Shown here piece after piece: positions 1-64,000 of a stretch of DNA of 64,000 nucleotides. This DNA comes from an uncultured bacterium (GTDB lineage: Bacteria > Patescibacteriota > Minisyncoccia > Phycocordibacterales > Phycocordibacteraceae), in assembly GCA_937879955.1 (NCBI GenBank), contig CALFMK010000001.1, positions 267,766 to 331,765 of the forward strand, written 5' to 3'. The notes beneath the pieces are model-generated. The model had not been told where the DNA came from, searched no databases, and saw only the letters and a list, made by a program, of their open reading frames with translations. The position numbers were made by a program, and so were the translations under genes. How positions within the stretch are numbered: the stretch's first letter is position 1; each line of letters begins with the position of its first letter.

Positions 1-110
1 CTTCTTCCTGGTCTGGAGCGGTGCCGTCGTCTTCTTCGCTCTCTTCGAGCTTTTGAAATACTTGAGATACCGACGCTTACCAAGCAATACCTGCGAAATC
101 TAGTACGACT

Positions 111-599
111 ATGAAAAAACGATCATTCTTCGACCGCCTCGGCGGGGTCGCACCGATAGACGACGCATACGACTCCTTCGACGACGATATCCTCCCACCC
201 CAGCCGCGTGGGAGCGTGCAGCAGGCGCAGGTACGCACCTTCGCGACGGTGATCGAGGAGGATCAGACCGAGGGCCAGCTCCCGGTTGACGTGTACCAGA
301 CCCTCAACGAGATCGTAGTGCGCACCTTCGTCGCCGGCGTACGCCCTGACGAGCTCAACGTCTCCATCAGCCGCGACATGGTTGTCATCGAGGGCTCCCG
401 CGACGAGCGCGACTCCGTCGACGACTCCGACTACTTCACCCGCGAGCTCTTCTGGGGATCCTTCTCCCGTACCATCCTCCTCCCGCAGGAAGTCGACGTC
501 GACAACTGCACCGCTGGCGCGAAGGACGGTCTCCTCTCGATCATCATGCCGAAGCTCGACAAGGCGCGCCAGACGAAGCTGCGCGTGAAGGCAGGATAG
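111..599 (+). CDS. Hsp20/alpha-crystallin family small heat-shock protein
   Basis: 162-aa ORF with alpha-crystallin domain pattern (LPVDVYQT..EIVV..AGV.PDEL.V.I..D.VVIEG..; DGLL.I.MPK); followed by hairpin terminator. Confidence 0.8.
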   Translation: MKKRSFFDRLGGVAPIDDAYDSFDDDILPPQPRGSVQQAQVRTFATVIEEDQTEGQLPVDVYQTLNEIVVRTFVAGVRPDELNVSISRDMVVIEGSRDERDSVDDSDYFTRELFWGSFSRTILLPQEVDVDNCTAGAKDGLLSIIMPKLDKARQTKLRVKAG

Positions 600-615
600 A
601 TTCCGTGCGTCATAG

Positions 616-645
616 AAAAGGCCCGGTCTCCCGGGCCTTTTCCTT
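616..645. terminator. bidirectional rho-independent terminator (aaaaGGCCCGG-tctc-CCGGGCCtttt)
   Basis: GC stem flanked by A-run and T-run, between convergent genes 111..599(+) and 644..1723(-). Confidence 0.6.
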
Positions 646-1723
646 ATCTCGTCTCCGTATGCAGGACGGGCGGTACCTTCGCGTGCTCTACCGTGAAGCG
701 TATCTGGCCGATGACCTGCCCGCCCTCGGTCTCAACGCGCACCCGCCATTCCCCCGGAAGCGGGCTCGAGACCTCGGAGTATCCGCGGTACCCCTCGGCA
801 CGTCCGCCGGATATCGGGAACGCGATGCGGCTCTGGGTCACCCAGGCGCCCTTATCGGCGTCGTAGCGCTGCCAGCGGTGCACCACCATCGTACCGAAGC
901 GTATGGGCGCGAATACGGCCGCGAAGGCGTACAGCGGCTCCCCCGGGGCCGTATGGAGCGTCTGCGGCCTGGGGTCGTACCAGGGCTGGTTCGGCTCTGA
1001 GAGGAGCGTATAGGTGCCGTTCGCGGACGATACGGCATGGTATATGCCGCCGTCCTTGAGGGCGAGCGGTATCGGCGGCAGGAGACCCGAGAAGTACGAG
1101 ACCGACATCACGATCACGATGGCGAGGCTCGCGCCGATGATGGGCGTCATGCTCTGTGCGAGCTGCCTCCTCCCTGCCCGGCGCAGAAGGAAGAGGAACA
1201 GCGCGAAGCCGAGTACGGCGAGTCCGGTGCTTCCCGCGAAGATCCACGGACCGAGCTTACCCACGAGGAGCGGCAGCGCGAAGATCGCGTACGCGTAGGC
1301 CGTGAAGAAGAGGAGCACCGCCATGAACGTGAGGCGGTCCTTGTACTTCCGGAACCACTCGTTCCCGACGAATACGAGGAGGAGCAGTACCAGGAACGGC
1401 CAGGAGACGCCGAGTACCGAGCTCTTCGTGTAGAAGATGAGGAAGCCGGAGAGCAGGTTGCCGATGAGGTACTGCGCGGCGAGCGGCAGTATCACGGTCA
1501 CCGAGCGCTTCCAGACCGCCTTCGCGTCGTGCCACGGCGCGGTGAGGTGCCCGAGGAACACGCACAATGCGGCGAGTCCGAGATAGGCAGCGAACACCAG
1601 GTTCACGAGCGATATATCGAGGAGCGTGAACGTGAGGACGTCGGTTATGAAGCCGCCGAAGAACACGAGGGCGCCGAGGTGCCGCTCGTTCCGCTGCGCC
1701 CATGCGAGGACCTTCCGTACCAT
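644..1723 (-). CDS. polytopic membrane protein with C-terminal soluble domain (hypothetical)
   Basis: 359-aa ORF, multiple hydrophobic helices in N-terminal 2/3, consistent codon bias; no recognisable catalytic motif. Confidence 0.55.
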   Translation of the reverse strand: MVRKVLAWAQRNERHLGALVFFGGFITDVLTFTLLDISLVNLVFAAYLGLAALCVFLGHLTAPWHDAKAVWKRSVTVILPLAAQYLIGNLLSGFLIFYTKSSVLGVSWPFLVLLLLVFVGNEWFRKYKDRLTFMAVLLFFTAYAYAIFALPLLVGKLGPWIFAGSTGLAVLGFALFLFLLRRAGRRQLAQSMTPIIGASLAIVIVMSVSYFSGLLPPIPLALKDGGIYHAVSSANGTYTLLSEPNQPWYDPRPQTLHTAPGEPLYAFAAVFAPIRFGTMVVHRWQRYDADKGAWVTQSRIAFPISGGRAEGYRGYSEVSSPLPGEWRVRVETEGGQVIGQIRFTVEHAKVPPVLHTETR

Positions 1724-1759
1724 CCCTTAACTATACGCCACGCCGGCGTCGATTTTGTG

Positions 1760-1832
1760 TGCTTGGACCCGGGCTCGAACCGGGGACCCCACCCTCTTCA
1801 GGGGTGTGCTCTACCAACTGAGCTATCCAAGC
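1760..1832 (-). tRNA. tRNA-Phe (anticodon GAA)
   Basis: cloverleaf on reverse strand: GCTTGGATAGCTCAGTTGGTAGAGCACACCCCTGAAGAGGGTG..GGTTCGAGCCCGGGTCCAAGCA; anticodon loop CTGAAGA; no encoded CCA. Confidence 0.85.
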
Positions 1833-1881
1833 GATACGCAGACTTTACCATACCGCCCCGCCTTTTTCACCCTCCCTGATT

Positions 1882-2193
1882 CTACTGGGTGAGCTCCCGG
1901 TACTGCTGCATGAGGTCGCTCACCTGCTCGGCCGACGGGAGCCCGAAGAGGCCTGGCTTCAGGTTCTCGCCCGTAGGGGCGGCGCCCGAAAACGCGCTCA
2001 TGAGCGGCCCGATGTAGGTCGAAAGGAAGAAGAGCGGTACGCCGAGGACGACGAGCCACAGGACCACCTTCGCCACCAGTCCGAGGATGGCGTTGCGGCG
2101 CATCTCGCGCAGAAGGCGGTTATTGTCCTTGGCGACGGCCAGATTCTCCTCGAGGAGCTTCTTCAGGTCTTCGTGCTCTGTGGTCGGGGGCAT
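1882..2193 (-). CDS. small membrane protein (hypothetical)
   Basis: 103-aa ORF with one central TM helix, sits between two tRNA genes on same strand. Confidence 0.4.
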   Translation of the reverse strand: MPPTTEHEDLKKLLEENLAVAKDNNRLLREMRRNAILGLVAKVVLWLVVLGVPLFFLSTYIGPLMSAFSGAAPTGENLKPGLFGLPSAEQVSDLMQQYRELTQ

Positions 2194-2216
2194 GGGGTAC
2201 CAGGATTATAGCATTG

Positions 2217-2289
2217 CATGCCCTCGCCAGGAGTCGGACCTGGATCTGAGGTTTAGGAAACCTCCGTTCTATCCATTGAACTACGAGAG
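2217..2289 (-). tRNA. tRNA-Arg (anticodon CCT)
   Basis: reverse-strand cloverleaf GCTCTCGTAGTTCAATGGATAGAACGGAGGTTTCCTAAACCTCAG..GGTCCGACTCCTGGCGAGGGCA; anticodon stem GAGGT/ACCTC, loop TTCCTAA. Confidence 0.8.
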
Positions 2290-2306
2290 CGTATCGAGAG
2301 ATTAAC

Positions 2307-2339
2307 ACAAAACCCGCGGCCATACAGGCCGCGGGTTTT
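2307..2339. terminator. bidirectional intrinsic terminator (aaaACCCGCGGCC-ataca-GGCCGCGGGTtttt)
   Basis: 10-bp perfect GC stem flanked by A and T runs, immediately downstream of the glutaredoxin-like gene stop. Confidence 0.7.
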
Positions 2340-2353
2340 GTGAGGATACCCGC

Positions 2354-2611
2354 TTACGCAGCGACCGGCGTGCCGCCGAGCCCGAGGAGCTCGACGAACT
2401 TGTTCTTGTCGAATCCGATGACCATGTCGTCCCCGATGAACACGACCGGAACGCCCATCTGGCCGCTCTTGTCGATCATCTCCTGGCGCTTCTCCATGTC
2501 GTTCGCGACGTTGTACTCGGTGTACGCGACGTTGTTCTCCTTGAAGAACTCCTTGCTCATCTGGCAGAAGTGGCAGGTCGGCGTGGTGTAAATGGTGACG
2601 GTCTTGTCCAT
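2354..2611 (-). CDS. glutaredoxin-like protein (NrdH/Grx family, CHFC active site)
   Basis: 85-aa ORF; thioredoxin-fold motif TCHFC near N-terminus and GVPVVFIGD..IGF pattern. Confidence 0.8.
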   Translation of the reverse strand: MDKTVTIYTTPTCHFCQMSKEFFKENNVAYTEYNVANDMEKRQEMIDKSGQMGVPVVFIGDDMVIGFDKNKFVELLGLGGTPVAA

Positions 2612-2655
2612 GGTGATTATCGTTAGCGTACGGTGATTATAGCATTTTTACCCGG

Positions 2656-2726
2656 TGCGGAATACGAGAATCGAACTCGTGCCTAGTGCTTGGGAAGCAC
2701 TCATTCTGCCACTAAACTAATTCCGC
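2656..2726 (-). tRNA. tRNA-Gly (anticodon CCC)
   Basis: reverse-strand cloverleaf GCGGAATTAGTTTAGTGGCAGAATGAGTGCTTCCCAAGCACT..CGAGTTCGATTCTCGTATTCCGCA; anticodon stem AGTGC/GCACT, loop TTCCCAA. Confidence 0.8.
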
Positions 2727-2737
2727 GCTGCTGGGGA

Positions 2738-3112
2738 TTACCAGATCCCGAAGAATCCGAGGAACCGCCGGTACCACGGGAGCTTCGGGTCGAGCCCGTC
2801 GTCCTTGGGCGGTACGACGATGATAACCTCCTCCCCGGACTTCGCAACGCCGTGGTTCTGGCGCAGGGTGGCCTCCTGGCCGCGATCGCTCCCGAGCTCG
2901 GCCACGTTAGCCTCGAAGACCGCCTTGCGCTCGTTCAGGATCGCGAGCTCGGCCTTGCGCTCCTCCACCGCCCGGCGCGCGACCTCCTCCTTGCGGGCGA
3001 GGCCCCATACCGCCCACGCGAGTATCAGTACGACGAGGAGAAGCGCTCCTGCGAGCGCGTACTCGCGGACCTGCTTCGCCTGCTGCTGTCTCGACGTGCG
3101 TGGCATCGGCAC
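2738..3112 (-). CDS. septum formation initiator-like protein (FtsB/DivIC family: TM plus coiled coil)
   Basis: 124-aa ORF; N-terminal TM helix followed by heptad-rich segment (ERKAELAILNERKAVFEANVAEL). Confidence 0.55.
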   Translation of the reverse strand: MPMPRTSRQQQAKQVREYALAGALLLVVLILAWAVWGLARKEEVARRAVEERKAELAILNERKAVFEANVAELGSDRGQEATLRQNHGVAKSGEEVIIVVPPKDDGLDPKLPWYRRFLGFFGIW

Positions 3113-3128
3113 AGTATAGCAACCGGGA

Positions 3129-4916
3129 CTAGCGCTCGGAATCCTGCACCATCTTCATGAACACGTCCTGCGGGATGTCCATCTTCGCGTGCGCACCGCG
3201 TCGTGCCTTGCCCTTCTTCTGCTTCTCGAGGAGCTTCATCTTGCGGGTGATGTCGCCGCCGTAGAGGTATCCCGTGACGTCCTTGCGGAACGCGGAGATC
3301 GAGCGGGACGCTACGATGCGGCCGAGCGCGTGCGCCTGGATCTTGAGCACGAACATCTGGCGCGGGAGGATCTCATGGAGCTTCTCCACCATGCGCTCGC
3401 CCTCCTCGACGACGCGGCGGCGGGATACCACGCGCGCGAATGCCGGGACCGGCTCCTCCGCGACGTAGATCTCGAGCTTCACGACGTCCGCCGGGCGCTC
3501 GTCCAGGAACTCGTACGAGAGGGACGCGTAGCCGGAGGAGGCGTTCTTCACCTTGTCGAAGAAGCCGCGCATAAGCTCTCGGAGCGGCATCTCGACCCGG
3601 AGCTCGATGCGGCCGTCGAGATGCGTCTCGGTCTCGCGCACGTCGCCCTCGTGGTCATGGAAGAGCTGGATCATGTTCGAGAGGTACTCGGGCGGCGCGA
3701 TGAGGACCACCTTCACCCACGGCTCCTCGACCTTCTCCGTCTCGCCGAACGCCGGGAACTTCGACGGCGTGTACACGACCTCCCGTACCCCGCGCTTGTC
3801 CGTGACGGTGTAGGCGATGGTCGGGATGGTGACCACGAGCTCGAGATTGAACTCGCGCTTCAGGCGCTCGATGATGATCTCGAGATGGAGCATGCCGAGG
3901 AAGCCGCAGCGGAAGCCGCGCCCGAGCATGCCGGAGGACTCCTCCTCGAACGCGAGCGAGGAATCCGAGAGGCGCAGGCGCTCGAGCGACTGCCGGAGCT
4001 CCGTGAGGTCGTCCTGGCTCTCCGGATAGACCGAGGCCCAGACCACCGGGCGCGGACGATCGAAGCCCGGGAGACCCTCCGTGGACCCCGCGTTCGCGAT
4101 GACCGTGTCTCCCACGTTCACGATGCCCGCCTCCTTCACGCCCGTCACGATGTAGCCGATCTCGCCGGCCGCAAGCTTATCCGTCACGATCTCGTCGGGC
4201 ATGAAGATGCCGGTCTCGAGCGCCGTGAAGCGCTCGCCCGCGGCCGCGAAGCGGAGCACGTCCCCTTTCTTGAACTCGCCGTCGAAGATGCGGGCGAAGA
4301 CCGTGATGCCGCGGTGCGTGGAGTACGAGAAGTCGAAGATGAGCGCGCGCGGGCCGCCCGTAGAAGGCCGCGGCGCCGGCACGCGCTCGACGATGGCCTC
4401 GAGGAGCTCCATCACCCCCTCGCCCGTCCTGCCCGAGACCTTGAGGACCGTATCGGGGTCTATCGTGAGGAGCTCCGCGAGTTCGAGCGACACGTCGTCC
4501 ACCCGGGACGCGACCGAGTCGATCTTCGAGAGTACCGGGATGATGACGCAGCCTGCGTCCTTGGCCATCTGGAGCGTCGTGAGCGTCTGCGCCTGGACGC
4601 CCTGCGTCGAGTCCACGAGCAGGATCACGCCCTCTACGGCCGAGAGAGCGCGCGACACCTCGTACGAGAAATCGATGTGCCCGGGCGTATCGATGAGGTT
4701 CAGGACGTACTCGGTCCCGTCCTTCCCGGTGTACTTCATCCTTGCAGGCTGCATCTTGATGGTGATGCCGCGCTCGCGCTCGAGGTCCATCTTGTCGAGG
4801 ACCTGATCGCGCATCTTCCGGGCCTCGATCGTGCCGGTACGCTCAAGGAGCCGGTCCGCGAGGGTCGACTTTCCATGATCGATGTGAGCGATGATGCTGA
4901 AGTTACGTATGTTCAT
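3129..4916 (-). CDS. lepA: elongation factor 4 (LepA)
   Basis: 595 aa; N-terminus MNIRNFSIIAHIDHGKSTLADRLL.., G-domain motifs, C-terminal LepA signature ..YGGDITRKMKLLEKQKKGK. Confidence 0.95.
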   Translation of the reverse strand: MNIRNFSIIAHIDHGKSTLADRLLERTGTIEARKMRDQVLDKMDLERERGITIKMQPARMKYTGKDGTEYVLNLIDTPGHIDFSYEVSRALSAVEGVILLVDSTQGVQAQTLTTLQMAKDAGCVIIPVLSKIDSVASRVDDVSLELAELLTIDPDTVLKVSGRTGEGVMELLEAIVERVPAPRPSTGGPRALIFDFSYSTHRGITVFARIFDGEFKKGDVLRFAAAGERFTALETGIFMPDEIVTDKLAAGEIGYIVTGVKEAGIVNVGDTVIANAGSTEGLPGFDRPRPVVWASVYPESQDDLTELRQSLERLRLSDSSLAFEEESSGMLGRGFRCGFLGMLHLEIIIERLKREFNLELVVTIPTIAYTVTDKRGVREVVYTPSKFPAFGETEKVEEPWVKVVLIAPPEYLSNMIQLFHDHEGDVRETETHLDGRIELRVEMPLRELMRGFFDKVKNASSGYASLSYEFLDERPADVVKLEIYVAEEPVPAFARVVSRRRVVEEGERMVEKLHEILPRQMFVLKIQAHALGRIVASRSISAFRKDVTGYLYGGDITRKMKLLEKQKKGKARRGAHAKMDIPQDVFMKMVQDSER

Positions 4917-4952
4917 GAGTTCGAAAAGCGCACCGATAGCCCAAGGAAGGCC

Positions 4953-6635
4953 CTAGGAATCTCCGTGATCCGAAAGGACGGCGCCGGAGGGCTTGAGGGC
5001 GGTGGACGGCTTGAGACGCTTCAGGGAATCGGCGAGGTCGCTGAATTCCTTGTTCGCAAGGAGGGCCAGGACCGCGCCGGCGACCGCTAGACCCACCATA
5101 CCAGCGACGAAGGCCTCCGTGAAGACGACGAGGAGCGTGGTCGCCGGAGCGAGGTTCCCGGTGAAGGAGAGGACGCCGTAGCTCGCGGCCCCTCCGAGGA
5201 TGGCTGCGGCCGCCCCCTCGAACATGGGGCGGAGCAAGGAGCGCGCCACGCCCGGCGCAACCGTCCGGAGCGTCACGAGCGCGAGGATGCCGGTCGCGAC
5301 CGAGCCGAGCATGCTCCCTATCGCGATGAGGAGCACATCGCTACCTGGCACGTCCTCGACGCGCAGCAAGGCCTCCACGAAGTAGCGGACGTCCGGATAC
5401 GCGTGCGCGAGCATGAGGAGACCGCCTGCTGCGATGACCGATACCAGGAGCCCTGCCACCTGGATCACGAGCGGGTTCCAGGACTTCTTCGCGGCATAGA
5501 ACGCGCGGGACGCGAGCAGCACGATCCCCTGCGCCATGAGGCCGAGCACGAGGATGGCGAGGATGGCTGCCGTGAGCCTCGTCGCGTCCCAGTCGAACGC
5601 GCCCGACCCGAGCACGATGCGCACGAGATGCGCGCGCATCACGAGGATCAGCACGGAGAGGATCGCGGACCAGAACACGATGTGGCGCGCGGCGGCCGAG
5701 AGAGTCGCCTTGAACGCCTCGTACTTCTTCGCTTCCATGCTCTCGGCGAGCACCGGGAACGCCGCGGTGGCATAGGAGGCTGCGATCAAGGAGAGCGGCA
5801 CGCCCTGCAGGTTCGACGCGAGCGAGAGCACGGAGATAGAGCCTTCGCCGGTGCGCGCCGCCATGATGGTGAGGATGAGCGCCGTCACCGAGCCCATCGC
5901 GAGCGCGAGCGAACGCGGCACCGAGTCCCGCATCACGTCCCACAGGAGCTTCGGGTCCGGCACGACCAGCCGCGGGAGGAGCTTCTCCTCCGCGAGCACG
6001 GGGATGTGGATCAGGAGATGCGCCAAGGCGCCGCCGAGCACGCCGATGCCGATACCCGGAAGCCCGTAGAGCGGATAGAGGAAGGCCGTGCCGAGGATGA
6101 TGCCGAGGTTGTAGAGCACCGGGGAGAGCGCGAAGAGGAAGAAGCGGCGGCGGACCTGCGTCACGCTCGTCGCGATCCCGGAGAGCCCGAGCAGGATCGG
6201 CTGCAGGAGGAGAATGCGCGCGAGCAGCACGAACCCGTCCGCGTTCGGAGACCCTATCGCTGCCGGGAACAATACGAAGAGGAAGCGCGGCGCGAGGATC
6301 GCGAGCACGAGGCAGAGCACGCCCGCCCCGATGAAGAGGAAGGACGCGGTCTGCGATATGAGCTGCTGGGACTCCTTCCGGTTCCCTCCTGCGATGCGCG
6401 GGATGAGGACGTACGCGGAGACGAGCGACGCCACGAGCGCGAACACGAGGTCCGGCACCTTGAAGGCGGCGTAGTACAGGTCCAGCACGTCGCCAGCGCC
6501 GAAGCTGTGCGCGAAGAGGCGGTCACGCAAGAGCGCCAGGGCCTGCGCCGCGAGCGTAAGGCCGGCGAGCAGGTACGCGGCCTGATGGAGGCCGCGTACC
6601 GGCGCCGTGAGCGAGCTGAGTATCTTGCGTACCAT
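4953..6635 (-). CDS. murJ: murein biosynthesis flippase MurJ (MviN family)
   Basis: 560 aa, ~14 TM helices, MurJ-like N-terminal region (..LYYAAFKVPDL..). Confidence 0.85.
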   Translation of the reverse strand: MVRKILSSLTAPVRGLHQAAYLLAGLTLAAQALALLRDRLFAHSFGAGDVLDLYYAAFKVPDLVFALVASLVSAYVLIPRIAGGNRKESQQLISQTASFLFIGAGVLCLVLAILAPRFLFVLFPAAIGSPNADGFVLLARILLLQPILLGLSGIATSVTQVRRRFFLFALSPVLYNLGIILGTAFLYPLYGLPGIGIGVLGGALAHLLIHIPVLAEEKLLPRLVVPDPKLLWDVMRDSVPRSLALAMGSVTALILTIMAARTGEGSISVLSLASNLQGVPLSLIAASYATAAFPVLAESMEAKKYEAFKATLSAAARHIVFWSAILSVLILVMRAHLVRIVLGSGAFDWDATRLTAAILAILVLGLMAQGIVLLASRAFYAAKKSWNPLVIQVAGLLVSVIAAGGLLMLAHAYPDVRYFVEALLRVEDVPGSDVLLIAIGSMLGSVATGILALVTLRTVAPGVARSLLRPMFEGAAAAILGGAASYGVLSFTGNLAPATTLLVVFTEAFVAGMVGLAVAGAVLALLANKEFSDLADSLKRLKPSTALKPSGAVLSDHGDS

Positions 6636-6651
6636 GCGCCCTTAGGAGAAC

Positions 6652-9126
6652 CTAGCGAACGGCGCCTGACGTTGCGCCCTCCGCCAGCGGCGCCTGCGGG
6701 ATGCCGAGGGCGCCGAGGCGAGACGGCGGGAACGGATTCTTCCCGGCGCGCACGCTCGCGAGGTCGTCGGCGACGGCGGCCGCGTTCTCTGGCGAGAGCG
6801 CGCCGACCTGCTCGAGCTCGTTCGCCGCTTCAGGGTACCTGCCCGTGATGGCGTACATCACGCCGAGGAAGAAGCGTGCGTTCGCGTATTGCGGGTTGAG
6901 CTCCACCGAACGCGCGAGAGCCTCTATGGCGCCCGCGTTGTTCCCGTTCGCCGAGCGCAGGATACCGACCTGGAAGAGCACGGTCGGGTCGTTCGGCGCG
7001 AAGTACGCCGCCGCTTCCGCCGCCTCGAGCGCCTCGCGGGCCCTGCCCTGCTCCACCTCGAGCTGCGAGAGGAGGAAGATGGCCTGCGTGTAGTCGCGCT
7101 TCAGCGTGATGGCCTGCATGAGGCTCGCGGACGCCGCGGCAGCGTCGCCGTGCGCGATCTCGAGCTGCGCCACGACGTACGGCAGGATCGGGCTCGTCGG
7201 GTTCAGGGAGATGGCCTGCTCGTACGCGGTCTTCGCGTTCTCGTACGCGCCTTCGATCTTGAGCGGCACCACGGTCTGATAGACGGTGCCGAGCACGGAC
7301 CAGTTCTGGTAGTCGTTCGGGCCGAGACGGGTCGCGGTGAGCGCGGCCTCGATGGATCCCGAGAGCGCGGCCTGGAAGCGGGACTGCGCGTCTGCCTGCG
7401 CGGCTGAGGTATCGGCGGCGATCTGGTTCATGCGCGCGATGCCGATGCCGGCGAGGAGCTGATAGGCACGATCGCTCGGCGCGAACATGATGGAACGCTG
7501 CGCCGCATCCGTCGCCGATTCGATGTCGCCTGCGGAGAGCGCGTTCGAGGCCTCTGCATACGCGACGCTCGAGAGATAGCGCTCGACCACGACGTATCCG
7601 CTCATGATCGAGGCGAGGAGGAGGAGCGTGAGCATGAACACGACGACGAAGCCGATGCGCGGGCTGCGCGCGAAGATGATGCCGAGCTCGCGCGCATCCT
7701 TGCCGTGGCGCAGGGACGAGATGAAGATGCCGAGCAAGAGGAACCCGGCGACGAGGACCATAGGCCCCGGTACCGAGAAGACGGCGAGCGCGATGACGTA
7801 GAGCGCGCCAACGAACGACGCCGTGGACACGAAGCGCACGAACGGGTCCTGCGGCACGCGCGTGAAGAGCGCGCGGAGCCCGAAGAAGAGGAAGAGCATG
7901 ACGAACGCGACCCACGCGAGGGCGCCCACGAGGCCGGTCGTGACGAACGAGGTCGGGATGCTGCCGATGCCCGCCGCGAAGTCCACGTTCCAGAAGAGCG
8001 TGTCGTTCAGGCTGCGGTCGCGGAACTTCACCCACTGCTCGCTGAACGTGCCCGGACCCGAGCCGAAGAGCGGCGAGGAGGCGTAGGTATGACTTCCCAC
8101 GTCGAAGGTGGACTGCCATGACGGGCGCACGTCGATGACGGATACGCCCATGCTCGACGCGAGCGCGTTGCCGAGCGTCGACCCGCCGACGAGGAAGAAG
8201 AGCGCGATGGCGAGCGTCGCGAGCGGCACGGCGAGAGGACGAGACGCGCCTGGCTGGTCATCCGTATCCTCCGCGAGAAGGAGCGCCACACCGTCGAGGT
8301 CGGCCTCGTCGCCGGACGCCCTGCGATGCATGATCGCCTCGATGAAGAGCGCGAGCGCGACGAGCGCGACGAGCGACCACACGAGCACGGAGTTCACGAG
8401 CGCGATGAGGAAGAGCGCGATGGCGCCGAACACCGTGATGAGCATGCGGCTCTTCGGCGCGAGCGGGAGCAGCCGGAGAGCGAGCAGGCCGACGGATACG
8501 CCAAGACCGAGGAACATGCCGAGATCGAGGAAGGAGCCGACGAGGTTAGTGGTCGGGGCGATGAGGGCGGGCATCACGCGCCCGACTATCGCCACGAGGA
8601 CCTGGATCGCCGCTACGGCGCCCGTGATCACCGCGGCTGCACGGAAGAAGAGCGCGTAGCTGTCCGCGCGCCGGAACGCGAGCGCGGTGAGGGTCGCGAG
8701 CGCGGAAAGGAGCAGGATGAAGCCGAACGTATCGGTCTCGAGCTCGGTCCCGAAGAACGACGCGCCGATCCCTGCGCCAGAGAAGAGCGAGGAGAGGAGG
8801 TACGCCGCCGGCACGATCCAGAGCGACGCGAGGAGCGGGAACGGCGGGACGATGACGTTGCCGCGCGACAGGCGCGCGAGGATGAAGAGCGCGAGCGTCA
8901 CGAGCGCGCCGAGCGCGAGCACCGTGACCTTGGTGTAGAGGAACGGGATGGTCTGCGACGGGATCAGGGCGACAACGCCGAGCGCGAACGTCGCGATGAT
9001 GGCCCAGTTCGTCGCCAGGTCGAACGAGAAGCGCTTCGAGCTCGCCAGGGCGGCAGTGTGATGGTTCTCTTGCATAGATAAAGATGAAACGGCCCTTCTA
9101 ATACGGAACAGTATAGCCCGCCCCAT
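6652..9126 (-). CDS. O-antigen ligase-like (Wzy_C) polytopic membrane protein with C-terminal TPR repeats
   Basis: 824 aa; ~12 TM helices in N-terminal 500 aa, then TPR-like repeats (AYENAKTAYEQAISLNP.., EALEAAEAAAYFAPNDP..). Confidence 0.7.
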   Translation of the reverse strand: MGRAILFRIRRAVSSLSMQENHHTAALASSKRFSFDLATNWAIIATFALGVVALIPSQTIPFLYTKVTVLALGALVTLALFILARLSRGNVIVPPFPLLASLWIVPAAYLLSSLFSGAGIGASFFGTELETDTFGFILLLSALATLTALAFRRADSYALFFRAAAVITGAVAAIQVLVAIVGRVMPALIAPTTNLVGSFLDLGMFLGLGVSVGLLALRLLPLAPKSRMLITVFGAIALFLIALVNSVLVWSLVALVALALFIEAIMHRRASGDEADLDGVALLLAEDTDDQPGASRPLAVPLATLAIALFFLVGGSTLGNALASSMGVSVIDVRPSWQSTFDVGSHTYASSPLFGSGPGTFSEQWVKFRDRSLNDTLFWNVDFAAGIGSIPTSFVTTGLVGALAWVAFVMLFLFFGLRALFTRVPQDPFVRFVSTASFVGALYVIALAVFSVPGPMVLVAGFLLLGIFISSLRHGKDARELGIIFARSPRIGFVVVFMLTLLLLASIMSGYVVVERYLSSVAYAEASNALSAGDIESATDAAQRSIMFAPSDRAYQLLAGIGIARMNQIAADTSAAQADAQSRFQAALSGSIEAALTATRLGPNDYQNWSVLGTVYQTVVPLKIEGAYENAKTAYEQAISLNPTSPILPYVVAQLEIAHGDAAAASASLMQAITLKRDYTQAIFLLSQLEVEQGRAREALEAAEAAAYFAPNDPTVLFQVGILRSANGNNAGAIEALARSVELNPQYANARFFLGVMYAITGRYPEAANELEQVGALSPENAAAVADDLASVRAGKNPFPPSRLGALGIPQAPLAEGATSGAVR

Positions 9127-9203
9127 CTCGCCCCCTTCCCGCGTCTGTGGACGGGAGGGGCCGCATTCATTGCGATTATGAGAATATGTCGTATTATAAA
9201 TAC

Positions 9204-9521
9204 GGACCGGGCCTGACGACCGCCCTGCCCTTCACGGGACCAGGGAGGAAAGTCCGGACACAGGCGGCAGCGATGCCGCAGAACGGTAGCGGGTAACGCC
9301 CGTCCGCAGCGATGCGCGAGGTGCGAACAGAAACGCTCAATGCCGAAAGGCGAGAGATTCTCTCCGGAGAATGGGCTGGCAGCGATGCCAGACTGAAACG
9401 GCTAAATCCTTACCTCTGTGCAAGGCCGTGCCCAGCAATGGGAGCGCCGCTCGAGGGCATCGGCAACGATGCTCCCAGATAGATGGTCGTCCCCGACAGA
9501 ATCCGGCTTATGACCCGGTCC
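9204..9521 (+). ncRNA. rnpB: RNase P RNA (bacterial type A, compact ~318 nt)
   Basis: P1 pairing GGACCGGGC...GCCCGGUCC; universally conserved P4/CR-I AGGGAGGAAAGUCCGGAC and CR-V ACAGAAUCCGGCUUA; TATTATAAAT -10-like box just upstream; hairpin terminator downstream. Confidence 0.8.
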
Positions 9522-9530
9522 TACATACTG

Positions 9531-9558
9531 AAAGAACCCGCGCGAGCGGGTTCTTTCA
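9531..9558. terminator. bidirectional intrinsic terminator (GAAAGAACCCGC-gcga-GCGGGTTCTTTC)
   Basis: 12-bp stem between rnpB 3' end (+) and stop of DUF192 gene (-). Confidence 0.7.
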
Positions 9559-9563
9559 TTTCT

Positions 9564-10034
9564 CTAGAGCGGAAGCGCGAGCCTCGTGCCTACGGACCAT
9601 CCCTGCGCCTGCGCCTCCCCCGCCCGCGCCTCGAGCACGAGCCGCACGGGCGACGGCGGGAAGAACGGCGTCGGATAAGTGGACGGCGAGACCGAGTCCT
9701 CGATGCCGACGATGGTGCCGTCGCTTGCGAGCCAGATGATGTCGATCGGCACGAGCATGTCCTTCATCCAGAAGCCGTAGGTGCCGGGCTGGTCGAAGAC
9801 GAAGAGCATCCCGTATCCGTGCGGGACGTCCGCACGGCCCGAGAGTCCCTGCTCCCTTGCTTCGGGCGACGCCACGACCTCGAAGTCGAAGGACGGCGCA
9901 TCGGTCGCCTGCGCGACCGTATGCGTCTGAGGCACGGACTCCTGCTCGCGGCCGTCGCCGACGAACGCGTACGTTACGAACCCTACGACGAGGAGCGCCA
10001 AGATGATCGAGATGATCGCGGTTCGTATTTTCAT
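9564..10034 (-). CDS. DUF192 domain protein (secreted/membrane-anchored)
   Basis: 156 aa; N-terminal TM/signal peptide, DUF192-like core (GLSGR..GMLFVF...GFWMKDMLVPIDIIWL..G.IV). Confidence 0.7.
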   Translation of the reverse strand: MKIRTAIISIILALLVVGFVTYAFVGDGREQESVPQTHTVAQATDAPSFDFEVVASPEAREQGLSGRADVPHGYGMLFVFDQPGTYGFWMKDMLVPIDIIWLASDGTIVGIEDSVSPSTYPTPFFPPSPVRLVLEARAGEAQAQGWSVGTRLALPL

Positions 10035-10061
10035 ATGACTGATGAAGTATACAAGAGCGAA

Positions 10062-10673
10062 CTACGGCGCCGCGACGATGCACCGATAGTTATGTATGAG
10101 CAGGCTCGAAGGTTCGCGCGAGCGCGTGATGCTCCGCACATCAAAGCCTGCTGTCCGTAGGAGGTCATCGATCGGGCGGTCATAATGGCAGTTGCCCGAG
10201 AGGTGCTTCGTCACCGTCGTGAACGCGGTCTGCATCGAGCGCATGAAACGGTCCGGCGATGCCCCGTGATCGAAGCAGGTAAATATTCCCTGCGGCACGA
10301 GGACGCGCCGGACCTCCTGCAGCGCCCTCGCAGGGTCCGCGACGCTGCAGAGGGACCATGTCGATACGACCGAATCCACGGAGTGGTCCGGCAGAGGGAT
10401 CTCCTCCGCGCCCGCGTTGAGGAACTCGACCGGGAACGCGAGCCCGGATGCGCGGCCCCTCGCGATATCGATGAGCTCCTTCGAAGGGTCGAGCGCGTAG
10501 AGCCGGGAGACCTTCGGATAGAACCGCAGGTTATGGCCGGAACCCGAGCCGATCTCGAGCACGATCCCTGACGCGTCGGCGAGCACCTCTCGCCGACGCG
10601 CATCGAGCTCGCCAGAGCCCATCTCGGCGTCGACGAGACGCGGGACGATCGTCCTCTCATACCAAGCAGCCAT
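10062..10673 (-). CDS. class I SAM-dependent methyltransferase
   Basis: motif I VLEIGSGSG; start trimmed to MAAWYER (ATG at 10671-10673) because the longer ORF runs across the tRNA-Ser gene and terminator. Confidence 0.75.
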   Translation of the reverse strand: MAAWYERTIVPRLVDAEMGSGELDARRREVLADASGIVLEIGSGSGHNLRFYPKVSRLYALDPSKELIDIARGRASGLAFPVEFLNAGAEEIPLPDHSVDSVVSTWSLCSVADPARALQEVRRVLVPQGIFTCFDHGASPDRFMRSMQTAFTTVTKHLSGNCHYDRPIDDLLRTAGFDVRSITRSREPSSLLIHNYRCIVAAP

Positions 10674-10690
10674 CTTCTGGATTCTAATCC

Positions 10691-10717
10691 AAAGGCCCGC
10701 GTTTTCCGCGGGCCTTT
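10691..10717. terminator. intrinsic terminator (AAAGGCCCGCG-ttttc-CGCGGGCCTTT)
   Basis: perfect 11-bp stem between tRNA-Ser and methyltransferase gene. Confidence 0.65.
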
Positions 10718-10731
10718 GTTCTGATATCGAG

Positions 10732-10816
10732 CGGAGGCGGAGAGATTCGAACTCTCGGTACCTTTCGGTACGCCACCTTTCCAAGATGGTGCACTAGACC
10801 GCTATGCGACGCCTCC
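10732..10816 (-). tRNA. tRNA-Ser (anticodon GGA), long variable arm
   Basis: reverse-strand GGAGGCGTCGCATAGCGGTCTAGTGCACCATCTTGGAAAGGTGGCGTACCGAAAGGTACCGAGAGTTCGAATCTCTCCGCCTCCG; anticodon stem CCATC/GGTGG, loop TTGGAAA. Confidence 0.8.
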
Positions 10817-10844
10817 GTGTGCGGCTGTTATACCACGGGAACCG

Positions 10845-11744
10845 CTATTTTGCCGAGCTCCCAAGGAGGGCCGCGACGCGAGCCTCCACGGGAGGGTGCG
10901 TCGCGAACAGCCGGTTCACGAACTGCCCCGCCTTGCTGCCGAACGGGTCGCCGATGAAGAGATGAGCCGTGGCGTGGTTCGCGCGGCGCATCGGGCGGCC
11001 GTCCCCGGCGATCTTCCGGAGCGCGGACGCGAGGCCTTCCGGGTAGCGCGTAAGGAGCGCACCCGACGAGTCCGCGAGGAACTCGCGGCGGCGCGAGATG
11101 GCGAGCTGGATGAGCTGGGCGGCGATCGGCGCGAGAATGATCGCGACCACCGCGAGGACCATGACGATGAGGCCGGCCTTGCTGTCGCTGTCGCGGTCCC
11201 CGCCGCCGAGGAGCGACATGCGCAGGAAGATGTCCGCGATGATGGCGACGAACCCTGCGAGCACCACCGCGACCGTCATCACGAGCATGTCCTTGTTCTG
11301 GATGTGCGAGAGCTCATGCGCGATCACGCCCTCGAGCTCGGCGCGGTCGAGGATGGCGAGGAGGCCCGTGGTCGCCGCGACCACCGCGTGCTTCTCGTCC
11401 CGGCCGGTCGCGAACGCGTTCGGCGCCGGGTCCTCGATCACGTAGAGCTTCGGCATCGGGAGCCCTGCGGTTATGGCGAGGTTCTCCGTGACGGTATAGA
11501 GGTCGAAGAACTCCTCTCTTGATGCCGGCCGCGCGCCGTTCATCGAGAGCGCGATCTTGTCGGAGAACCAGTAGCTCCCCACGTTCATGATGAGCGAGAG
11601 CGCCACCGCGCCGTACAGGATGCCGGGCGAGTCGTAATACCAGGAGATAGCCCAGCCTACGAGGACGACCACCGCGAAGAACCCGCCCATGAGGAGGTAG
11701 GTCTTGAGCACGTTTCTCGATCGCTGCTGATACAGGGTTGCCAT
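10845..11744 (-). CDS. htpX: zinc metalloprotease HtpX (M48 family)
   Basis: 299 aa, 4 TM helices, HELSH zinc motif, HtpX-like C-terminus. Confidence 0.9.
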   Translation of the reverse strand: MATLYQQRSRNVLKTYLLMGGFFAVVVLVGWAISWYYDSPGILYGAVALSLIMNVGSYWFSDKIALSMNGARPASREEFFDLYTVTENLAITAGLPMPKLYVIEDPAPNAFATGRDEKHAVVAATTGLLAILDRAELEGVIAHELSHIQNKDMLVMTVAVVLAGFVAIIADIFLRMSLLGGGDRDSDSKAGLIVMVLAVVAIILAPIAAQLIQLAISRRREFLADSSGALLTRYPEGLASALRKIAGDGRPMRRANHATAHLFIGDPFGSKAGQFVNRLFATHPPVEARVAALLGSSAK

Positions 11745-11798
11745 GGCGTTCTTCCTATATAAGACGGGTAGATGACCGGAACATGTCCGGCAAGGGCG

Positions 11799-12359
11799 CT
11801 AGAAGGAGACCTTCACCGGCTCCTTGGCGGCCTGCTCGCCTTCTGAAAGCTCGAAGAGATCCATCTGCGTGAAGCCGAACGGCGCGGCGATCACGTTGCC
11901 CGGGAACTGCTCCACGGCCGTGTTGAGGGCCTGGACGTTCGTGTTGTAGAAGCGGCGGGACGCCATGATCTTGTTCTCGGTGTCCGCGAGCTCGCGCTGG
12001 AGCTCGAGGAAGTTCGCGTTGGCCTTGAGGTCGGGATAGGCCTCGGAGACCGCGAAGAGCGACTTGAGCGCGCCCGAGAGCATGTTCTCCGCTTCCGCGT
12101 GCTGCTCGATCGTCTGTGCGCCCATGGCCGCCGTGCGGGCCTCCGTCACCTTCTCGAGCGTGCCGCTCTCATGCGCGGCGTATCCCTTCACCGTCTCCAC
12201 GAGGTTCGGGATGAGGTCATAGCGGCGCTTCATCTGCACCTCGATGTCGGACCAGGCCTCCTTCGCGCGATTGCGGAGCGAGACGAATCCGTTGTAAGCG
12301 AACACGACCCAGAGCACGACGAGGGCCACGATGCCGAGCACGATGTAAAGGGTAGTCAT
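11799..12359 (-). CDS. LemA family protein
   Basis: single N-terminal TM followed by LemA-like domain; start chosen at MTTLYIVLG (TACAAT -10 box 8 nt upstream, no SD: likely leaderless). Confidence 0.8.
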   Translation of the reverse strand: MTTLYIVLGIVALVVLWVVFAYNGFVSLRNRAKEAWSDIEVQMKRRYDLIPNLVETVKGYAAHESGTLEKVTEARTAAMGAQTIEQHAEAENMLSGALKSLFAVSEAYPDLKANANFLELQRELADTENKIMASRRFYNTNVQALNTAVEQFPGNVIAAPFGFTQMDLFELSEGEQAAKEPVKVSF

Positions 12360-12474
12360 ATGCAGATATTGTATGACGCCTGCGGGGGTGCGCAAGCGAT
12401 TGCTTCACGGAAGCCTCAGGAGTACTGTTTTCTAAGAACGGCCGCAGAGCCGCGTCAGATTGGAGGAAACCGCC

Positions 12475-12654
12475 ATGTATAAGTACCTTGCGAAGGACTT
12501 CGAGGGCTTTTCTCTCGAGAACGTCTGGGCGATGGTGCGGCCATACGCTGGAGAAGCGCTCGTCGTGCTCATCGTCGCCGTCATCGTCGCCGTGCTGATC
12601 GTCGTGAGCCTGCAGACGAACGACCCGGTCTCCAGGGACAACCGCGCCCGCTGA
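12475..12654 (+). CDS. small membrane protein (hypothetical, 59 aa)
   Basis: GGAGG 8 nt upstream of ATG, hydrophobic helix LVVLIVAVIVAVLIVV, followed by intrinsic terminator. Confidence 0.45.
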   Translation: MYKYLAKDFEGFSLENVWAMVRPYAGEALVVLIVAVIVAVLIVVSLQTNDPVSRDNRAR

Positions 12655-12663
12655 GACGAAAGA

Positions 12664-12696
12664 CGCCGCCGACCTCCCGGTCGACGGCGTTTTCCT
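12664..12696. terminator. intrinsic terminator shared by small + gene and groEL (-)
   Basis: CGCCGCCGACC-tccc-GGTCGACGGCG followed by TTTTCCTCTTT. Confidence 0.6.
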
Positions 12697-12711
12697 CTTT
12701 AGGGCGACGGC

Positions 12712-14702
<1,991 letters not shown>

Positions 14703-14880
14703 AGGAAAATAATTCGCGATTGCGGTTTATAAGGAATGACACTGCCCTGTCGTTCGGCCCGATTCCCCTGTCTGAGTTATCCACAGGTCGGGTCCGTGCA
14801 TTGATTTTATAGATTCCGCAGGACACCGCAACGGCCGTAGCCGGGCCGCCCCTCAGAGGCATGCTGCCCATTCCTAATAC

Positions 14881-14914
14881 TTGACATGTATATGTATATA
14901 TGCTATATATACAT
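14881..14914 (+). promoter_or_regulatory. sigma70-like promoter (TTGACA-17-TATATA) overlapping a perfect AT-rich 11-bp inverted repeat (TATGTATATAT-gc-TATATATACATA) in the groES upstream/divergent region
   Basis: read directly; the only AT-rich stretch in a ~68% GC region; lies ~180 nt upstream of groES start on the opposite strand and ~40 nt upstream of the 14951 ORF. Confidence 0.4.
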
Positions 14915-14950
14915 ATAGAAAGAAACCGGCTTATGGGGAGAACCAAGCCA

Positions 14951-15231
14951 TGCTGAACCTTGACCTGCAGACCATCCTGATCGCCATCCTGTTCATCGTG
15001 GGCGCCAGCACCTCGCTCTTCGCGGTCATCCGCTGGACCGCCGCCCTGGACCTGATAGCCGCCTACGCCCTGGTCGGCCTGATCATGGCCTTCCTGGTCG
15101 CTGCGTGCATCCACGAGGGCCGGCCGGGCATGGCCGCGTTCCTCACGGCCGGCTACCTGCTGAGCAGCCTGGTGCTCACTTGGGACTATGCCCGCGAGCA
15201 CGCGCGCCGCCGCCTGGCCCTGGCCGCCTAA
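14951..15231 (+). CDS. small membrane protein (hypothetical, 93 aa, 3 TM)
   Basis: GGGGAG 6-7 nt upstream of ATG at 14951; longer ORF from 14881 would start inside the promoter/palindrome. Confidence 0.45.
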
Positions 15232-15319
15232 CCGTATCGGCAATAGCCGATACCAGCCCCCGGAACCTAGAGTTCCGGGGGCTTTTCATATAGAGGAGAT
15301 TTCCTGCCAGCAAAGGGTT

Positions 15320-15348
15320 TTGCCTTTCCTTCCCCTTTTTGGTAGTAT
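15320..15348 (+). promoter_or_regulatory. sigma70-type promoter for secG (TTGCCT-17 nt-TAGTAT), predicted TSS ~4-5 nt before ATG
   Basis: hexamers and 17-nt spacing read from sequence; no SD before ATG at 15360. Confidence 0.4.
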
Positions 15349-15359
15349 GCGGGGCACAG

Positions 15360-15590
15360 ATGGAGACTCTTTCGGCAGCACTGCCCTACATCCAGATAGC
15401 CCTCTCCCTACTCCTCATCGTAGGTATCGTCCTGCAGAACCGCGGGGCGTCCCTCGGCGGAGCCTTCGGAGGCGATAACTTCGCGTCTACCTTCTACAAG
15501 CGCCGCGGCGCCGAGAAGTTCCTGTTCGACGCGACGATCGTGATCGCTATCCTCTTCGTAGCGTCAGCGGTCGCCGGCATCTTCTACTAA
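15360..15590 (+). CDS. secG: preprotein translocase subunit SecG
   Basis: 76 aa; ..IALSLLLIVGIVLQNRGASLGGAFGG..FASTFYKRRGAEKFL..ATIVIAILF matches SecG pattern; upstream part of the tracked ORF would precede the promoter. Confidence 0.75.
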   Translation: METLSAALPYIQIALSLLLIVGIVLQNRGASLGGAFGGDNFASTFYKRRGAEKFLFDATIVIAILFVASAVAGIFY

Positions 15591-15638
15591 GGGCTCGCGC
15601 GTCGCGCGTCATCTGTATTCCCTATACACCCGTCGCCT

Positions 15639-17342
15639 ATGCGACCCTCTCCCCTCTTTTCTTCATACGCTGACTCTCCGCTCTCGCGGGCGACCTCGTT
15701 CGTACGCAAGCTCTCTCCGGGCGACCGCTTCATTGCGGGCGTACTCAGCCTCTTCGTGCTCGGCACGCTCGTCGCGGGACTCATCGCGCTCGAGCGGACG
15801 TTCCTCGTGACGATCCCTGCCGACGGCGGCAGCCTCACCGAGGGCATCGTCGGGAAGCCGCGCTTCGTGAACCCGCTGCTCGCGCTCACCGACGCGGACC
15901 GCGATCTCGCCGCGCTCACCTACGCGGGACTCATGGGCATCGACGGCGACGGCAACCTCACGCCGGTACTCGCCGAAAGCTATAGCGTCTCTGACGACGG
16001 GACGGTATATACGTTCATCCTGCGCGCAGGCGCGGCGTTCTCGGACGGCACGCCCGTCACCGCGGACGACGTGGTCTTCACCGTCGAGAAGGCGCAGGAC
16101 CCGGCGCTCCGTTCCCCGGAGCTCGCGAACTGGGCGAACATCCGTGCCGAGACTATCGACAGCCGAACGGTCTCGTTCACGCTCCCGAAGCCGTACGCGC
16201 CGTTCCTCGCGGACACCACGCTCGGCATCCTCCCTGCCAACAAGTGGCGGAACGTGCCGGTGGACGAGTTCTCGTTCTCGCCGCTCATGATAGAGCCCGT
16301 GGGCGCCGGACCCTTCACGGTCACGCGCGTCGAGCGCGACAAGGACGGCAGCGTGACCGCCTACGACCTCAAGGCCTCGGAGCGGTACGCCCTCGGCCGT
16401 CCGCATCTCGACCGCATCCGCATCCGCTTCTATGACGACGTATCGGCGCTCGCCGACGCGTACGAGCGCGGCAAGGTCGAGAGCGCGTACGGCATCCCGG
16501 TAGAGGGCGCGCTCAAGGCGCCGTATTCCCGCGTCTTCGGCGCGTTCTTCAACGGCGACGTGAACCCGGTCTTCGCCCATGCGGAGGTGCGCGAGGCGCT
16601 CTCGCTTGCGGTTGACCGTGACCGCATCGTGAACCAGGTGCTCGGCGGGTACGCGACGCCGCTCACGGGACCGGTGCCGCCTGGCTCCGGCATCGAGGAG
16701 CCTGTGCTCCCTGAGGGCGACGGCGTCGCGCTCGCGACCGAGGTGCTCGAGGACGCGGGCTGGAGCCGCGACGAGGAGACGGGCGCCTGGGAGAACGCGG
16801 GCGAGAAGCTGCAGCTTTCGTCCGTGACGCTCAAGACCTCGAACGTCGCGGAGCTGAAGGCGATCGCCGCGTCGATCGAGAGCGACTGGGAGCGCCTCGG
16901 CGTCCCTACCGAGGTGGAGCTGTACGAGCCGGGCGACCTCGCGTCGTCGGTGATACGCCCGCGCGCGTACGAGGTGCTCCTCTTCGGCATGGTGATCGGC
17001 CGGGACCGCGACCTGTTCGCGTTCTGGGACTCCGGCGAGCGCAGCGATCCGGGCCTCAACATCGCCGGCTACGCGAACCGGGCCGTGGACCAGCTCCTCG
17101 AGCGGGTACGCCAGGAGCGCGACCAGGCGGCAGCGCACGAGGACCTGCAGGAGCTCTCGACGCTCATCGCGAACGATTATCCGGCTGCCTTTACGCACGC
17201 ACCGGACTTCCTGTATGCTATCCCTAACAGCGTTCACGGCGTACGCCTCCCCCAGATAGCATCGCCTTCGGACAGGTATGCGACCGTAGCGCAGTGGTAT
17301 AGGAACACGGAAGAAGTGTGGCCCGTATTCGCCCCTCAGTGA
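15639..17342 (+). CDS. ABC transporter substrate-binding protein, family 5 (oligopeptide/nickel-type)
   Basis: 567 aa; N-terminal membrane anchor, SBP_bac_5-like core (..GGSLTEGIVGKPRFVNPL..). Confidence 0.75.
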   Translation: MRPSPLFSSYADSPLSRATSFVRKLSPGDRFIAGVLSLFVLGTLVAGLIALERTFLVTIPADGGSLTEGIVGKPRFVNPLLALTDADRDLAALTYAGLMGIDGDGNLTPVLAESYSVSDDGTVYTFILRAGAAFSDGTPVTADDVVFTVEKAQDPALRSPELANWANIRAETIDSRTVSFTLPKPYAPFLADTTLGILPANKWRNVPVDEFSFSPLMIEPVGAGPFTVTRVERDKDGSVTAYDLKASERYALGRPHLDRIRIRFYDDVSALADAYERGKVESAYGIPVEGALKAPYSRVFGAFFNGDVNPVFAHAEVREALSLAVDRDRIVNQVLGGYATPLTGPVPPGSGIEEPVLPEGDGVALATEVLEDAGWSRDEETGAWENAGEKLQLSSVTLKTSNVAELKAIAASIESDWERLGVPTEVELYEPGDLASSVIRPRAYEVLLFGMVIGRDRDLFAFWDSGERSDPGLNIAGYANRAVDQLLERVRQERDQAAAHEDLQELSTLIANDYPAAFTHAPDFLYAIPNSVHGVRLPQIASPSDRYATVAQWYRNTEEVWPVFAPQ

Positions 17343-17446
17343 TCAGTCGATAGCCCAGAGATCACGGTCTCCTGGCTGCCTAGTGCGCACTGAACCATTT
17401 ACGACATCGTGCGACCGAATTTATCTAGCACCTAACTACTATCATC

Positions 17447-19381
17447 ATGTCAGCAGCACCAGCGCCGGCCCCTGCGCCGAGCCCACGTTCCCAGAAGCCT
17501 GAAGCAAGCGCTCCCTCGCCCCGTTCCGGCGCCCCCCGCGAAGGCGGACGCACGCGCAGCCGCGGCTCTCGCGGCGGACGCGGCAACCGCGGAGGCGCAG
17601 GACGCTCCCAGGGCCGCGGCGGACGCCCTGATTCGCGCCCAATGAACGCGTCCGGCGAGGGCATGCCAGCCAAGCGCGCGCCCGAGTACCTCCCGGCGGC
17701 TCCCGGCAAGGACGTCGTCCGCATCGTGCCGCTCGGCGGCGTCGAGGAGGTGGGACGCAACATGTTCACCGTCGAGACCAACGGCGACATCTTCGTCTTT
17801 GACGTCGGTTTCCAGTTCGTGTCCGAGGACACGCAGCCGGGCGTCGACTACGTCCTCCCGAACACCAAGTACCTCGAGGTGAACAAGGACCGCATCCGCG
17901 GCATCTTCATCACGCACGGCCACCTCGACCACATCGGCGGCATCCCGTTCCTCATGGAGCGCATGGGCAATCCTCCTATCTATACCCAGAACCTCTCCGC
18001 GGTGATGATCAAGAAGCGCCAGGAGGAGTATCCTGACCAGCCCGAGCTCAACGTCGTGACCGTCGACCCGAGCTCGACCATGACCATCGGCTCGACCAAG
18101 GTGCAGTTCTTCCCGGTGACCCACTCGATCCCGGACTCCATGGGCATCGCGATAGAGACCCCGTACGGAAACGTCATCGCCACCGGAGACTTGAAGCTCG
18201 ACCACGAGAACGGCATCCCGACGGAGGCCGAGCAGAAGAAGTGGGGCGCGATCGGCGCGCAGAAGAACCTCTTCTTCATCGCCGACTCCACGAACGCGGA
18301 GCGCGACGGATTCTCCGTCCCTGAGCGCAAGGTGCACGAGACCCTCGAGGACATCATCAAGACCGTGAAGGGCCGCCTCATCATCGGCACCTTCGCCTCG
18401 CAGTTCGAGCGCATGGTCCGCATCATCGAGATCTCCGAGTCCCTCGGCAAGAAGATTGTCACGGAAGGACGCTCGATCAAGACGAATCTCGAGATCGCGC
18501 AGAAGACCGGCCTCCTCAAGGTGAAGAAGGATACGATCATAACGGCCGCAGAGATCGGGGACTACTCGCCGGACAAGATCGTGATCCTCTCGACCGGCGC
18601 CCAGGGTGAGGAGTTCGCGGCGCTCATGCGCATCGCGACCAAGCAGCACAAGTCGATCACGCTCAACGCGCGCGATACCGTGGTGCTCTCGTCCTCGGTC
18701 ATCCCAGGCAACGAGATCGCCGTCCAGCGCCTGAAGGATAACCTGTACCGCAACGGCGTCTCGCTCATCCACTACCGTTCCTCGGACGTGCATTCCACGG
18801 GTCACGGCAACACCGGCGAGCTCATCTGGATCAACCAGAAGGTCAACGCGAAGTTCTTCATGCCGGCGTACGGCTACTACTCGATGACCGCCTCCCACGC
18901 GAAGGCTGTCGAGCAGGCAGGACGCCCGCGCGAATCCATCGTCATCGCGGATAACGGCACCGTCATCGACATCGTCGACGAGGGCACCCGCATGGAGATC
19001 CACAAGCAGAAGGTCCCGTCCGCGCCGCTCGTGGTTGACGGCTTCTCGATCGGCGACATGCAGGAGGTGGTCATCCGCGACCGCCAGATGCTCGCGAAGG
19101 ACGGCATGTTCGTCATCATCGCGACCGTCAACCTGAAGACCGGAAAGCTCCGTAAGTCCCCGGACATCATCTCTCGCGGCTTCGTGTACCTCCGCGAGAA
19201 CCAGGACATGCTCAACCAGGCGCGTCTCCTCATCAAGAAGACCGTGGAGGACGCTACCGAGGGCATGAACCCGGTGGACCTCGACTTCGTGAAGAACGCG
19301 CTCTCGGACACCATGGCCGGATACCTCTTCACGCGCACCAACAAGGCGCCGATGGTCATCCCGGTGCTCATCGGGGTCTAA
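17447..19381 (+). CDS. rnj: ribonuclease J (metallo-beta-lactamase/beta-CASP) with RG/RS-rich disordered N-terminal extension
   Basis: HGHLDHIGG motif, beta-CASP and C-terminal domain; first ~100 aa low-complexity PA/RG-rich. Confidence 0.88.
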   Translation: MSAAPAPAPAPSPRSQKPEASAPSPRSGAPREGGRTRSRGSRGGRGNRGGAGRSQGRGGRPDSRPMNASGEGMPAKRAPEYLPAAPGKDVVRIVPLGGVEEVGRNMFTVETNGDIFVFDVGFQFVSEDTQPGVDYVLPNTKYLEVNKDRIRGIFITHGHLDHIGGIPFLMERMGNPPIYTQNLSAVMIKKRQEEYPDQPELNVVTVDPSSTMTIGSTKVQFFPVTHSIPDSMGIAIETPYGNVIATGDLKLDHENGIPTEAEQKKWGAIGAQKNLFFIADSTNAERDGFSVPERKVHETLEDIIKTVKGRLIIGTFASQFERMVRIIEISESLGKKIVTEGRSIKTNLEIAQKTGLLKVKKDTIITAAEIGDYSPDKIVILSTGAQGEEFAALMRIATKQHKSITLNARDTVVLSSSVIPGNEIAVQRLKDNLYRNGVSLIHYRSSDVHSTGHGNTGELIWINQKVNAKFFMPAYGYYSMTASHAKAVEQAGRPRESIVIADNGTVIDIVDEGTRMEIHKQKVPSAPLVVDGFSIGDMQEVVIRDRQMLAKDGMFVIIATVNLKTGKLRKSPDIISRGFVYLRENQDMLNQARLLIKKTVEDATEGMNPVDLDFVKNALSDTMAGYLFTRTNKAPMVIPVLIGV

Positions 19382-19433
19382 CGACACGGATCGTTCGAGA
19401 AAATCCCGTCACTTTTGTGACGGGATTTTCCTT

Positions 19434-20621
19434 TTGTCGCATGAAGGAATGCTAAACTGGTTCGTAATGCATCCGCGCCTCGTCCTTTCCTTCGCGAACT
19501 TCTTCGGAGCCGCGCACTTCTTCCTGATCATCTACGTGATCGCGCCGTACCTCGCGCTCTTCATGCCCGAGAGCCAGACGGGGCTCGTCGTATCCTTCGG
19601 CGCGATCCTCACGCTCCTCGCCTTCCCGTTCATGCCCCGCCTCGTGAAGCGGCATGGCGCGAAGCATCTCGCCATCGCGCTCGCGTTCCTGCAGGGCGTA
19701 TCGATATACGTACTAACCTTCTCGCCGAGCGCGATCTTCGCCGTGCTCTGCGTCGCGATCGCCTGCGCGCTCTCCCCGCTCATCGCGTACCAGCTCGACC
19801 TCCTGCTCGAGGCGGCGACCAACGAGGAGGGGTCCACGGGACGCATACGCACCCTCTTCCTCACGGCAGGCAACGCGGCGCTCATATTCACGCCCCTCAT
19901 CATCGGGTATCTCCTCGACGGCACCGAGGCCTATGCGCGCATCTTCCTCGCCGCATCCCTCTCCCTCATGCCGTTCATCGTCCTGCTCATGTTCGAGCGC
20001 CTCCCTGAGGGAGAGCCGCCGAGCCTGACCGGCGTACGGTCCACCTGCTTCTGCCTCTGGCGGGATCCTGACCTGCGCGCTGCCGCCTTCGGGAACGGCG
20101 TCCTCCAGTTCTTCTATCATCTCGCGCCGCTCTACATACCCCTCTACCTGCATACGGCGCTCGGCTTCGCCTGGAGCGACCTGGGCTGGGTCTTCGCCGT
20201 CATGCTGCTGCCGTTCGTGTTCGTGGAGTATCCGGCAGGCGTGATTGCGGACCGCTGGCTCGGCGACAAGGAGCTCATGATTGCTGGCTTCGTTATAACC
20301 GGGCTCGCGTTCGGGTCCATCGCGTTCATAACGTCGAGCACGCCGCTCATTGTTGTCGCACTTATCCTGTTTGTTTCCCGCATCGGTGCGGCGCTCTCTG
20401 AGGCCATGATCGAGGGGCACTTCTTCAGGCGTGTCTCTGAAAAGGACGCGAATACCATCTCAGTCTTCCGCATGATGCGCCCGGTTGGGGCGCTCGTGGC
20501 GCCGGTCTTCGCGAGCGTACTGCTCGTCGCAGGAAACTACACCGGATTCTTCCAGGTATCAGGCGCACTTGTGGTTGCGCTCGGGATTCTCGTTACGATC
20601 CCGCTTAAGGATGTACGCTGA
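19434..20621 (+). CDS. MFS transporter
   Basis: 395 aa, 12 predicted TM helices, MFS-like loop motifs. Confidence 0.75.
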   Translation: MSHEGMLNWFVMHPRLVLSFANFFGAAHFFLIIYVIAPYLALFMPESQTGLVVSFGAILTLLAFPFMPRLVKRHGAKHLAIALAFLQGVSIYVLTFSPSAIFAVLCVAIACALSPLIAYQLDLLLEAATNEEGSTGRIRTLFLTAGNAALIFTPLIIGYLLDGTEAYARIFLAASLSLMPFIVLLMFERLPEGEPPSLTGVRSTCFCLWRDPDLRAAAFGNGVLQFFYHLAPLYIPLYLHTALGFAWSDLGWVFAVMLLPFVFVEYPAGVIADRWLGDKELMIAGFVITGLAFGSIAFITSSTPLIVVALILFVSRIGAALSEAMIEGHFFRRVSEKDANTISVFRMMRPVGALVAPVFASVLLVAGNYTGFFQVSGALVVALGILVTIPLKDVR

Positions 20622-20658
20622 AGATTAGAGATAACTTGTGCCAAGTAACCTCTAATGC

Positions 20659-21390
20659 TTAGTCATAGATAGGTGCAGGATACCTAGCATGAAGAATCTC
20701 GTACTGACTTGTGCGCGGCTTCCTCACTGCATAGAAAGCGTACTGTTTACCAATCTCCAGCTCTTGACCCAACTGATTATTCATCAGAAGCGTTCCTGAG
20801 ACAGGTTGAGATATGAGTTCGCTGTACGTTATTTTAATTTTGTAGCGCTGACCTAATTTACCCTCATCTTCTTCCAATTTCTCGACAACTACACCATTGA
20901 AGGAAACCAGACTCGATAAAGACCTCGTGTCATACGCATCGTATTCTTTATCATAGACAGCCGCATAGGGATGGCCGGTTCCGACTTTTCCAAACCGAAA
21001 TCCGCGGTTAACAAGAATACGTGTTCTTCCTTGAAGATCACCTTTGTAGGATCTTCTGATGTCCACTTCATAAAGTTCAGTATCTTCTGAGGGGTCTTCC
21101 TTTTTCTCTACGATAGTCGCGCTGAAAACGTATATCTGGTCCACTGGAGGAAATACCGGTTCAGATATTTTATCCTCTGCGCTTTTTACAATCGGTATTT
21201 GAGGTGCCTGAGCCACCGGCAATTCTATGCTGTCTTTTACCTCTGTCTGCTGCCCTGGCGTATCTTGAGGCGGATTCAATATAAATAGCGCGGTATCAAA
21301 ATGCAGTGTAGATATAGCCATTACAAATGCCACCGCAGTAGCAGTAATGTCAACTATAGACCAGCTAATACTCGATATTAATCCTTGCAT
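20659..21390 (-). CDS. hypothetical secreted/membrane-anchored protein on a low-GC insert
   Basis: 243-aa ORF with N-terminal hydrophobic helix; local GC ~45% vs ~68% flanks. Confidence 0.45.
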   Translation of the reverse strand: MQGLISSISWSIVDITATAVAFVMAISTLHFDTALFILNPPQDTPGQQTEVKDSIELPVAQAPQIPIVKSAEDKISEPVFPPVDQIYVFSATIVEKKEDPSEDTELYEVDIRRSYKGDLQGRTRILVNRGFRFGKVGTGHPYAAVYDKEYDAYDTRSLSSLVSFNGVVVEKLEEDEGKLGQRYKIKITYSELISQPVSGTLLMNNQLGQELEIGKQYAFYAVRKPRTSQYEILHARYPAPIYD

Positions 21391-21489
21391 GAATTTATTA
21401 TAAGGTTTGCAAGAAGATTATAATTTACTGAGTTAAAATAATTCTGAAGAAGACACTCCTTGAATGGGGTTTTGTTCTGGTTGTAGTGG

Positions 21490-22299
21490 TTAGAGTGGAA
21501 GTCGATACCTACCTCGCCTCTTCTCAACCAGACCCTCAGAAGCCAACTTTGCGAGCATAGCACTAACCTGCTCGCTCCGATCAGGTCCAAGTATTCCCTC
21601 CAGATACGTTTCGGTCTGCGGACCCTTCGCGAGTGCCTTCAAAATAGCACCCCGCGCCTCTCTCCCAGATCCCGTGAACGCAGCCTGCTTCGCATAGCCC
21701 TTGCTCTTCGCATTCACACGGATACCAGAGCGCTTCAGATGCGCACCATAGTCCATGAGCGCCGAGTACCAGCGCCGTGAATCCCCTTCCGGCAGCGCCT
21801 TCTCCAGTATCGAAAGCACCTCCTTATCATCGACCTTCTCCGCGTTCGGGAAGAAGTGATGGATAACGGCGGTACGCAGGTTCGTCTCCACGAACACGAC
21901 ATCCTTGTTGCCAGCGAACGCCGCTACCGCGCGTGCCGTATAGTGCCCGACGCCAGGCAGGGTCTCGAGCGTCTCTACGGACACAGGCATCTTTCCCTTA
22001 TGCTCACGCACCACGGTCTTCGCCGCCTCGTGCAGCATCTTCGCCCGGCGGTTATATCCGAGCCCCTGCCAATGGAGCAGTACGGACGAGAGTGGCGCCT
22101 CAGCGAGCGCGCTCACGGTTGGGAACGATTCGAGAAAGGCGCGATAGAACGGAATGACCCGCTCCACCTGCGTCTGCTGCAGCATCACTTCGGACACGAG
22201 GATGCGGTACGCATCCTTCGTCTTCCTCCAGGGAAGGTCATGACGCCCCTGCGCCTCGTAGTGCGCGAGGGCGAGGTCCCTAAACCGTTTCGCTGTCAT
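21490..22299 (-). CDS. HhH-GPD superfamily DNA glycosylase (MutY/Nth-like core without Fe-S cysteines) with C-terminal winged-helix-like domain
   Basis: 269 aa; helix-hairpin-helix LPGVGHYTARAV followed by catalytic-Asp region; no Cys-X6-C-X2-C-X5-C cluster. Confidence 0.7.
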   Translation of the reverse strand: MTAKRFRDLALAHYEAQGRHDLPWRKTKDAYRILVSEVMLQQTQVERVIPFYRAFLESFPTVSALAEAPLSSVLLHWQGLGYNRRAKMLHEAAKTVVREHKGKMPVSVETLETLPGVGHYTARAVAAFAGNKDVVFVETNLRTAVIHHFFPNAEKVDDKEVLSILEKALPEGDSRRWYSALMDYGAHLKRSGIRVNAKSKGYAKQAAFTGSGREARGAILKALAKGPQTETYLEGILGPDRSEQVSAMLAKLASEGLVEKRRGRYRLPL

Positions 22300-22528
22300 C
22301 GCCCTTCTCCTCCGTCACAGGCTTCGATGGCTTCACGAGCGGCGCCTCAGGGACGATGAGGATCGCGAGGAAGTATCCGACGAGTCCTGGCACGAAGCCG
22401 GTGAAGACCGTGAGGATGAGGTAGCCGAGGCGGATGAGCACCGGATCGATGCCGAAGAACTCGCCGAGACCTCCCATGATGCCCGCGAATACCCTGTTCG
22501 TCCTGCTGCGCGTGAGTGTCTTTTCCAT
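22280..22528 (-). CDS. PspC domain protein (phage-shock protein C family)
   Basis: 83 aa from MEKTLTRSRTNRVFAGIMGGLGEFFGIDPVLIRLGYLILTVFTG..; TATACT -10 box 7 nt upstream of ATG (leaderless); longer ORF upstream contains an intrinsic terminator, so it was trimmed. Confidence 0.75.
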   Translation of the reverse strand: MEKTLTRSRTNRVFAGIMGGLGEFFGIDPVLIRLGYLILTVFTGFVPGLVGYFLAILIVPEAPLVKPSKPVTEEKGDDSETV

Positions 22529-22573
22529 ATGCATTAGTATACCAAATCGCCCATCTCTGAGGAGGTAAAAGAA

Positions 22574-22600
22574 AAAACGCCTCCGAAGAGACGTTTGTAG
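22574..22600 (-). terminator. intrinsic terminator (minus strand: ACGUCUC-uucg-GAGGCGU + UUUUUUC)
   Basis: 7-bp stem with UUCG tetraloop and U-tract, 45 nt upstream of pspC start and 220 nt downstream of nth stop. Confidence 0.65.
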
Positions 22601-22800
22601 AAAGAAGAAAGAGCAGGGGTCACCCAGTCCCTTGAAGCTCAACCAGGCGGTTAGCGTATACGGCGCCGAGGCGCCAATGCCCGATGGAGAGGCTCCCTTT
22701 AGGCTTCGGGAAAAGCGCTCCAGGAACTCTACACCATCTCCCGGTAGGCGATGCTTGCGGCCGACTGATTCAAGGGACTGGGATCGGATAGATACTACCG
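22575..22800 (-). ncRNA. candidate structured RNA (~200 nt; pspC leader/riboswitch-like element or 3'UTR-derived sRNA of nth), class unknown
   Basis: perfect 14-bp long-range helix CCCAGUCCCUUGAA(22623-22636)/UUCAAGGGACUGGG(22769-22782) enclosing ~130 nt with local hairpins, ending in an intrinsic terminator; region reads through in-frame as nonsense (FFFLQTSLRRRFFF = terminator). Confidence 0.35.
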
Positions 22801-22819
22801 AATTCCGGCCACATGTCAA

Positions 22820-23491
22820 CTATTTCGCCTTCGGCCAGCGCTCAGCCGCCGGCGGCCAGAGCTTCGTGAGCGGATGATCCTCGCACGGATGCGGATTCGC
22901 CTTACAGACGTAGCGCCCGTACAAGACGAGCCCGTTGTTCACGTACTTCCAGTCCTTCTTCGGAACCAGCGCCTCAAGGTCCTTCGATATCTTCGTGAGC
23001 TCGGTATGGTCGGTAAGGTCGAACTTCAGAGCGAAGCGGCGGACGTGCGTATCGGTAGGTATGCCCTCCCATATGTCATGGAGCTCGCCGAGCACGACAT
23101 GCGCGGTCTTGTACGCTACCCCCGGAAGGCGCACGAGCTCCGCCTCCGTCTTCGGGATCCTGCCGCCGAACTCGTCCCTGATCATGCGGGCCGTAGCGAG
23201 GATATGCCGCGCCTTGTTCTTGTAGAAGGTTATGGACGAGATCGCCTCGGTGAATTCGGCGAGATCCGCATCCGCAAAATCCTTCACGGTCTTGTACTTC
23301 TTAAAGAGCGTCGCCGTGACGAGGTTCACGCGCTTGTCGGTGGACTGCGCGGAGAGCATAACTGCCACGACGAGCTGTATCGGAGTCGTGAAAGCGAGCT
23401 CGGTCTTGGGTACCGGATACGCCTTCTTCAGGTACGCGAGGATCTTCTTCGCGCGCGCCTTCCGCTCTTCGGACGTCGAAGGCTTAGGCAT
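22820..23491 (-). CDS. nth: endonuclease III-like HhH-GPD DNA glycosylase
   Basis: 223 aa; HhH motif LPGVAYKTAHVVLGE, catalytic Lys/Asp region; C-terminus has only two Cys (incomplete 4Fe-4S motif). Confidence 0.75.
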   Translation of the reverse strand: MPKPSTSEERKARAKKILAYLKKAYPVPKTELAFTTPIQLVVAVMLSAQSTDKRVNLVTATLFKKYKTVKDFADADLAEFTEAISSITFYKNKARHILATARMIRDEFGGRIPKTEAELVRLPGVAYKTAHVVLGELHDIWEGIPTDTHVRRFALKFDLTDHTELTKISKDLEALVPKKDWKYVNNGLVLYGRYVCKANPHPCEDHPLTKLWPPAAERWPKAK

Positions 23492-23951
23492 GGTCCTTCA
23501 GGTCGAGGAGGACCTGGTCCGCATGGAGCTCGGGCTTCACGTTCTCGTAGACCTTCTTGATGACGCCGTTGCGGTCGATGAGGAACGAGGTGCGCTTGAT
23601 GCCCTGGTACTCCCGGCCCATCATCCTCTTCGTGCCCCAGACGCCATAGCGCTCTGATACCACATGATCCTCGTCCGAAAGCAGCGTGAACGGGAGACCG
23701 TACTTCTCGGCGAACTTCTTATGGCTCTTCACCGAGTCGGCGGATATGCCGAACACAACCGCATCGAGCGCAGATAAGCTCGGCATCGCGTCGCGCAGCA
23801 TGCAGGCCTGCTTCGTGCAGCCTGGCGTATCGTCCTTCGGATAGAAATACAGGAGCACGCGACTTCCGCGGTGCGCTGAGAGCGTATGCGAAACGCCGTC
23901 CTGGTCGAGGAGCGTGAAATCGGGTGCCGTGGTGCCAGCCTCTGGGATCAT
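23484..23951 (-). CDS. bcp: thiol peroxidase Bcp (peroxiredoxin, bacterioferritin comigratory protein family)
   Basis: 155 aa; APDFTL.DQDG, FYPKDDTPGCTKQAC peroxidatic Cys motif. Confidence 0.9.
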   Translation of the reverse strand: MIPEAGTTAPDFTLLDQDGVSHTLSAHRGSRVLLYFYPKDDTPGCTKQACMLRDAMPSLSALDAVVFGISADSVKSHKKFAEKYGLPFTLLSDEDHVVSERYGVWGTKRMMGREYQGIKRTSFLIDRNGVIKKVYENVKPELHADQVLLDLKDHA

Positions 23952-23955
23952 AGTC

Positions 23956-25122
23956 CTATTCCGCCGAGAGCGACTCGTCCTCCGAGAACCTGCCGAACGC
24001 GAAGCGGTTCGCGATGGCGACGATGCTGCCGGTAGCGGCGAGGAAGAGGATGAACGTTATGAGGCCGCCGAGCGCAGGGACGGTGCCGATGAGGTAGAGC
24101 GCGAGCATGCCCAGCAGTGCGATCTTCCAGGTCACGCGCTCGCGCTTGAGGAGCCCGCGCCCGAGCGCCGCGCCCGCGACGATGCCGGCATAGAGATAGC
24201 CGAGCATGAGGAGGAGCGCATAGGCAGCCAGGAGCAGGAACGCGACGCCCATGCCCACGAACGATACGAGCAGTATGAAGATGAGCACCGGCGCGGCGAA
24301 CACCACGGCGAACCCGAGGAGCGCGAGCATCGCGAAGCGGCCCGGAGTCCGCGCGAGGACCTTGTCTGCGACCTGCTGCGAGAAGACCGGGAAGAGGCCC
24401 GCGAGGAGCGCTGCGGCGATGAGCACCGCGAGTATGCGCACCACAAAGAACACGCTCGCGCCGGCGATGGCGAAGGTCTTCGCCTGCTCCACCGTCGGGA
24501 GGTACGAGGACGCGCCCGTGTAGGTCACGCCGCCCACGACGCTCGAGGTAGCCGGCATCGCGACCTCTTGCGGCGCATCGTACTTGAGCGCGCCCGCGAT
24601 GACTGTGCCTTCGGCGAGCGTCAGGCGGTCCGACGCGATAACCTCGACGTCTCCCGCGAAGCTTCCGGAGAGATGCACGTCCGCGCCATAGATGACGGTG
24701 CGTGCGCCGCCGCCAGTCGCGCGGACCGTCCCGCCGATGATGCGCGTATCCTGCGCGCTCGAGGATGCGGTGACGGTACCGCCCGCGATGGTGAGGTCGC
24801 CCTGCACGGGAGCCGTGATGATCACCTGCGCGCCTGCCGCGCGGAGGTCCCCTCCTACGGGACGGTCCACGGCGATGGTGCCGCCCGCGAGCATCGCGTC
24901 GCCTGCCACCGGCGCCGCGAGGTCTATGGTGCCGCCTGCCGCGAGGACGTCGAGCGGAAGCGGTACCGCGACCGTGATGTCGGTCCCGGCCAGATACACG
25001 TTATCGGATGGTGCCTCCGAGATGACGAGCGTGCGGGCGTTCACGAAGGTCGCAGCGGAGGCCGTGGCAGGGAGCGCTGTCGCGAGGAGGGCTATGGCGG
25101 CGAAAAGCTTCGTGCGTGCCAT
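23956..25122 (-). CDS. beta-helical repeat protein (bactofilin/DUF4097-like repeats) with signal peptide and C-terminal multi-TM domain
   Basis: start trimmed to MARTKLFAAIALLATALPATASA (signal peptide) because the longer ORF overlaps msrB; repeated (A)GG.I...AP..GD..LAGGT motif; 4-5 C-terminal TM helices. Confidence 0.55.
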   Translation of the reverse strand: MARTKLFAAIALLATALPATASAATFVNARTLVISEAPSDNVYLAGTDITVAVPLPLDVLAAGGTIDLAAPVAGDAMLAGGTIAVDRPVGGDLRAAGAQVIITAPVQGDLTIAGGTVTASSSAQDTRIIGGTVRATGGGARTVIYGADVHLSGSFAGDVEVIASDRLTLAEGTVIAGALKYDAPQEVAMPATSSVVGGVTYTGASSYLPTVEQAKTFAIAGASVFFVVRILAVLIAAALLAGLFPVFSQQVADKVLARTPGRFAMLALLGFAVVFAAPVLIFILLVSFVGMGVAFLLLAAYALLLMLGYLYAGIVAGAALGRGLLKRERVTWKIALLGMLALYLIGTVPALGGLITFILFLAATGSIVAIANRFAFGRFSEDESLSAE

Positions 25123-25207
25123 GATGCCGCCATAGTAGCACAAGCGTGCCCTGGCACAGAGGCCCTGACGCACGCCCCGGAGATCCATCATTCCGGAGGT
25201 ATGATGG

Positions 25208-25612
25208 ATGCATATGGAACCTATACATAAGACCGAAGAGGAGTGGAGGGAGGCGCTGAGCCCTGAGGAATACCGGGTCCTGCGCGAGGCGGGCACCGAA
25301 GCCGCGTTTGCCGGGAAGTACGTCGACAACCACGAGGACGGCACGTATCGCTGCCGCGCCTGCCACGCCGTGCTCTTCGGATCGGACACGAAGTTCGATT
25401 CCGGCAGCGGCTGGCCGTCCTTCACGGACCCGAAGGTTGCCGAGAACGTCGGGACCCGTCCGGATGACAGCCATGGCATGCACCGCACGGAGGTCTTCTG
25501 CAAGAACTGCGGCAGCCATCTGGGCCACGTCTTCGACGACGGACCGGAGGATGCGGGCGGCAAGCGGTACTGCATCAACTCCATCGCGCTCGATTTCGAG
25601 AAAGAGACCTAG
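25208..25612 (+). CDS. msrB: peptide-methionine (R)-S-oxide reductase MsrB
   Basis: 134 aa; SelR motifs GTY.C..C...LF.S..KFDSG.GWPSF, RTEV.C..CG.HLGHVF.DG. Confidence 0.92.
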   Translation: MHMEPIHKTEEEWREALSPEEYRVLREAGTEAAFAGKYVDNHEDGTYRCRACHAVLFGSDTKFDSGSGWPSFTDPKVAENVGTRPDDSHGMHRTEVFCKNCGSHLGHVFDDGPEDAGGKRYCINSIALDFEKET

Positions 25613-25680
25613 CCTCTTCATGAGGCCTCCATGCTCGGGAGCGTAGGATTGCCGCATACCCGGCTAACCTGATTTTGCCT

Positions 25681-25806
25681 ATGGCTGATACAGACGAGAT
25701 GCGCGAGGAGGCTGAACGCAAGCGCCGCGAGGCGGAAGAGGACGCACGCAAGCTCGAAGATGCCGCTGACGCTGCTGATGAGGCGAACGACGAAGCAGGG
25801 TCATAG
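25681..25806 (+). CDS. small acidic protein (41 aa, hypothetical)
   Basis: MADTDEMREEAERKRREAEEDARKLEDAADAADEANDEAGS; below the 60-aa ORF-track cutoff; no clear SD. Confidence 0.2.
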   Translation: MADTDEMREEAERKRREAEEDARKLEDAADAADEANDEAGS

Positions 25807-25857
25807 CCGCACGAATGACAGGAGGCCCGCCACTATACGTGACGGGCCTCTATCGTT

Positions 25858-26349
25858 TCATTGGTCAATCGGTTGCACCATATCCTTGGTTCGCTCGACG
25901 GACGACTTCTTGCCCATCGATCGATACGCGACTCGATCATGTTCCGAACAGTACGGTCCAGAGCCGGATCGCCGGCCGCAGAATGTGAAGCCGTCCGATT
26001 CAGGATCGCCGATCGGCCACTTGCACATATGCGCGCCGAGCGTAAGCAACGTCGCCGCACCCGGCTCTTCCTCGCGAGGCACGTGGGGCTCTGCCTCCGG
26101 CTCCGCAGGGACGGCACGCCGCGTCGCCCGAGGCCGCGTCGTCGCAGCAGGGCGAGACGGGCGCGGAGCCTTGAAGGCTGGCCGGGCCGGCTGCGACGGG
26201 CTCGGCCGACCGCTCAGGCCGAGACGATGCACCTTGCCGATGACCGCGCTGCGGGTCACCCCGCCGAGCTGCCGCGCGACCTGGCTGGCAGACAAGCCTT
26301 CAAGCCACAGCTTCTTTAAGGTAGAGATACGTTCTTCTGACCAATCCAT
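25858..26349 (-). CDS. gcrA: GcrA family cell-cycle regulator homolog
   Basis: start at MDWSEERISTLKKLWLEGLSASQVARQLGGVTRSAVIGKVHRLGLSGR (GcrA N-terminal HTH-like domain), C-terminal CKWPIGDP..FTFCG..GPYCSEH..AY; TATAGT -10 box and GGAGGA 7 nt upstream of ATG. Confidence 0.8.
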   Translation of the reverse strand: MDWSEERISTLKKLWLEGLSASQVARQLGGVTRSAVIGKVHRLGLSGRPSPSQPARPAFKAPRPSRPAATTRPRATRRAVPAEPEAEPHVPREEEPGAATLLTLGAHMCKWPIGDPESDGFTFCGRRSGSGPYCSEHDRVAYRSMGKKSSVERTKDMVQPIDQ

Positions 26350-26541
26350 CTGACTATCCTCCAAAATACACCTACCTGCGGGCACTATACGCCCGAACCT
26401 AGCAATGCGTCCATCCCCAGGAAACCTCCCCCGATTCGAGGGTGTTCTAGGGGATAGAGGGAATCAGGACCTTGAAAGACGATCGATGCGGGACGCTCTG
26501 CGCCTCCCTATCCGTGCGCCTTATCCGTTCATGACCTGCCT

Positions 26542-26769
26542 ATGGCAATCACGAAAGCTATCGGGCTCGGCATCGGTATCATCGTCCTCAAGCTGCTGCT
26601 TCCCGGCGTTCTGTCAGAGATCGAGCAGACCGCTATCGCATTCCTCGATGGAGCGCAGGCCGGAGCCAACGTCGCTTCCTCGCTCGCCACTTCCGCAGGA
26701 GACATCCGGTTCTCGAACGAGCCGTTCGTCCTCCCGCAGGCGCCCCTGCCAGGCACCATGGTGCGATAG
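26542..26769 (+). CDS. small hydrophobic protein (hypothetical, 75 aa)
   Basis: ORF ends 8 nt before a strong intrinsic terminator; overlapping 140-aa ORF in another frame reads through that terminator and was rejected. Confidence 0.35.
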   Translation: MAITKAIGLGIGIIVLKLLLPGVLSEIEQTAIAFLDGAQAGANVASSLATSAGDIRFSNEPFVLPQAPLPGTMVR

Positions 26770-26776
26770 CAAAATG

Positions 26777-26806
26777 AGCCGGATTCCTTGGGATCCGGCT
26801 TTTTAT
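26777..26806 (+). terminator. intrinsic terminator (GAGCCGGAUUCC-uug-GGAUCCGGCU + UUUUUAUU)
   Basis: read directly. Confidence 0.7.
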
Positions 26807-26834
26807 TCATGCGCGCAGGACGAATGAGCTAGCA

Positions 26835-27386
26835 CTAATCGAAGATTGCACTTCCACAACTCTCTATTATCACCAACTGACCCGTACTCTGGTTAAGCTC
26901 TAGAGACCAGACCTGGATTGGAGTGAGGCCATTGTTTACATAAGGGCAGTCTTCCTTTCTCGCAGGATAGTGGGCACCCTCACGAACATACCAAGCGCTA
27001 CCTGATCCGGTAGAACTCGCAGACCCTAAAGTAAATGACGAAGGGATATCTGCGTCTCTTCTGCCACGAAAGAAGCAATGTTGCTTTCCAATGATAACCG
27101 CATCTTCATTAGTATAGAGACCGGTATCTCCCGTGGGAGCGAGCGAGGTTCTCTCATTAACAGATGAACGACAGTTATCTGGACCCAGATAAAAACCCTT
27201 ATCGGTTATCGATCCAGGAACGGCACGCGGATCTTTAACTTCTTCGTTTTTTTGTGGTGGTACTGGCTTCTTAGTTAACAAATCTTCGGATGACCTAGAT
27301 TCGTGTACTTGATCGGATTGAGTTGCAGCAATCGGTACATCTGGTGCCACTACCGTATGATGAAAAAAGCCGAACGATAGAACCAA
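26835..27386 (-). CDS. hypothetical protein on low-GC insert
   Basis: 183-aa ORF; local GC ~47%; no recognisable domain. Confidence 0.4.
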   Translation of the reverse strand: MVLSFGFFHHTVVAPDVPIAATQSDQVHESRSSEDLLTKKPVPPQKNEEVKDPRAVPGSITDKGFYLGPDNCRSSVNERTSLAPTGDTGLYTNEDAVIIGKQHCFFRGRRDADIPSSFTLGSASSTGSGSAWYVREGAHYPARKEDCPYVNNGLTPIQVWSLELNQSTGQLVIIESCGSAIFD

Positions 27387-27468
27387 TGCTGCTGTCGCCC
27401 CCCAATATGCCTTGCCAAAGGGTCAGAAGAGATTCCATATCTTTATATTAACCCCTAAGACTTTAGGA

Positions 27469-27879
27469 CTAGGGCTCGAACCGATTCGTCCCCTCCTCTT
27501 CCCGCTCGTTCACTCCGTGCTCCGGCAACCCGAAGTAATGCCCCACCTCGTGCCAGATGGTCTCACGCACTACGATCCGCACCGCATCCCTGAACGAGCG
27601 ATCCATCTCCTCGGCCTCCTCGATGATCGGGAGGCGGTAGAGGGTTATGGTGTCAGGAAGCGTCACGCCCACGCCGTACTCGCTTCCCCGCTCGGTTAAG
27701 GGAATGCCACGATAGAGACCAAGCAGGGTCTCCCCTTCCTCGAGCCCTTCGAGCTCTCGTATCTCGTCGTCGATGTCGTCCTCGATGAGGAGCGCGACGT
27801 TGTCGACCTTGCGCGAGAAGCGCTCCGGTATGCGGTTCCATTCGCCGATGGCGATCTGCTCGAATTCCTGCTCGCTCAT
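27469..27879 (-). CDS. zincin-like metallopeptidase family protein (DUF1025-type, HEVGHYFG motif)
   Basis: start at MSEQEFEQ; acidic protein with single HExxH (TIWHEVGHYFGL). Confidence 0.6.
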   Translation of the reverse strand: MSEQEFEQIAIGEWNRIPERFSRKVDNVALLIEDDIDDEIRELEGLEEGETLLGLYRGIPLTERGSEYGVGVTLPDTITLYRLPIIEEAEEMDRSFRDAVRIVVRETIWHEVGHYFGLPEHGVNEREEEGTNRFEP

Positions 27880-27886
27880 GCGTGCA

Positions 27887-28423
27887 CTATAGCCTGCGAC
27901 TGTCATAGGCCCAATGTAGGAGCGCCTGGCGCTGGCGCGTATGGCAGGTAGCGTCGCCCGCGCGGCACGCGTTCTTCACCTGCGCCACGTGACGCACCAT
28001 CTGCTTCCAGCGCCTTATCTGGCGCGCATCCTCGGCCGGGATCCTCCGGCCGGAATAATACCGGCAGTACCACTGGAACCAGCCTCGCGGGTCTTCGTCA
28101 TAGATCCAGCCCTTCGCGCGCCACACGGACAGGGGCTGCGACGCGTCTACGCCGAAATAGTTGAGGGACTTGTCATGCCGTTCCGGGGAGAGCTTGGCAT
28201 GCGTGAACCAGTCCTCCGGGAATTCCCCGCGGCCGTCCGTCATGTATTTCCCGCCGAAGACACCGAGCGCGAGCATCTCCTTTGGCGAGAGGTCCGGCCG
28301 GAACTCCGGGTCGAAGTGCTTGCCCATGGGCTCGGTGCGCAGGTACCGATAGTCCTTCTGCATCAGGTCGTTCACGACGACTTCCGTTGGCGTCATGCCC
28401 CCTATACTAGCAAACCCCGCCAA
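27887..28423 (-). CDS. conserved hypothetical protein (W/Y/R-rich, GWFQWYCRYYSGRR motif)
   Basis: 178-aa ORF, good coding potential, no family recognised by eye. Confidence 0.5.
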   Translation of the reverse strand: MAGFASIGGMTPTEVVVNDLMQKDYRYLRTEPMGKHFDPEFRPDLSPKEMLALGVFGGKYMTDGRGEFPEDWFTHAKLSPERHDKSLNYFGVDASQPLSVWRAKGWIYDEDPRGWFQWYCRYYSGRRIPAEDARQIRRWKQMVRHVAQVKNACRAGDATCHTRQRQALLHWAYDSRRL

Positions 28424-28458
28424 GGGGCGGGGTTTGCATTTCTCACGCGAGCCGAATG

Positions 28459-29172
28459 CTACTTGAGCTCCGCGTCGATGAGCGGCTTGAAGGCCGAGAA
28501 CGGCTGCGCGCCCGAGAGGCTCGTCTTGCCGATGATCGTGCCTGGCGTGCCGTTGATACCGAAGGAGCTTCCCTCGGTGCGGTCAGCGGCGATCGCTGCC
28601 TTGTACTCCTCGCCCTTGTCGGCGATGAGCTTCGCGATGCGGTCGGTGTCGAGGCCGAGCTCCTTCGTCATCGCGGTGATGGTCGCAGAGTCGCCGAAGC
28701 CGCCATGCTCCTCATCCTGGTGCTCAGCCATCGCGCGGTACCACTCGTACCAGCGATCAGGATACGCCTCCCAGACGGCACGGGCGTAGACGGCAGCGGT
28801 ATCGGAATCCTCGCCGAGGAACTGGAAGTCCTTGAAGACGATGCGGACCTTTCCGTCCTTCACGTATGCGTTGTTGATGTCGTTGATCGCGCCGAGCTCG
28901 AGCTGCTTGCAGAACGGGCACTGGTAATCGAACCAGAGCGCGATCGTGACCGGCGCGTTCTTGGAGCCGATGTACGGGTTGCCCTCGGTCTTCACGTCCT
29001 TGATGTCGACGTCGACCGCGGCGGCCGGCTGGTTCGGGACGAACTGGCCGGTGCTTCCGCCCTTGCCGAACACGAGCGCCGCGCCGATGACGAGCGCGCC
29101 GATGAGCACCGCGAGCGCGGTCCCGTATTTCTCGAGGAACTCGCCGACGGCCTTCTTATCTTTCTTTTCCAT
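28459..29172 (-). CDS. DsbA-family thiol:disulfide oxidoreductase (membrane-anchored)
   Basis: N-terminal TM, thioredoxin-fold CPFC motif (DYQCPFCKQ). Confidence 0.8.
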   Translation of the reverse strand: MEKKDKKAVGEFLEKYGTALAVLIGALVIGAALVFGKGGSTGQFVPNQPAAAVDVDIKDVKTEGNPYIGSKNAPVTIALWFDYQCPFCKQLELGAINDINNAYVKDGKVRIVFKDFQFLGEDSDTAAVYARAVWEAYPDRWYEWYRAMAEHQDEEHGGFGDSATITAMTKELGLDTDRIAKLIADKGEEYKAAIAADRTEGSSFGINGTPGTIIGKTSLSGAQPFSAFKPLIDAELK

Positions 29173-29266
29173 ACGTACTGTATATGTGCCCTTAAGATGC
29201 TATGCCGATAAGTATAGCAAACCCCCGCCGGAGGCAGGGGCTGCATAGTGGGCACACGGGCTTCCC

Positions 29267-30697
29267 TTACGGGATGAAGGTGAGCGCCTGGCCGGTCTTG
29301 CCCGCGCGGCCGGTGCGGCCGATGCGGTGCGTGTAGTCCTCGTACGTCGACGGGAGGTCGTAGTTGATCACGTGCGAGACGCCCGAGATGTCGAGGCCGC
29401 GGGCCGCGACGTCGGTCGCCGTCAGGACGCGCACGTCGCCGCGCTTGAAGGCGATGAGCGCCTTCTGGCGTGCGGAGTGCGTCTTGTTGCCGTGGATAGA
29501 ATCCGAACGGATGCCCGCGGAGCGGAGGTCCTTCGCGAGGCGCTCGACGCCGTGCTTGGTGCGCCCGAAGACGAGCACCTTCTCGAAGCTGTCCTGCTTG
29601 AGGATCTCGACGAGCTTGTCGAACTTCTGCGAGTGATGGACCTGGACCACGTCCTGATCGATCGTGTGCGACGTCTCGCGCGTCTTCACGCGGACCTGCA
29701 CCGGATCGGTGAGGAAGTCGCCGATGAGGCGCTCGATGTCCCTCGACATGGTTGCCGAGAAGAAGAGCGTGTGGCGCTCGGCGCGCATCTTGCTCATGAT
29801 GAAGCGCATGTCCTCGATGAAGCCCATGTCGAGCATGCGGTCAGCCTCGTCGAGCACGACGGTGCCGAAGTTCGAGAGGTTGAGCTCGCGGCGCTCCATG
29901 AGGTCCTTGAGACGTCCCGGGGTTCCGATGACGAAGGCCGGGTTGCGCTTGAGGACGCGGATCTGCGGGACGATGTTCGCGCCGCCGACGCAGGTGACCG
30001 ACGCGATGCCGAGACCCTTCGCGAAGCCGAAGAACTCCTCCTCGATCTGGATGGCGAGCTCGCGGGTCGGGACCATGACGAGCACGCGCTCGTCCTTGCC
30101 CAGCGCCCGGAACTTGAGCACCTTGTCGATGAGCGGGATGAGGAACGACGCGGTCTTCCCGGTACCGGTGTTCGCGAGACCTACGACATCCTTCCCTGCG
30201 AGGACGTACGGGATCGACTGGTCCTGGATCGGGGTCGGGGTGGTGTAGCCCTTGTTCGCGATGTTCGCCTTGAGGCGCTCGTCCACCGCGAAGTCCGCGA
30301 AGGCGTGAGTCGGGGTGTAGACCTCGACCTCGGCCGGCGCGGTCGCCTTGTTGACGAGCTTCGAGAGGTCGACGTTCATCTCCTGATAGTTGCGTCCTCC
30401 GGAGCGGCCTCCTCCGCGGGAACTCCCGCGCGATCCGCGATCGCCGCCGCCAAAGCCGCCGCGAGACGACCCGCCGTCACGGCGAGGGCCGCGGGAGCCT
30501 CCTCCCGAACGGGAGCGCTTGAACTCCACGGCTGCGGTAGCCGGGCGCTTGAAGCCGTTCTCGAGCGCGAAGCGCATGCCTGCCTCGTACGCGGAGCTTA
30601 CGGGCGCAGGACGTCCGCCGCCGGAGCGGGAACGGTTCGGCGCGCCTCCAGACGAGCGGCGAGGCCCGCGCGAGCGCGTGTCATTCTTCTGATTCAT
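29267..30697 (-). CDS. DEAD-box ATP-dependent RNA helicase with RG/RS-rich N-terminal region
   Basis: Q-motif, GTGKT (motif I), DEAD (VLDEADRMLDMGF), SAT, HRIGRTGR motifs. Confidence 0.9.
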   Translation of the reverse strand: MNQKNDTRSRGPRRSSGGAPNRSRSGGGRPAPVSSAYEAGMRFALENGFKRPATAAVEFKRSRSGGGSRGPRRDGGSSRGGFGGGDRGSRGSSRGGGRSGGRNYQEMNVDLSKLVNKATAPAEVEVYTPTHAFADFAVDERLKANIANKGYTTPTPIQDQSIPYVLAGKDVVGLANTGTGKTASFLIPLIDKVLKFRALGKDERVLVMVPTRELAIQIEEEFFGFAKGLGIASVTCVGGANIVPQIRVLKRNPAFVIGTPGRLKDLMERRELNLSNFGTVVLDEADRMLDMGFIEDMRFIMSKMRAERHTLFFSATMSRDIERLIGDFLTDPVQVRVKTRETSHTIDQDVVQVHHSQKFDKLVEILKQDSFEKVLVFGRTKHGVERLAKDLRSAGIRSDSIHGNKTHSARQKALIAFKRGDVRVLTATDVAARGLDISGVSHVINYDLPSTYEDYTHRIGRTGRAGKTGQALTFIP

Positions 30698-30967
30698 ATT
30701 CGTGAAATGCTAGTGCACGCTGTTCGCGCGCGGTTTGTGTAAGTAGCCAGATTCTGGCTTCAACCGTCCTCGAGAGTTTCAAGCTGTTGCGCTTGCGCGC
30801 TGGTGCCTGGCCTTGAATGACTCTTCAAGACGTCAAACCATGGAGTAACCGTTGTGGCAACAATATAGCAGATACAACGCTTTTTGGCAACCCCTGCCCT
30901 TTCCCCGGCGCTGTGCATAGCAAAGCGCCCGGACTCCTGCCCGGGCGCTCTTCGAGCACGCTGCTAC

Positions 30968-31120
30968 CTATGCGATAGGATTCTTGCCCTGGATGAGGCG
31001 GATGAGCACCACGATGATCGCGATCACGAGGAGCAGGTGCACGAACCCGCCGAGCGTGTACGACGTCACGACGCCGAGGAGCCAGAGGATAAGGAGGATC
31101 GCTGCGATGGTGTAAAGCAT
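30968..31120 (-). CDS. lmo0937-family tiny membrane protein (50 aa)
   Basis: translation MLYTIAAILLILWLLGVVTSYTLGGFVHLLLVIAIIVVLIRLIQGKNPIA; absent from the 60-aa-minimum ORF track. Confidence 0.5.
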   Translation of the reverse strand: MLYTIAAILLILWLLGVVTSYTLGGFVHLLLVIAIIVVLIRLIQGKNPIA

Positions 31121-31228
31121 GGTGTGTATTGATTGGATGTAACCACGTCACCATACCTGAGCGTAGCTGGAGGATTCATGAAGAAAGCCGCTCTCGCGAG
31201 CGACTTTCCTTCTGACGAAACGTCGTGC

Positions 31229-33019
31229 CTAGGACGAGCGCTTGCTCTTCGCACGATCGGTCTCGGTGAGACCCTGCTTGCGGAGGCGGACCGAGACCGG
31301 GGTGATCTCGAGGTACTCGTCCTCGGCCATGACCTCGAGGCCGCGCTCGATGGTGAGCGTGTAGGCCGGGAAGAGGTTGATCGCCTCGTCGTTGCCCGAG
31401 GAGCGGACGTTCGATTGGTTCTTCCCCTTGGTAGGATTGACCACCATCTCCTCGCCCTTCGAGGTGTTGCCCACGACCATGCCCTCGTACACCTCCGTCG
31501 CCGGGACGATGTAGAGCACGCCGCGCTCCTGCATGCTCCAGAGCGCGTAGCCGAGCGCCTTGCCGGTCGCCATGGAGATCATGGAGCCCACCTGGCGCTT
31601 CTTGATCTCGCCCGCGTACGGCTTGAAGCCGATGACACGCGACGAGAGGATGCCTTCGCCCTTCGTGTCCACCACGAACTGGTTGCGGTAGCCGAGGAGT
31701 CCGCGGGTAGGGCCCTCGAGCGTGAGGCGGACGGTGTCGCCCTCCTGCACGAGGTTCTGGAGCACGAACGCGCGGGTGCCGAGGCGCTCGATGATGGCGC
31801 CCTGGTACTCGGTCGGGGTGTCGATGATGACCTCCTCGAACGGCTCGTGCTTCACGCCGTCGATCTCCTGGATGATGACCTGCGGCTGGGAGACCTGCAT
31901 TTCGTAGCCCGCGCGGCGCATGTTCTCGAGGAGGATGGCGATGTGGAGCTCGCCGCGGCCGGAGACCTTGAAGGCGTCAGGCGAGACGAAGTCCACCTTG
32001 AGGCCCACGTTCACCTCGAGCTCGCGCTCGAGGTACTCGCGGAGCTGGCGGCTCGTCACGTACTTGCCCTCGCGGCCCGCGAACGGCGAGTTGTTGACGA
32101 GGAAGTTCACGGTGATCGTCGGCTCGTCGATCGCGATGGCTGGCATCGGCTCGACGGCGGCGTCGGTGGTGACGGTCTCGCCGATGTACGCGTCCTCGAT
32201 GCCAGCGACGATCACGATGTCTCCGGCGATCGCCTCGGGCACGTCGACGCGCTCGACGCCCTTGAAGGTGAAGAGCTTGGTGATCTTCGCGTTTCGGCTC
32301 GCGCCGTCCGGCTTCTTCACGATGACGGTCTGCCCTGCCTTCACGGAGCCCTCGTACACGCGCGCGATGGCGAGGCGTCCGAGGAAGTTGTCGTAGGCGA
32401 GGTTGAAGGTCTGGAGCTTGAGCGGCTTCGCGACGGCGTCCTCGGTCGCTGCTGGCGGCACCTGCTCGAGGATCACGTCGAGGAGCGGCGTGAGGTCCTT
32501 GCGCTCGTCATCGAGCTTGCGCATCGCGACGCCCTCGCGGCCGATCGCGTAGACCGTCGTGAAGTCGGACTGCTCGTCGGAGGCGCCGAGTTCGAGGAAG
32601 AGCTCGAGGACCTGGTCCTCCGCGCGCGCCGGGTCCGCCGCCGGTTTGTCGATCTTGTTGAGCACCACGATAGGCTTCAGGCCGAGCTCGAGGGACTTCT
32701 TGAGCACGAAGCGGGTCTGCGGCATCGGGCCCTCCTGCGCATCCACGATGAGGAGCACGGAGTCGATCGAGCGGAGCACGCGCTCCACCTCCGATCCGAA
32801 ATCGGAGTGTCCCGGGGTGTCCACGATGTTGATCTTGGTGCCCTTGTACTCGATTGAGGTGTTCTTCGAGTAGATGGTGATGCCGCGCTCGTGCTCGAGC
32901 GCGTTCGAGTCCATGGAGACGCCCTCGGCGGCTGCTCCCGTCTGCTTCATGATGGCATCGGTCAGCGTGGTCTTGCCGTGGTCCACGTGCGCGATGATGG
33001 CGATGTTTCGGATTTCCAT
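31229..33019 (-). CDS. typA: translational GTPase TypA/BipA
   Basis: 596 aa; MEIRNIAIIAHVDHGKTTL.., G-domain plus BipA C-terminal domain. Confidence 0.95.
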   Translation of the reverse strand: MEIRNIAIIAHVDHGKTTLTDAIMKQTGAAAEGVSMDSNALEHERGITIYSKNTSIEYKGTKINIVDTPGHSDFGSEVERVLRSIDSVLLIVDAQEGPMPQTRFVLKKSLELGLKPIVVLNKIDKPAADPARAEDQVLELFLELGASDEQSDFTTVYAIGREGVAMRKLDDERKDLTPLLDVILEQVPPAATEDAVAKPLKLQTFNLAYDNFLGRLAIARVYEGSVKAGQTVIVKKPDGASRNAKITKLFTFKGVERVDVPEAIAGDIVIVAGIEDAYIGETVTTDAAVEPMPAIAIDEPTITVNFLVNNSPFAGREGKYVTSRQLREYLERELEVNVGLKVDFVSPDAFKVSGRGELHIAILLENMRRAGYEMQVSQPQVIIQEIDGVKHEPFEEVIIDTPTEYQGAIIERLGTRAFVLQNLVQEGDTVRLTLEGPTRGLLGYRNQFVVDTKGEGILSSRVIGFKPYAGEIKKRQVGSMISMATGKALGYALWSMQERGVLYIVPATEVYEGMVVGNTSKGEEMVVNPTKGKNQSNVRSSGNDEAINLFPAYTLTIERGLEVMAEDEYLEITPVSVRLRKQGLTETDRAKSKRSS

Positions 33020-33191
33020 AGGTGTAATGTGGGACTCGATAAATAAAAAGCCCGCCAGGGCTCAGATGTCCATAAAATAACCTTATATATGGTATGCGTC
33101 AATGCGCTTGACCGGCCTTGGCCGGCTGCTACACTGGATGAACAAATGGCCATATGGCTCCCGAGGACCCGCCGAGAGGCGGGTCCGTCTG

Positions 33192-33584
33192 TTATTCGGT
33201 TATCATCGCAGCTAAGGAGCAGCGGATTCGATCGAATAGCTTCCGGTCGATTCTCCGTATCTTGCGCGTGAACCGCTTCGTGCTGAGAAGACGTACCTGG
33301 GAGATGATCGCAGCGAAACTCGCCCCTGCATGCTCGAAGGCTATGTAATAGGGATTATTCTTGCTCTTCGTCGTCAACGGCACGGCAAGCACGATCCTGT
33401 CGTTGAATTTCCGAAGCACGAGCACGGGACGCTCGAACTGCTCGTTCTTTCCATCCTCCTCATCGCCAACGTTCAGTCCGAGTGATGCCCACCATATCTC
33501 ACGCGCATGGATATAGCGCGAGAAGCTCCCGTCATGGATGGATCTCTTCCGGAGATTCCACGTATCGAAGTCCTTTTGCATCAC
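33192..33584 (-). CDS. MazF/PemK-family endoribonuclease toxin-like protein
   Basis: 130 aa; aligns by eye to EndoA/MazF fold (REIWWASLG.NVG.E.DG..RPVLVL....VLAVPLTT...YYIAF...SQVRLLS..R); low-GC surroundings; no recognisable adjacent antitoxin. Confidence 0.55.
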   Translation of the reverse strand: MMQKDFDTWNLRKRSIHDGSFSRYIHAREIWWASLGLNVGDEEDGKNEQFERPVLVLRKFNDRIVLAVPLTTKSKNNPYYIAFEHAGASFAAIISQVRLLSTKRFTRKIRRIDRKLFDRIRCSLAAMITE

Positions 33585-33665
33585 GTGATGCTACGGGATG
33601 CGAGATAAGCTTTTCCTTGAAATGATCTCGCGAAAGAATGAACTCGACCCTACGGCATGGGCGCG

Positions 33666-33869
33666 CTAGCGAGGTCGGCCTTTCAGCACCTTATAGAGCC
33701 CTTCGAGGACCTCGAGCGCCTCTGCCTTCGTGACGATCATCTCCGTCTCGGAGTCAGGGCCTTCGATGTAGATGGAGACGCTCGGCACCTTCCTCAGGGA
33801 ATCGTCCTTCACCTGGAGGGTTATGTCGTTCCCGAGCTCGTTCTTGAAGCGTCTGGTGTAGAGGGCCAT
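33666..33869 (-). CDS. small hypothetical protein (67 aa) upstream of the MazF-like gene
   Basis: ORF from MALYTRRFKNELGNDITLQVKDD..; no family recognised. Confidence 0.3.
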   Translation of the reverse strand: MALYTRRFKNELGNDITLQVKDDSLRKVPSVSIYIEGPDSETEMIVTKAEALEVLEGLYKVLKGRPR

Positions 33870-33934
33870 GGTGCGGTGAATGGAGTATACCCTGCCCGAT
33901 ACGGGAAAGCGGACGCCGAAGCGTCCGCTCACTG

Positions 33935-34159
33935 TTATCTGGGCACCTGGCGGTGCAGCACGAAGACGGCGTCGCCCGGGACCAGGATGGCTCTCGGGTC
34001 CTTGCACGAGAAGACGCCGTGGACACGCTCGCGGAAGGCGGCCTCTTCTCCCTGCGTCTGCTCGATGTAGGCAAGACGGGTATCGATCGCCGCGAACTGT
34101 CGCTTCTTCCGTTGCGTCATCCGATGGAGCCGGAGACGCGCACGCGCTCTCTGGAACAT
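33935..34159 (-). CDS. small hypothetical protein (74 aa)
   Basis: AGGAAGGAG 8 nt upstream of ATG; possibly the 5' part of a frameshifted gene continuing in 33666..33869. Confidence 0.3.
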   Translation of the reverse strand: MFQRARARLRLHRMTQRKKRQFAAIDTRLAYIEQTQGEEAAFRERVHGVFSCKDPRAILVPGDAVFVLHRQVPR

Positions 34160-34226
34160 GGAAATTCTCCTTCCTCTTCCCTCACCCTACCCGACAGCAT
34201 GCGGAGGACGCAAGGATTCCTTGTGC

Positions 34227-35243
34227 CTAACGCAGATAACGCTCGATGTTGCGGAGCTGTCCCGCGTAGGTCGCGGAGCAGTGGATCACGCCGTCCGCGT
34301 CATGGAGGTAGTAGATGCAGTCCGTGTGCTCGGGATTGAGCGCGGCCTCGATCGAATCGAGCGACGGGTTCGCGATCGGATGCGGCGGCAGCCCGCTGTT
34401 CTTGTACGTATTAAATGGAGAGTCGAGCTGCTTGTCCTCGCTCTTCACCTGCGGCCACCAGTTCCCCTCGGAGCCCTTGATGTATTGCAGCGTGGCGTCC
34501 ACCTGCAGGCGCATGCCGTCGTTGATGCGGTTCCAGAGGATGCCGGCGACCAGGTGCTTGTCGTTCTTCGCGGCCTCGCGCTCGATGAGGGACGCCATCG
34601 TGAGCGCCTCGGTCCACGTCACGTTCTTCTCCACGGCGAGTTCCGCGTACGGCGCGAAGACCTCCTCGAAGCGGTCGCGCAGCCTCGCCGCCACCTGCGC
34701 AGGCGCCTGGTCCGACGGGATGAGGTACGTGTCGCCGTAGTAGACGCCCTCGATCTGCTCGAAGGTGGGTGCGGTATCCACGTCGACGAACTCGCGCTTC
34801 TGCTCCTCGGTCCATGCCAGCTTCTTCGCGAGGTAGTCGGCGATCTGTTCCTTGCGCCAGCCCGGCGGGAACGTGATCCAGGCGAGGTACGGCGGCCGCG
34901 AGAGGAGGTTCGCCACGGTCCACACGTCCATGGACGGCGAGATCATGTACCCGCCTTCGCGTACGTCGTTCATATGCCCCGTGCCGCGGTACGCGATGCG
35001 GAACGCCGTCATGCTCTTGATGTAGCCGCCGGCCTTGAGCTCCTGCGCGACCGTCTCGAACTCGCTGTCCGGCGCGACGATGAACTCGGTCGGCGCGACG
35101 CGCGATGCCGTCACCGGCCCGAAGTACTTCGCGTACAGGAGGACGAACGCCACGAGCAGCAGCACGCAGGCGGCGCCCGCGATAACGAGAAGGCGCCGGG
35201 AAGGCCGGCGTTTCCGTATCGTCTCGAGGAAGGCGATATGCAT
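34227..35243 (-). CDS. mltG: endolytic murein transglycosylase MltG (YceG-like)
   Basis: start trimmed to MHIAFLETIRKRR..(TM); YceG-like domain with ..GILWNRI..LQVDATLQY.. Confidence 0.8.
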   Translation of the reverse strand: MHIAFLETIRKRRPSRRLLVIAGAACVLLLVAFVLLYAKYFGPVTASRVAPTEFIVAPDSEFETVAQELKAGGYIKSMTAFRIAYRGTGHMNDVREGGYMISPSMDVWTVANLLSRPPYLAWITFPPGWRKEQIADYLAKKLAWTEEQKREFVDVDTAPTFEQIEGVYYGDTYLIPSDQAPAQVAARLRDRFEEVFAPYAELAVEKNVTWTEALTMASLIEREAAKNDKHLVAGILWNRINDGMRLQVDATLQYIKGSEGNWWPQVKSEDKQLDSPFNTYKNSGLPPHPIANPSLDSIEAALNPEHTDCIYYLHDADGVIHCSATYAGQLRNIERYLR

Positions 35244-35268
35244 GGACAGGTATTGTACCCTACGGTCC

Positions 35269-36936
35269 CTAGCCCTCGGCTGCGTAGAGCACCCGCGCGA
35301 GCTTGAGCTCGTCGAAGGAGTATTTCGCCTTGAAGTAGCTATGCACCGGCGTGAGCTTCTCCGTCCCCTTCTCGTCGAACGCGCGGTATATGGTATCGAG
35401 CGCGCCGCGCAGCCTCGCCGGGATGCGCTCCTCGAGGAGGTCGGGCGTGATGCGGCCCGAGGACGCGAGTTTCGCCGCATGGTCCGCGATCGTGCCGAGC
35501 GTGAGCTTCCGCTCCTTCGCGATCTCCGCGAGCGTCTTCCCTTCCTCGAGCAGGGCGAGGGTCTCGTCCACAGTGCTCCGCTTCTCGGGACGCTCGCCAA
35601 GCGCTGCCGCCTCGAGCGTGCCGCCCGAGGCCTTTATGAAATTCTGTTCCATCTGCTCGCGCTCGTTGTTCGCCTCGAGCGCCTCGAAGGTCGCCACCGC
35701 GAGCTCGGACGACACGCGCATCTGCTTGTCGAGCGCAAGCACCTGCGGGTGCACCATGAGCGCGTTCTCGCTCCAGCCGAGGAGATGGACGCCCGCAAGG
35801 GTGCGCACGCGCGAGAGCGCGACGTATCCCTGCCCGTACTCGAAGGAGCGCGAGAGGTCCATCGCCGCGGCGTCGAGGCTCTGGCCCTGGCTCTTATGCA
35901 CCGTGATGGCCCAGGCGAGCTTGAGCGGGACCTGGCTGAGCTTCGCCTTCACCTTCCCGCCCTCCTCCACCGCCCAGTCCGCCGGCGCGATGGTGAGCTC
36001 GCGGCCGTTCCTGGTCTCGATGATCGGATAGCCCGTCCCGCGCTCGAAGCCGATCACGATGCCGAGCGTTCCGTTCGCGTAGCCGGCGGCCGGGTTGTTC
36101 TTCGTCGCCATCACCACCGCGCCCTCCTTGAGCACGAGCGTCTCCGGCGAGAGGCAGCCGCGCTTGAGCGCCTCCGCGAGCGCCGCGGAGCCGGCCTGCG
36201 ACATCGAGAAGGTCTTGGGCGCGCCCGGGAGCTTCGCGAGCTCCTGCGCGTTGATGCGGTCCACGTCCGCGTTATGCGTGAAGAGCTGCGGCACGCCTTC
36301 CTCGAGACTGTCGTACTCCGCCTCGCGCGCCGTGATAGCGGACACGTGCGTATGGTCCCACTCACCCGCGCGTATAGCGCCGAGAATCGAGAGGAACGAT
36401 GCATCCTCCTGGCGGTGCTGCTCGGTGAGGTAGCAGACGATCGGGTTGAGCTTCGTCCAGCTCGGTGACTCGAACGCGAACTGCACCGCGCTGCGGGAGA
36501 CCGGCGGGAGCTGGAAGAAGTCGCCCACGAGCACCACCTGCATCCCGCCGAATGCCCGCTCAGGCTCATGCCTGACGGTGCGCGCCACCTCGTCCACCAT
36601 GGAGAGGACGTTCGCGGAGAGCATCGACACCTCGTCGATGATGAGTACCTTCGCCTTCTGGAGGCGCTTCGCCACATGCTCCTTGCTCGCGATCGTATCG
36701 AGCAGCTCGGGCGTCATGCGGTCCGCGATGCCGATGCCGCTCCAGGCGTGCAGCGTCATGCCGCCCACGTGCGTCGCCGCGATGCCGGTGGAGGCGGTGA
36801 TGGACGGCTCGATGCCGTGCGAGCGCAGCCACGCGATATACGCGTTCACGGTATGCGTCTTGCCGCTCCCGGGCTCTCCGGTGAGGAATACGTTCGCGCC
36901 CGTCTTCAGTATGGAAAGCGCTTCGGCCTGGGTCAT
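35269..36936 (-). CDS. Pif1/RecD-family ATP-dependent DNA helicase with C-terminal HTH domain
   Basis: Walker A GEPGSGKTH, Walker B VLIIDEVSM, motifs LVGDFFQLPPV; C-terminal HTH (TLAEIAKERKLTLGTIADH). Confidence 0.8.
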   Translation of the reverse strand: MTQAEALSILKTGANVFLTGEPGSGKTHTVNAYIAWLRSHGIEPSITASTGIAATHVGGMTLHAWSGIGIADRMTPELLDTIASKEHVAKRLQKAKVLIIDEVSMLSANVLSMVDEVARTVRHEPERAFGGMQVVLVGDFFQLPPVSRSAVQFAFESPSWTKLNPIVCYLTEQHRQEDASFLSILGAIRAGEWDHTHVSAITAREAEYDSLEEGVPQLFTHNADVDRINAQELAKLPGAPKTFSMSQAGSAALAEALKRGCLSPETLVLKEGAVVMATKNNPAAGYANGTLGIVIGFERGTGYPIIETRNGRELTIAPADWAVEEGGKVKAKLSQVPLKLAWAITVHKSQGQSLDAAAMDLSRSFEYGQGYVALSRVRTLAGVHLLGWSENALMVHPQVLALDKQMRVSSELAVATFEALEANNEREQMEQNFIKASGGTLEAAALGERPEKRSTVDETLALLEEGKTLAEIAKERKLTLGTIADHAAKLASSGRITPDLLEERIPARLRGALDTIYRAFDEKGTEKLTPVHSYFKAKYSFDELKLARVLYAAEG

Positions 36937-36946
36937 TAAGAACGTA

Positions 36947-37813
36947 TTAGCGCTTAGCGACGTCGAACGTGAACCGGTAGTCGGCAGGGTCCGTAGTCTT
37001 CGTCGAGATTTTCTCAGGGGCGACGGCAGAGAACGTTACCGTCTCCGCTTCGGTCGTGACGGGCGTACCGAGCGAGATCGTCATGTCGCTCTCGCCCATG
37101 GCGCTCTTCACGCGCACGACGACGCGGACGGTCCCCGCCTGGATGCACTGCACGTCCGTAGGGCACCTGCTGTCCTCTTCGAGGGACAGCGGCGTGAGTT
37201 CGAGACCGGCAACCGATGCGGTCTCCTTGAGCGCGAGCGTGACGGTCGTCGTTGCGGCCGCAGGGACGGCCTCTTCCGCGCGCGGGTTCTGCTGGTACGC
37301 GGTTATGACGAATCCGCCCGCGACGTCCGCGACCGTAAGCGAGACCGGGATGATGCCCGCGTCGCCCGTGCTCGTCATGAGCATGATGCGGCCGAGTACG
37401 GCGTACGTGCCGTCCTCGTTCATGGTCACGGTGTCCGTCTCGATATGGTCAGGCCACGGGCTCGAGGTCACGCGTCCGGGCGCGGTCATAGGATCTGCGA
37501 TCCAGGCGGCGAGGAGCTCGGGCGTCACATAGGACGCGTAGGCCTTCCGGATATCTTCAGGCGCGGTCGGCGAGAGTACGGAGACGGTGTTCAGCTGGTT
37601 CCCGAACTGGGCGACCGTCGTGCGCACGTCGCCCTCATGCTTGCCGTCGATGACGCCGTCCGGATGCGACCCAATATAGGAGTAGATGAGGCCGCCGAAG
37701 ACGAGGAGCGCGCCCACGATCCAGAGATACATGAACGAGTGATGGGAGGAGACGTGATCGTGGATAGCCATCCCGTAAGGATACCATCCCTCTCTGGGAG
37801 CGGTTTGACGCAA
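36947..37813 (-). CDS. membrane-anchored hypothetical protein
   Basis: 288-aa ORF with one N-terminal TM (start may be at MAIHDH.. or later). Confidence 0.45.
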   Translation of the reverse strand: MRQTAPREGWYPYGMAIHDHVSSHHSFMYLWIVGALLVFGGLIYSYIGSHPDGVIDGKHEGDVRTTVAQFGNQLNTVSVLSPTAPEDIRKAYASYVTPELLAAWIADPMTAPGRVTSSPWPDHIETDTVTMNEDGTYAVLGRIMLMTSTGDAGIIPVSLTVADVAGGFVITAYQQNPRAEEAVPAAATTTVTLALKETASVAGLELTPLSLEEDSRCPTDVQCIQAGTVRVVVRVKSAMGESDMTISLGTPVTTEAETVTFSAVAPEKISTKTTDPADYRFTFDVAKR

Positions 37814-37853
37814 CAGGATACTCGGGGTACTATGTACTACAAGTAATAATTAT

Positions 37854-38087
37854 ATGAAATGCATGAACCGCCATCATATCTATGGCACCGCGACCGTGAA
37901 CGACAAGGGTCAGATCGTGATTCCTGCGGAAGCCCGCAAGGACATGGGCATCGAGCCTGACGCCAAGCTCGTCATCATCGGCGGCGGCCCGAAGAATATG
38001 CTTCACATTATCAGCGCCGAAGAGTTCGAGAAGAAGATGCAGGGCGTCATGGGCTGGTTCTTCAAGGGCGAGGTCGGCAGCTCGTAG
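37854..38087 (+). CDS. AbrB/MazE/SpoVT-family DNA-binding protein
   Basis: 77 aa; swapped-hairpin motif ATVNDKGQIVIPAEARKDMGI..DKLVII. Confidence 0.6.
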   Translation: MKCMNRHHIYGTATVNDKGQIVIPAEARKDMGIEPDAKLVIIGGGPKNMLHIISAEEFEKKMQGVMGWFFKGEVGSS

Positions 38088-38123
38088 TTCTCCGTCACTT
38101 TTATCTACACTCAGTCGTATTCC

Positions 38124-39671
38124 ATGAAATCATTCCTCACCAAGCTCCGTTCGTTCGCGAAGACCGCGCAGAAGCGCGCCGTCGCTACCTGGAAGCGCTA
38201 CCGCACGCTTCCCCTCTGGCAGCAGATCGTCATCGCCGTGATCGTCGCGGTGCTCCTCATCGCGGGCATCACGCTCCTCTCCGGCAAGAAGGCCGAGGAC
38301 AAGGCCGCTGAGGGACGCTTCGTCACCCTCGCGACCGTCGGCGAGCTCTCCGGCAGCGGAGGCAGCGTCGACCTCATCGGTACGGTCCGCTCCGTCACCG
38401 AGGCGAACATCCTCGCGAAGAACGGAGGCACCGTCACGAGCGTGAACACGCGCGTCGGCGGCACGGTCGCGGCCGGCACCGTCATCGCGAGCCTCGAGAA
38501 CGCCGCCGAGCGCGCAGCCGTCCTCCAGGCGGAGGGCGCGTACGATGCCGCGGTGGCCGCACGCTCCGGACAGTCGGTCAGCGACACCGAGGAGACCGCG
38601 CGCGACGCGTACCGCAGCGCGTTCACCTCGCTCGACACGATCCTCGAGAACGACGTCGATACCTTCTTCGGCAGCCCGACCCCCGTCGGTCCTGATCTCC
38701 TCCTCTATCCGAGCGCGGACACGGCTGCCCGCCTCTCGCGCGAGCGCTCGCGCATCGACGGCCTCATGACCGCGTACGAGTCGAGCCTCGCCACCGCGAA
38801 CGCCCGCACCCCGCAGGCGCTCCTCGACGAGGCCGAGTCCACGACGCGCCAGGTCCAGACCTTCGTGAACCAGCTCGCTGACGCGGCGAACCAGCGCGAA
38901 TCTCGCGTGACGCCGGCACAGACCGCAGCCCTCGCTTCCGCGCGCTCGGGCGTGAACGGCGTGCTCGCGAGCCTCACGAGCGCCCGCTCGGGACTCCGTT
39001 CCGGCACGGTCTCCGCGACCGCGAGCGCTGACGCCTCCGTGAAGCAGGCACTCGGCTCTCTTCGCGCCGCGCAGGCACGGCTCGAGAGCACCGTGGTCCG
39101 CGCGCCGATCGGCGGCACCGTGAACTTCCTCCCCATCCGCGTAGGCGACTACGTCACACCGATGCAGCACGTCGCCACGGTCGCGCAGAACGGCGCCCTT
39201 GAGATCGTCGCGTACGTCTCCGAGAACAACCGCGATCTCCTGGTCGCCGGCGGACGCGTCGTCGTCGACGGCGAGTACGAGGGCGTCGTCACGTCGGTGG
39301 CTCCTGCGCTCGACCCGACCACCAAGCAGATCGAGGTGCGCGTCGCCGTGACCGGCGCGAGCGAGCTCGTGAACGGCCAGTCCGTACACATCGCCCTCCC
39401 TGACCTCGCTCCGGAAAAGGCTACGGAGGTCGCCGAGCAGGGTCCGGTGCTCCTCCCGCTGGCTAGCGTGAAGCTGCGAGCCGGAGACCGCATCGTCTTC
39501 TCGCTCGACGAGGACAGCCGCCTCGTAGCGCACACCGTCACCGTTGGCGAGGTCCGCGGCGACCGCATCGAGATCACGTCTGAGATCCCGGCCGACCTCC
39601 GCATCGTCGCGGACGCCCGCGGCCTTGCCGAGGGCGAGAAGGTCCAGGTCGCGTCCGAGACCGGCATCTAG
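38124..39671 (+). CDS. efflux RND transporter periplasmic adaptor subunit (HlyD/MFP family)
   Basis: N-terminal TM, coiled-coil and beta-barrel/MP domains (RAPIGGTVNFLPIRVGDYVT). Confidence 0.8.
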   Translation: MKSFLTKLRSFAKTAQKRAVATWKRYRTLPLWQQIVIAVIVAVLLIAGITLLSGKKAEDKAAEGRFVTLATVGELSGSGGSVDLIGTVRSVTEANILAKNGGTVTSVNTRVGGTVAAGTVIASLENAAERAAVLQAEGAYDAAVAARSGQSVSDTEETARDAYRSAFTSLDTILENDVDTFFGSPTPVGPDLLLYPSADTAARLSRERSRIDGLMTAYESSLATANARTPQALLDEAESTTRQVQTFVNQLADAANQRESRVTPAQTAALASARSGVNGVLASLTSARSGLRSGTVSATASADASVKQALGSLRAAQARLESTVVRAPIGGTVNFLPIRVGDYVTPMQHVATVAQNGALEIVAYVSENNRDLLVAGGRVVVDGEYEGVVTSVAPALDPTTKQIEVRVAVTGASELVNGQSVHIALPDLAPEKATEVAEQGPVLLPLASVKLRAGDRIVFSLDEDSRLVAHTVTVGEVRGDRIEITSEIPADLRIVADARGLAEGEKVQVASETGI

Positions 39672-39695
39672 TACCAGGATCATCTACCTATACCC

Positions 39696-42600
39696 ATGAC
39701 ACGATTCTGGAAATTCTTCATCGAGAAGCACCACTTCACGGTGCTCCTCGCCGTTGTGCTCATGCTCGCCGGCGTCGCGGCCGTGCTCGCCATCCCGAAG
39801 GAGTCCTCCCCCGAGGTGCAGATCCCTATCGGCTTCGTGACTACCGTGCTCCCGGGCGCGTCCGCTGAGGACGTCGAGCAGCTCATCACCGACAAGGTCG
39901 AGGACCGCGTCATCGGCATCGAGAACGTCTCGAAGGTCACCTCGACCTCCGGCGACGGCGTCTCCATGGTGGCCGTCGAGTTCAACGCGAGCGCCGATAT
40001 CGACAAGTCCATCCAGCTCCTCAAGGACGAGGTGGACAAGGTCCGTCCCGAGCTTCCCGAGGAAGCGGAGGATCCGACCGTGACGGAGCAGAACTCCGCG
40101 GACCAGCCTATCCTGATCATCTCGATCGCAGGCGAGCTCGCGCCGGCCGAACTCACGAAGCTCGGCGACACGGTCGCCGACGAGCTCGAGCGCGTCCCGG
40201 GCGTCTCTTCGGTCGAGCTCTCGGGCGTCCGCGAGCGCCAGGTGCAGGTGATTGTCGAGCAGGCGAAGCTCCGCCAGTACGGCCTCACCATCAGCGACGT
40301 CACGAACGCCATCCGCGCGTCCGGCGTCGCGTCCCCGGCAGGCTCCATCACGGTCGACGACGTCCGCTACGCGGTGCGCCTTGAGGCCGGCCTCACGGAT
40401 ACCGACCAGGTCGGCGCGATCGCGCTTGCCGGTCCCGGAGGTTCCTCCATACGCGTCCGCGACGTGGCGGACGTGATCGACGGCCTTGCTGACGCGGCGA
40501 CGTACTCCCGCGTGTCCGTCGAGGGCGCGCCGTCGGCTCCGTCGCTCACCCTCTCCATCAAGAAGAGCCGGGGCGGCAACATCCTCGAGACGGGCGATGG
40601 CGTGAAGGAGAAGCTCAAGGAGCTCGAGCAGGGCCCGCTCTCCGGCACCGATACCGTCATCTCGTACGACGCGGCGGACGACATCGCGCACGATCTCAAG
40701 GAGCTCTCGCGCGTGGGCCTCGAGACCGTGACGCTCGTGATCCTCATGCTCTTCCTCACGCTCGGCTGGAGGGAGTCCCTGGTCGCGGCCGCATCGATCC
40801 CGCTCTCGTTCCTCATCGCCTTCATCGGGCTCGCGGCCTCTGGCAACACGATCAACTTCATCTCCCTCTTCTCGCTCATCCTCGCGATCGGCATCCTCGT
40901 GGACTCCGGCATCGTGGTGGTCGAGGCGATCCATACCCGTCTCGCGTCCCTGAGGAACAAGAAGGCCGCGGCCGTCGCCGCCATCAAGGAGTACGCATGG
41001 CCGCTCATCGCCGGCACCTCGACGACCATCGCCGTGTTCGTGCCGCTCTTCTTCCTCTCGGGCATCCTCGGCAAGTACGTGGCATCCATCCCGTTCACGG
41101 TCATCTTCGTGCTCATCGCGTCCATCTTCGTCGCGCTCGGCCTCGTGCCGCTGCTCGCGATGTACGTCGTGCGCGCCGAGTCCTCGAAGCTCGAGGAGCG
41201 CCAGGAGGAGATCAACGAGAAGGCCAAGGCATGGTACGAGCACTTCCTCCGCGGCATCCTCGCGGACAAGAAGCGCCAGAACCGGTTCATCGGCCTCATG
41301 ATCGGCCTGTTCGTGGTCTCCTTGCTGCTTCCCGTGTTCGGCCTCGTGAAGGTGGTGTTCTTCCCTGCCGAGGACTCCGACCTCGTCTACATCGAGATCG
41401 AGAAGCCGCAGGGCACCGCGCTCACCGACACTGACCTCGCGGCGCGCGAGGTCGAGGAGATCCTGTATGGCGATCCGCGCATCGAGTCCTTCGTGACCGG
41501 CGTGGGCGCAGGCTCGAGCTTCAGCGGCAGCGGCGCGTCCGGCAGCAAGCTCGCGAACGTCACCGTGAACCTCAAGGAGGACCGGAAGCAGACGAGCCAG
41601 GAGATCGTGAGCGACCTCCGCAAGGAGCTCGCCGGCATCACCAGCGCGCGCATCGTCGTGTCGGAGCCGGCCGGCGGCCCGCCGACGGGAGCCGCGGTCT
41701 CCGTCACCTTCTCGGGCGACGATCTCGCCGCGCTCGGCACCGCGAGCGACGCCGCTGCGCGCGTCCTCTCTGAGGTACCGGGAACGACCAACGTACAGAC
41801 GTCCATGAAGGACGACGGCGCGGAGTTCGTGGTGCGCCTCGACTCTGCGAAGGCTGCTGAGCTCGGCGTCTCCCCGCTCGCGGTCGCCGACACGCTCCGC
41901 AGCGCGCTCTACGGCTCGAAGGCAACCGACATACGCACCGGAGACGACGACATCGAGGTGCGCACCAAGCTCGACCTCAATCCCGACTACCGCGACCCGT
42001 CGGAGACCGCGAACGCGACCATCGACGCGGTCCGCAGCCTCACCGTCCAGGGCACGAGCGGTCCCGTGCCGCTCACGTCGGTAGCCGCCATCGAGTACGA
42101 GCAGGCGAACGCCGTGATCCGTCACGAGGACGGGACCCGCATCGCGACGCTCACCTCCGACGCGCTCGCAGGCGCGAACCCGATCGAGATGGCTTCGGCC
42201 TTCGAGAAGCAGATGGAGAGCGTCGCGCTCCCTGAGGGCGTCACGATGAAGATCGGCGGCGAGAGCGAGGACGTGAACAAGTCGTTCGGCGAGATGGGCC
42301 TCGCGCTCCTCGCAGGCCTCGCGCTCATGCTCGCCATCCTCGTGCTCGAGTTCAACTCGTTCCGCCAGTCGCTCTACCTGCTCTCGATCATCCCGCTCTC
42401 GCTCGTCGGCGTGTTCTTCGGGCTCATGGTGACCGGCTCGCCGCTCTCCTTCCCGTCGATGCTCGGCGTCATCGCGCTCGCGGGCGTGATCATCAACCAC
42501 GCGATCATCCTCATGGACTCGATCGCGCGCATCAGCGAGGAGGATCACTCGAAGAGCCTCACCGACGTGGTCATCGAGGCGGCATCGACCCGCTTCCGCC

Positions 42601-42803
42601 CGATCATCCTCACGACGGTGGTGACCGTGGTCGGCATGATCCCGCTCTCGTTCGCGTCCGCCATCTGGGGACCCCTCGCGTTCGCGATCATGTTCGGCCT
42701 CTCGTTCTCCCTCCTCCTCACGCTCGTCTTCGTCCCGATCATCTATCACCGATGGCCAGGCAAGGACGTGCTGAAGCGGTACGAGCACGCGAAGCCGGAA
42801 TAG
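39696..42803 (+). CDS. efflux RND transporter permease (AcrB/HAE1-like)
   Basis: 1035 aa, 12 TM, two large periplasmic loops, ACR_tran signatures. Confidence 0.92.
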   Translation: MTRFWKFFIEKHHFTVLLAVVLMLAGVAAVLAIPKESSPEVQIPIGFVTTVLPGASAEDVEQLITDKVEDRVIGIENVSKVTSTSGDGVSMVAVEFNASADIDKSIQLLKDEVDKVRPELPEEAEDPTVTEQNSADQPILIISIAGELAPAELTKLGDTVADELERVPGVSSVELSGVRERQVQVIVEQAKLRQYGLTISDVTNAIRASGVASPAGSITVDDVRYAVRLEAGLTDTDQVGAIALAGPGGSSIRVRDVADVIDGLADAATYSRVSVEGAPSAPSLTLSIKKSRGGNILETGDGVKEKLKELEQGPLSGTDTVISYDAADDIAHDLKELSRVGLETVTLVILMLFLTLGWRESLVAAASIPLSFLIAFIGLAASGNTINFISLFSLILAIGILVDSGIVVVEAIHTRLASLRNKKAAAVAAIKEYAWPLIAGTSTTIAVFVPLFFLSGILGKYVASIPFTVIFVLIASIFVALGLVPLLAMYVVRAESSKLEERQEEINEKAKAWYEHFLRGILADKKRQNRFIGLMIGLFVVSLLLPVFGLVKVVFFPAEDSDLVYIEIEKPQGTALTDTDLAAREVEEILYGDPRIESFVTGVGAGSSFSGSGASGSKLANVTVNLKEDRKQTSQEIVSDLRKELAGITSARIVVSEPAGGPPTGAAVSVTFSGDDLAALGTASDAAARVLSEVPGTTNVQTSMKDDGAEFVVRLDSAKAAELGVSPLAVADTLRSALYGSKATDIRTGDDDIEVRTKLDLNPDYRDPSETANATIDAVRSLTVQGTSGPVPLTSVAAIEYEQANAVIRHEDGTRIATLTSDALAGANPIEMASAFEKQMESVALPEGVTMKIGGESEDVNKSFGEMGLALLAGLALMLAILVLEFNSFRQSLYLLSIIPLSLVGVFFGLMVTGSPLSFPSMLGVIALAGVIINHAIILMDSIARISEEDHSKSLTDVVIEAASTRFRPIILTTVVTVVGMIPLSFASAIWGPLAFAIMFGLSFSLLLTLVFVPIIYHRWPGKDVLKRYEHAKPE

Positions 42804-42859
42804 GCAGCTACGGAAAAGACCGGCCCGCGCATGCGGGCCGGTCTTTTCATATCGTCTCG

Positions 42860-43576
42860 CTAGCTACGAGCCTCTGCGCTCGCGCCCGCATAGAGCGAGG
42901 AGCGCAGGCGCTCGAGCATGAGCGCCCACTGACGGGCCTCGACGGAGGCCTCGCCTCCTCCGGCTACTGCGGTCTCCGCGAGCTCGTCCCTGATGGCAGA
43001 CTGCTCCTTCTCGATGCGTGCCTCGAGCTCGGCGCGGCTCTCGTAGGTCGGCATGAGGAACGCGTACCACGGGTAGCGCACGGTCGCGTTCCCTTCGGCG
43101 TCCACCGTCGCCGTCACCATGATGCTCGCCGGTATGAAGCCGAGGAACTTCGCGTCCGTCTTATAGCGCACGGTCAGCTCATTATTCTCGAGCGCCGCCG
43201 ATTCGAGGCGCTCGTCGTCCTTCACGCTCGAGCCCGCGTACGCCTCGAGGGCGGCCGCGGTATGCACGTCTGCCGCGTCGTTCACCGAGTACTCGGCGCT
43301 CTCGACCTGCTTCCGGTCGAGGTCGAATCCGAGCGTCGCGCTCGCTGCCGCAGAACCGGACGTCGTCGCGGCAGTGGTGTGCCCGATGTCCGCACCCATT
43401 CCAGCATCGACGGTCGTCGTTGCGCCGAGTATCGGCATACCGCTCGATGCCGAGCCCGTCCCGGAATCGAGCCTTACGCCGGCAGAAGCGTCGAGAAGCT
43501 GTGCCTGCGCACCGTTCGCCACAAAGAGCCCCAAGGAGAGGGCGAGCGCCAGGGCACTCTTGTTCATGATGTTCAT
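42860..43576 (-). CDS. secreted hypothetical protein
   Basis: start at MNIMNKSALALALSLGLFVANGAQA (signal peptide). Confidence 0.5.
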   Translation of the reverse strand: MNIMNKSALALALSLGLFVANGAQAQLLDASAGVRLDSGTGSASSGMPILGATTTVDAGMGADIGHTTAATTSGSAAASATLGFDLDRKQVESAEYSVNDAADVHTAAALEAYAGSSVKDDERLESAALENNELTVRYKTDAKFLGFIPASIMVTATVDAEGNATVRYPWYAFLMPTYESRAELEARIEKEQSAIRDELAETAVAGGGEASVEARQWALMLERLRSSLYAGASAEARS

Positions 43577-43660
43577 TCTGGAGTAGCTAAGGAAATAACC
43601 GGCAGATGCCGTACAGGAAGAGCGTGTCACGAGACGCATTAAGACCTCATGAAGACGGTA

Positions 43661-44665
43661 CTATCCCGGGAACGTGACCGTGAAGACCGTCCCCGAGCCA
43701 GGTTCTGACTTCACCGTAAGGCTCGCGCTATGGAGCTCGGCCACCTGCCGGGCGATGCTCAGGCCGAGACCGAATCCGTTGCCCTCGGGATGGTCGCCGC
43801 GGAAGAACGGCTCGAACACGTACGGCAGGTCCTTCGCGGGTATGCCCGGGCCGGTGTCCGCGACGCTGAGGACCGTAGCCGCCCCTTCGCACGCGACGCT
43901 CACCGTGACAGCCTCTCCGGGCGCCGTGTACTGGACCGCATTCTTTACCAGGTTCATGACGAGACCCTCGAGCGCGATTGCGTTCCCTTTCACCGTGCCC
44001 GTTCCGTCGAAACGCGTCACGAACGAGACCTCCCGCTCGCGCGCGTCCCCGTCCATGACCGAGAGCACGCGCTCTACAGCTTGGACGAGCGAGACGTCCG
44101 CGACGTCCGGGATCTCCTTGCGGGACCTGAGCAGCGAGAACGTGAGCAGGAACTGGATGGTCGCCGTGAGCCGATCGGTCTCCTCGAGATTGCTGCGGAT
44201 GATAGCGACGGCCCTCTCCTGCGTGAGGAGCTCCGGATTGCGGAGCGCGACCTCCGACATGTTCTTCATGACCGCGAGCGGCGTGCGCAGCTCGTGCGAA
44301 ACGATGCCGATGAAATGCTTCTGCAGCTCCGAGGCGCGGCGCACCGGACGGAGCGCGAACTCCGTGAGGTAGTAGGTCGCGATGACGAACACGACCACGG
44401 TCACCAGGCGGCGCTGCTTCACGTCCTCCTGGTACTCGAGGTACGCCTCCTCGACCGGCTCGCCCGTCTCGTACCGCGTCACATCGATGATCGACTGCAC
44501 CCCGATCGAGCCGAGCACCCATCCGAAGAGCATGAAGATGACCGCGCCCACGAGGAGGTACAGCCCCATGAGCTGGAAGCGGACGGTACGGAACGGGTCG
44601 CTGAGGACCCGTCCCTTAAATGCGGTAACCGCGTCCGCGAACCGTTCGAATGACCGGGTGGGCAT
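43661..44665 (-). CDS. sensor histidine kinase (HisKA + HATPase_c)
   Basis: two TM helices, H-box IVSHELRTPL, N/G1/G2 boxes; annotated start overlaps response-regulator gene by 50 nt (alternative ATG at 44569). Confidence 0.8.
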   Translation of the reverse strand: MPTRSFERFADAVTAFKGRVLSDPFRTVRFQLMGLYLLVGAVIFMLFGWVLGSIGVQSIIDVTRYETGEPVEEAYLEYQEDVKQRRLVTVVVFVIATYYLTEFALRPVRRASELQKHFIGIVSHELRTPLAVMKNMSEVALRNPELLTQERAVAIIRSNLEETDRLTATIQFLLTFSLLRSRKEIPDVADVSLVQAVERVLSVMDGDAREREVSFVTRFDGTGTVKGNAIALEGLVMNLVKNAVQYTAPGEAVTVSVACEGAATVLSVADTGPGIPAKDLPYVFEPFFRGDHPEGNGFGLGLSIARQVAELHSASLTVKSEPGSGTVFTVTFPG

Positions 44666-45287
44666 GATAGAGGCTTAGCTTCTTCCTGAGGTTGCTGATA
44701 TGGACGTCGACGATGTTCGAGTACGACGTATCCTTTATACCCCAGAGGTGCGAGGACAGCGCGTCGCGCGAGAGCGGCTGGCCCGCGTTCTCCATGAGGA
44801 GCGCGAGGAGCTCGAACTCGGTCGGGGTGAGCGACAGCACCTCCTTCCCGCAGGTCGCCTGCCGCGTCTTGCGGTCTACCGACAGGCCGTCGAGGACGAT
44901 CGGCGTGCCGGCGCTGCGGGTCTGCGTACGCCGTGCCACCGCCCGCAGGCGGGCCATGAGCTCCTCGAACTCGAACGGCTTCGTGAGGAAGTCGTCCGCG
45001 CCGCTGTCGAGCGCCTTCACCTTGTCCTCGAGCGTGTCCCGCGCCGTGAGGATGATGATCGGGAGAGCGACACCCTGCGCGCGCAGCGACTCGCACACCT
45101 CGAACCCGTTCTTCCGCGGAAGCATGAGGTCGAGGATCATGGCCGAGAATGCCGCCGAGTCCTCGAGCACGCCCTCCTCGGCCAGGAGGCCGTTATGGAA
45201 GACCTCCACCTCGTATCCCTCGCCCTCGAGGCCTTCCTTCAGGGTCTGTGCGAGCTTCCGCTCATCCTCAACCAGTGCGATGCGCAT
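44616..45287 (-). CDS. OmpR-family response regulator
   Basis: receiver domain (D at ..ILDLMLP..) plus winged-helix Trans_reg_C. Confidence 0.9.
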   Translation of the reverse strand: MRIALVEDERKLAQTLKEGLEGEGYEVEVFHNGLLAEEGVLEDSAAFSAMILDLMLPRKNGFEVCESLRAQGVALPIIILTARDTLEDKVKALDSGADDFLTKPFEFEELMARLRAVARRTQTRSAGTPIVLDGLSVDRKTRQATCGKEVLSLTPTEFELLALLMENAGQPLSRDALSSHLWGIKDTSYSNIVDVHISNLRKKLSLYHAHPVIRTVRGRGYRI

Positions 45288-45334
45288 GATGCCCCCAGCA
45301 TAGCAACTGCAGGGCCCGTGGTATACCTAAGGGC

Positions 45335-46000
45335 ATGTTCAGCCAGCTCGAGGCACTGCTTATCTCGTACGCCGGGATCCTCCCCCTCCCCGTATTCGCG
45401 GCAGTAGCGTCCTTCGCCGAGGAGATCGTGGCGCCCATCCCGTCAGGGCCGGTGATGCTCGTCATGGGCTCCCTGGCCGCCGTGCAGGGATATGCCCTCC
45501 CCGCGCTCGCGGGACTCGCGGTCACGGCTGCCGCCGGCAAGCTCGCCGGCGCCCTCGTCGTCTACGTCGTCGCGGACAAGGCCGAGGACGTGATACTGAC
45601 CCGCTTCGCGAAGTTCTTCGGCATAACGCATGCGCAGATCGAGAGTTTCGGGAACCGGCTCGGGAACGGCTGGAAGGACTACGTGCTCCTCACGCTCCTG
45701 CGCGCGCTCCCCTTCGTGCCGAGCGCCGTCATCTCCGCAGGCAGCGGCCTCCTGAAGGTGCGCCTCAGGCTCTTCGTCGTGGCGACGTTCCTAGGGTCCA
45801 TACTCCGTGACTTCGCGTTCCTCTACGTCGGCTTCATCGGTCTCGAGAGCGCCACGATGCTCGTCTCGCAGTTCGATACCGCCGAGTCGCTGCTCCAGGC
45901 GGCCATAGTCGCGGGCGTCATCGTCGCAGGCGCAATCTATCTATACATGCACCAGAAGCACGTGCGCACGAAGAGAACGTCACGCCGTGAAGAGCCCTAG
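45335..46000 (+). CDS. DedA/SNARE-associated family membrane protein
   Basis: 221 aa, DedA-like TM pattern. Confidence 0.8.
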   Translation: MFSQLEALLISYAGILPLPVFAAVASFAEEIVAPIPSGPVMLVMGSLAAVQGYALPALAGLAVTAAAGKLAGALVVYVVADKAEDVILTRFAKFFGITHAQIESFGNRLGNGWKDYVLLTLLRALPFVPSAVISAGSGLLKVRLRLFVVATFLGSILRDFAFLYVGFIGLESATMLVSQFDTAESLLQAAIVAGVIVAGAIYLYMHQKHVRTKRTSRREEP

Positions 46001-46419
46001 ATAAGGAGCATCGCGCCTATCGCGATCATGAGCGCGCCGAGCGCGGCCTTCCAGGTGAACTGGGTGCCGAGGAAGAGCACCGAGAATATGAGCACGAAGA
46101 TGACGCTCGTGCGGTCGATGGCGGATACGCCAGGCGCAGGACCCATCTTGAGCGCGGCGAACATGGCGAGCCAGGACAAGGCTCCGGCGATGCCCGAGAG
46201 TGCGATGAACAGGAGCGCCTTACCGGGCGGCAGGTTCCCGAGATCGAACTTCCCGAGCCCGAGCGAGACCGCGACGAGGAACGCCGCCATGATAATCGCG
46301 CGCAGGGTTGTAGCGAACGTCGTATCGACGCCCTGGAGCCCGATCTTCGCGAGGATCGCGACGAGGGCGGCGAAGAATGCGCCCATGAGCGCGAAGAGCA
46401 TCCAGGTCATGTCCTCCAC
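45997..46419 (-). CDS. EamA-like (DMT superfamily) small transporter
   Basis: 140 aa, 4 TM helices. Confidence 0.55.
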   Translation of the reverse strand: MEDMTWMLFALMGAFFAALVAILAKIGLQGVDTTFATTLRAIIMAAFLVAVSLGLGKFDLGNLPPGKALLFIALSGIAGALSWLAMFAALKMGPAPGVSAIDRTSVIFVLIFSVLFLGTQFTWKAALGALMIAIGAMLLI

Positions 46420-46422
46420 TGC

Positions 46423-46761
46423 TTAGCCGATTAGCTCATTAACCGGCATAACCTCGATCCACGCGCCAGGAATCCCGAAGTGCGGATGATCCTTGAACAT
46501 CGCGACCGCCGCATCGAGCGAGCCTGCCTCGACGAACGAGTACATCATAATGTCGTTGCGCGCATCCTCTACTCCCTCTGCAGTGACACGCTTGGGCTTC
46601 CCGACACCCGCGGTCCCCGTGACCGTGTCCGCATGGGCCGCCATCCAGGCGTCCCAATCGGTTTTCATCGCGAGCTCCTGAGACTTCCGCTCTTCCTCAG
46701 GGAGCTGCATCCACTGATCAAGGCCCGTGTGAGGCATCTGATAGGTGACGAAGAATTTCAT
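46423..46761 (-). CDS. hypothetical protein
   Basis: 112-aa ORF, soluble, good codon usage. Confidence 0.45.
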   Translation of the reverse strand: MKFFVTYQMPHTGLDQWMQLPEEERKSQELAMKTDWDAWMAAHADTVTGTAGVGKPKRVTAEGVEDARNDIMMYSFVEAGSLDAAVAMFKDHPHFGIPGAWIEVMPVNELIG

Positions 46762-46818
46762 ATGCTTTGAGTATACAGGACCCGCATCAGACGCAACGGG
46801 CGGTGTCCGTAAACAGCC

Positions 46819-47265
46819 CTAGCAGGACAGCTCCTTCACCGCGATCGTGAGGATGTTCGTACCGGAGCACGTGCCCGTAGAGCTGTAGACGCAGAGGTTC
46901 CCTACCGATGCCGACGGGCTCACGGTCCGCAGGTCGATGTGCACGTTCGTGCCGCTCGAGAAATTGTTCCAGTCATACACGTTGTTCGAGCACGGAGGAG
47001 TCGGCCAGGAGGAGAGGTATGGCGAGAGGCCCGTCGGCATACCGCCGATACCCGCATCAGGCGGGTAGACGCCGTTGTCGGCGAAATAGGCTTCCGCGGC
47101 ATTCCGTATCTCGCGCATCTGCGCGATGGCCTGCGTATAGCGCGTCCGCGCGCGGGCCGTATTCAGGGACGCGAGGACGACCGAAGAAAGGATGCCGATG
47201 ATGGCGATCACCACAAGGAGCTCGATCAGCGTGAATCCTTTATGCATAGGTAGATGATACCGCAC
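46819..47265 (-). CDS. type IV pilin/pseudopilin-like protein (prepilin-type N-terminal cleavage/methylation domain)
   Basis: KGFTLIELLVVIAIIGILSSVVL motif after short leader. Confidence 0.8.
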   Translation of the reverse strand: MRYHLPMHKGFTLIELLVVIAIIGILSSVVLASLNTARARTRYTQAIAQMREIRNAAEAYFADNGVYPPDAGIGGMPTGLSPYLSSWPTPPCSNNVYDWNNFSSGTNVHIDLRTVSPSASVGNLCVYSSTGTCSGTNILTIAVKELSC

Positions 47266-47284
47266 CCTCGCGAGGGAACGGCGG

Positions 47285-47857
47285 CTATGGCCGCTCCGCG
47301 ATGTACCGGAGTATCGGGTGCTCCAGAAGCTTCCGCCCGGACGTCACGCGGCGGAAGACATGCATGAATCCGACGAAGAGCGCGCACCCAATCGCTGTAC
47401 CTGTCGTGTTGAACAGCACGTCATTGATATCAGCGACGCGGAACGTGATGCCGGCCATGAGTCCGGTTGAAAGCTGCAGCGACTCGATGATCACGCTTAC
47501 GAGCGCACCTGCCAGGACCACTCTCGCAAGGCGGACCGTGACCACGAACGGCAGCCCGAACCCAAACGGCACGAAGAGCAGGATATTAAGGAGCGAGGTG
47601 TGCAGGTCGCCGGCCCCGAGCGTCGCGAGCGGGATCAGGTTCAGCGCTTCCCCTGCCGCATATCCCTGCAGCATGAGGCCAGGCATGACGTACTGGAGGA
47701 GAAGCAGGGTCTGGTACTGGAACAGCGTGTAATCGAGGACCTTGAAGAGATAGACGTAGAAGGCCGTGAAGAAGAGCACGTATACGAGGCTCGCGCGCTT
47801 CTTCCGCCGAAGGTACAGGACGATACCGAGCCAGATCAGGAAAAAGATGGCTGCCAT
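47285..47857 (-). CDS. VanZ family protein
   Basis: 190 aa, 4-5 TM helices with VanZ-like pattern. Confidence 0.7.
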   Translation of the reverse strand: MAAIFFLIWLGIVLYLRRKKRASLVYVLFFTAFYVYLFKVLDYTLFQYQTLLLLQYVMPGLMLQGYAAGEALNLIPLATLGAGDLHTSLLNILLFVPFGFGLPFVVTVRLARVVLAGALVSVIIESLQLSTGLMAGITFRVADINDVLFNTTGTAIGCALFVGFMHVFRRVTSGRKLLEHPILRYIAERP

Positions 47858-47889
47858 AGGCTCTATCGTTCAGCTAGGTAGAGAAATTC

Positions 47890-48405
47890 TTAGGGAAGCT
47901 CGATGAGCGCCTCGTACGCTTGCTGTGGAGGCACGTGCTCCGGAGACGCTTCCTCGAAGCGCTTGCGCTCGACGCGATACATGGCTCCTTCCGCCACGAT
48001 CCGGTACCGGTAGCCGAGCCCCGCGTAATAGCACTGGGCCGCGCTCGTACCCGCAAGGCTCCCCTCTTCCGGGTCAGGTAGCACGCTGCAGCCGCCAGGC
48101 ACGGTATCGACCCTCGTATCCCGCACCTGTCCGTCTGGATAGGTCGCGCGCAGCGAGACGCTGGTTTGCGGCTGGCCGTCCGGATTCAGGGTGCCGTCCT
48201 CTTCGAACGTCCACGCGAACGAGGCCGGGGCCTCGCGAGCCGTATCTGCAGGATTCTCCTCGTGATCCCTGCTAGGCGCGTACGTCGTGTACGCGAATAC
48301 GCAGAGGCCGATAAGGATAATCAGGCCGAATACGACGGCCCTGCCCATGAAGAATGCTCGTGCGTCCATGGAGCGATTATACCCAAGAGCCGCCTGTCGC
48401 GTCAT
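47890..48405 (-). CDS. secreted/membrane-anchored hypothetical protein
   Basis: 171-aa ORF with N-terminal TM. Confidence 0.45.
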   Translation of the reverse strand: MTRQAALGYNRSMDARAFFMGRAVVFGLIILIGLCVFAYTTYAPSRDHEENPADTAREAPASFAWTFEEDGTLNPDGQPQTSVSLRATYPDGQVRDTRVDTVPGGCSVLPDPEEGSLAGTSAAQCYYAGLGYRYRIVAEGAMYRVERKRFEEASPEHVPPQQAYEALIELP

Positions 48406-48428
48406 CCGGGAAGGACAGCTGGATCGGA

Positions 48429-49109
48429 CTATCCTTTCTTCGCGCCCCCTGCGATGACGCGTCCGTCGTCGATGCGCACGATCCTCTCTGCGGATTCCGC
48501 GAACCCTTCCTCATGCGTCACCATGATGATGGTCTGGCCAGCCGCATGCAGCTCGTTGAAGATCTCGAGGATGGTCTGGGACGATTCGTTGTCGAGGTTT
48601 GCCGTCGGCTCGTCCGCGAATATGATCGACGGGTTGTGCGACACCGCGCGCGCGATCGATACGCGCTGCTGCTCGCCTCCTGAGAGCTGCGAGGGAAGAT
48701 TGTCGAGCCGATGATCCAGGCGCACGCGCGCGAGCGCCTTCCGCGCGCGGTCGTACGCCTCGGCATGCCTCATGCCCTGCATGAGGAGCGGGAGCGCGAC
48801 GTTCTCGATCGCCGTGAGTTCGGGGAGGAGCGCATAGTCCTGGAAGACGAACCCGAACCGGTTCAGCCTGAAGACGGACTTCTCCTTCATGGTCATGTTC
48901 TTCACGTCGACGCCGTCGATCGTCACCTCTCCCCCGTCGGGCTCGTCGAGCAGGGACAGCTGGTACAGCAGCGTGCTCTTCCCGGCTCCCGAGCGGCCCA
49001 TGATGGCCACGAACTCCCCGGTCTCGGCCCGGAAGTCCACGCCCTTGAGCACCGGGGTCTTCACCTCTCCGGTCACGAACGTCCGCGTCAGGTTCTTGGT
49101 TTCAATCAT
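48429..49109 (-). CDS. ABC transporter ATP-binding protein (MacB/LolD-type)
   Basis: Walker A GRSGAGKST, signature LSGGEQQRV, Walker B IIFADEPT. Confidence 0.9.
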   Translation of the reverse strand: MIETKNLTRTFVTGEVKTPVLKGVDFRAETGEFVAIMGRSGAGKSTLLYQLSLLDEPDGGEVTIDGVDVKNMTMKEKSVFRLNRFGFVFQDYALLPELTAIENVALPLLMQGMRHAEAYDRARKALARVRLDHRLDNLPSQLSGGEQQRVSIARAVSHNPSIIFADEPTANLDNESSQTILEIFNELHAAGQTIIMVTHEEGFAESAERIVRIDDGRVIAGGAKKG

Positions 49110-49111
49110 GG

Positions 49112-50377
49112 TCAGTCTCGTCCGAGTATGGAGCTAAGGGTATTCTTGCGCACGATCATCCGGGACGGCACGTACCCGGCGAAGAGCGTCACGAGCACCA
49201 GGAGGCCGATGCGCGCGACGGTCTCTCCGAGCGGCGCCACGAGGATGCCGTCGGAGAACGGGAAATCGATCGGGTGCGCCGCGATCACGGGCGAGAGAAC
49301 GCCGTACAGGAGCAGGAAGCCGATGAGGGATCCTACGACCGCGTAGAAGATCGACTGGAAGACGTAGGAGAACTGTATCGCCTCTCCGGTGACGCCGATC
49401 CCCTTCAGGATCCCGATGAACTTCCGGCGGGTGACCGCGTTTATGAATATCACGATGAAGATGGTTATGGCCGCCACCGCGAGCCCGATGGAGCTGAACG
49501 CGGTGCCGAGCATCCCGAAGGTTGCGATCATGTCCTTCAGGAATTTCGGCTGGGCATCCTCGAACGTCTGGACGCGGGCCACGTCCCCGACCCCGTAGAG
49601 GAGGAGGCGGTCGCGCACGGCGGCCGGATCCGCCGAGTCCTTGACCGCGATGGCGATCTCCGCGACGTTCCCGTCGGTACGCCCGACGAGGCTGCGCATC
49701 TGCGAATCAGGCATGAAGGCCGAGAGGGAGACCTCGTCGACCTTCGTCTTGAGAATCCCCTTCACCACCACCTCCTTCGTGACATCGCCGACCTTGATCC
49801 GGATCTTCGAACCGACCCCGACGTCCTCGAGCGAGGTGAAGGCGGGAGACTCTATCGGTATGTACTGCTTGAGCAGGTAGTGGCCGAGCACCACCTGGTC
49901 ATAGTCTCCCGGCTCGATGAACGAGCCTTCGATCACGCTGTCGCGTATGCCGGTCACCGCATCCTCGTCGTGCGGGTCGACTCCTATGAGCTGCGCGGAC
50001 GCGGTGTTCGGCTTCTCGTCGTCGCGTCGCGTCTTGTAATTCGCCTCGAGGAGCGCGCCCGCGCGATAGCGAGGCGTGTAGGCTTCGATCTCGGGGATCT
50101 GGTCGAGGATGGCGAGCACGTTGCCCGTGTTCTCGATGTACTCCTTGTCCGAGAGCGCCGAGACCATCACGTCGGACGTGTACTTCTCGCGCGTCGCGTC
50201 CACCGCGCCCTGTATGAGGCCGACCAGGATCCCTGAGACGACGACCAGGTTTAGGAACGTCAGCACCATGACGAACACGATGAGGCCCGTCGTCCATATG
50301 CTCGCGCGCCGGAGCTGCCGGGTCGCGAGGAAGAACCCGATGCGCGCGTTGAGGCCGATCTGCCGGAGTGGTCCCAT
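49112..50377 (-). CDS. ABC transporter permease, FtsX/MacB-like
   Basis: N-terminal TM, large periplasmic domain, 3 C-terminal TM helices. Confidence 0.85.
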   Translation of the reverse strand: MGPLRQIGLNARIGFFLATRQLRRASIWTTGLIVFVMVLTFLNLVVVSGILVGLIQGAVDATREKYTSDVMVSALSDKEYIENTGNVLAILDQIPEIEAYTPRYRAGALLEANYKTRRDDEKPNTASAQLIGVDPHDEDAVTGIRDSVIEGSFIEPGDYDQVVLGHYLLKQYIPIESPAFTSLEDVGVGSKIRIKVGDVTKEVVVKGILKTKVDEVSLSAFMPDSQMRSLVGRTDGNVAEIAIAVKDSADPAAVRDRLLLYGVGDVARVQTFEDAQPKFLKDMIATFGMLGTAFSSIGLAVAAITIFIVIFINAVTRRKFIGILKGIGVTGEAIQFSYVFQSIFYAVVGSLIGFLLLYGVLSPVIAAHPIDFPFSDGILVAPLGETVARIGLLVLVTLFAGYVPSRMIVRKNTLSSILGRD

Positions 50378-50383
50378 GGGCTA

Positions 50384-51835
50384 TCAGTCGCGCAGTATCA
50401 CCACGTCCCCCTCCGCAAGGCCAGAGACGATCTCTATCTCGCCGAGCGAGGAGACGGCGCCTGTCACCACCGGGCGGCTCTCTGTCGCGTCGCCCGCCTT
50501 GACCTTCACCGATGCGGCGCCGCGCGTACGATGCACCGCGCCCTGCGGGATGCTGATAACCCCGTCTCGCTCGTCGGTCGTTATCACGATGTTCGCGGTC
50601 ATGCCGGAACGCAGGCGTTCATCCTCTTCGTCGAACTGGAGCCGGACGCGATACGTCGAGACGCCATCCCGCACGGTCTCAGATGGGTCGATAGCGATCA
50701 CGCGCGCGGCAAACGGCACGGACTCCCCGTACGCGTCGAGCGTCACGACCGCGGGATCCCCCACCTCGAGGTACGAGATGTTTATCTCGGGCACGAAGCT
50801 CTCTATCTCGAGCCCGCTCGCGCCCATGAGGCCGACGGCCGGAGTACTGAGCGATGCCGTATCCCCGACCGAACGGTCGACGAGCGTGACGATGCCGTCG
50901 AACGGCGCACGCAGGGTCCGCTTGTTGAGCGCTGCCGTGAGTCGCCTCACCTCGGCCTCCGCCGATGCGAGCGCCGCATCGGCGATCGTCGGCCCCTGCG
51001 AGCGGCTCTTGATCTCCGCCTGCGCCTCTTCGATGACGCGCGTCCGTTCGCGGAGCGCTTCCTGATAGGCATTGTAGCTCGCGAGATACGACGCGCTCTT
51101 CGGATTAGGGATCTCGACCCTCCAGCTCGTGTCCCGGTAGTCGGTGAGCGGGCTCGTGAAGGTGACGTAGAGGCCCTTCGTGCCGAGCGGCGTCGGCCCG
51201 GTCTTCGAGATGCGCACCGCGCCGGTCCTCTCGAGCCCGAAGACGTAGAGGTCGTACGTTCCCGGATTAGGCGCGCGCGCCACGCTGAGGCGATAGGTCC
51301 CTTCCGCGCCGCCTTCGTAGATGCCCGTGATGACGGGAGGGTCGGCCGCATAGGTGCTCGACTCGGCGACCGCCGCCAGGTCGGTGGAGAGGAGCGTGCG
51401 GTACGCACTCTCGACCTTCGTGTCCTGCTCGCTCGTTATCTCCTCGAGGCTCGCGCCCTGGCTCGCCCGCTCGGCGCGGCGACGCGTCACGTCAGCCTGC
51501 GCCGAGGCGAGCTGGGCCCTGAGCTCGTCCGAGGCGAGCTCGATGAGCGGATCGCCTTTCGACACGGCGTCCCCCACCGCCACGTGCACGCGCGAGACGC
51601 GTCCGGTATCCTCGAACGTCATCTCGACCTCGTCGAGCGCCTTCACCTTCCCGGAGACCGATACCTCCTGCACGAACGGCTTTCGCGTTACCGTGAGGAC
51701 CTCCTGCGTAGCGGGCCTGTTCCAGAACGCGGCGGCGAGCGCGCCGCCGGACAGCAGCACGAGCACGGCGAGAGCGGCCTTCCAGTGCGCACGGAACGCG
51801 CGCTTCACGGCATCGAAGAGGGTGTCAGGGGTCAT
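50384..51835 (-). CDS. HlyD-family periplasmic adaptor (MacA-like)
   Basis: N-terminal TM, coiled coils, beta-barrel domain; first gene of the hlyD-ftsX-ABC operon. Confidence 0.8.
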   Translation of the reverse strand: MTPDTLFDAVKRAFRAHWKAALAVLVLLSGGALAAAFWNRPATQEVLTVTRKPFVQEVSVSGKVKALDEVEMTFEDTGRVSRVHVAVGDAVSKGDPLIELASDELRAQLASAQADVTRRRAERASQGASLEEITSEQDTKVESAYRTLLSTDLAAVAESSTYAADPPVITGIYEGGAEGTYRLSVARAPNPGTYDLYVFGLERTGAVRISKTGPTPLGTKGLYVTFTSPLTDYRDTSWRVEIPNPKSASYLASYNAYQEALRERTRVIEEAQAEIKSRSQGPTIADAALASAEAEVRRLTAALNKRTLRAPFDGIVTLVDRSVGDTASLSTPAVGLMGASGLEIESFVPEINISYLEVGDPAVVTLDAYGESVPFAARVIAIDPSETVRDGVSTYRVRLQFDEEDERLRSGMTANIVITTDERDGVISIPQGAVHRTRGAASVKVKAGDATESRPVVTGAVSSLGEIEIVSGLAEGDVVILRD

Positions 51836-51909
51836 AGCGTGACCTCAGTCTAGCATCCGAGATGCGTGCAGACCCCCGCAGAGACTGCGCTCATTGCGGA
51901 AACGGGCGG

Positions 51910-52317
51910 CTACCCGAGCAACAGTCCGCACACGACCGCACCGACCCAGCCGATAACCGAGACCGAGCCGCTCACGAGGAGAAGATTCCTCTTGGCCTTG
52001 GGCACGTCCTTGAACTCCGTCGTTGCCGCAACGTTCACGAGCGACCCTATGAGGAGGCCGTTCACGGTAAGGGCCGCGACGAAGGCCATCTTCATGAGGA
52101 ACGTCGGATCACCGAGGAATCCCGGCTCGTCGATGAGCATCAGTCCTCCGGTCAGGATGATGCCGGCGAGCCCGAGGCTCACGATCACATGGAGCAGGTC
52201 GAGCTTCTTCTTGCTGAGCGTCTTCTGCCTGCCGCGGAACCACTCGAAGCCCTGCTCGTCCGAATAGACGACAGCGAGCCCGGTGACGATGATGAGGATG
52301 ACGTGGAACGTGACCAT
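51910..52317 (-). CDS. integral membrane protein (hypothetical)
   Basis: 135 aa, 4 TM helices. Confidence 0.5.
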   Translation of the reverse strand: MVTFHVILIIVTGLAVVYSDEQGFEWFRGRQKTLSKKKLDLLHVIVSLGLAGIILTGGLMLIDEPGFLGDPTFLMKMAFVAALTVNGLLIGSLVNVAATTEFKDVPKAKRNLLLVSGSVSVIGWVGAVVCGLLLG

Positions 52318-52319
52318 GG

Positions 52320-52784
52320 CTAGGAGGCGAGGGTTCCGATAAGGAAGGAGGCGAGCTCGCGCTCGGGCCGCGCCTGCCCTCCATGCTGATCATCGAACGC
52401 AGCCGTGCCATCGACTCCGCAGAGACGGAGGATCGCGCTCTTCCCTCCCGGATGCTTCGAGATCCAGGACGTGAGGTCGTACACCTTGCCGCCGATAGCG
52501 GTCCAGCAGCTCGACGCACCCGCATGGGCGGCGACCTGCGCCATGGTGTAGCCCGACGAGGCGGGCGGCGGCGTGCTTGCGGGCGGCTTCGCGGGAGCGC
52601 TGTCCGCAGGAGACGTCTTCGGACTGTCCGGGGTAGCATCTGCGCTCGACGTGGCCGCGCTTTCAGCAGCCTCAGAAATCTCCGGCGACGGCAGAGACTT
52701 AGGCTCAGGGCCCTTGGCAAGATAGACGCCGCCGAGTATTCCGGCGACGATAACGAGTGCTATGGGAAATATATGCTTCATCAT
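52320..52784 (-). CDS. cytochrome b5-like heme-binding domain protein, membrane anchored
   Basis: N-terminal TM, Pro/Ala/Ser-rich linker, C-terminal YTMAQVAAH..CWTAIGGKVYDLT.WISKHPGG. Confidence 0.65.
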   Translation of the reverse strand: MMKHIFPIALVIVAGILGGVYLAKGPEPKSLPSPEISEAAESAATSSADATPDSPKTSPADSAPAKPPASTPPPASSGYTMAQVAAHAGASSCWTAIGGKVYDLTSWISKHPGGKSAILRLCGVDGTAAFDDQHGGQARPERELASFLIGTLAS

Positions 52785-52850
52785 AGGGGCTATAGGTTGG
52801 GTGGTATGCGAGGTCTTCCTCCATACTATGCCGTTCGCCCCGTCTTACTT

Positions 52851-53339
52851 TCAGAAAGGATCGTCAGGGCCGTCCCTCGTCTCACGCACCGCCTGGTAGA
52901 GCGTCGTATCGTGGGCGAGGTAGTAGTGGATCGCGTGACCCACATCGAATGCCGCGAACACGGCGCCGAGAACGAGGGTGGCGCCTGCCAGGGCGAGTAC
53001 GGCTACGAACGTCCTGTACGCGTATATCGCATGCGCCCTCTTCAAGGTGAGATACGCGCTCAGTACGGACAGGATGAACAGGAGAAGCCATGCGACAGGC
53101 GCCCCCTCGAGTATCCCGCGTATGGGCGATGCGATAAGGGCTTCTGAACTTGAACCCTCCGTATCGAAGAAGACGTAGGCGGCGACAGAGAGGGCGACGG
53201 CGCCGACGCATACCGAGAGCGTGGCGAGGGTCCAGAAGACCCCTCGTCGCACAAGGAAATACCAGAACGGGCGGGGTGTTATTCCCCGATCCCGGATCTC
53301 GCGCATCACGTCCTTAGAAAAGTCATCCATCGTTTCCAT
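52851..53339 (-). CDS. putative anti-sigma factor (membrane protein cotranscribed with ECF sigma)
   Basis: starts 1 nt after the sigma-factor stop codon; cytoplasmic N-terminus followed by 4 TM helices. Confidence 0.45.
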   Translation of the reverse strand: METMDDFSKDVMREIRDRGITPRPFWYFLVRRGVFWTLATLSVCVGAVALSVAAYVFFDTEGSSSEALIASPIRGILEGAPVAWLLLFILSVLSAYLTLKRAHAIYAYRTFVAVLALAGATLVLGAVFAAFDVGHAIHYYLAHDTTLYQAVRETRDGPDDPF

Positions 53340-53340
53340 A

Positions 53341-53907
53341 CTATACGCCTGCTATGTTCATTCCTCTCAGGATCTTCTCGAGAGCGGCCTTGCCTCGCGC
53401 TATGTGCGTCGCGACCGTCCCCGGAGCCATCTCCAGGATATCCGATATCTCCTGATAGCTCTTCCCCTCGAAGAATCGAAGCACGAGCGTCTCTCGGTAC
53501 TCGGGCTTGAGACGCTGCAGCGCCGTGGCGACATGCACGCTCCGGAGCCTCGCATCGCTCTCTGCCGTGATATCGAACGCGTCCGGGATGGACGCGAACA
53601 ACGTAAGGGCATCCTCGCTCGCAAAGGCGTGCGCGCGATTCCGCATGTATCGGATATGCATCATCGCCTCGTTGTGCGCGATCCTGTAGATCCAGGAACT
53701 GAACGGCAGCGAGGGATTGTAATCGTTGAGATTCAGGTAGACCTTGATGAACGATTCCTGGAGGATGTCCTTCGTCGTGTCGGCGTCGAACGCTCCGAAC
53801 CGCTGGATATATCTCGATACCGGCTTTCGATAACGATCGATGATGGCCGAGAACGCTTCGGGATCTTGTATGGCCGCACGCACTGCTTCCTGATCCGAGA
53901 TCTCCAT
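53341..53907 (-). CDS. RNA polymerase sigma-70 factor, ECF subfamily
   Basis: regions 2 and 4 (..SWIYRIAHNEAM.., ..YRETLVLRFFEGKSYQEISDILEMAPGTVATHIARGK..). Confidence 0.85.
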   Translation of the reverse strand: MEISDQEAVRAAIQDPEAFSAIIDRYRKPVSRYIQRFGAFDADTTKDILQESFIKVYLNLNDYNPSLPFSSWIYRIAHNEAMMHIRYMRNRAHAFASEDALTLFASIPDAFDITAESDARLRSVHVATALQRLKPEYRETLVLRFFEGKSYQEISDILEMAPGTVATHIARGKAALEKILRGMNIAGV

Positions 53908-54031
53908 TTCCCTATTCTACATTTTTTCTCGCACACAGGGCCGGCGGCCACGAATGCGGCCAAGGATGGACAGGTTCAGAGCAATTGACTGGAAAGGGCT
54001 TGCGCAAGAAACGTATCGGCTGATTCGTGAT

Positions 54032-55930
54032 TTACCACCACACAGAGAGCCCTGCAGCCTTCATCTTGGCACGTGTAATCGGTCCGAAGTATCCGATTGA
54101 AGGATTCACGCCATGGGCTGCCTGGTATTTCGCAAGCGCATTCTTCGTCAGCGTACCGAAGAAGTTCGTTTCGTTGCCTGCACTGCCGACGCCAGTTTCC
54201 GAGAGCTTGAAGCCATTTGCATTAAGCAACTTCTGGAGATTGCGCACGTCCTCCCCGGCCATACCCAACTCAAGATCACGGACGCCTTCCGCCCCGTTCG
54301 CTCCGGTGACCGTTGAACCAGTCGTACCGAACAGGTTTGGCCACTGGGTTTTGAGTACGTCCGCCGCTGCCGCATTGCCCATATCCATAAGACTCTTCAC
54401 CTGTGCCTGTACCGAACCTCCGGAGCGGGAACGCGGCCGTGATTCAGGCTCTGGATCTGATGTGGGGTCTTCCTCTTCTTCAGGCGTACACGCACTCGTA
54501 TCGAAGGTCTGGTCTGACCCCGTAGTCGTACCCACGCTATTTACTGCATACGCGGCATAATGATAGGTCGTCTCGCAGTAAAGCTCCGTGACCACGGCCG
54601 TATATGCGCCCGTACCGAAGCTTCCCGATTCCGTTGTCGTGGCACCGTATGCCGTACTATCGCCGTATACGAACCCTCGCACCGTCGGAGTCTGGGTGCC
54701 GAGATCCGTTATGGTTCCATTCAGCGTTACGCTCGATTCCCCTGCTGAGGATGCTGCCTGCGTAGTGACCATAGGGGCGGACGGCACGATCGAATACGAC
54801 ACGACCGCAAGCTTATTGGCCTGCGACTGATCCCGGAATGCCGCATAGGGAGTCCCTGCAGAATCAAAGGCAAGCGTAGTGTACCGAGCGACATCGGTAG
54901 AGAATCCCGCTGTGCCCACACTGATCCAGCTGCTGCCGTCGTATTTCCGTACGCTCGTCTTAGAGCTGTTGCCACCGTCCTGGAAAATAGCATACGGCGT
55001 GGTGCTGCCGTTCGGGAACGTGATATTGGTAAAAGCTGCAGCACCGCTCGTAAATCCAGCTGATCCGACAGTATCCCAGCTCGATCCATTGAACTTGAGG
55101 GCCGTTGCCTTATCGCTATTCCCGCCATCCTGGAAAATGAGATACGGTGTAGTACTGCCCGTCGGGAACGCTATGTGCGTACCATATGCCGTACCTACAG
55201 ATAAATCGGTGGCCCCAGCCCCCACCCAGCTCCCACCAGAGAATCCCATGACCGTAGCCTTGCCGCCGCTTGCGGCATTGCTGAATGCTACGTACATCGT
55301 ATCGTTGTCTGATATTGCGAGAGAGAGGTAGTCTGCAGAATCCGGAGAGAACCCTTCAACGCCGAGCGCCCCCCAAGAGGTTCCGTCATATCTCATTACT
55401 GTTGCCTTATTGCCGTTCGCTTCATCTTCATACGCGACAACAGGCCTCCCGAGCGAATCGAAGGCCAGGGATATGAAACCAGCGCCCCCCGCCGAGAATC
55501 CCACAGCGCCCACCGCGACCCAACTACTACCGTTGTACTTCATAACGGTGGCCTTGCTGCCGTTAGCTTCATCTCGATATGCTACGTACGGTGTGGTGCT
55601 GCCTGCAGGAAACGCAAGGGACGTGTATATTACGCCGCCAGCAGAGAACCCAGTACTTCCGACTGCGACCCAATTGCTACCGTTGTACTTCAGTACAGTT
55701 GCCTTCCCGCTATTAGCCACATCTACGAAAGCCACGTACGGCGTGGTGCTGCCTGTAGGGATTGCGATGGAGGTATATACGGCTGCATCTGAAGTGATGC
55801 CTGCCGCGCCGACATTCTGCCAGGCATACGAGACCGCGAGCGCAGACGATGGGAATAAAAATGATATGGCAACTATCGCTGCAACTGGCAATGATGTCAG
55901 TGGTCTTAGGGAGAGTCCTTGTTTCTTCAT
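54032..55930 (-). CDS. secreted repeat protein (7 x ~50-aa beta-propeller-like repeats) with C-terminal peptidoglycan-binding domain
   Basis: start at MKKQGLSLRPLTSLPVAAIVAISFLFPSSALA (signal peptide); repeats GFS.G.A.YTSLAFP.GSTTPYVA..D.ANGSKATV.KYNGSSWV.VG; PG_binding_1-like C-terminus (DVRNLQKLLNANGF..AKYQAAHG). Confidence 0.7.
   Translation of the reverse strand: MKKQGLSLRPLTSLPVAAIVAISFLFPSSALAVSYAWQNVGAAGITSDAAVYTSIAIPTGSTTPYVAFVDVANSGKATVLKYNGSNWVAVGSTGFSAGGVIYTSLAFPAGSTTPYVAYRDEANGSKATVMKYNGSSWVAVGAVGFSAGGAGFISLAFDSLGRPVVAYEDEANGNKATVMRYDGTSWGALGVEGFSPDSADYLSLAISDNDTMYVAFSNAASGGKATVMGFSGGSWVGAGATDLSVGTAYGTHIAFPTGSTTPYLIFQDGGNSDKATALKFNGSSWDTVGSAGFTSGAAAFTNITFPNGSTTPYAIFQDGGNSSKTSVRKYDGSSWISVGTAGFSTDVARYTTLAFDSAGTPYAAFRDQSQANKLAVVSYSIVPSAPMVTTQAASSAGESSVTLNGTITDLGTQTPTVRGFVYGDSTAYGATTTESGSFGTGAYTAVVTELYCETTYHYAAYAVNSVGTTTGSDQTFDTSACTPEEEEDPTSDPEPESRPRSRSGGSVQAQVKSLMDMGNAAAADVLKTQWPNLFGTTGSTVTGANGAEGVRDLELGMAGEDVRNLQKLLNANGFKLSETGVGSAGNETNFFGTLTKNALAKYQAAHGVNPSIGYFGPITRAKMKAAGLSVWW
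54740..55775. repeat. intragenic tandem repeats (~150-bp unit x ~7, diverged)
   Basis: seen at protein and DNA level inside 54032..55930. Confidence 0.5.
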
Positions 55931-56247
55931 GAAGTAACTGTAGCCCAGCTCTTTTACTTTTCTTGAAGGGGGGGGTGTTAATAGCGAATAGCTCACGAGC
56001 CTTGAAAGGTTTATGTCTTTACCATGCGGAACTTTACAGTCGCCGACAGATCAGTGACACAAGTACGCTTTAAGACTCCGTATCAGATACCTGCCCAGAC
56101 GCCTGAAAACGCCGAGCTCTCAACAATGCTGGCCGTCTCGTGTTAGAACCCTGGTCGGTCAAGCCCTGCTTAGTCCGTTTAGCTCCCTTCTAGGTTATCG
56201 AAACGACGCGTCTCGTGCGCTTCAAAAAGTGACAAAAGTGACAGTCC

Positions 56248-56835
56248 CTAGGCTTCATCAATATACTTCTCCAGCATTCTCTTTTTGGCCGCCTCAAGAG
56301 CTTCTGGAGTTGTAAGGATCTCAGGATAACGATAAATCATTCCTCCCTTTGAACGATCGAAAGCTCTTAGGTACTGATCTAGGTAAATCTGAGGGTTTAT
56401 ATAAATTACACCTCCCTCCTTCTTCCAGCCTTCGGACATATCGAAGTTATAGCCGATTTCGTGTCCTGCAACATTGAGCCAGCGATGAGCGATTACATTT
56501 CGCCATTCGTGTATTTCTGAAGCTATTGTTGAGAACTTCTTATCATCAGGATCACCGTCCATATCCATGTAGATCTGAACAAACTTCCTGTATCCCTTTT
56601 GACCGTCTTTTCCAAAAAAGCCATGAGAAATAGTAAGGGCAACTGAATGCACTCCTAGAAACATCAGTGACGTCTGACGATTATTTGGATTATCGAAAGT
56701 CGCTGCGATTTCATTATTAAAGAAATTTTGTATGGAGCCTAGTAGAGACTCAATTATTTCGACAGGTTCACTTTTCTGGAATCGATCCGTTCTATGCTCC
56801 CTGGTCTCATTCATATGCGCGTTGTTTTGAGACAT
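56248..56835 (-). CDS. HEPN-like domain protein (Abi_2/AbiD-like RNxxAH motif), putative RNase effector
   Basis: motif SEIHEWRNVIAHRW (R-x4-H with N after R); last gene of a five-gene operon; ~40% GC. Confidence 0.4.
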   Translation of the reverse strand: MSQNNAHMNETREHRTDRFQKSEPVEIIESLLGSIQNFFNNEIAATFDNPNNRQTSLMFLGVHSVALTISHGFFGKDGQKGYRKFVQIYMDMDGDPDDKKFSTIASEIHEWRNVIAHRWLNVAGHEIGYNFDMSEGWKKEGGVIYINPQIYLDQYLRAFDRSKGGMIYRYPEILTTPEALEAAKKRMLEKYIDEA

Positions 56836-56840
56836 ATGTT

Positions 56841-57404
56841 TTATTGATAAACGCAAAGTCCATTGATTATCGGATTAATGACACTGTATATCTGCCAGAT
56901 AAATAGTGAGATCAGCGCTCCGTAAGTGAGGAGGACGAGCCATGAATGCTTGTTGCCGTTCATTTCCTTAAACAACGGGATCATCCCTTTCTGTCGCCAC
57001 TCCTCTTTTGCTTGCTTGTCTCCAAACAGTTCCTTGTACAGAGATCGCACAAACTGCACCCCGATGTAAATGAAACCGAAGCCAACGAGCGTCATTAGTG
57101 AGTCGTTAGCTACCCTATCCACTTCTGGAAGTCCGCAATATGATTGCCCGATAAACAGAATGAAGCTCAACCCAACGCTCGCTACCAATAGCGAACGAAA
57201 GACGCTGTATCCGGCGACAAACCAAAGCGCCGAAAAGAAAATACCAAATACGACTACGAACATCACTGGCGTGACTGCCGAAAGGAACTGTGTGTTGATC
57301 AGGAAGAACGTCGCCAGGGCAACTGCCATTAGAAAAATTAGGAAGGTCTTTTGGTTCTTTCCTTCTATCCCCAGTTTTTGTAAGAACCTCTTGAACCACC
57401 CCAT
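56841..57404 (-). CDS. 4-TM membrane protein (hypothetical), operon with TIR/SLATT-like genes
   Basis: 187 aa; 4-nt gap to upstream gene. Confidence 0.5.
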   Translation of the reverse strand: MGWFKRFLQKLGIEGKNQKTFLIFLMAVALATFFLINTQFLSAVTPVMFVVVFGIFFSALWFVAGYSVFRSLLVASVGLSFILFIGQSYCGLPEVDRVANDSLMTLVGFGFIYIGVQFVRSLYKELFGDKQAKEEWRQKGMIPLFKEMNGNKHSWLVLLTYGALISLFIWQIYSVINPIINGLCVYQ

Positions 57405-57408
57405 GGAT

Positions 57409-58239
57409 CTAGACGAGGGCCATTAACTGCAACATAAACCCTATGGTGATGAGTGTTGCTCCAATCACACCCCACTTTCTCTGCCCAAGACGGTCTTGAA
57501 CTTGAGGTAACTTTAAATTCTCTTCATCTGTACTACCAGACCAGCGAGATAGTCCGAGTCTAATGGCTTCCTTTTTAGAGATAAAAAGACCCTTCGCAAA
57601 AGCGAGACTGCCCAAGAAGGTCAGGGCGAGGCCAAGAATATTCAGGTAACTATCGATACCCACCGGCACTATCATTGGCGGAATATTTCCTGATATGAGA
57701 GACCAGGGAATGACTGAGGCGGCCAGCGCAATGTAAATTGCAATAAAGATTTTAGGGACATGAAGCTCAATATGACTGAATGGCCAATACACCTTCTTAT
57801 CCTCTCCACGCCCAAGCATCTCCCACTCAGTGTCATATAAAGCAAGCGGCAAGCGCTTCTCTATCATGTGAACCACCTTAAACTTCGCACTATTCAACCC
57901 TTTATACGAAGCAATGATTCTGTACCAAAGGTAGCAGACCGTAACGCCTGCAACTGAAGAGGCTGCTAGTATTAGGCCAATCTCTTGCTCGTTTGTCTTG
58001 GTGGCAACAAAACCCAACAGTGCAACAAGTGCAGTATTCAACCCCAGAAAGAATTCGTTCGTTTTTTGTCTACGATCACTGATTTTCTCAGTGGCATTAA
58101 TATAAATTTTGTATTGGTCCAAGAGATGCTCAATGTATCTATCGCCGTACTGCTCGGACGCAGATACAAAGAGCATCTTTTCTACATCTTGCTTTTCCTT
58201 GTTCATATATTTAAGCAAGCTCGCGAATACCCGAGACAA
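57409..58239 (-). CDS. SLATT-like multi-TM putative pore-forming effector protein
   Basis: 276 aa; ~60-aa cytoplasmic N-terminal helix, TM hairpin (FFLGLNTALVALLGFVA / IGLILAASSVAGVTVCYLWYRII), amphipathic region and 3 further TM helices; overlaps or abuts upstream TIR-like gene. Confidence 0.5.
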   Translation of the reverse strand: MSRVFASLLKYMNKEKQDVEKMLFVSASEQYGDRYIEHLLDQYKIYINATEKISDRRQKTNEFFLGLNTALVALLGFVATKTNEQEIGLILAASSVAGVTVCYLWYRIIASYKGLNSAKFKVVHMIEKRLPLALYDTEWEMLGRGEDKKVYWPFSHIELHVPKIFIAIYIALAASVIPWSLISGNIPPMIVPVGIDSYLNILGLALTFLGSLAFAKGLFISKKEAIRLGLSRWSGSTDEENLKLPQVQDRLGQRKWGVIGATLITIGFMLQLMALV

Positions 58240-58618
58240 TGGAACTGGTATTCCACTTCACTATCTTGTCGGCATACTTCTTTACAGTCAGAGAAGTTCT
58301 CTCGCTTGCCCAGGGCTCAATTGCAAGAATCGGCTTTGGATTTGTGAATCCCTGAGCAATTGCAATTTCCTTGTTGATCCAAGTACTGTAAGTCGAGTAC
58401 ACGCCAGCAAGAATAATAATCACGTCACAGAAGCGCATTTGCTCTTGAATTGCACGTGATAGCGCAGCTGAGCTGGGTGCATTGTGAATTGGGTCATTCT
58501 TTGGGACGGAGTAGTTCCTGAAGTTAAATCGCGGATCAGCGTTGAGCATTTTTACAAGCTTCTCGTACGCATCGCCGTATGCCCAAGAATGGCTAATGAA
58601 AATGTTGTAGTGGCGCAT
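58211..58618 (-). CDS. TIR-like domain protein (DUF1863/ThsB-like)
   Basis: 135 aa; YNIFISHSW..D.Y..L...L...P.F.F.NYSVP..DPIH...S.ALS.AI..QM..CDVIIILAGVYSTYSTWINKEI. Confidence 0.6.
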   Translation of the reverse strand: MRHYNIFISHSWAYGDAYEKLVKMLNADPRFNFRNYSVPKNDPIHNAPSSAALSRAIQEQMRFCDVIIILAGVYSTYSTWINKEIAIAQGFTNPKPILAIEPWASERTSLTVKKYADKIVKWNTSSIVSGIRELA

Positions 58619-58623
58619 GCAAC

Positions 58624-58995
58624 TTAAAGATTATTAATAAATGCTCTGATATTGTCCCAGCTCCAAAGATTCACTCGCTTTGTGCTAAGTGGGTATGGCA
58701 AGATGGGCCTATCACTACTTGAATACATCAGCATCATCGGTATCCCTTCCTCTTCTGCGGCCCTTATTTCAAAAAGCTGTCCAGTCGCCGAAGGTGTGTG
58801 CTTACTGATTAGCGCAATGACACCATCACACCCCTTGATACGTGACCGACACTTGACCTCCCAATCAGTCTCCCATGGCTGCTTCACAGACATATCCACG
58901 AATTCGAATGGAGAATTCTCGTTCCTTGCCTGGCCAACAAGAAAATCTCTTGAGCGAACATCTTCAATTGCAAATGCAATGAAAATTCTTTTCAT
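58624..58995 (-). CDS. TIR-like domain protein (DUF1863/ThsB-like), first gene of operon
   Basis: 123 aa; KRIFIAFAIEDVRSRDFLVGQARNENSPFEFVDMSV..CDGVIALISKHTPSATGQLFEI..A.EEGIP; AAGGAG 12 nt upstream of ATG. Confidence 0.6.
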   Translation of the reverse strand: MKRIFIAFAIEDVRSRDFLVGQARNENSPFEFVDMSVKQPWETDWEVKCRSRIKGCDGVIALISKHTPSATGQLFEIRAAEEEGIPMMLMYSSSDRPILPYPLSTKRVNLWSWDNIRAFINNL

Positions 58996-59203
58996 GAGGA
59001 AAGTATGAACTCCTTCCAGGAAAAAGCAAACAACACATTTTAGAAATAATCCAGGAAAACTTTAGATTTTCTTTAGATAATCCTACTTATCCCCTTGCAT
59101 GGAATTCTCATCTTGCTAGGGTTAACTAGTTAACCAAGCTCTGAATACCTGCTGGTAGAAGGTATTCGCAAACGACTAACTTACACAGTTAATATGTTTT
59201 GTC

Positions 59204-60478
59204 ATGAGCAAACTATCTTGGACTACGGTCCAAAAGCGGGTGAACGACCTCGTTCCCCAAGAAGTTAATCCCCGTTCTATTACCGACCATCAGATGGCGG
59301 ATCTTAAGCGAAGTCTTAAGAAGTACAACTTAGTAGAGATTCCAGCCATTGATGCCAATGGCAAAATTCTCGCAGGGCACCAACGTATCAAAGCCCTCCA
59401 GCTTCTTGGTAGAGGCGATGAGCTGATAGACGTGCGCTTCCCTTCTCGAAAGCTCACCAAACTAGAGTCAGAAGAGTATCTCATAGCCTCTAACAAGCTT
59501 GGCGGTGATTGGGACTTTGATCTTCTAAAGTCGTTTGATCTAGGTACTCTGGAATTCGCAGGATTTGACCAGATCGAGATTGCAGAGATATGGGACAAAG
59601 ATAAGGAAGTAAAAGACGACGAGTTCGATATAGAGAAGGAACTCAAGCAAATTAAGAAGCCAAAGACTAAGCTTGGAGACGTAATCACTCTAGGCCACCA
59701 TAGAATCCTCTGCGGAGACTCGACCAAATCCGAGAACCTTAAGCGGCTCCTGGGCAATCAGAAGGCTTCAATGATCTACTCCGACCCTGTCTATAATCTC
59801 GACATCAATTATGACGGTGGGGTTAGCGGGAATAAGGAGTACGGTGGCAAGGTAAACGATTCTCGCTCCTTCGAGGAATATCGAACCTTCCTGAGAGACA
59901 GTATGGAAGCGGCACTAGCCGTGTCCTCGAAAGATACCCATGTCTTCTACTGGTGCGATCAGGTATATATCGGCGTGGTTCAGGAAATTTATCGAGCGCT
60001 CGGCATAGCTAATAAACGAGTGTGTCTCTGGCTCAAGAACAACCACAACCCAGTCCCTAGTGTGGCGTTCAACAAGGTATACGAGCCAGTAGTGTACGGA
60101 GTTCGTGGAAAGCCTTATTTAGCTGACACCATGCAGAATCTGAATGAGGTCATGAACAAGGAGATGAGCTCAGGGAATGACCTACTTGATGAAGTAGATG
60201 TCTGGACTGCAAAGCGTCTTTCAGCGAAAGACTATGAGCACGCCACCTCTAAGCCGCCTCAGCTCCACGAGCGAGCCATTAAGCGCTGCACGAAGCCAGG
60301 AGACATCATCCTTGATAGCTTCCTTGGATCAGGCAGTACGCTTATAGCCGGAGAGTCACTCGGTCGCAAGGTTTACGGCTGCGAGCTTGAACCGCAGTTC
60401 TGTGATCTTATCGTACGTAGGTACGAGAAGATGACAGGTAAGAAAGCAGTGTATGAAAAAGACCAAAGCACTGCTTGA
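59204..60478 (+). CDS. ParB-like nuclease domain / DNA methyltransferase (N6-adenine/N4-cytosine, beta class) fusion protein
   Basis: N-terminal ParB/Srx motif (IPAIDANGKILAGHQRIKALQ), catalytic (D/S)PP(Y/F)-type motif SDPVYN, C-terminal AdoMet motif FLGSGST. Confidence 0.85.
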   Translation: MSKLSWTTVQKRVNDLVPQEVNPRSITDHQMADLKRSLKKYNLVEIPAIDANGKILAGHQRIKALQLLGRGDELIDVRFPSRKLTKLESEEYLIASNKLGGDWDFDLLKSFDLGTLEFAGFDQIEIAEIWDKDKEVKDDEFDIEKELKQIKKPKTKLGDVITLGHHRILCGDSTKSENLKRLLGNQKASMIYSDPVYNLDINYDGGVSGNKEYGGKVNDSRSFEEYRTFLRDSMEAALAVSSKDTHVFYWCDQVYIGVVQEIYRALGIANKRVCLWLKNNHNPVPSVAFNKVYEPVVYGVRGKPYLADTMQNLNEVMNKEMSSGNDLLDEVDVWTAKRLSAKDYEHATSKPPQLHERAIKRCTKPGDIILDSFLGSGSTLIAGESLGRKVYGCELEPQFCDLIVRRYEKMTGKKAVYEKDQSTA

Positions 60479-61037
60479 TAGGCTTGTAGAAGAACTCGAG
60501 AAAACTCCACTGATCCAAATTGCTTGCGACAAAGTCGGTATTTCCAGAAACACCTTCTATCGCTGGATGAAGGAGGACGAGGACTTTCTCGCTCGTGTTA
60601 ATGAAGCCGTATCACTAGGTACGGGTCTTGTTAGTGACGTGGCCATAAGCAACGTACTGGAAGGCATCAAGAAGAAAGATGCCATGTATACGAAGTACTG
60701 GCTAAGCCACAAACATCCTGACTTCCGGCGACCATATGTTCATAGGATCGATGCAGATGATCTCCTTCTACACTCTCGCCTTCTTGCTGAAGGAGCTCAG
60801 AAACATAAGGTTGAGCAACAGATAGCGAATTCACGCGGGTACATCGATGAAGAGATGTCACGGAGACAGGAAGCAGAAGTCGATGACTTTATGGAGAAGT
60901 GGGATCACATCGTAGCCAAGGGAGACGAAGAACGCGCCAAAGTCTTATTCGAGAAGTGGAAGAAGGAATACGAGACTCAAGTGCCAGACACTCCTCCACC
61001 CGACAATAAGAAGCCTCGTAAGAAGAACTGGCGATAA
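60453..61037 (+). CDS. HTH-domain protein, possible phage terminase small subunit (TerS-like)
   Basis: N-terminal HTH (IACDKVGISRNTFYRWMKEDEDF), charged C-terminus; sits downstream of ParB-MTase as in phage packaging modules. Confidence 0.45.
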   Translation: MKKTKALLDRLVEELEKTPLIQIACDKVGISRNTFYRWMKEDEDFLARVNEAVSLGTGLVSDVAISNVLEGIKKKDAMYTKYWLSHKHPDFRRPYVHRIDADDLLLHSRLLAEGAQKHKVEQQIANSRGYIDEEMSRRQEAEVDDFMEKWDHIVAKGDEERAKVLFEKWKKEYETQVPDTPPPDNKKPRKKNWR

Positions 61038-61280
61038 TTATTCTTTCACTTGATCTGCAAGAAGCTTCTTCCCTACTGGAGAATCAACCGGGATCATATT
61101 TGTTGATCCGCAAACTGGGCATGCCTTATGTCGAGAAGTTGATCTCCAAATGGAATAGATGATTCCTGGAATAATGAAGCAGAGGAATAGAACTATCTCT
61201 ATCAACATACTTCCCTTAATTGCCGTACGAGGATTACCTACGTGTCCGCACGATGCACAAATCATTTCTTGCTTAGCCAT
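61038..61280 (-). CDS. zinc-ribbon membrane protein (hypothetical)
   Basis: 80 aa; CxxC...TM...CPVC arrangement. Confidence 0.45.
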   Translation of the reverse strand: MAKQEMICASCGHVGNPRTAIKGSMLIEIVLFLCFIIPGIIYSIWRSTSRHKACPVCGSTNMIPVDSPVGKKLLADQVKE

Positions 61281-61283
61281 TTT

Positions 61284-61430
61284 GTTGTTGGTTCGGTTTT
61301 GTAATTCCCGATGGCCAGATACACAAAAATCCCGCCACCAGGAGGACCCTTACGGGTATCCCTACCTAAGTTTCCCTAGGTAACCGAACCAACGACCCTG
61401 ATGACGGGGTTTTTACGTTGGTTCGGATTT
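61284..61430. repeat. iteron-like short repeats (GTTGGTTCGG x2 direct at 61287 and 61417; inverted copy at 61384) in a 334-bp intergenic region
   Basis: read directly; lies between divergent genes upstream of the integrase module. Confidence 0.35.
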
Positions 61431-61614
61431 TCGGCCATATCCTTTGGAAACCAAAGGGGTTAGGCCATTTTTATTCAATTGTAGACAGGTTCCCCTGCCA
61501 TCTTCTGATGGTATCGCAGTTCTTAGAGTTTGCTAAGCCTGTCCACGACCATGCGACGAATCCATAGTTCTGCATAGACTATGCACCGGCCACCAGTCTG
61601 GCATCAATTAATAG

Positions 61615-61917
61615 GTGGAGGACAGGGACGTAATCTTAGATAAAGCAGCCCATTACCGTTTTACGAAAGAAGCCGATAGTGCCTACCTGAACAGGATCTC
61701 CCTACTCCCAAATTCCAAGAAGGACTTGAAACGAGCGATCCTTGAAAGGATTGAAGAATTGATAGTTTCCTATAGCTCTCTTGCTACATACGTACCAGAC
61801 GAGTTGATCGATTGGCTCAATACGCACCAAGGTACGGACAGGAGCCGGAAAGTCTATCTACGTGTAATCCGAGATATTGAACGACTTCGATCCGAAGCCG
61901 TAAGTAAATTGAAATAA
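61615..61917 (+). CDS. hypothetical protein, translationally coupled to the integrase (4-nt gap)
   Basis: 100-aa ORF, low GC. Confidence 0.45.
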   Translation: MEDRDVILDKAAHYRFTKEADSAYLNRISLLPNSKKDLKRAILERIEELIVSYSSLATYVPDELIDWLNTHQGTDRSRKVYLRVIRDIERLRSEAVSKLK

Positions 61918-61921
61918 CTAT

Positions 61922-63241
61922 ATGCAAACTTTAGAAACCTCACAGATAGGGTTATCGCCCGTCATTATTGAAGAGAAAGTCAAATACTGTTTGTACGCTC
62001 GTAAATCTACCGAGTCCGACGAGAAGCAAGCTCTTTCGATAGATTCCCAGATTAAGGAAATGCTCCAGATTGCCGAGCGAGAGAATCTGGAAATTGTCGA
62101 TATTCGGAGAGAATCTCACTCGGCCAAGGATTCAGGACAGCGACCGGTCTACCAGGAACTTTTAGAGGACATTCGAAGAGGACGATTCAATGCAGTACTA
62201 ACTTGGGCACCTGATCGGTTAAGTAGAAACGCTGGCGACTTAGGAACGCTCGTAGATCTGATGGATCAGAAGCTGCTTCTTGAGATCCGTACCTATGGGC
62301 AACACTTCAGAAACTCCCCTAACGAGAAATTCCTCCTGATGATTCTCTGCTCCCAAGCCAAGCTCGAAAACGATAATAAAAGCATTAACGTAAAGAGAGG
62401 TTTGAAAACGCGCGTAGAAATGGGGCTTTGGCCAAGCCGAGCGCCAACGGGATACCTGAACGAGAAACGAATGGATAGGAAATGCGAGAGTATTCTCGAC
62501 CCAGACAGGGCGATGATAATTAAGAAAATGTTTGAGAAGGTTGCATACGAGAAGTGGAGCGGACGAAAGGTGTATAACTGGCTGAAATTCGAGCTTAACT
62601 TTAAGACCGCTGCCGGCAACAAAAATCTTAGTCTCGGAAATATCTTTAGCATTCTCGAGAATCATTTCTACTACGGGGTCTTTGAGTACCCGAAAAACTC
62701 TGGACGGTGGTATCAAGGGAAACATGAACCACTTATCTCTAAGGAGCTATTTGATCAAGTTCAAGCTCAAATGAAAAGCCAGGTTGTTCGTTCAGAGAGT
62801 AAGGAATTTGCGTTCACGCGTCTTATGGAATGTGGGATGTGCGGTTCAGGTGTTACTGCTGACGAGAAGTTTAAAAAGCAAAAGAATGGAAATATCCATC
62901 GACACGTTTATTACAGCTGTACGAGGTCTAAAGATAGAAATTGTAAGAATGGCTACCTAAACGAAGAAGTTCTTATCGAGCAGTTCGTACAGCTCATGGA
63001 TACTATTGATATCGATGAGATCGGTATTAAAGAAAAGATAAAGGCCGAAGTGGGACGATTCAAAAAGTTCCAACAGTCAGTCCTCGGGGTTACGGAAAAA
63101 GCTGAGGTGAAAGATGTAGATATACGGAACTATGCAAAATACTTATTACGGGAAGGGGTTAGTACAGAGAAACGAGAACTACTTGGTTGTTTAAAAAGCA
63201 GAATAGTCTTACAAGACAAAGAAATCGCACTAAAACCTTAG
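61922..63241 (+). CDS. large serine recombinase (resolvase-domain integrase)
   Basis: catalytic Ser region YARKSTESDEKQALSIDSQ, recombinase domain, Cys-rich zinc-ribbon (CGMCGS..YYSCTRSKDRNC), C-terminal coiled coil. Confidence 0.9.
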   Translation: MQTLETSQIGLSPVIIEEKVKYCLYARKSTESDEKQALSIDSQIKEMLQIAERENLEIVDIRRESHSAKDSGQRPVYQELLEDIRRGRFNAVLTWAPDRLSRNAGDLGTLVDLMDQKLLLEIRTYGQHFRNSPNEKFLLMILCSQAKLENDNKSINVKRGLKTRVEMGLWPSRAPTGYLNEKRMDRKCESILDPDRAMIIKKMFEKVAYEKWSGRKVYNWLKFELNFKTAAGNKNLSLGNIFSILENHFYYGVFEYPKNSGRWYQGKHEPLISKELFDQVQAQMKSQVVRSESKEFAFTRLMECGMCGSGVTADEKFKKQKNGNIHRHVYYSCTRSKDRNCKNGYLNEEVLIEQFVQLMDTIDIDEIGIKEKIKAEVGRFKKFQQSVLGVTEKAEVKDVDIRNYAKYLLREGVSTEKRELLGCLKSRIVLQDKEIALKP

Positions 63242-63954
63242 AGAGGATTTGTTGCCCCGCGAACCTCGAAGTGTAAATGAGAGCCAGTTGATTTGCCCGT
63301 GCTGCCTACATATCCGATAACCTCTCCTTTATTTACGGAACCTCCTGAGACGGCAAGTGAGGACATGTGCGCGTACAGAGTCTGTGCGCCTCCTCCATGC
63401 TCGATAACGATGTAGTTTCCGTATCCTCCGTTGTAACCTCCGCCACCTTTGGCGATGATAACGGTGCCTCCTGCCGATGCGTAGATAGGATCTCCCGTCT
63501 CTCCATCAATATCTACGGCGTTGTATCCATGATTAGCCTGCGTGATAGCGCCGCCCGGAAGCGGGTTCCCGAACTTTCCTGTAGAACCCGTGCTGTTTGA
63601 TTTCGTTGCTGAAGCTGCGGACTTCTTGGTAGTGCCGGTGCTTGCGACCTTCTTAGGAGTAGATGAGAACGCGCCTCCAGGGACGACTATCTCTGCTCCT
63701 GCCTTTAGCCCCGCACCCTCATCAATACCGTTATAGAGCGCAATATCAGACACGTCAGAGCCATATTTCTTAGCGATAGACTGGAGTGTTTCTCCCGAAA
63801 CTACTTTGTGCTGAACGCCTGATACGGGAAGAATGATAAGCTCGTCGCCTATGCGAATAGTGCTAGCATCACGAATATCATTCGCCCAGAGGATGGTGTT
63901 GCTTGATACGCCGTGTTCCTCGGCAATTTCAGAAAGCGAATCGCCTTCTTTCAC
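63238..63954 (-). CDS. M23 family peptidase with LysM domains (5' end beyond window)
   Basis: LysM repeats (GDSLSEIAEEHGVS.., GETLQSIAKKYG..), M23 motifs HGYNAVD, GYVGSTGKSTGSHLHFEV; ORF open to the window edge. Confidence 0.85.
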   Translation of the reverse strand: MKEGDSLSEIAEEHGVSSNTILWANDIRDASTIRIGDELIILPVSGVQHKVVSGETLQSIAKKYGSDVSDIALYNGIDEGAGLKAGAEIVVPGGAFSSTPKKVASTGTTKKSAASATKSNSTGSTGKFGNPLPGGAITQANHGYNAVDIDGETGDPIYASAGGTVIIAKGGGGYNGGYGNYIVIEHGGGAQTLYAHMSSLAVSGGSVNKGEVIGYVGSTGKSTGSHLHFEVRGATNPL

Positions 63955-64000
63955 GGTGTAGAGGGAAATTCCCGACTTCTTCGGCTTTGCAGTGTTTGAG

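Follow-up and report, generated by a model that had tools for sequence, protein, structure and literature searches.

A candidate structured small-RNA gene in the 3' flank of nth in a Patescibacteria genome, and its exchangeable relatives

Introduction

The minus strand of the 64-kb window (the whole stretch of DNA analysed here, 64,000 nt from an uncultured patescibacterium) carries a strongly structured stretch between nth and pspC, and it raises the question of whether this stretch is a leader that controls pspC or a gene in its own right. The preliminary description of the locus left two readings side by side, a riboswitch or attenuator leader of pspC and an independent or 3'UTR-derived sRNA. 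The noncoding RNAs of candidate-phyla-radiation (CPR) bacteria are, to our knowledge, almost unexplored. The locus was compared with a collection of about 170 nth loci (L001-L165 and L201-L214), obtained by Nth-anchored searches, which gave 80 loci from genomes and 80 from metagenomes (all of them in MAGs of Paceibacterota, Kaiserbacteria or Patescibacteria), and complemented with closer relatives from exact-protein look-ups.

Locus organisation and predicted parts of the gene

In the window, nth belongs to a compact oxidative-damage / base-excision repair cluster (21490-25600, minus strand), whose other members are bcp (a peroxiredoxin), pspC and a MutY-like gene with an HhH-GPD domain; in relatives, msrB and the gene of a DUF8173 protein are additionally found upstream. 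A promoter scan over 1.6 kb returned a single promoter-like site (1 found versus 0.4 expected), which is near-consensus (10/12) and was absent from the feature list of the preliminary description, and the closing helix P1 starts nine bases past its -10 hexamer (Table 1). Among inverted repeats of the 64-kb window whose arms are separated by more than 5 nt, P1 alone is perfect over at least 14 bp; the chance expectation is about 0.07 per window (64000 x 300 / 4^14). Within the 5' joining strand J5, the motif CAAGC is invariant in the window and in the homologues L086 and L109. Judged from a promoter and a terminator that are both predicted by consensus, the RNA is a promoter-to-terminator unit. 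No terminator is present in the sequence between nth and the RNA, so read-through from nth would cover the element too and add transcripts, and part or even all of the RNA could arise in this way.

Every sequence feature of the preliminary description was found where it had been placed: the 14-bp helix, the inner GC hairpin (P7 in Table 1), the intrinsic terminator with its UUCG loop and U-run (nine pairs were counted) and the leaderless pspC about 45 nt past the terminator. The leaderless look of pspC (TTTGnTATACT-N7-ATG, window 22526-22546, minus strand) is also seen in the HAD hydrolase genes of relatives (GGTACCATnnGGnnATG); the -10 element stands 6-7 nt from the ATG, and the pattern recurs across these genomes.

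Table 1. Predicted features from nth to pspC, with positions in the window; paired strands are listed in the 5' to 3' order of the RNA.
Feature	Position	Strand	Basis or remark
nth, endonuclease III, HhH-GPD domain	22820-23491	minus	ORF and domain match
Sigma-70-type promoter	22819-22792	minus	consensus scan, 10/12 match
Promoter -35, TTGACA	22819-22814	minus	one base past nth stop codon
Promoter -10, TAGTAT, after a spacer of 16 nt	22797-22792	minus	consensus scan
Predicted transcription start	~22786-22783	minus	from promoter position
P1, 5' strand CCCAGUCCCUUGAA	22782-22769	minus	inverted repeat, fold, homologue comparison
P1b/c, inward extension of P1	22768-22760 paired with 22648-22639	minus	fold
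J5, 5' joining strand CGCAAGCAUC, predicted mostly unpaired	22750-22759	minus	fold and alignment
P3, 5' strand GCCU	22749-22746	minus	conserved core, 5' side
Asymmetric 7-nt loop ACCGGGA	22745-22739	minus	conserved core, 5' side
P4, 5' strand GAUGG	22738-22734	minus	conserved core, 5' side
Distal arm, 46 nt, opening with UGUAG	22688-22733	minus	fold and comparison
P5, UUCCU/AGGGA	22726-22722 with 22698-22694	minus	in distal arm
P6 hairpin, GCUUU-UCCC-GAAGC	22716-22703	minus	in distal arm
P4, 3' strand CCAUC	22687-22683	minus	conserved core, 3' side
P3, 3' strand GGGC	22682-22679	minus	conserved core, 3' side
P7 hairpin, GGCGC-CUCG-GCGCC	22675-22662	minus	comparison in five sequences
GUAUAC and 3' joining strand J3b	22661-22637	minus	3' of P7
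P1, 3' strand UUCAAGGGACUGGG	22636-22623	minus	perfect complement of CCCAGUCCCUUGAA
Pyrimidine-rich tail, single-stranded	22622-22597	minus	comparison of tails
Tail core CUGCUCUUUCUUCUUUCU, carrying YUCUUUC	22616-22599	minus	tail comparison
Intrinsic terminator stem AAACGUCUC / GAGGCGUUU, 9 pairs, UUCG loop	22596-22575	minus	terminator scan
Whole terminator, including U-run	22567-22596	minus	terminator scan
pspC extended -10, TGgTATACT	22544-22536 (-10 hexamer 22541-22536)	minus	sequence; conserved in relatives
pspC, leaderless ATG and PspC-domain ORF	ATG 22528, ORF to 22280	minus	ATG 7 nt 3' of TGgTATACT

Coding potential, fold and covariation

The stretch past the nth stop codon had been described as noncoding, and this is borne out by frame-breaking differences: homologues are separated by indels of 1, 2, 1 and 13 nt, which are not multiples of three, so a coding reading is excluded and nothing is translated. 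In the relatives L004, L081, L163 and L201, pspC starts at MEKK right after nth. A 179-aa ORF that runs through the element (22280-22819) was considered and rejected as mechanical; it was not found in relatives.

The RNA (22570-22790, minus strand, 221 nt) folds to -86.5 kcal/mol with z = -2.85 (1 of 200 shuffles was as good), and the core alone reaches a folding z of -4.7. Over 26 versions the mean folding z is -3.2, a value biased downward by the choice of bodies that contain a helix. The helices were assigned explicitly in the window, L086, L109, L211 and L212, and these five sequences have one common order, which begins with P1, a joining strand of 19-29 nt, P3 (GCCU / RGGC), an asymmetric loop with the consensus A(C/A)(C/A)(G/U)GGGA and P4, continues, usually through UGUAG, into a distal domain of 44-99 nt, and returns through the 3' strands of P4 and P3, 2-5 nt, the P7 hairpin, a joining strand of 23-38 nt and the 3' strand of P1 to a CU-rich tail. 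At each of the five positions of P4 at least two pair types occur (GAUGG/CCAUC, GACGU/GUGUC, GUGCG/UGCAC, UGCGG/CCGCA and UGUGG/CCACA), i.e., P4 covaries at 5/5 positions. P7 forms a tetraloop hairpin throughout, with a stem that differs in each of the five (GGCGC/GCGCC in the window, and CGCC/GGCG, CUAU/AUAG, GCCGC/GCGGC and GCGCGC/GCGCGC), and P1 is retained in the other four, where a compensatory change turns A-U into G-C and G-U wobbles occur. Taken over the four named helices and the five sequences, 124 cells are Watson-Crick, 9 are G-U and 1 is mismatched. With covariation on the window's fold read from three close and two remote sequences, P1, P4 and P7 appear to be kept paired by compensatory change in the five sequences, which is the covariation that the preliminary description had proposed to look for.

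The distal arm of the window is swapped for domains of 99 nt (L211) and 89 nt (L212), and the counterpart of P6 in L038/L124 (GCCUU-CCCC-GAGGC) differs by a compensatory change. When the window sequence is constrained to the comparative model, the fold lies 1.1 kcal/mol above the minimum free energy; the G-U pairs and the lower energies of the sense strand agree with the strand that reads in the sense of nth. An alternative local hairpin (CAUC [GCCUACCGGGA] GAUG) was rejected, as it is not kept throughout the five sequences, whereas P3/P4 is.

Homologues and the wider family

Two clear homologues were recovered by nhmmer, L086 (E 6e-26; order nth-RNA-pspC) and L109 (E 1e-13; order nth-RNA-MutY-like gene), and two further ones, L211 and L212, are remote. 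The window RNA matched none of the first 80 genome loci by nhmmer or blastn, and a profile from three sequences added no members. The window, L086 and L109 were combined into a covariance model, which scores them at 185, 164 and 128 bits. It places L212 correctly (15.8 bits, E 0.05, in the noise range once filters are off) and matches the P5-P6 part of L038/L124 (a weak score, within noise with filters off). With filters off, the model produces many spurious long-hairpin matches, and the scores of L211, L212 and L214 fall into that noise, so these weak matches cannot stand alone. Across the approximately 170 nth loci, the covariance-model search finds the RNA only after nth.

A wider set of 30 related versions has its ends in common. 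In these, a -35 element (TTGAC/TTGCA) lies within +1 to +18 of the nth stop (exactly at +1 in 19 of the 30), followed by a spacer of 16-17 nt, a -10 element TAnnnT and a closing helix that begins 5-9 nt past the -10. In the family the closing helix often reads GGUCCYGGUUCC / GGAACCRGGACC, the structured interiors span 60-255 nt, and a terminator follows in most versions. In a strict automatic test, a promoter together with nine consecutive long-range pairs was found at 16 of 171 nth stops versus 3 of 1000 control positions, so that the combined signature is about 30-fold enriched. The motif YUCUUUC occurs a few bases 3' of P1 in many versions that are otherwise unalignable.

A second clade (L001, L005, L210 and L161) is internally alignable, with eight pairs showing compensatory change; it folds into a multi-branched structure (a multi-hairpin loop), and only P1 is common to it and the window's clade. 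The shortest version has about 80 nt (L011 4697-4783 and L098 3697-3785) and contains CCGUAGAGG...CCUGACCCCAU...CAGGAAG. This stretch presumably resembles the part of 5S rRNA around helix II-III and loop C, with CCUGACCCCAU...CAGGAAG being similar to loop C; a 5S identity for this version was dropped, as the Rfam 5S model gave no match (E<=10, L011).

As far as the loci compared here reach, the family appears restricted so far to CPR genomes of the Paceibacteria/Kaiserbacteria type, and we judge the RNA to belong to a previously unclassified, lineage-specific family of structured sRNAs of CPR bacteria.

Replacement between close relatives

The closest comparison is with L161, whose Nth is 97% identical to that of the window. 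Through the final base of the nth stop codon the two sequences are collinear (94.9% identity), window 22818-22617 and L161 2674-2923 have no similarity, and from 22616 onward similarity resumes at 89.9% identity. The swapped segment takes in the promoter and the RNA body with P1, whereas the tail motif is retained, and the L161 version falls in the second clade. Among locus pairs with Nth at least 80% identical, 3 of 43 have similarity in the RNA body, while the window and L086 (Nth 76% identical) are 71% identical in the RNA; the type of RNA is therefore incongruent with the tree of the flanking gene. The RNA is absent from some close relatives and is thus dispensable at this locus. The similarity to L161 ends with the MutY-like gene (window 21505), which makes the neighbourhood a mosaic.

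The gap behind nth is a variable hot spot that is occupied by an RNA, is empty or holds an opposite-strand ORF. Such an ORF (about 166 aa, with its own terminator) replaces the RNA after nth in L162 (2093-2593, minus strand) and also in L003, L083 and L094; the ORFs behind nth in L162 and L164 matched no Pfam or PADLOC family.

Exchange of this kind might suggest selfish or neutral DNA, be it a miniature inverted-repeat element, a cassette moved by recombination or DNA in decay, with the hairpins as by-products. The closing helix, semi-conserved in sequence, does resemble terminal inverted repeats, and the locus is a hot spot of presence, absence and replacement that can also hold an opposite-strand ORF (L162, L003). 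However, the RNA is single copy, none further being found in the 64-kb window or elsewhere in the approximately 170 nth loci (L001-L165, L201-L214); the promoter, although outside the inverted repeats, is part of the swapped segment; and the internal helices are kept paired by compensatory changes, with G-U pairs that are strand-specific. No relatives were found in phages or viral contigs either (blastn against phage genomes gave nothing meaningful, and two pattern scans of viral collections gave chance matches only). Another GGTCCnG...CnGGACC pair in non-coding DNA was not found, nor was a diverged repeat of the RNA body in the window, as the idea of a DGR template would have it. We regard a selfish or neutral origin of the element as very unlikely.

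Another explanation of the exchange starts from the constant parts. The versions could be idiomorph-like, with promoter position, closing helix, CU tail and terminator kept constant and several deeply diverged interiors shuffled by recombination under diversifying or frequency-dependent selection, e.g., as a decoy or sensor in a conflict with phages or, since these bacteria are episymbionts, with their host cell. We consider this a speculative and rather unlikely account; if true, the versions would correspond, at the level of RNA, to variable loci of defence or recognition.

Relation to pspC

The order nth-RNA-pspC is kept in the window, L086, L161 and several others, and a domain closed by P1 precedes a terminator that stands about 45 nt before pspC, an arrangement that a riboswitch or attenuator would have if a ligand or stress controlled read-through of the terminator into pspC. 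Against this, the RNA comes with its own promoter and ends in a strong terminator, beyond which pspC starts leaderless from a conserved extended -10 of its own; relatives keep this pspC promoter and the MEKK start whether or not they have the RNA. In L004, L081, L163 and L201, nth is followed by the pspC promoter and MEKK within 26-50 nt, with no RNA between them. The gene downstream of the RNA varies (pspC, a HAD hydrolase with Pfam on record, or the MutY-like gene), so that the same type of RNA precedes HAD or MutY-like genes elsewhere. Furthermore, its interior is exchanged or unalignable between near relatives (Nth 97% identical), which is not the conservation expected of an aptamer, and Rfam returned no riboswitch family.

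A promoter between element and ORF, no association with one gene and no conserved ligand core mean that three defining features of a riboswitch fail. The leader reading of the preliminary description is largely refuted, and in our estimate it is extremely improbable that pspC is controlled in this way; for this window, a false lead is removed. Because the downstream genes differ and nth-pspC occurs without the RNA, the element is better described as a separate RNA gene at the 3' end of nth than as a pspC leader. The other reading of the preliminary description, an independent or 3'UTR-derived sRNA, is upheld by the promoter position in 30 versions, the terminators, the covarying helices and the indels.

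Proposed function

Two accounts of such an RNA remain to be weighed. In the first, the element is a passive 3'UTR of the bcp-nth mRNA, whose structured end terminates and stabilises the transcript but has no separate function, and the promoter match is fortuitous. The terminator-free junction does imply that nth transcripts must cross the element and end at its terminator. But 30 versions that otherwise cannot be aligned have a -35/-10 pair at a constant spacing to the stop codon and to P1, the promoter-helix signature is about 30-fold enriched over control positions, and a 3' end needs the terminator alone, so that conserved internal loops and covarying helices would be superfluous. A passive 3'UTR seems fairly unlikely to us.

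In the second account, which we prefer and to which we assign a probability of roughly 0.6, the 3' flank of nth holds a separate gene for a structured small RNA that acts in trans, with no cis control of pspC. Gene structure, fold and family come from the data, whereas the mode of action and the partner are what we infer. The promoter a few bases upstream of the closing helix would fire, and with the intrinsic terminator as its end the primary transcript would measure about 210-220 nt. Its core of about 160 nt is predicted to fold with the long closing stem P1 around an internal multiloop, from which project the small tetraloop hairpin P7 and an irregular arm made up of P3, the conserved asymmetric ACCGGGA loop, P4 and a distal domain that can be replaced; a single-stranded CU-rich tail lies between P1 and the terminator. 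In the family, promoter position, closing-helix sequence, often YUCUUUC, and the terminator are the constants, while the interiors differ between deeply diverged versions that have passed from one close relative to another. The stable structured RNA would then act in trans, its closing helix, the GGGA loop (in the window's clade) and the CU tail binding protein or RNA.

Our best guess is thus a trans-acting structured sRNA that binds protein or RNA. Searches for antisense targets gave only chance-level 11-13-mers, and a complement of the tail (at least 15 of 18 bases) was found in the 64-kb window only at the locus itself. CPR bacteria have tiny genomes with little spare DNA, and because a strongly promoted RNA is kept at a fixed position in many Paceibacteria, it probably has a useful role. 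If the family is confirmed, it would be a new RNA class to annotate in CPR genomes and a concrete case for the replacement of a structured RNA gene by recombination; the closing helix, the GGGA loop and the CU tail offer a handle for finding the partner.

Comparison with known RNAs and systems

The preliminary description had found no resemblance to 6S, SRP, tmRNA or common riboswitches, and Rfam and ARAGORN agree with it. The Rfam scan that it had suggested matched no known family: at gathering score, no family was found at the RNA in a search of the whole 64-kb window; at E<=10, the 451 nt of the region gave only 14 bits for PhotoRC-I on the terminator hairpin; and neither a gathering search of 17 loci nor a search at E<=10 of 13 loci with other versions gave anything relevant. 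ARAGORN found no tmRNA, and the covariance models of SRP RNA, RNase P RNA and 5S rRNA had no match at the element. A literature search found no description of this RNA, nor of 6S RNA in Patescibacteria.

Elsewhere in the window, Rfam 15 identified RNase P RNA, LOOT RNA and four tRNAs. The RNase P RNA (bacterial type A, 9204-9525, plus strand, 118 bits) has 322 nt versus a model of 367 positions and is thus a reduced version. The LOOT RNA (RF03000, 81 bits, 61278-61466, minus strand) lies directly upstream of the gene of an 80-aa Pmp3/LITAF-like membrane protein (61038-61280). The bases 5' of the ATG of this gene (AAACCGAACCAAC...) repeat a segment internal to LOOT and complement the LOOT-internal GUUGGUUCGGU (inverted repeat 61284-61298 / 61382-61396), which suggests a pairing of LOOT in cis with the translation start. 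The neighbouring genes (59204-61037, plus strand) encode an N6/N4 DNA methylase (424 aa) and then a protein of 194 aa that weakly matches a terminase small subunit and a transposase HTH; the two may be a mobile-element or prophage remnant beside LOOT.

In the window's clade the outline resembles that of 6S RNA (RF00013 and related) in size, closing stem, large internal loop, irregular terminal arm and 3'-side hairpin. A 6S-like RNA, i.e., a rod with a central bubble that sequesters the RNA polymerase holoenzyme, would fit the closing stem, the 5' unpaired strand of 10-29 nt, the irregular terminal arm, the 3' unpaired strand with a small hairpin and the size of about 160 nt. The closing stem CAGUCCCUUGAA / UUCAAGGGAC resembles what we take to be that of E. 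coli 6S (CAGUCCCCUGAG / UUCAAGGGUUAC), a similarity of use as a lead only. However, the Rfam 6S model and other 6S-type families gave nothing even at E<=10 (on the 451 nt and on the 13 loci with other versions), the sister clade (L001, L005, L210, L161) is a multi-branched, multi-hairpin loop and not a rod, and a gene that is missing in close relatives and swapped between near-identical flanks, i.e., dispensable and replaceable here, would be unusual for a housekeeping 6S RNA. Judged by shape alone, the window's clade could have a 6S-like role; we think it quite unlikely.

Type I 3'UTR-embedded sRNAs of enterobacteria, e.g., DapZ and MicL, are short RNAs with little structure that depend on Hfq and pair with their targets through a conserved seed. 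The RNA described here is like them in having a promoter at the end of the upstream gene, a shared terminator, the same orientation and functional independence from the downstream gene; unlike them, it is closed by a long helix around a core of several covarying helices, and its only conserved single strand is the CU-rich stretch before the terminator. Y RNAs (Ro/Rsr-associated) also combine a terminal stem of the 5' and 3' ends as their most conserved part, a highly variable interior and a pyrimidine-rich single strand, although their pyrimidine tract lies in an internal loop and that of the present RNA outside the stem. The Rfam models Y_RNA and YrlA had no match, and none of the five neighbours (bcp, nth, pspC, MutY-like and a 243-aa protein) has a Ro/TROVE domain. 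With the orphan structured RNAs of bacteria that came from comparative genomics, e.g., LOOT, raiA and ROOL, the RNA has in common that it is lineage-restricted, covarying and flanked by promoter and terminator; it differs in that the covariance-model search gives no membership and its interior is unusually heterogeneous.

The exchange at the locus also has a parallel. Switched intergenic regions are sets of two or more unalignable sequences that take the same place in close relatives, between flanking genes that stay the same (PMC5890482), as is the case for the window and L161, which cannot be aligned between flanks that are 95% and 90% identical. The published regions are alternative regulatory regions for the downstream gene (PMC5890482), whereas here both alternatives are predicted to be structured RNAs, each running from promoter to terminator and with the same end architecture.

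Follow-up and report, generated by a model that had tools for sequence, protein, structure and literature searches.

A GcrA-family gene of probable Caulobacteraceae origin between msrB and a Zincin_1 gene in a Paceibacterota genome

The window, which is the whole stretch of 64,000 nucleotides of DNA that was analyzed here, carries on its minus strand an open reading frame of 164 codons, stop codon included, that encodes a 163-aa protein of the GcrA family. The gene, the parts of its protein and the signals that surround it are listed below.

25858..26349, minus strand: GcrA-family gene (Pfam PF07750, PDB match, identity to Caulobacter proteins, dN/dS)
26215..26349, minus strand: N-terminal DNA-binding domain, residues 1-45 (contact residues; dN/dS 0.19)
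26071..26214, minus strand: linker rich in Pro, Ala and Arg, residues 46-93 (sequence; dN/dS 0.36)
25921..26070, minus strand: sigma-interaction domain of the C-terminal part, residues 94-143, which holds the CCCH zinc finger (spacing and contacts; dN/dS 0.14)
25861..25920, minus strand: diverged C-terminal tail in place of the basic patch, residues 144-163 (alignment)
26384..26413, minus strand: promoter-like site, TGGACG-18 nt-TATAGT, sigma-70-like, with 9 of 12 matches in a consensus scan
26357..26362, minus strand: GGAGGA, a Shine-Dalgarno-like sequence 7 nt 5′ of the ATG, read from the sequence
25817..25854, minus strand: GC-rich hairpin immediately 3′ of the stop codon (-31.9 kcal/mol, z=-5.3 against shuffles)

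In proteins of the GcrA family, a flexible linker connects an N-terminal DNA-binding domain to a C-terminal CCCH zinc-finger domain, which clamps the primary sigma factor at region 2. The groove in which sigma receives GcrA is made up of regions 1.2/2.1 together with the non-conserved region. In a profile search, residues 1-150 of the protein from the window align with positions 1-153 of the 155 of Pfam PF07750 (GcrA) at E=6.9e-55, with a score of 186.1 bits against a curated cut-off of 26.9. Among solved structures, the best phmmer match is chain G of C. crescentus GcrA 7YE1 (E=4.4e-67), and 5YIX and 5YIU are matched as well. These full-length matches bear out the first-pass annotation, which had read the gene as a true GcrA homolog. 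The layout that it described is present and the N-terminal and C-terminal strings that it quoted are both found as given, although its length of 164 aa had counted the stop codon. The closest relatives outside the species itself are Caulobacter GcrAs, with 70-74% identity, and the linker shares the pattern RPAATT..RR..AEP with the protein of Caulobacter sp. UNC279MFTsu5.1.

The protein has the three-part layout of C. crescentus GcrA (PDB 7YE1/7YE2, 5YIX, 5YIU-5YIW, 5Z7I) and an identical spacing of the CCCH zinc finger, and it reaches 74% identity to GcrAs of Caulobacter spp. It differs from the C. crescentus protein by a shorter linker, a near-neutral tail and the replacements of N34 by Ser and of S126 by Glu. 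When the residue roles described for GcrA in PMC5887438 are transferred to the alignment, 13 of the 14 DNA-contact residues are kept: M1, W3, W15, S20, A21, S22, T32, R33, I37, G38, K39, H41 and R42 are all identical (13/13, backbone and base contacts). The exception is N34, which contacts a base and forms the wall of the second m6A methyl pocket, and which is Ser both in the window and in L001, another strain of the same species. This position is Asn in all 78 Caulobacterales copies that were compared, and the pocket and base contact that depend on N34 are thus predicted not to be intact here.

The sigma-binding side of the protein appears better preserved. The zinc finger C-X14-C-X9-C-X2-H can be read with exact spacing in CKWPIGDPESDGFTFCGRRSGSGPYCSEH, and the contacts with region 2 of sigma-70 are identical at 12 of 13 positions (L113, K119, W120, G123, D124, P125, F130, F132, Y142, V149, A150 and Y151). 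The remaining one, S126, is Glu in the window, at a position that is 79% conserved in Caulobacterales. Beyond this domain, the protein ends in RSMGKKSSVERTKDMVQPIDQ, whereas canonical proteins have ...KKK..ELARSLRRYI. As it holds four basic residues and three acidic ones, KKSSVERTKDMVQPIDQ is near-neutral and does not reproduce the basic patch at the C-terminus of the C. crescentus protein (its residues 157-173, ...ELARSLRRYI). RSLRRYI is absent from the protein of the window, while it is present in all alphaproteobacterial copies compared and in three of the copies from related genomes that are described below (L092, L105 and L148). A frameshift was considered as the origin of the odd tail and rejected, since SLRRYI occurs in neither other frame and the tail aligns with the canonical one position by position.

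The -10 box TATAGT and the GGAGGA Shine-Dalgarno sequence that had been annotated earlier for this gene are both found; as consensus matches only, they are treated here as putative signals. The hairpin downstream of the stop codon lies between convergent genes and probably terminates transcription in both directions.

The genome in which this gene resides is not alphaproteobacterial. The best 120 homologs of its BipA/TypA are 87-100% identical, and every named one belongs to Patescibacteria, Paceibacterota or Parcubacteria. All four tRNA genes of the window lack an encoded CCA, as had been noted before. Other features of the window that had led the first-pass annotation to doubt an alphaproteobacterial host are likewise present, namely a compact RNase P RNA, of 322 nt, and a pilin-like protein that bears an N_methyl motif. 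RNase J is also found, but its low-complexity RG/PS-rich stretch is N-terminal and not the RG-rich tail that had been described. BipA/TypA puts the genome in Patescibacteria/Paceibacterota. As a guide to phylogenetic placement, the suggestion that GcrA hints at the lineage is wrong; the gene may still point to ecological partners. No primary sigma gene turned up when the window and all the CPR loci examined were searched by motif.

The gene occupies a slot between the following features.

25803..26440, no strand: segment that the window shares with strain L001 and that is missing from the related genomes L003 and L004 (alignments; limits approximate, the left edge being uncertain by ~75 bp)
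25208..25612, plus strand: msrB (SelR), the convergent neighbor conserved for all CPR GcrA copies found (Pfam SelR on orthologs)
25675..25806, plus strand: small acidic ORF of 43 aa between msrB and GcrA (ORF call)
26542..26769, plus strand: small hydrophobic ORF of 75 aa that bounds the insertion slot on its opposite side (positional homologs)
27469..27906, minus strand: Zincin_1 metallopeptidase-like gene, the outer border of the variable interval (Pfam PF06262 on orthologs)

The wider neighborhood comprises msrB, Zincin_1, DsbA, a DEAD helicase and BipA. In pairwise alignments, the flanks of GcrA align to L003 and L004, and the gap in these two covers the promoter, the coding sequence and the hairpin. 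GcrA is thus a single-gene insertion of ~0.6 kb between msrB and the Zincin_1 gene. The borders of the slot recur in other genomes: a gene of 41-51 aa lies at the position of the acidic ORF in L001, L003, L004 and L134, the hydrophobic ORF has positional homologs in L134, L148, L105, L003 and L004, and the Zincin_1 gene has tblastn matches in L134, L183 and L148. Strain L001, known from an independent assembly (94-97% nucleotide identity, BipA 100%), has GcrA at the same place with 90% amino acid identity. In the three closest species sampled (L003, L004 and L005, with 93-95% identity in BipA), the flanking genes are kept, and neither GcrA nor a remnant of it is found at the site. The cargo of the msrB-Zincin_1 interval varies by genome and includes MsrA, NUDIX, a CapA-like gene, glyoxalase and VKOR. 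The interval of the strain studied here also holds a low-GC ORF that is unique to this strain.

An alphaproteobacterial fragment mis-joined into a CPR contig during assembly or binning could be imagined, as the closest named relatives of the protein are from Caulobacter and the GC3 of the gene is unlike that of its neighbors. Nevertheless, the same junctions appear in the independent assembly of the same species, and GcrA lies within syntenic CPR contigs of 52-622 kb that come from several projects. Furthermore, the flanking intergenic DNA aligns with that of relatives right up to the insertion, and the dS of GcrA matches that of neighboring genes. An artefact is already refuted by the independent syntenic assemblies, and its probability is negligible.

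The absence of the insertion from the three closest species, together with nearest outside relatives in Caulobacter at ~74% identity, upholds the earlier proposal that the gene was horizontally acquired. Nucleotide homology to alphaproteobacterial gcrA ends at the boundaries of the coding sequence, and in CPR relatives of lower GC content the GcrA coding sequence is GC-richer than the surrounding locus. In the window, the GC3 of the gene (0.72) fits neither that of the host (~0.88) nor that of the donors (~0.91), a mismatch that counts against the explanation favored below.

Outside Alphaproteobacteria, GcrA is otherwise known from their phages. The first-pass annotation had accordingly allowed for a phage-derived regulator, which would make the gene a prophage remnant. 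GcrA homologs have been noted in phiCbK-like phages (PMC3556154), and they are common on viral contigs, where 48 loci were found. The phage proteins (phiCbK-type and from IMG/VR contigs) resemble the protein of the window in that they also occur outside a cellular alphaproteobacterial chromosome, and many of them have Ser34 and a variable DNA-binding domain: 13 of 37 viral homologs show this replacement, as against none of the 78 Caulobacterales copies. By contrast, viral homologs are only 28-60% identical to the protein of the window, with the best at 53-60%, as compared with 74% for cellular Caulobacter GcrA. In addition, phage copies lie amid phage genes, whereas the insert of ~0.6 kb holds no other phage gene and stands alone between conserved housekeeping genes. 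The sole phage-like element of the window lies at a distance of 30 kb and has a different composition. A phage origin is therefore not favored and seems quite improbable.

The gene is not confined to one species. GcrA was found in seven more CPR contigs (L092, L105, L134, L148, L149, L151 and L183), always in the same variable interval, downstream of msrB and on the opposite strand, that is, convergent to it. All four zinc ligands are present in the nine CPR copies and most sigma-contact residues are kept across them, while residues that are invariant in the donors are altered and the DNA-binding domain is changed in several copies. The distribution is patchy: most relatives lack the gene, and in a metagenome survey it was convergent to msrB in 4 of 60 informative loci. 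Two database entries from Candidatus Paceibacterota MAGs, HEY0948219.1 and HEX2792350.1, had already been named GcrA automatically. They belong to the same CPR family and occupy the same msrB-adjacent interval, and they are 56-62% identical to the protein of the window. They differ from it in that N34 is kept and the C-terminus is canonical or nearly so (...RRYI/...MRYV), and they lean to Phenylobacterium and Brevundimonas, whereas the copy in the window leans to Caulobacter. No publication that discusses either entry was found, and searches of a literature library likewise returned none linking GcrA with Patescibacteria, CPR or Parcubacteria, or Paceibacteria with Caulobacter. The family to which the protein belongs is known, but it is unreported from this host lineage.

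Neighbor-joining trees of GcrA (87, 38 and 42 sequences) are poorly resolved for this protein of 160 aa, and long CPR branches are drawn in them toward viral sequences. Monophyly of the CPR copies was recovered in 0-1 of 200-500 bootstraps, which, given the low resolution, is weak evidence. Because of this, donor affinity was judged by sets of best hits, linker motifs, an indel and genus-diagnostic states. By these measures, the copy in the window has 2 of 3 states diagnostic of Caulobacter, that of L151 has 4 of 5 diagnostic of Phenylobacterium, and that of L134 has 7 of 23 Brevundimonas states and a shared insertion of one residue. Moreover, L134 and L105 are sister species (BipA clade, 99.8% bootstrap), but their GcrAs are only ~50% identical. 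As donor leanings differ and sister species carry such dissimilar proteins, at least two acquisitions or replacements are likely to have taken place.

Comparison of the two strains that share the insertion shows that the gene is maintained. Between the window and L001, the dN/dS of GcrA is 0.22 overall, with 0.19 in the DNA-binding domain, 0.36 in the linker and 0.14 in the sigma-interaction domain, an estimate that comes from one strain pair and ~50 substitutions. Its dS of 0.28 is similar to that of msrB (0.25). The linker is the region of greatest divergence between the strains, with 74% nucleotide identity at 26122-26221, and the novel tail encodes an identical protein in both, with 0 nonsynonymous changes in 20 codons. 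GcrA is thus under purifying selection in this species. In other CPR lineages it may be decaying: two metagenomic copies (L149 and L151) are frameshifted and most relatives lack the gene, which indicates that it is dispensable.

These observations bear on whether GcrA is a neutral passenger, without any role in CPR and heading for loss, that the msrB-Zincin_1 hot spot happened to gather together with other foreign DNA. The variable cargo of the interval, the patchy occurrence of GcrA, its frameshifted copies and the changes at donor-invariant residues would all agree with this. Yet a passenger should not show a dN/dS of 0.14-0.22 in its folded domains or a novel tail unaltered in amino acids at a dS of 0.28. 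Seven of the nine copies are intact, with the zinc ligands and most sigma contacts retained, and random capture does not predict that the same family recurs in the interval of several species. Neutral carriage is thus considered an unlikely explanation.

In Caulobacter, GcrA is coupled to methylation by CcrM, and genome-wide under-representation of GANTC is a Caulobacter signature. The first-pass annotation had proposed a search for this system, and within the 64-kb window neither a CcrM ortholog nor avoidance specific to GANTC was detected. The Patescibacteria genome does not offer the alphaproteobacterial setting in which C. crescentus GcrA is found. One CcrM-like methyltransferase was seen.

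59204-60478: CcrM-like beta-class N6_N4 methyltransferase with a ParB-like N-terminus and the motif DPVY, on a low-GC mobile island

Its identity to residues 1-254 of CcrM is ~28%, measured with an approximate CcrM query sequence; its best PDB match is CcrM 6PBD (E=5e-15), of which it lacks the C-terminal domain. GANTC occurs at 195 sites in the window, where 412 are expected by dinucleotide shuffle and 411 by an order-1 Markov model on one strand. The ratio of observed to expected sites is 0.86, 0.47, 0.70 and 1.11 for models of order 0, 1, 2 and 3, respectively. TCNGA, a control made of the same dinucleotides, has an equal order-1 ratio of 0.47, so the deficit is compositional and not specific to GANTC. 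In effect, this control and the order-0 and order-3 ratios rule out GANTC depletion as a sign of a CcrM system. Depletion of YGAKTCG was rejected as compositional in the same way.

Taken together, we regard it as probable, though well short of certain, that this is a GcrA of Caulobacteraceae origin, obtained by horizontal transfer, that now serves in Paceibacterota as a sigma-binding cofactor with altered or relaxed reading of methylated DNA. In this account, gcrA would have passed from Caulobacteraceae into a Paceibacterota (CPR/Patescibacteria) lineage, and it now resides, as a single-gene cassette with a promoter-like site, a ribosome-binding site and a terminator hairpin, in the hypervariable msrB-Zincin_1 interval. 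The conservation of its contacts suggests that the zinc-finger domain may still bind the primary sigma factor of the CPR RNA polymerase, and that the protein could act as a transcription cofactor. N-terminal reading of m6A-GANTC would be altered or relaxed, by N34S here and by larger changes in other CPR copies, and the species of the window would have lost the contact that the basic tail is proposed to make with promoter DNA. The behavior of the protein would then come closer to that of a sigma cofactor, general or re-targeted, than to the cell-cycle switch that is coupled to CcrM in Caulobacter.

A functional parallel is offered by RbpA, a general sigma-A cofactor of Actinobacteria. Unlike the GcrA described here, which is patchy and acquired, RbpA is inherited vertically within its phylum and is essential there. 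The coiled-coil bridge of sigma region 2 that the zinc-finger domain of GcrA touches is also the one contacted by RbpA, which stimulates initiation without sequence-specific reading of DNA (PMC5887438). By analogy, such a mode of action may be proposed for CPR copies with a drifted DNA-binding domain, such as that of L148. The analogy is functional only, as RbpA and the GcrA of the window are related neither in sequence nor in fold.

A further explanation, which goes beyond cofactor function and is speculative, concerns the source of these genes. Perhaps Paceibacteria that live on or with Caulobacteraceae repeatedly capture the gcrA of their partner and use the product against the sigma-70 of that partner, for example as a competitor for sigma with a different reading of DNA, or to match the cell-cycle state of the partner; the gene would then mark the host range of CPR. 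The GcrAs of different CPR species do lean to different Caulobacteraceae genera, those of the sister species L134 and L105 are dissimilar, and the best-conserved part of the protein is the sigma-contact core, which evolved against an alphaproteobacterial sigma-70, while several copies have changes in their DNA-binding domain. Nevertheless, the N-terminus, as read from the sequence, has no signal peptide or recognizable secretion signal, no secretion-system gene adjoins GcrA, and no publication was found that ties these CPR to Caulobacteraceae, physically or by co-occurrence. Shared habitat alone could also give the observed donor affinity, and the GcrA phylogeny is weakly resolved. A mimic directed at a partner is thus doubtful. 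In its broadest form, the conjecture would be that one family of soil and freshwater Paceibacteria repeatedly captures or replaces the gcrA of physical partners among Caulobacteraceae, so that the version in every CPR species is nearest to another genus (Caulobacter, Phenylobacterium or Brevundimonas), and that a sigma-70-binding protein of the partner's type would be advantageous to them; this too has a rather low probability. If it were true, the advantage would come from interference with the cell-cycle transcription of the partner or from coupling the transcription of the epibiont to it. GcrA would be the first host-identity marker for Paceibacteria that can be read from sequence, and a case of a parasite that borrows the master regulator of its host.

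Under the favored reading of a transferred gene that probably yields a sigma-binding cofactor, the finding of intact, selectively maintained copies has a wider meaning for a cell-cycle transcription cofactor that is described as an alphaproteobacterial hallmark and that has been called extremely well conserved among Alphaproteobacteria (PMC5887438). The gene flow is directional, from Caulobacteraceae to a clade of Paceibacteria, and gives a testable lead to the living partners of these bacteria. The msrB-Zincin_1 interval is an integration hot spot that could be of use in work on the uptake of regulators by reduced CPR genomes. The CPR GcrAs keep a conserved sigma-binding core and vary naturally in the DNA-binding domain, from one copy to the next. 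Their sigma-binding module may persist outside the alphaproteobacterial cell-cycle circuit, possibly without its usual methyltransferase partner.

A GcrA-family protein, of the kind known as a sigma-70 cofactor from Alphaproteobacteria and their phages, is encoded in the window together with several expression signals:

25858-26349, minus strand: GcrA-family open reading frame, 163 codons plus stop (Pfam PF07750)
upstream of this frame: sigma-70-like site, TGGACG, 18 nt, TATAGT
7 nt ahead of the ATG: GGAGGA
directly 3' of the stop codon: hairpin, -31.9 kcal/mol (z=-5.3)

The match to PF07750 runs end to end, at 186 bits (cut-off 26.9; E=6.9e-55), and among solved structures the protein comes closest to GcrA of C. 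crescentus, as seen in the RNA polymerase complex 7YE1 (E=4e-67). Thus, sequence, Pfam and structure bear out the homolog, with its N- and C-terminal strings, that the first-pass annotation had proposed. The GcrA layout also stands, but not the length of 164 aa, as there are 163 residues and the 164th codon is the stop.

The host belongs to the Paceibacteria, within CPR, and is not an alphaproteobacterium. The best 120 homologs listed for its BipA/TypA (31232-33019, minus strand) are 87-100% identical, and all named ones belong to Patescibacteria, Candidatus Paceibacterota, Parcubacteria or Pacebacteria; one that is identical sits on a 591-kb contig. In addition, none of the four tRNA genes in the window encodes CCA, the RNase P RNA spans 322 nt, and a type IV pilin-like protein and RNase J are encoded, all in agreement with the earlier view that the surroundings of GcrA do not look alphaproteobacterial. 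G+C is ~64% up to 54 kb. RNase J had been described as carrying an RG-rich tail; the protein is present (17447-19381, plus strand), but its low-complexity stretch is N-terminal, a Pro/Ser/Arg/Gly-rich extension of at least about 40 residues (MSAAPAPAPAPSPRSQKPEASAPSPRSGAPREGGRTRSRG...), after which the metallo-beta-lactamase domain begins near residue 103.

GcrA lies between msrB and Zincin_1 and is absent from the three closest species sampled by BipA, represented by loci L005 (95%), L003 (94%) and L004 (93%). Zincin_1 and a small hydrophobic ORF are retained in all three, a small acidic ORF in L003 and L004, and msrB in L003, while tblastn finds no GcrA remnant in any of these loci. In alignments, the extra segment of the window covers ~25803-26440 and spans the promoter-like site, SD, CDS and hairpin; nucleotide similarity with alphaproteobacterial gcrA (72-74%) is confined to the CDS, from start to end. 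The cargo of the interval differs among genomes, with MsrA, NUDIX, a CapA-like gene, glyoxalase or VKOR.

A Logan assembly, SRR14271336 (52-kb contig, L001/L002), represents the same species (94-97% nucleotide identity, BipA identical) and carries GcrA between the same neighbours, which leaves a practically negligible chance that the gene is an artefact. The two GcrA proteins are 90% identical, with most differences in the linker. For this one strain pair and ~50 substitutions, a small number, dN/dS by NG86 is 0.22 over the whole gene, with 0.14 for the sigma-interaction domain, 0.19 for the DNA-binding domain and 0.36 for the linker; the 20-residue C-terminal tail has no amino-acid change. 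As dS is similar for GcrA (0.28) and msrB (0.25) and the copies occupy the same place, these comparisons indicate that GcrA was already in the common ancestor of both strains and that purifying selection acts on the maintained gene. That it is a neutral passenger in a hot spot is, in our estimation, unlikely.

Several other observations concern this interval and similar spots. Between msrB and GcrA there is a 43-aa, strongly acidic, Glu/Ala/Asp-rich ORF (25675-25806, plus strand), which is probably a real small gene because L001, L003, L004 and L134, a further CPR locus, each have a predicted gene of 41-51 aa in this position. The ~670-bp segment at 26803-27476 (46% G+C), with a 183-aa ORF (26835-27386, minus strand, GC3 0.38) that has no Pfam match and no homolog among the loci compared, is replaced by ~200 bp in L001; it is a second, strain-specific insertion in the variable interval that also holds GcrA. 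Another strain-variable spot is 20614-21505, where a 243-aa ORF (20659-21390; region G+C 0.52; no Pfam match) is replaced in L001 (14877-17737) by a 593-aa Peptidase_M43/beta-helix protein and a 234-aa ORF.

GcrA is also found in other CPR genomes, and every copy found sits within the msrB-Zincin_1 interval. A scan of species-representative genomes identified it in two MAGs of Paceibacterota, L092 (CAMTYL010000003.1) and L105 (DATAJW010000013.1), whose proteins have 60% and 62% identity, respectively, to that of the window, and a BipA-guided look-up in a third, L134 (GCA_036405415.1), in exactly the same slot (Zincin_1, small ORF, GcrA, 48-aa ORF, msrB). In an MsrB-seeded metagenome scan, GcrA was convergent to msrB in four of the 60 loci with enough sequence downstream of msrB (L148, L149, L151, L183), all syntenic CPR contigs. 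The copies at L149:4400-5100 and L151:1480-2150 are broken across two reading frames, in the linker and within the DNA-binding domain near residue 32, respectively, and may be pseudogenes or assembly errors. Two of these proteins were automatically named 'GcrA family cell cycle regulator [Candidatus Paceibacterota bacterium]' by the NCBI pipeline; a literature search for GcrA together with CPR found no paper.

Among ~8000 homologs, the best besides the strain copy are from Caulobacter spp. (72-74%), followed by Phenylobacterium and other Caulobacteraceae; the genome scan likewise gives 70-74% for Caulobacter. By contrast, homologs on viral contigs reach only 53-60%. Horizontal acquisition, as earlier suspected, is consequently upheld by the insertion and by the Caulobacter affinity, while a phage origin is not favoured: identities point to a cellular Caulobacteraceae donor as more likely, and a phage remnant is very improbable.

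The CPR copies are mutually 49-67% identical, below the identity of each one to some Caulobacteraceae genus. The window protein is closest to Caulobacter (74%), sharing the linker motifs RPAATT..RR..AEP with Caulobacter sp. UNC279MFTsu5.1; L105 is closest to Phenylobacterium (75-78%; linker motif PRRIAE.L.AQA...Y.DE.PGSAT in common); and L134, in a search of 5.8 billion proteins, to Brevundimonas (54-59%), with which it shares a one-residue insertion in LGxGxTRN and seven of 23 diagnostic states (0-3 in other CPR copies). In the BipA tree, L105 is the sister of L134 (identity 94%, bootstrap 99.8%), while their GcrAs are ~50% identical and have differing micro-contexts; the window pairs with the GcrA-less L005 (90%). 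Neighbour-joining trees of GcrA, a short protein, are poorly resolved: CPR monophyly is recovered in 0-1 of 200-500 replicates, and support for donor-sister relations is 47-71%. In our reading, different Caulobacteraceae lineages supplied GcrA, by acquisition or replacement, at least twice and probably three times; a single ancient gain followed by strongly accelerated, convergent-looking evolution is a possible alternative. Recombination through the conserved flanks may also have spread GcrA among related CPR, which would account for the constant locus. The GC3 of CPR GcrA genes (0.54-0.82) is below that of donors (~0.91), and in lower-GC CPR relatives these genes are GC-richer than their locus; composition thus suggests that they are foreign but not recent. 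The window value, 0.72, is lower than host and donor alike, and might reflect passage via lower-GC CPR relatives.

GANTC shows a roughly two-fold deficit in the window relative to dinucleotide shuffles, but the control TCNGA is equally low (both O/E 0.47), and the deficit is gone under order-0 or order-3 models; specific avoidance is therefore rejected. Such shuffles over-predict words made of GA and TC in this high-GC3 genome, and the shared ratio means that a motif of this kind should be called depleted only against a control of the same composition. No CcrM ortholog was found in the 64-kb window. The one beta-class methyltransferase seen has CcrM 6PBD as its best solved relative (E=5e-15, catalytic domain only), lacks the CcrM C-terminal domain and lies 30 kb from GcrA, on a low-GC mobile island (56000-63300; G+C ~0.45 versus 0.64 elsewhere):

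57409-58239: 8xMP membrane protein
58211-58618 and 58624-58995: two Thoeris ThsB-type TIR proteins
59204-60478: N6_N4 DNA methyltransferase, ParB-like N-terminus, motif DPVY
60453-61037: Sf6-like small terminase/HTH protein
61344-61466, minus strand: LOOT RNA (Rfam RF03000; 81 bits, gathering score 46)
61922-63241: large serine recombinase

This island looks like a phage-derived or satellite-like element carrying defence genes. Its LOOT RNA, flanked by an 80-aa zinc-ribbon-like ORF and the recombinase region, may be informative as a case on a CPR mobile element.

Residue roles are known from C. crescentus structures (PMC5887438). The window GcrA retains the four zinc ligands at their exact spacing, together with 12 of 13 contacts to sigma region 2 and 13 of 14 DNA contacts. 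It differs at position 34, where C. crescentus has an Asn (N34) that contacts a base and forms a wall of the second m6A pocket (PMC5887438): the residue is Ser here, Asn in all 78 Caulobacterales copies compared and again Ser in 13 of the 37 viral homologs. It also differs in having a near-neutral tail, conserved between the two strains, instead of the basic C-terminal patch, for which a contact with the non-template -10 strand has been proposed (PMC5887438). All nine CPR copies retain the zinc finger, W120, G123, D124, P125, F130 and Y142, while the DNA-binding domain changes at otherwise invariant positions in L183 (I37L, H41S), L092 (A21C) and L149 (S20D, A21V). In L148 (4110-4559, minus strand), this domain has diverged almost completely (38% identity to C. 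crescentus GcrA, versus 65% in the sigma-interaction domain): R33, N34, I37, G38, K39, H41 and R42 are all changed, with the zinc-finger domain and RSLRRYI tail intact, as in a natural 'sigma-binding only' variant. From these patterns, what the copies share under selection seems to be sigma binding rather than the reading of methylated DNA.

On balance, GcrA probably works as a cofactor of sigma-A in the CPR cell, a judgement that takes in the whole of the following scheme. As in Caulobacter, the zinc-finger domain would dock on sigma region 2 prior to promoter binding; the N-terminal domain would still bind DNA, with altered or relaxed dependence on m6A-GANTC; and loss of the basic patch would alter the help given to promoter opening. 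The data show that GcrA belongs to the family, came by horizontal transfer, was inserted, is maintained and has kept its key residues in large part; expression, binding to the CPR sigma-A and DNA specificity are here what we infer. A partner-directed mimic, reflecting association with Caulobacteraceae, is a doubtful alternative. In effect, the protein family is known and its occurrence in this lineage is unreported and unexpected; it shows variant features here, and its evolutionary pattern is one of recurrent, donor-specific copies at one locus. Such recurrence offers a lead, open to testing, as to which partners these Paceibacteria have.

Follow-up and report, generated by a model that had tools for sequence, protein, structure and literature searches.

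PICIs and SaPIs are frequent carriers of anti-phage systems, and cf-PICIs have their own terS and terL, so that packaging of their DNA is independent of the helper terminase. Among tyrosine integrases, tRNA genes are typical targets, which is unusual for a serine integrase; tycheposons use tyrosine recombinases and are not known to have a methylase-terS-terL backbone. The window described here, i.e., the whole analysed stretch of 64,000 nucleotides, comes from an uncultured member of the Patescibacteriota and holds the left 7.9 kb of an island in a 65%-GC Patescibacteria chromosome. The low-GC stretch is a genuine mobile island of recent horizontal acquisition, and its integration is well supported. 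We favour its interpretation, with a probability of roughly 0.6, as a satellite-like island integrated at a tRNA gene and packaged by a helper.

The GC content is 0.60–0.69 over most of positions 1–53,000, 0.53–0.58 at 53,000–56,000 and 0.41–0.51 from 56,000 to the end, and the fall from about 66% to about 40–45% reported in the preliminary description was therefore confirmed by measurement along the window. The left boundary given there, close to 56,000, was also correct, as the comparison with a near-identical copy on another contig (L001) shows the island to start at an attL (Table 1). From 56,119 to 64,000 the two copies are 99.6% identical, with the differences (about 0.4%) scattered along the whole shared stretch, while the left flank of L001 is unrelated and the junction with it falls at the attL. 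The zone of intermediate GC at 53–56 kb, which had been counted as part of the element from 54 kb onwards, is on alignment grounds host chromosome outside the element, because it aligned with L134, a contig from a closely related strain (98.1% over 43,352–53,920 and 79.8% over 54,029–55,351). At the other side, closing the element at 63,241 was wrong: GC remains at 0.46–0.51 up to base 64,000, and the identity with L001 runs on through the LysM-M23 peptidase gene, so that the island starts at attL and extends beyond int and beyond the end of the window. The stop codon of int does overlap the convergent stop of the M23 gene, as had been described, although this gene is not the chromosomal one for which it was taken, nor is a role as insertion target supported. 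It has a GC content of 0.46–0.51, its product is 99.2% identical to that of L001, and the 99.6% DNA identity continues through it in an unrelated contig; judged from these comparisons, it belongs to the transferred DNA between int and the right end.

Table 1. Features of the island within the window (positions count from the first base of the window).
Feature	Position	Strand	Remarks
attL	56119..56150	+	host arm CTCAAC-AATGC, deduced core TG 56130-56131, element arm GCCGT-CTCGTG-TTAGAACC
Conserved left-end block	56132..56243	+	motif A (to ~56170), motif C, motif B
Motif C, CGACGCGTCTCGTGCG	56204-56219		left-end block
Motif B, AAAAAGTGACAAAAGTGACA	56224-56243	+	left-end block; candidate promoter/operator
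Cargo gene, 195-202 aa	56248..56856	-	last of operon; no family match; identical in L001
Cargo membrane protein, 187 aa	56841..57404	-	relatives in L019 (64%) and L010 (38%)
8xMP-family membrane protein	57409..58239	-	Pfam PF24838, E 2.3e-42; gene-caller start 58206
ThsB-type TIR protein, 135 aa	58211..58618	-	Pfam ThsB_TIR, E 1.3e-16; PADLOC ThsB, E 1.5e-12
Second, divergent ThsB-type TIR protein, 123 aa	58624..58995	-	Pfam ThsB_TIR, E 3.3e-4, barely above cut-off; PADLOC ThsB, E 1.8e-3
ParB-like nuclease domain + N6/N4 DNA methyltransferase fusion	59204..60478	+	first backbone packaging-module gene; Pfam N6_N4_Mtase, E 2.8e-31; PHROG 498, E 2e-87; ParB-like PHROG 620, E 5e-23
Small-terminase-like HTH protein, 194 aa	60453..61037	+	Pfam Sf6_terminase, 28 bits (cut-off 27); PHROG 4102, terminase small subunit, E 4.6e-9
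Zinc-ribbon/membrane protein, 80 aa	61038..61280	-	variable slot downstream of LOOT RNA
LOOT RNA (Rfam RF03000)	61344..61466	-	81.2 bits (gathering score 46.4), E 1.2e-14, full length
Conserved box upstream of int, ATGCGACGAATCC-TAGTTCTGCATAGACT	61545..61585	+	cf. left ends of L014, L021, L032, L043, L058, L071
100-aa ORF coupled to int	61615..61917	+	ends 4 nt before int; no Pfam domain
Large serine integrase, 439 aa	61922..63241	+	Pfam Resolvase, Recombinase, Zn_ribbon_recom; PHROG 95 (integrase), E 7.7e-61
LysM-M23 peptidase gene	63238..64000	-	cut by window end; first cargo gene after int

The left end of the element is conserved in about 38 loci. The layout GC-N7-CTCGTG-TTAGAACC of attL recurs in about 30 loci, and the attL arm fits the attP-like pattern at the tandem junctions of L002 and L220. 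Motif B, within which a promoter-like site is listed starting at 56,238, lies on the plus strand in 38 scanned loci plus the window, and to the left of int wherever int was mapped, with the sole exception of L002, where it is part of a second tandem unit.

The right end of the window copy would lie outside the window, as protein look-ups on the source contig and the relatives suggest. Two relatives are complete. L216 (13.0 kb, its backbone sharing 86% identity with that of the window) is closed by a tRNA-Gln(ttg), beyond which GC climbs from 41–50% to 59–65% and housekeeping genes follow, and L140 (19.2 kb, high-GC DNA on both sides) is closed by a tRNA-Gln(ttg) as well; they share a conserved right-end motif adjoining the minus-strand tRNA-Gln, with a GC content of ~60–65% thereafter. 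A right-end palindrome, CTCGTGCTAGCACGA, in whole or split form, directly adjoins the minus-strand tRNA, which is present in 39 of the 57 loci having sufficient right flank, while a plus-strand tRNA comes first in none of the 57, and the left flanks of all loci pooled contain 8 tRNAs only. The 19 elements followed end to end measure 2.9–19.3 kb (mostly 9–19 kb) and end at tRNA genes, the targets across the family being the acceptor/T-arm ends of tRNAs for Gln, Ser, Trp, Glu, Asp and Asn. The half-site arms co-vary by lineage (CTCAAG/CTTGAG in L039 vs CACGAG/CTCGTG elsewhere), and in L002 and L220 the tandem units meet at the predicted attP sequence; IMG/VR gave no match to the attP pattern.

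By analogy with the relatives, the target of the window copy is probably the 3' end of a tRNA gene, tRNA-Gln. The comparison with related genomes proposed in the preliminary description did yield att sites, and the tRNA-Gln attachment site had been missed there; neither an empty site nor an excised circle or a copy in virions was encountered. In the mechanism we propose, the integrase would recombine an attP of the form CACGAG-N5-TG-N5-CTCGTG, where TG is the deduced crossover dinucleotide, with an attB spanning the tRNA acceptor end. The element-side arm would mimic the T-arm (TTAGAACC in the element vs TTCGAACC in the tRNA), and the integrated element would provide a replacement 3' end, so that the tRNA presumably remains intact.

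The large serine recombinase recognised earlier was verified by both Pfam and PHROG, and it has a YARKS catalytic-type motif (R27, S29). Species-representative genomes, nearly all of them MAGs of Patescibacteria, encode it in more than 529 stretches, with identities of 64–83% among the best 80 of these. The small ORF coupled to int is present as described; its family comprises 10 clusters only (73–100% identity), and it immediately precedes int in every fetched locus having it (L001, L036, L135–L139, L216–L219); it might conceivably be a recombination directionality factor. The conserved box ATGCGACGAATCC-TAGTTCTGCATAGACT stands 40–90 nt ahead of the int start codon in minimal elements. The 334-bp intergenic region (61,281–61,614) had been called repeat-rich; the gap is there, and its GTTGGTTCGG repeats are the arms of the long stem of a LOOT RNA, which had escaped notice. 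This RNA adjoins int in 48 loci, within about 300 nt or less of the gene, and usually lies 40–80 nt upstream of a variable ORF, which in the window is the previously noted zinc-ribbon gene, on the same strand and beginning 63 nt past the RNA. The match is full-length and high-scoring, and covarying stems are visible in an alignment of 14 copies; in difference to the Rfam entry, which describes an sRNA gene, the RNA is here tied to a mobile element. To our knowledge, no function of LOOT RNA has been established.

The ParB-nuclease-methyltransferase fusion and the TerS-like gene were both correctly identified before. Members of the family typically have the ParB-methylase first, then the small terminase, the large terminase and the integrase. 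The methylase is present in 95 of 133 loci, invariably upstream of terS; terS occurs in 86 and terL in 77, in fixed order, and homologues of the TerS-like protein lie directly upstream of terL. The family terL matches PHROG 38 (E 3e-82), and among true phages the nearest terL, which has portal and capsid genes after it, is 36–39% identical. No terL, LexA-like S24 repressor or second integrase remnant was found in the window by tblastn, and none of the ten ORFs of 56,248–63,241 has a capsid or tail match in Pfam or PHROGs. The absence of structural genes beside a packaging-recognition gene therefore stands as reported; what had been overlooked is that the family normally carries terL, of which the window copy is, by sequence comparison, a variant lacking terL and the LexA-like repressor. 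Portal and capsid families were absent among the top-listed 25 PHROG families for 73 + 111 distinct larger family proteins, a listing of top families only, behind which weak structural-protein matches could be hidden.

The defence-like operon noted earlier was recovered as five minus-strand genes (56,248–58,995), of which two encode ThsB-type TIR proteins and one an 8xMP membrane protein, a candidate effector of the TIR module; it accompanies both TIR genes also in L046, whose element backbone differs. The 187-aa membrane protein has 12 cluster members in public data. The operon resembles Thoeris in having two ThsB-type TIR proteins beside a candidate effector, but it is without ThsA (neither the SIR2-SLOG nor the Macro-TM type), and the neighbours of the TIR genes are instead the 8xMP-family protein and two proteins without assignment. 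On the right, the int-M23 arrangement occurs also in L007, L135–L139 and L140. By protein look-ups, the 591-kb source contig encodes M23, a 602-aa P-type ATPase identical to that of L140, and DsbA, DsbB and a second DsbA identical to the genes after M23 in L001, where metals and thiols are the business of the genes that come next. The element family was found in hundreds of Patescibacteria genomes by sequence matches, and its cargo includes type I R-M, reverse transcriptase, OLD-type ATPase, CBASS, TIR and metal genes.

The preliminary description left a choice between a PICI-like satellite and a decayed prophage. An integrated, horizontally acquired element with defence cargo is upheld. Across the family, the evidence points to a satellite-like island more than to random decay of a prophage, because more than 100 loci have the backbone, intact terS-terL adjoins int in 77 of 133, and portal and capsid genes were not found among the top-listed PHROG families. 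An immobile remnant keeping int, terS and methylase would agree with the loss of terL, repressor and structural genes in the window and with 51 related contigs being classed as viral by IMG/VR. We nevertheless consider it very improbable, as the capsid-less architecture keeps intact ends in those loci, near-identical copies sit in different genomes, attP-like tandem junctions indicate recent recombinase activity, and a morphogenesis module would not fit into any of the 19 end-to-end elements, nor does any of them show matches to one. Near-identical copies elsewhere and att sites at tRNA genes also speak against a resolvase or invertase of a local invertible segment, which had been offered as the refuting case. 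The N-terminal catalytic domain does match PHROG 125 'DNA invertase', but the protein has the full large-serine-recombinase architecture with Recombinase and zinc-ribbon domains, the ends lie 3–19 kb apart at tRNA genes, and no inverted-repeat pair was found around a local segment, so that this explanation has next to no probability. Very improbable, too, is an assembly artefact joining a 65%-GC genome to a ~50%-GC genome through a shared copy: the element is a multi-genome repeat of more than 99% identity, a classic source of chimeric joins, yet a well-formed attL, complete with its host-side arm, makes up the left junction, this type of island recurs in L140 and L216 with cargo beyond int, high-GC hosts and tRNA closure, and the window copy differs from L001 along its length.

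A more serious alternative, which we regard as possible though rather unlikely, is an integrative island spread only by its integrase and generic DNA uptake (transformation, vesicles or other), the terminase genes being baggage or having another role; methylase-terS-terL might then interfere with infecting phages or protect from restriction instead of packaging. It agrees with the minimal int-only elements (~3 kb), which have the same ends and are present in several species, with the terL-less variant 99.6% identical in two genomic contexts, with int-less units bounded by att-like sites (L220), with the failure to detect a replication module, and with a DprA competence gene in the host flank of L216. 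The int-only members and the recently moved terL-less variant imply that the packaging module is not required in cis for spread. On the other hand, many lineages retain terL and terS at full length beside int (77 and 86 of 133 loci, respectively), the 72 invariant columns of 15 terL sequences, including GSGKS and DD motifs, argue for selection on function, and the module shows synteny with the packaging modules of true phages. For the satellite-like island, we suppose that this module would derive from siphovirus-like phages and would let the excised circle enter helper-phage capsids, phage-satellite fashion, by which the family would spread. The window copy, having apparently lost terL and the LexA-like repressor, would have to obtain the large terminase from a helper or a sister element, like those PICIs in which terS alone is kept. 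Defence and metal-handling genes would be exchanged at cargo slots that lie to the left of the methylase, surround int and adjoin the LOOT RNA.

Compared with PICIs and SaPIs, the element is likewise a site-specific island of similar size with an integrase, often with a repressor and small terminase and without capsid or tail genes, and in the window copy, as in many PICIs, terS is the one terminase gene kept. Unlike them, it has a serine instead of a tyrosine integrase, a tRNA-gene target and Patescibacteria hosts, no primase/replicase-ori module was found, and most family members encode their own large terminase and ParB-methylase; membership of the PICIs is not established. With cf-PICIs the family shares self-encoded terS and terL. 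Those islands, however, have genes for capsid, portal, protease and head-tail connectors as well, and tails are all that they borrow, whereas the family shows no portal or capsid genes among its top-listed PHROG matches. The three-domain recombinase is that of large-serine-recombinase elements (the phiC31, Bxb1, A118 and SPbeta prophages, and SCCmec with ccr), with which the family shares short att sites, inverted half-sites around a 2-bp core and tandem accretion of units at one site as in SCC arrays; it differs from them in having no identified recombination directionality factor and in targeting the tRNA acceptor/T-arm end with a T-arm-like element arm. Integration at tRNA 3' ends, modular and fast-changing cargo, tandem arrays and suspected transfer in particles are features in common with tycheposons.

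The last part of the window, from 56119 to its end at 64000, is shared at 99.6% identity with L001, a 27-kb contig from another sample, and the left flank of L001 is unrelated to that of the window. The window's left flank, which encodes LepA, MurJ, GroEL and RNase J, can be aligned to a contig from a closely related strain, L134 (98.1% over 43352-53920 and 79.8% over 54029-55351), and the host is a Patescibacterium, a member of a group with tiny genomes. Base composition falls as the preliminary description had reported, from a GC content of 0.60-0.69 in most of 1-53000, through 0.53-0.58 in 53000-56000, to 0.41-0.51 from 56000 to the last base. However, the zone of intermediate GC before 56 kb, with its sigma factor and 654-aa surface protein, is host DNA and not a reduced-GC margin of the element as had been proposed, because it aligns with L134. 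The surface protein beside the integration site is secreted and contains repeats and a C-terminal peptidoglycan-binding-like domain; its gene shows 79.8% nucleotide identity to L134 versus 98.1% for its neighbours and a lower GC, and it looks like a fast-evolving surface protein. Large surface-protein genes are also carried, or broken at, here in the L001 and L134 contigs; in the latter, where the empty site of a close relative was sought, the contig breaks off inside this gene. Further GC dips (0.49-0.56 at 20000-22000, 27000-28000 and 33000-34000, against 0.62-0.69 in the rest of the chromosome) may be other acquired segments.

The earlier placement of the ORFs agrees with ORF calls and domain searches (see the table), and so does the overlap between the stop codon of the integrase gene (int) and that of the convergent LysM-M23 peptidase gene (M23).

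Features of the integrated element and its left margin in the window
Feature	Position	Strand	Basis
Surface protein, 654 aa	54032-55996	-	
attL (core TG at 56130-56131)	56119-56150		comparison of left ends
Operon: two ThsB-type TIR proteins, 8xMP-family membrane protein, second membrane protein, one protein without assignment	56248-58995	-	tight spacing
Methylase with ParB-like N-terminus	59204-60478	+	domain searches
Small-terminase-like HTH protein (terS)	60453-61037		domain searches
Zinc-ribbon/membrane ORF	61038-61280		domain searches
LOOT RNA	61344-61466	-	Rfam RF03000
Box upstream of the 100-aa ORF	61545-61585		
100-aa ORF	61615-61917	+	
Large serine recombinase (int)	61922-63241	+	three-domain architecture by domain searches
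LysM-M23 gene (cut by the window end)	63238-64000	-	

The identification of a genomic island holds, while its proposed right boundary does not, as identity with L001 continues past int, through M23 and up to the window end, and thus the segment does not stop at 63241. M23, previously taken for a chromosomal gene, is as GC-poor as the element and lies inside the DNA shared with L001. The int stop was at first read as the right attachment site (attR), since pairwise homology often stops there and the last 0-5 int codons vary; this was rejected because of the continued identity, because the true right-end motif adjoins a tRNA 0.1-9 kb further on, and because in L002 an attP-like junction comes only after the metal cluster. 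The idea that the 3' end of M23 is the integration target, suggested by an identical stop overlap in L007, was rejected on the same evidence. The int stop is a cargo-exchange breakpoint and not an element end. Exact-sequence look-ups placed M23, a 602-aa P-type ATPase, DsbA, DsbB and a second DsbA on the 591-kb source contig of the window (their positions there were not seen); the Dsb genes are identical to those that follow M23 in L001, and the ATPase is identical to that of L140. The last 30 nt of the window had no exact match in JGI metagenomes.

Complete relatives show how such an element ends. L140, read as its reverse complement, carries 19.2 kb in a host of 64-66% GC: after a high-GC flank come the conserved left end, CBASS cargo, methylase, terS, the large terminase gene (terL) and int, then M23 with a metal cluster, the conserved right-end motif, a tRNA-Gln(ttg) on the minus strand and again a high-GC flank. 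The nearest complete relative, L216 (in a Candidatus Paceibacterota MAG, on an NCBI contig of 622 kb), has a backbone 86% identical to 59212-63221 of the window, also lacks terL, and spans 13.0 kb from attL at 1229 to a tRNA-Gln(ttg) at 14276-14349, past which lie dnaX, dus, serS and dprA and GC rises from 41-50% to 59-65%. The same DNA stands in different contexts with a GC break at both ends, the left one at 56.1 kb in the window and the right one seen only in the relatives L140 and L216.

The attachment sites were reconstructed by comparison of approximately 30 attL and 50 attR sequences, of which the window copy contributes attL only. The left ends of about 30 loci align as flank-GC-N7-CTCGTG-TTAGAACC, with motif C (CGACGCGTCTCGTGCG) and then motif B (AAAAAGTGACAAAAGTGACA) after it, while right ends have the sequence CTCGTGCTAGCACGA-N2-4, or CGTCTCGTGCGCGATAACCTAGCACGAG where it is split, and directly abut the 3' end of a minus-strand tRNA. 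In 57 loci, the locus extends 11 kb or more beyond the int start; 39 of these have a minus-strand tRNA to the right (18 Ser, 14 Gln, 3 Trp, 2 Glu, 1 Asn, 1 Asp), none has a plus-strand tRNA as the first one downstream, and the left flanks of all loci combined hold only 8 tRNAs; the association is not a matter of chance. The element-side halves rebuild an attP of the form CACGAG-N5-(TG or GG)-N5-CTCGTG, i.e., 6-bp inverted repeats at 5 nt on each side of a core that falls in the acceptor stem. This reconstruction is supported by the co-variation of the arms among lineages (CTCAAG/CTTGAG in L039), by the nucleotides after the conserved GC, which match the local tRNA (TG at Gln sites, GG at Ser/Trp sites), by the element arm, in which TTAGAACC takes the very position, 13 nt from GC, that TTCGAACC has in the tRNA, and by the predicted attP itself, found verbatim between two tandem units in L002 and in the JGI contig L220. 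The reconstruction implies that everything from int to the tRNA is inside the element. Short sites, inverted half-sites around a central dinucleotide and hybrid ends are what a serine recombinase leaves, as judged from the comparison and, in the window, from attL; there, the arm on the host side, CTCAAC-AATGC, is similar to CACGAG-TTGGC on the element side, and such a likeness is expected of the attB half-site of a serine integrase. Elsewhere in L001, the left end is not repeated, either directly or inverted, over 14 nt at one mismatch or fewer. Motif A, the first part of the conserved left end, was considered as a tRNA fragment and rejected, with neither ARAGORN nor Rfam finding a tRNA there, and is better read as a T-arm-like recombinase arm.

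For the window copy, we predict the right-end motif CGTCTCG(A/T)GCGCGATAACCTA(G/T)CACGAGTTGGC followed by TG and a minus-strand tRNA-Gln, an attP of ...CACGAGTTGGC-TG-GCCGTCTCGTGTTAGAACC and, for the healed tRNA-Gln, an attB of ...CTCAACAATGC-TG-GGAGAC.... The element has site-specific ends at a tRNA gene and occurs in near-identical copies in different genomes, and we infer with good support, on the strength of these sequence comparisons, that a serine integrase carries out the attP x attB reaction in the acceptor end of the tRNA, which the element restores. Units accrete in tandem, joined by attP-like junctions, and cargo is exchanged at three places. The tandem junctions lie at about 5545-5575 in L002 (+5470 from int) and at 2377-2408 (-) in L220, where the tRNA-proximal unit is a 1.7-kb, three-gene cassette without int, bounded by att-like sites, which suggests mobilisation in trans and accretion, like in SCC or CIME arrays. 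Several contigs (L089/L095, L110/L111, L112/L113, L131/L132, L027/L039 and L061) have two integrase copies of the family, consistent with tandem or repeated insertion at different tRNA genes of the same genome.

The integrase matches PF00239, PF07508 and PF13408, all above the Pfam cut-offs, and its translation has a YARKS motif with the catalytic serine S29. No domain could be recognised in the neighbouring 100-aa ORF, which is coupled to int, has only 10 close relatives and is a possible recombination directionality factor; nothing in the window matched an excisionase. In a scan of one genome per species, the integrase is encoded in more than 529 stretches, nearly all from Patescibacteria MAGs, with 64-83% identity among the best 80; IMG/VR added 51 further matches. 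Of 133 loci, 95 have the methylase, 86 have terS and 77 have a terL of about 490 aa, always in the order methylase, terS, terL, int on one strand. The 19 elements with both ends are 2.9-19.3 kb long, the smallest being int with one or two genes. In five minimal members (L014, L021, L032, L043, L058), the left-end motifs, int and one or two genes take up 2.9-3.7 kb to the tRNA, and only the left-end-plus-int segment (about -247 to +1320 from the int start) is common to them, at 79-89% nucleotide identity. Recurrent accessory genes include a LexA-like S24 repressor (in 22 related loci), type I restriction-modification, reverse transcriptase, an OLD-type ATPase, PLD-SNF2 and SF1 helicases, DUF2779, CBASS, TIR proteins and copper/thiol genes.

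The terL product matches PHROG 38 (E 3e-82) and Terminase_6C. Element terLs form one clade, 36-55% identical to one another; the nearest true phages (L149-L153) are at 36-39%, and other phage terLs at 31% or less, with one partial match at 32-34%. In these nearest phages, methylase-terS-terL is followed by portal-MuF and an HK97-type capsid gene (directly after terL in L151). In bulk PHROG scans of 73 proteins of at least 200 aa from complete elements and 111 proteins from IMG/VR loci, neither portal nor capsid was among the top 25 families listed per scan, where weak matches could be hidden, and one protein matched a 'tail protein' family. From the terL comparison and the absence of structural genes, these are therefore elements with a phage-derived packaging module, intact without the morphogenesis module.

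The gap described earlier as repeat-rich contains a LOOT RNA (81.2 bits against a gathering threshold of 46.4, E 1.2e-14, model positions 1-121 of 121), and the arms of the long stem of this RNA account for the GTTGGTTCGG repeats. LOOT is a recurrent component of the integrase family: with a covariance model derived from 14 of its copies it was detected in 48 sources, and there it nearly always either precedes int by 150-300 nt, on the opposite strand, or lies shortly after int with the same orientation. Of 41 loci examined, about 30 have a highly variable ORF, mostly without family assignment, that begins 40-80 nt beyond LOOT and runs in the same direction; in the window, this ORF is the zinc-ribbon gene, 63 nt away. 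Instead of being a free-standing sRNA, LOOT may act as the leader, or a regulator, of a cargo slot. Other copies lie in L135 (9415-9540, -), L140 (13521-13635, +) and 45 further loci. The box upstream of the 100-aa ORF directly precedes int in minimal elements.

The defence-like operon has two ThsB-type TIR proteins, but no ThsA model, the partner of ThsB in Thoeris, matched any neighbour. With no ThsA-type effector present, the system may be Thoeris-like with the 8xMP protein, which had no match in a solved-structure search, as its effector. TIR123, TIR135 and 8xMP move together as a unit between different backbones, and in L046 (2161-4717) this trio shows 78-89% amino acid identity, while int there is only 68% identical. 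The copper/thiol cluster (two P-type ATPases, DsbA, DsbB, DUF305, cupredoxin, HMA-DsbD and a CsoR-like repressor; L001 12583-21320, the same region in L135 and L140) has 100% identity in L001 and L135, against only 80-91% in the adjacent 5' part of int and an unrelated left cargo, and this shows very recent modular exchange inside the element.

How the element travels between cells is less certain. We give a probability of roughly 0.4-0.5 to the excised circle spreading as a phage satellite: terS, with terL in most members, would load the circle into the procapsids of a helper phage, the methylase would protect its DNA in the new host, and in some members the LexA-like repressor would couple induction to damage or infection. 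In agreement with a PICI-like satellite, the window has a TerS-like gene and, as stated in the preliminary description, no capsid or tail gene, nor a portal match, among its ten element ORFs; the head, tail and lysis modules of a prophage are lacking in the window ORFs and in the family scans. The main rival, which we consider rather unlikely, is that the integrase together with natural DNA uptake suffices, with the packaging genes serving another role. The window copy has neither terL, as previously noted, nor the LexA-like repressor (tblastn found no remnant of either, nor of a second integrase), and yet it moved recently; as a phage satellite, it would need terL in trans.

Literature searches found no description of this island family or of integrative elements of Patescibacteria, and no paper on LOOT biology or 8xMP. 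An island family with defined ends in more than 529 stretches is a concrete handle on the exchange of defence and metal-handling genes, and the orphan LOOT RNA gains a genomic context. Patescibacteria are very hard to manipulate, and genetic tools for them could make use of this serine integrase, whose target, the tRNA acceptor/T-arm, is predictable and nearly universal. If the packaging genes work as proposed, the satellite strategy would stand between PICIs (terS only) and cf-PICIs (full capsid). Taken jointly, it is possible but doubtful that these are a Patescibacteria-wide 'terminase-only' satellite class, in which tRNA-inserting serine-integrase islands with a T-arm-mimicking arm would use their own terS and terL, without capsid genes, to steal helper procapsids, LOOT would control a hypervariable slot, and the islands would be the main vehicle of defence and metal-resistance genes across large GC distances.

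Among known systems, the element works like large-serine-recombinase islands such as SCC and would also work like PICI-type satellites. Unlike PICIs, it has no replication module, as no window gene matches primase, replicase or helicase families and the helicase matches in related elements belong to defence-type proteins, and it differs from cf-PICIs by the absence of capsid genes. Its cargo operon is like Thoeris but without ThsA, and the element targets tRNA ends through a T-arm-like arm, which is unusual among known serine-integrase elements.
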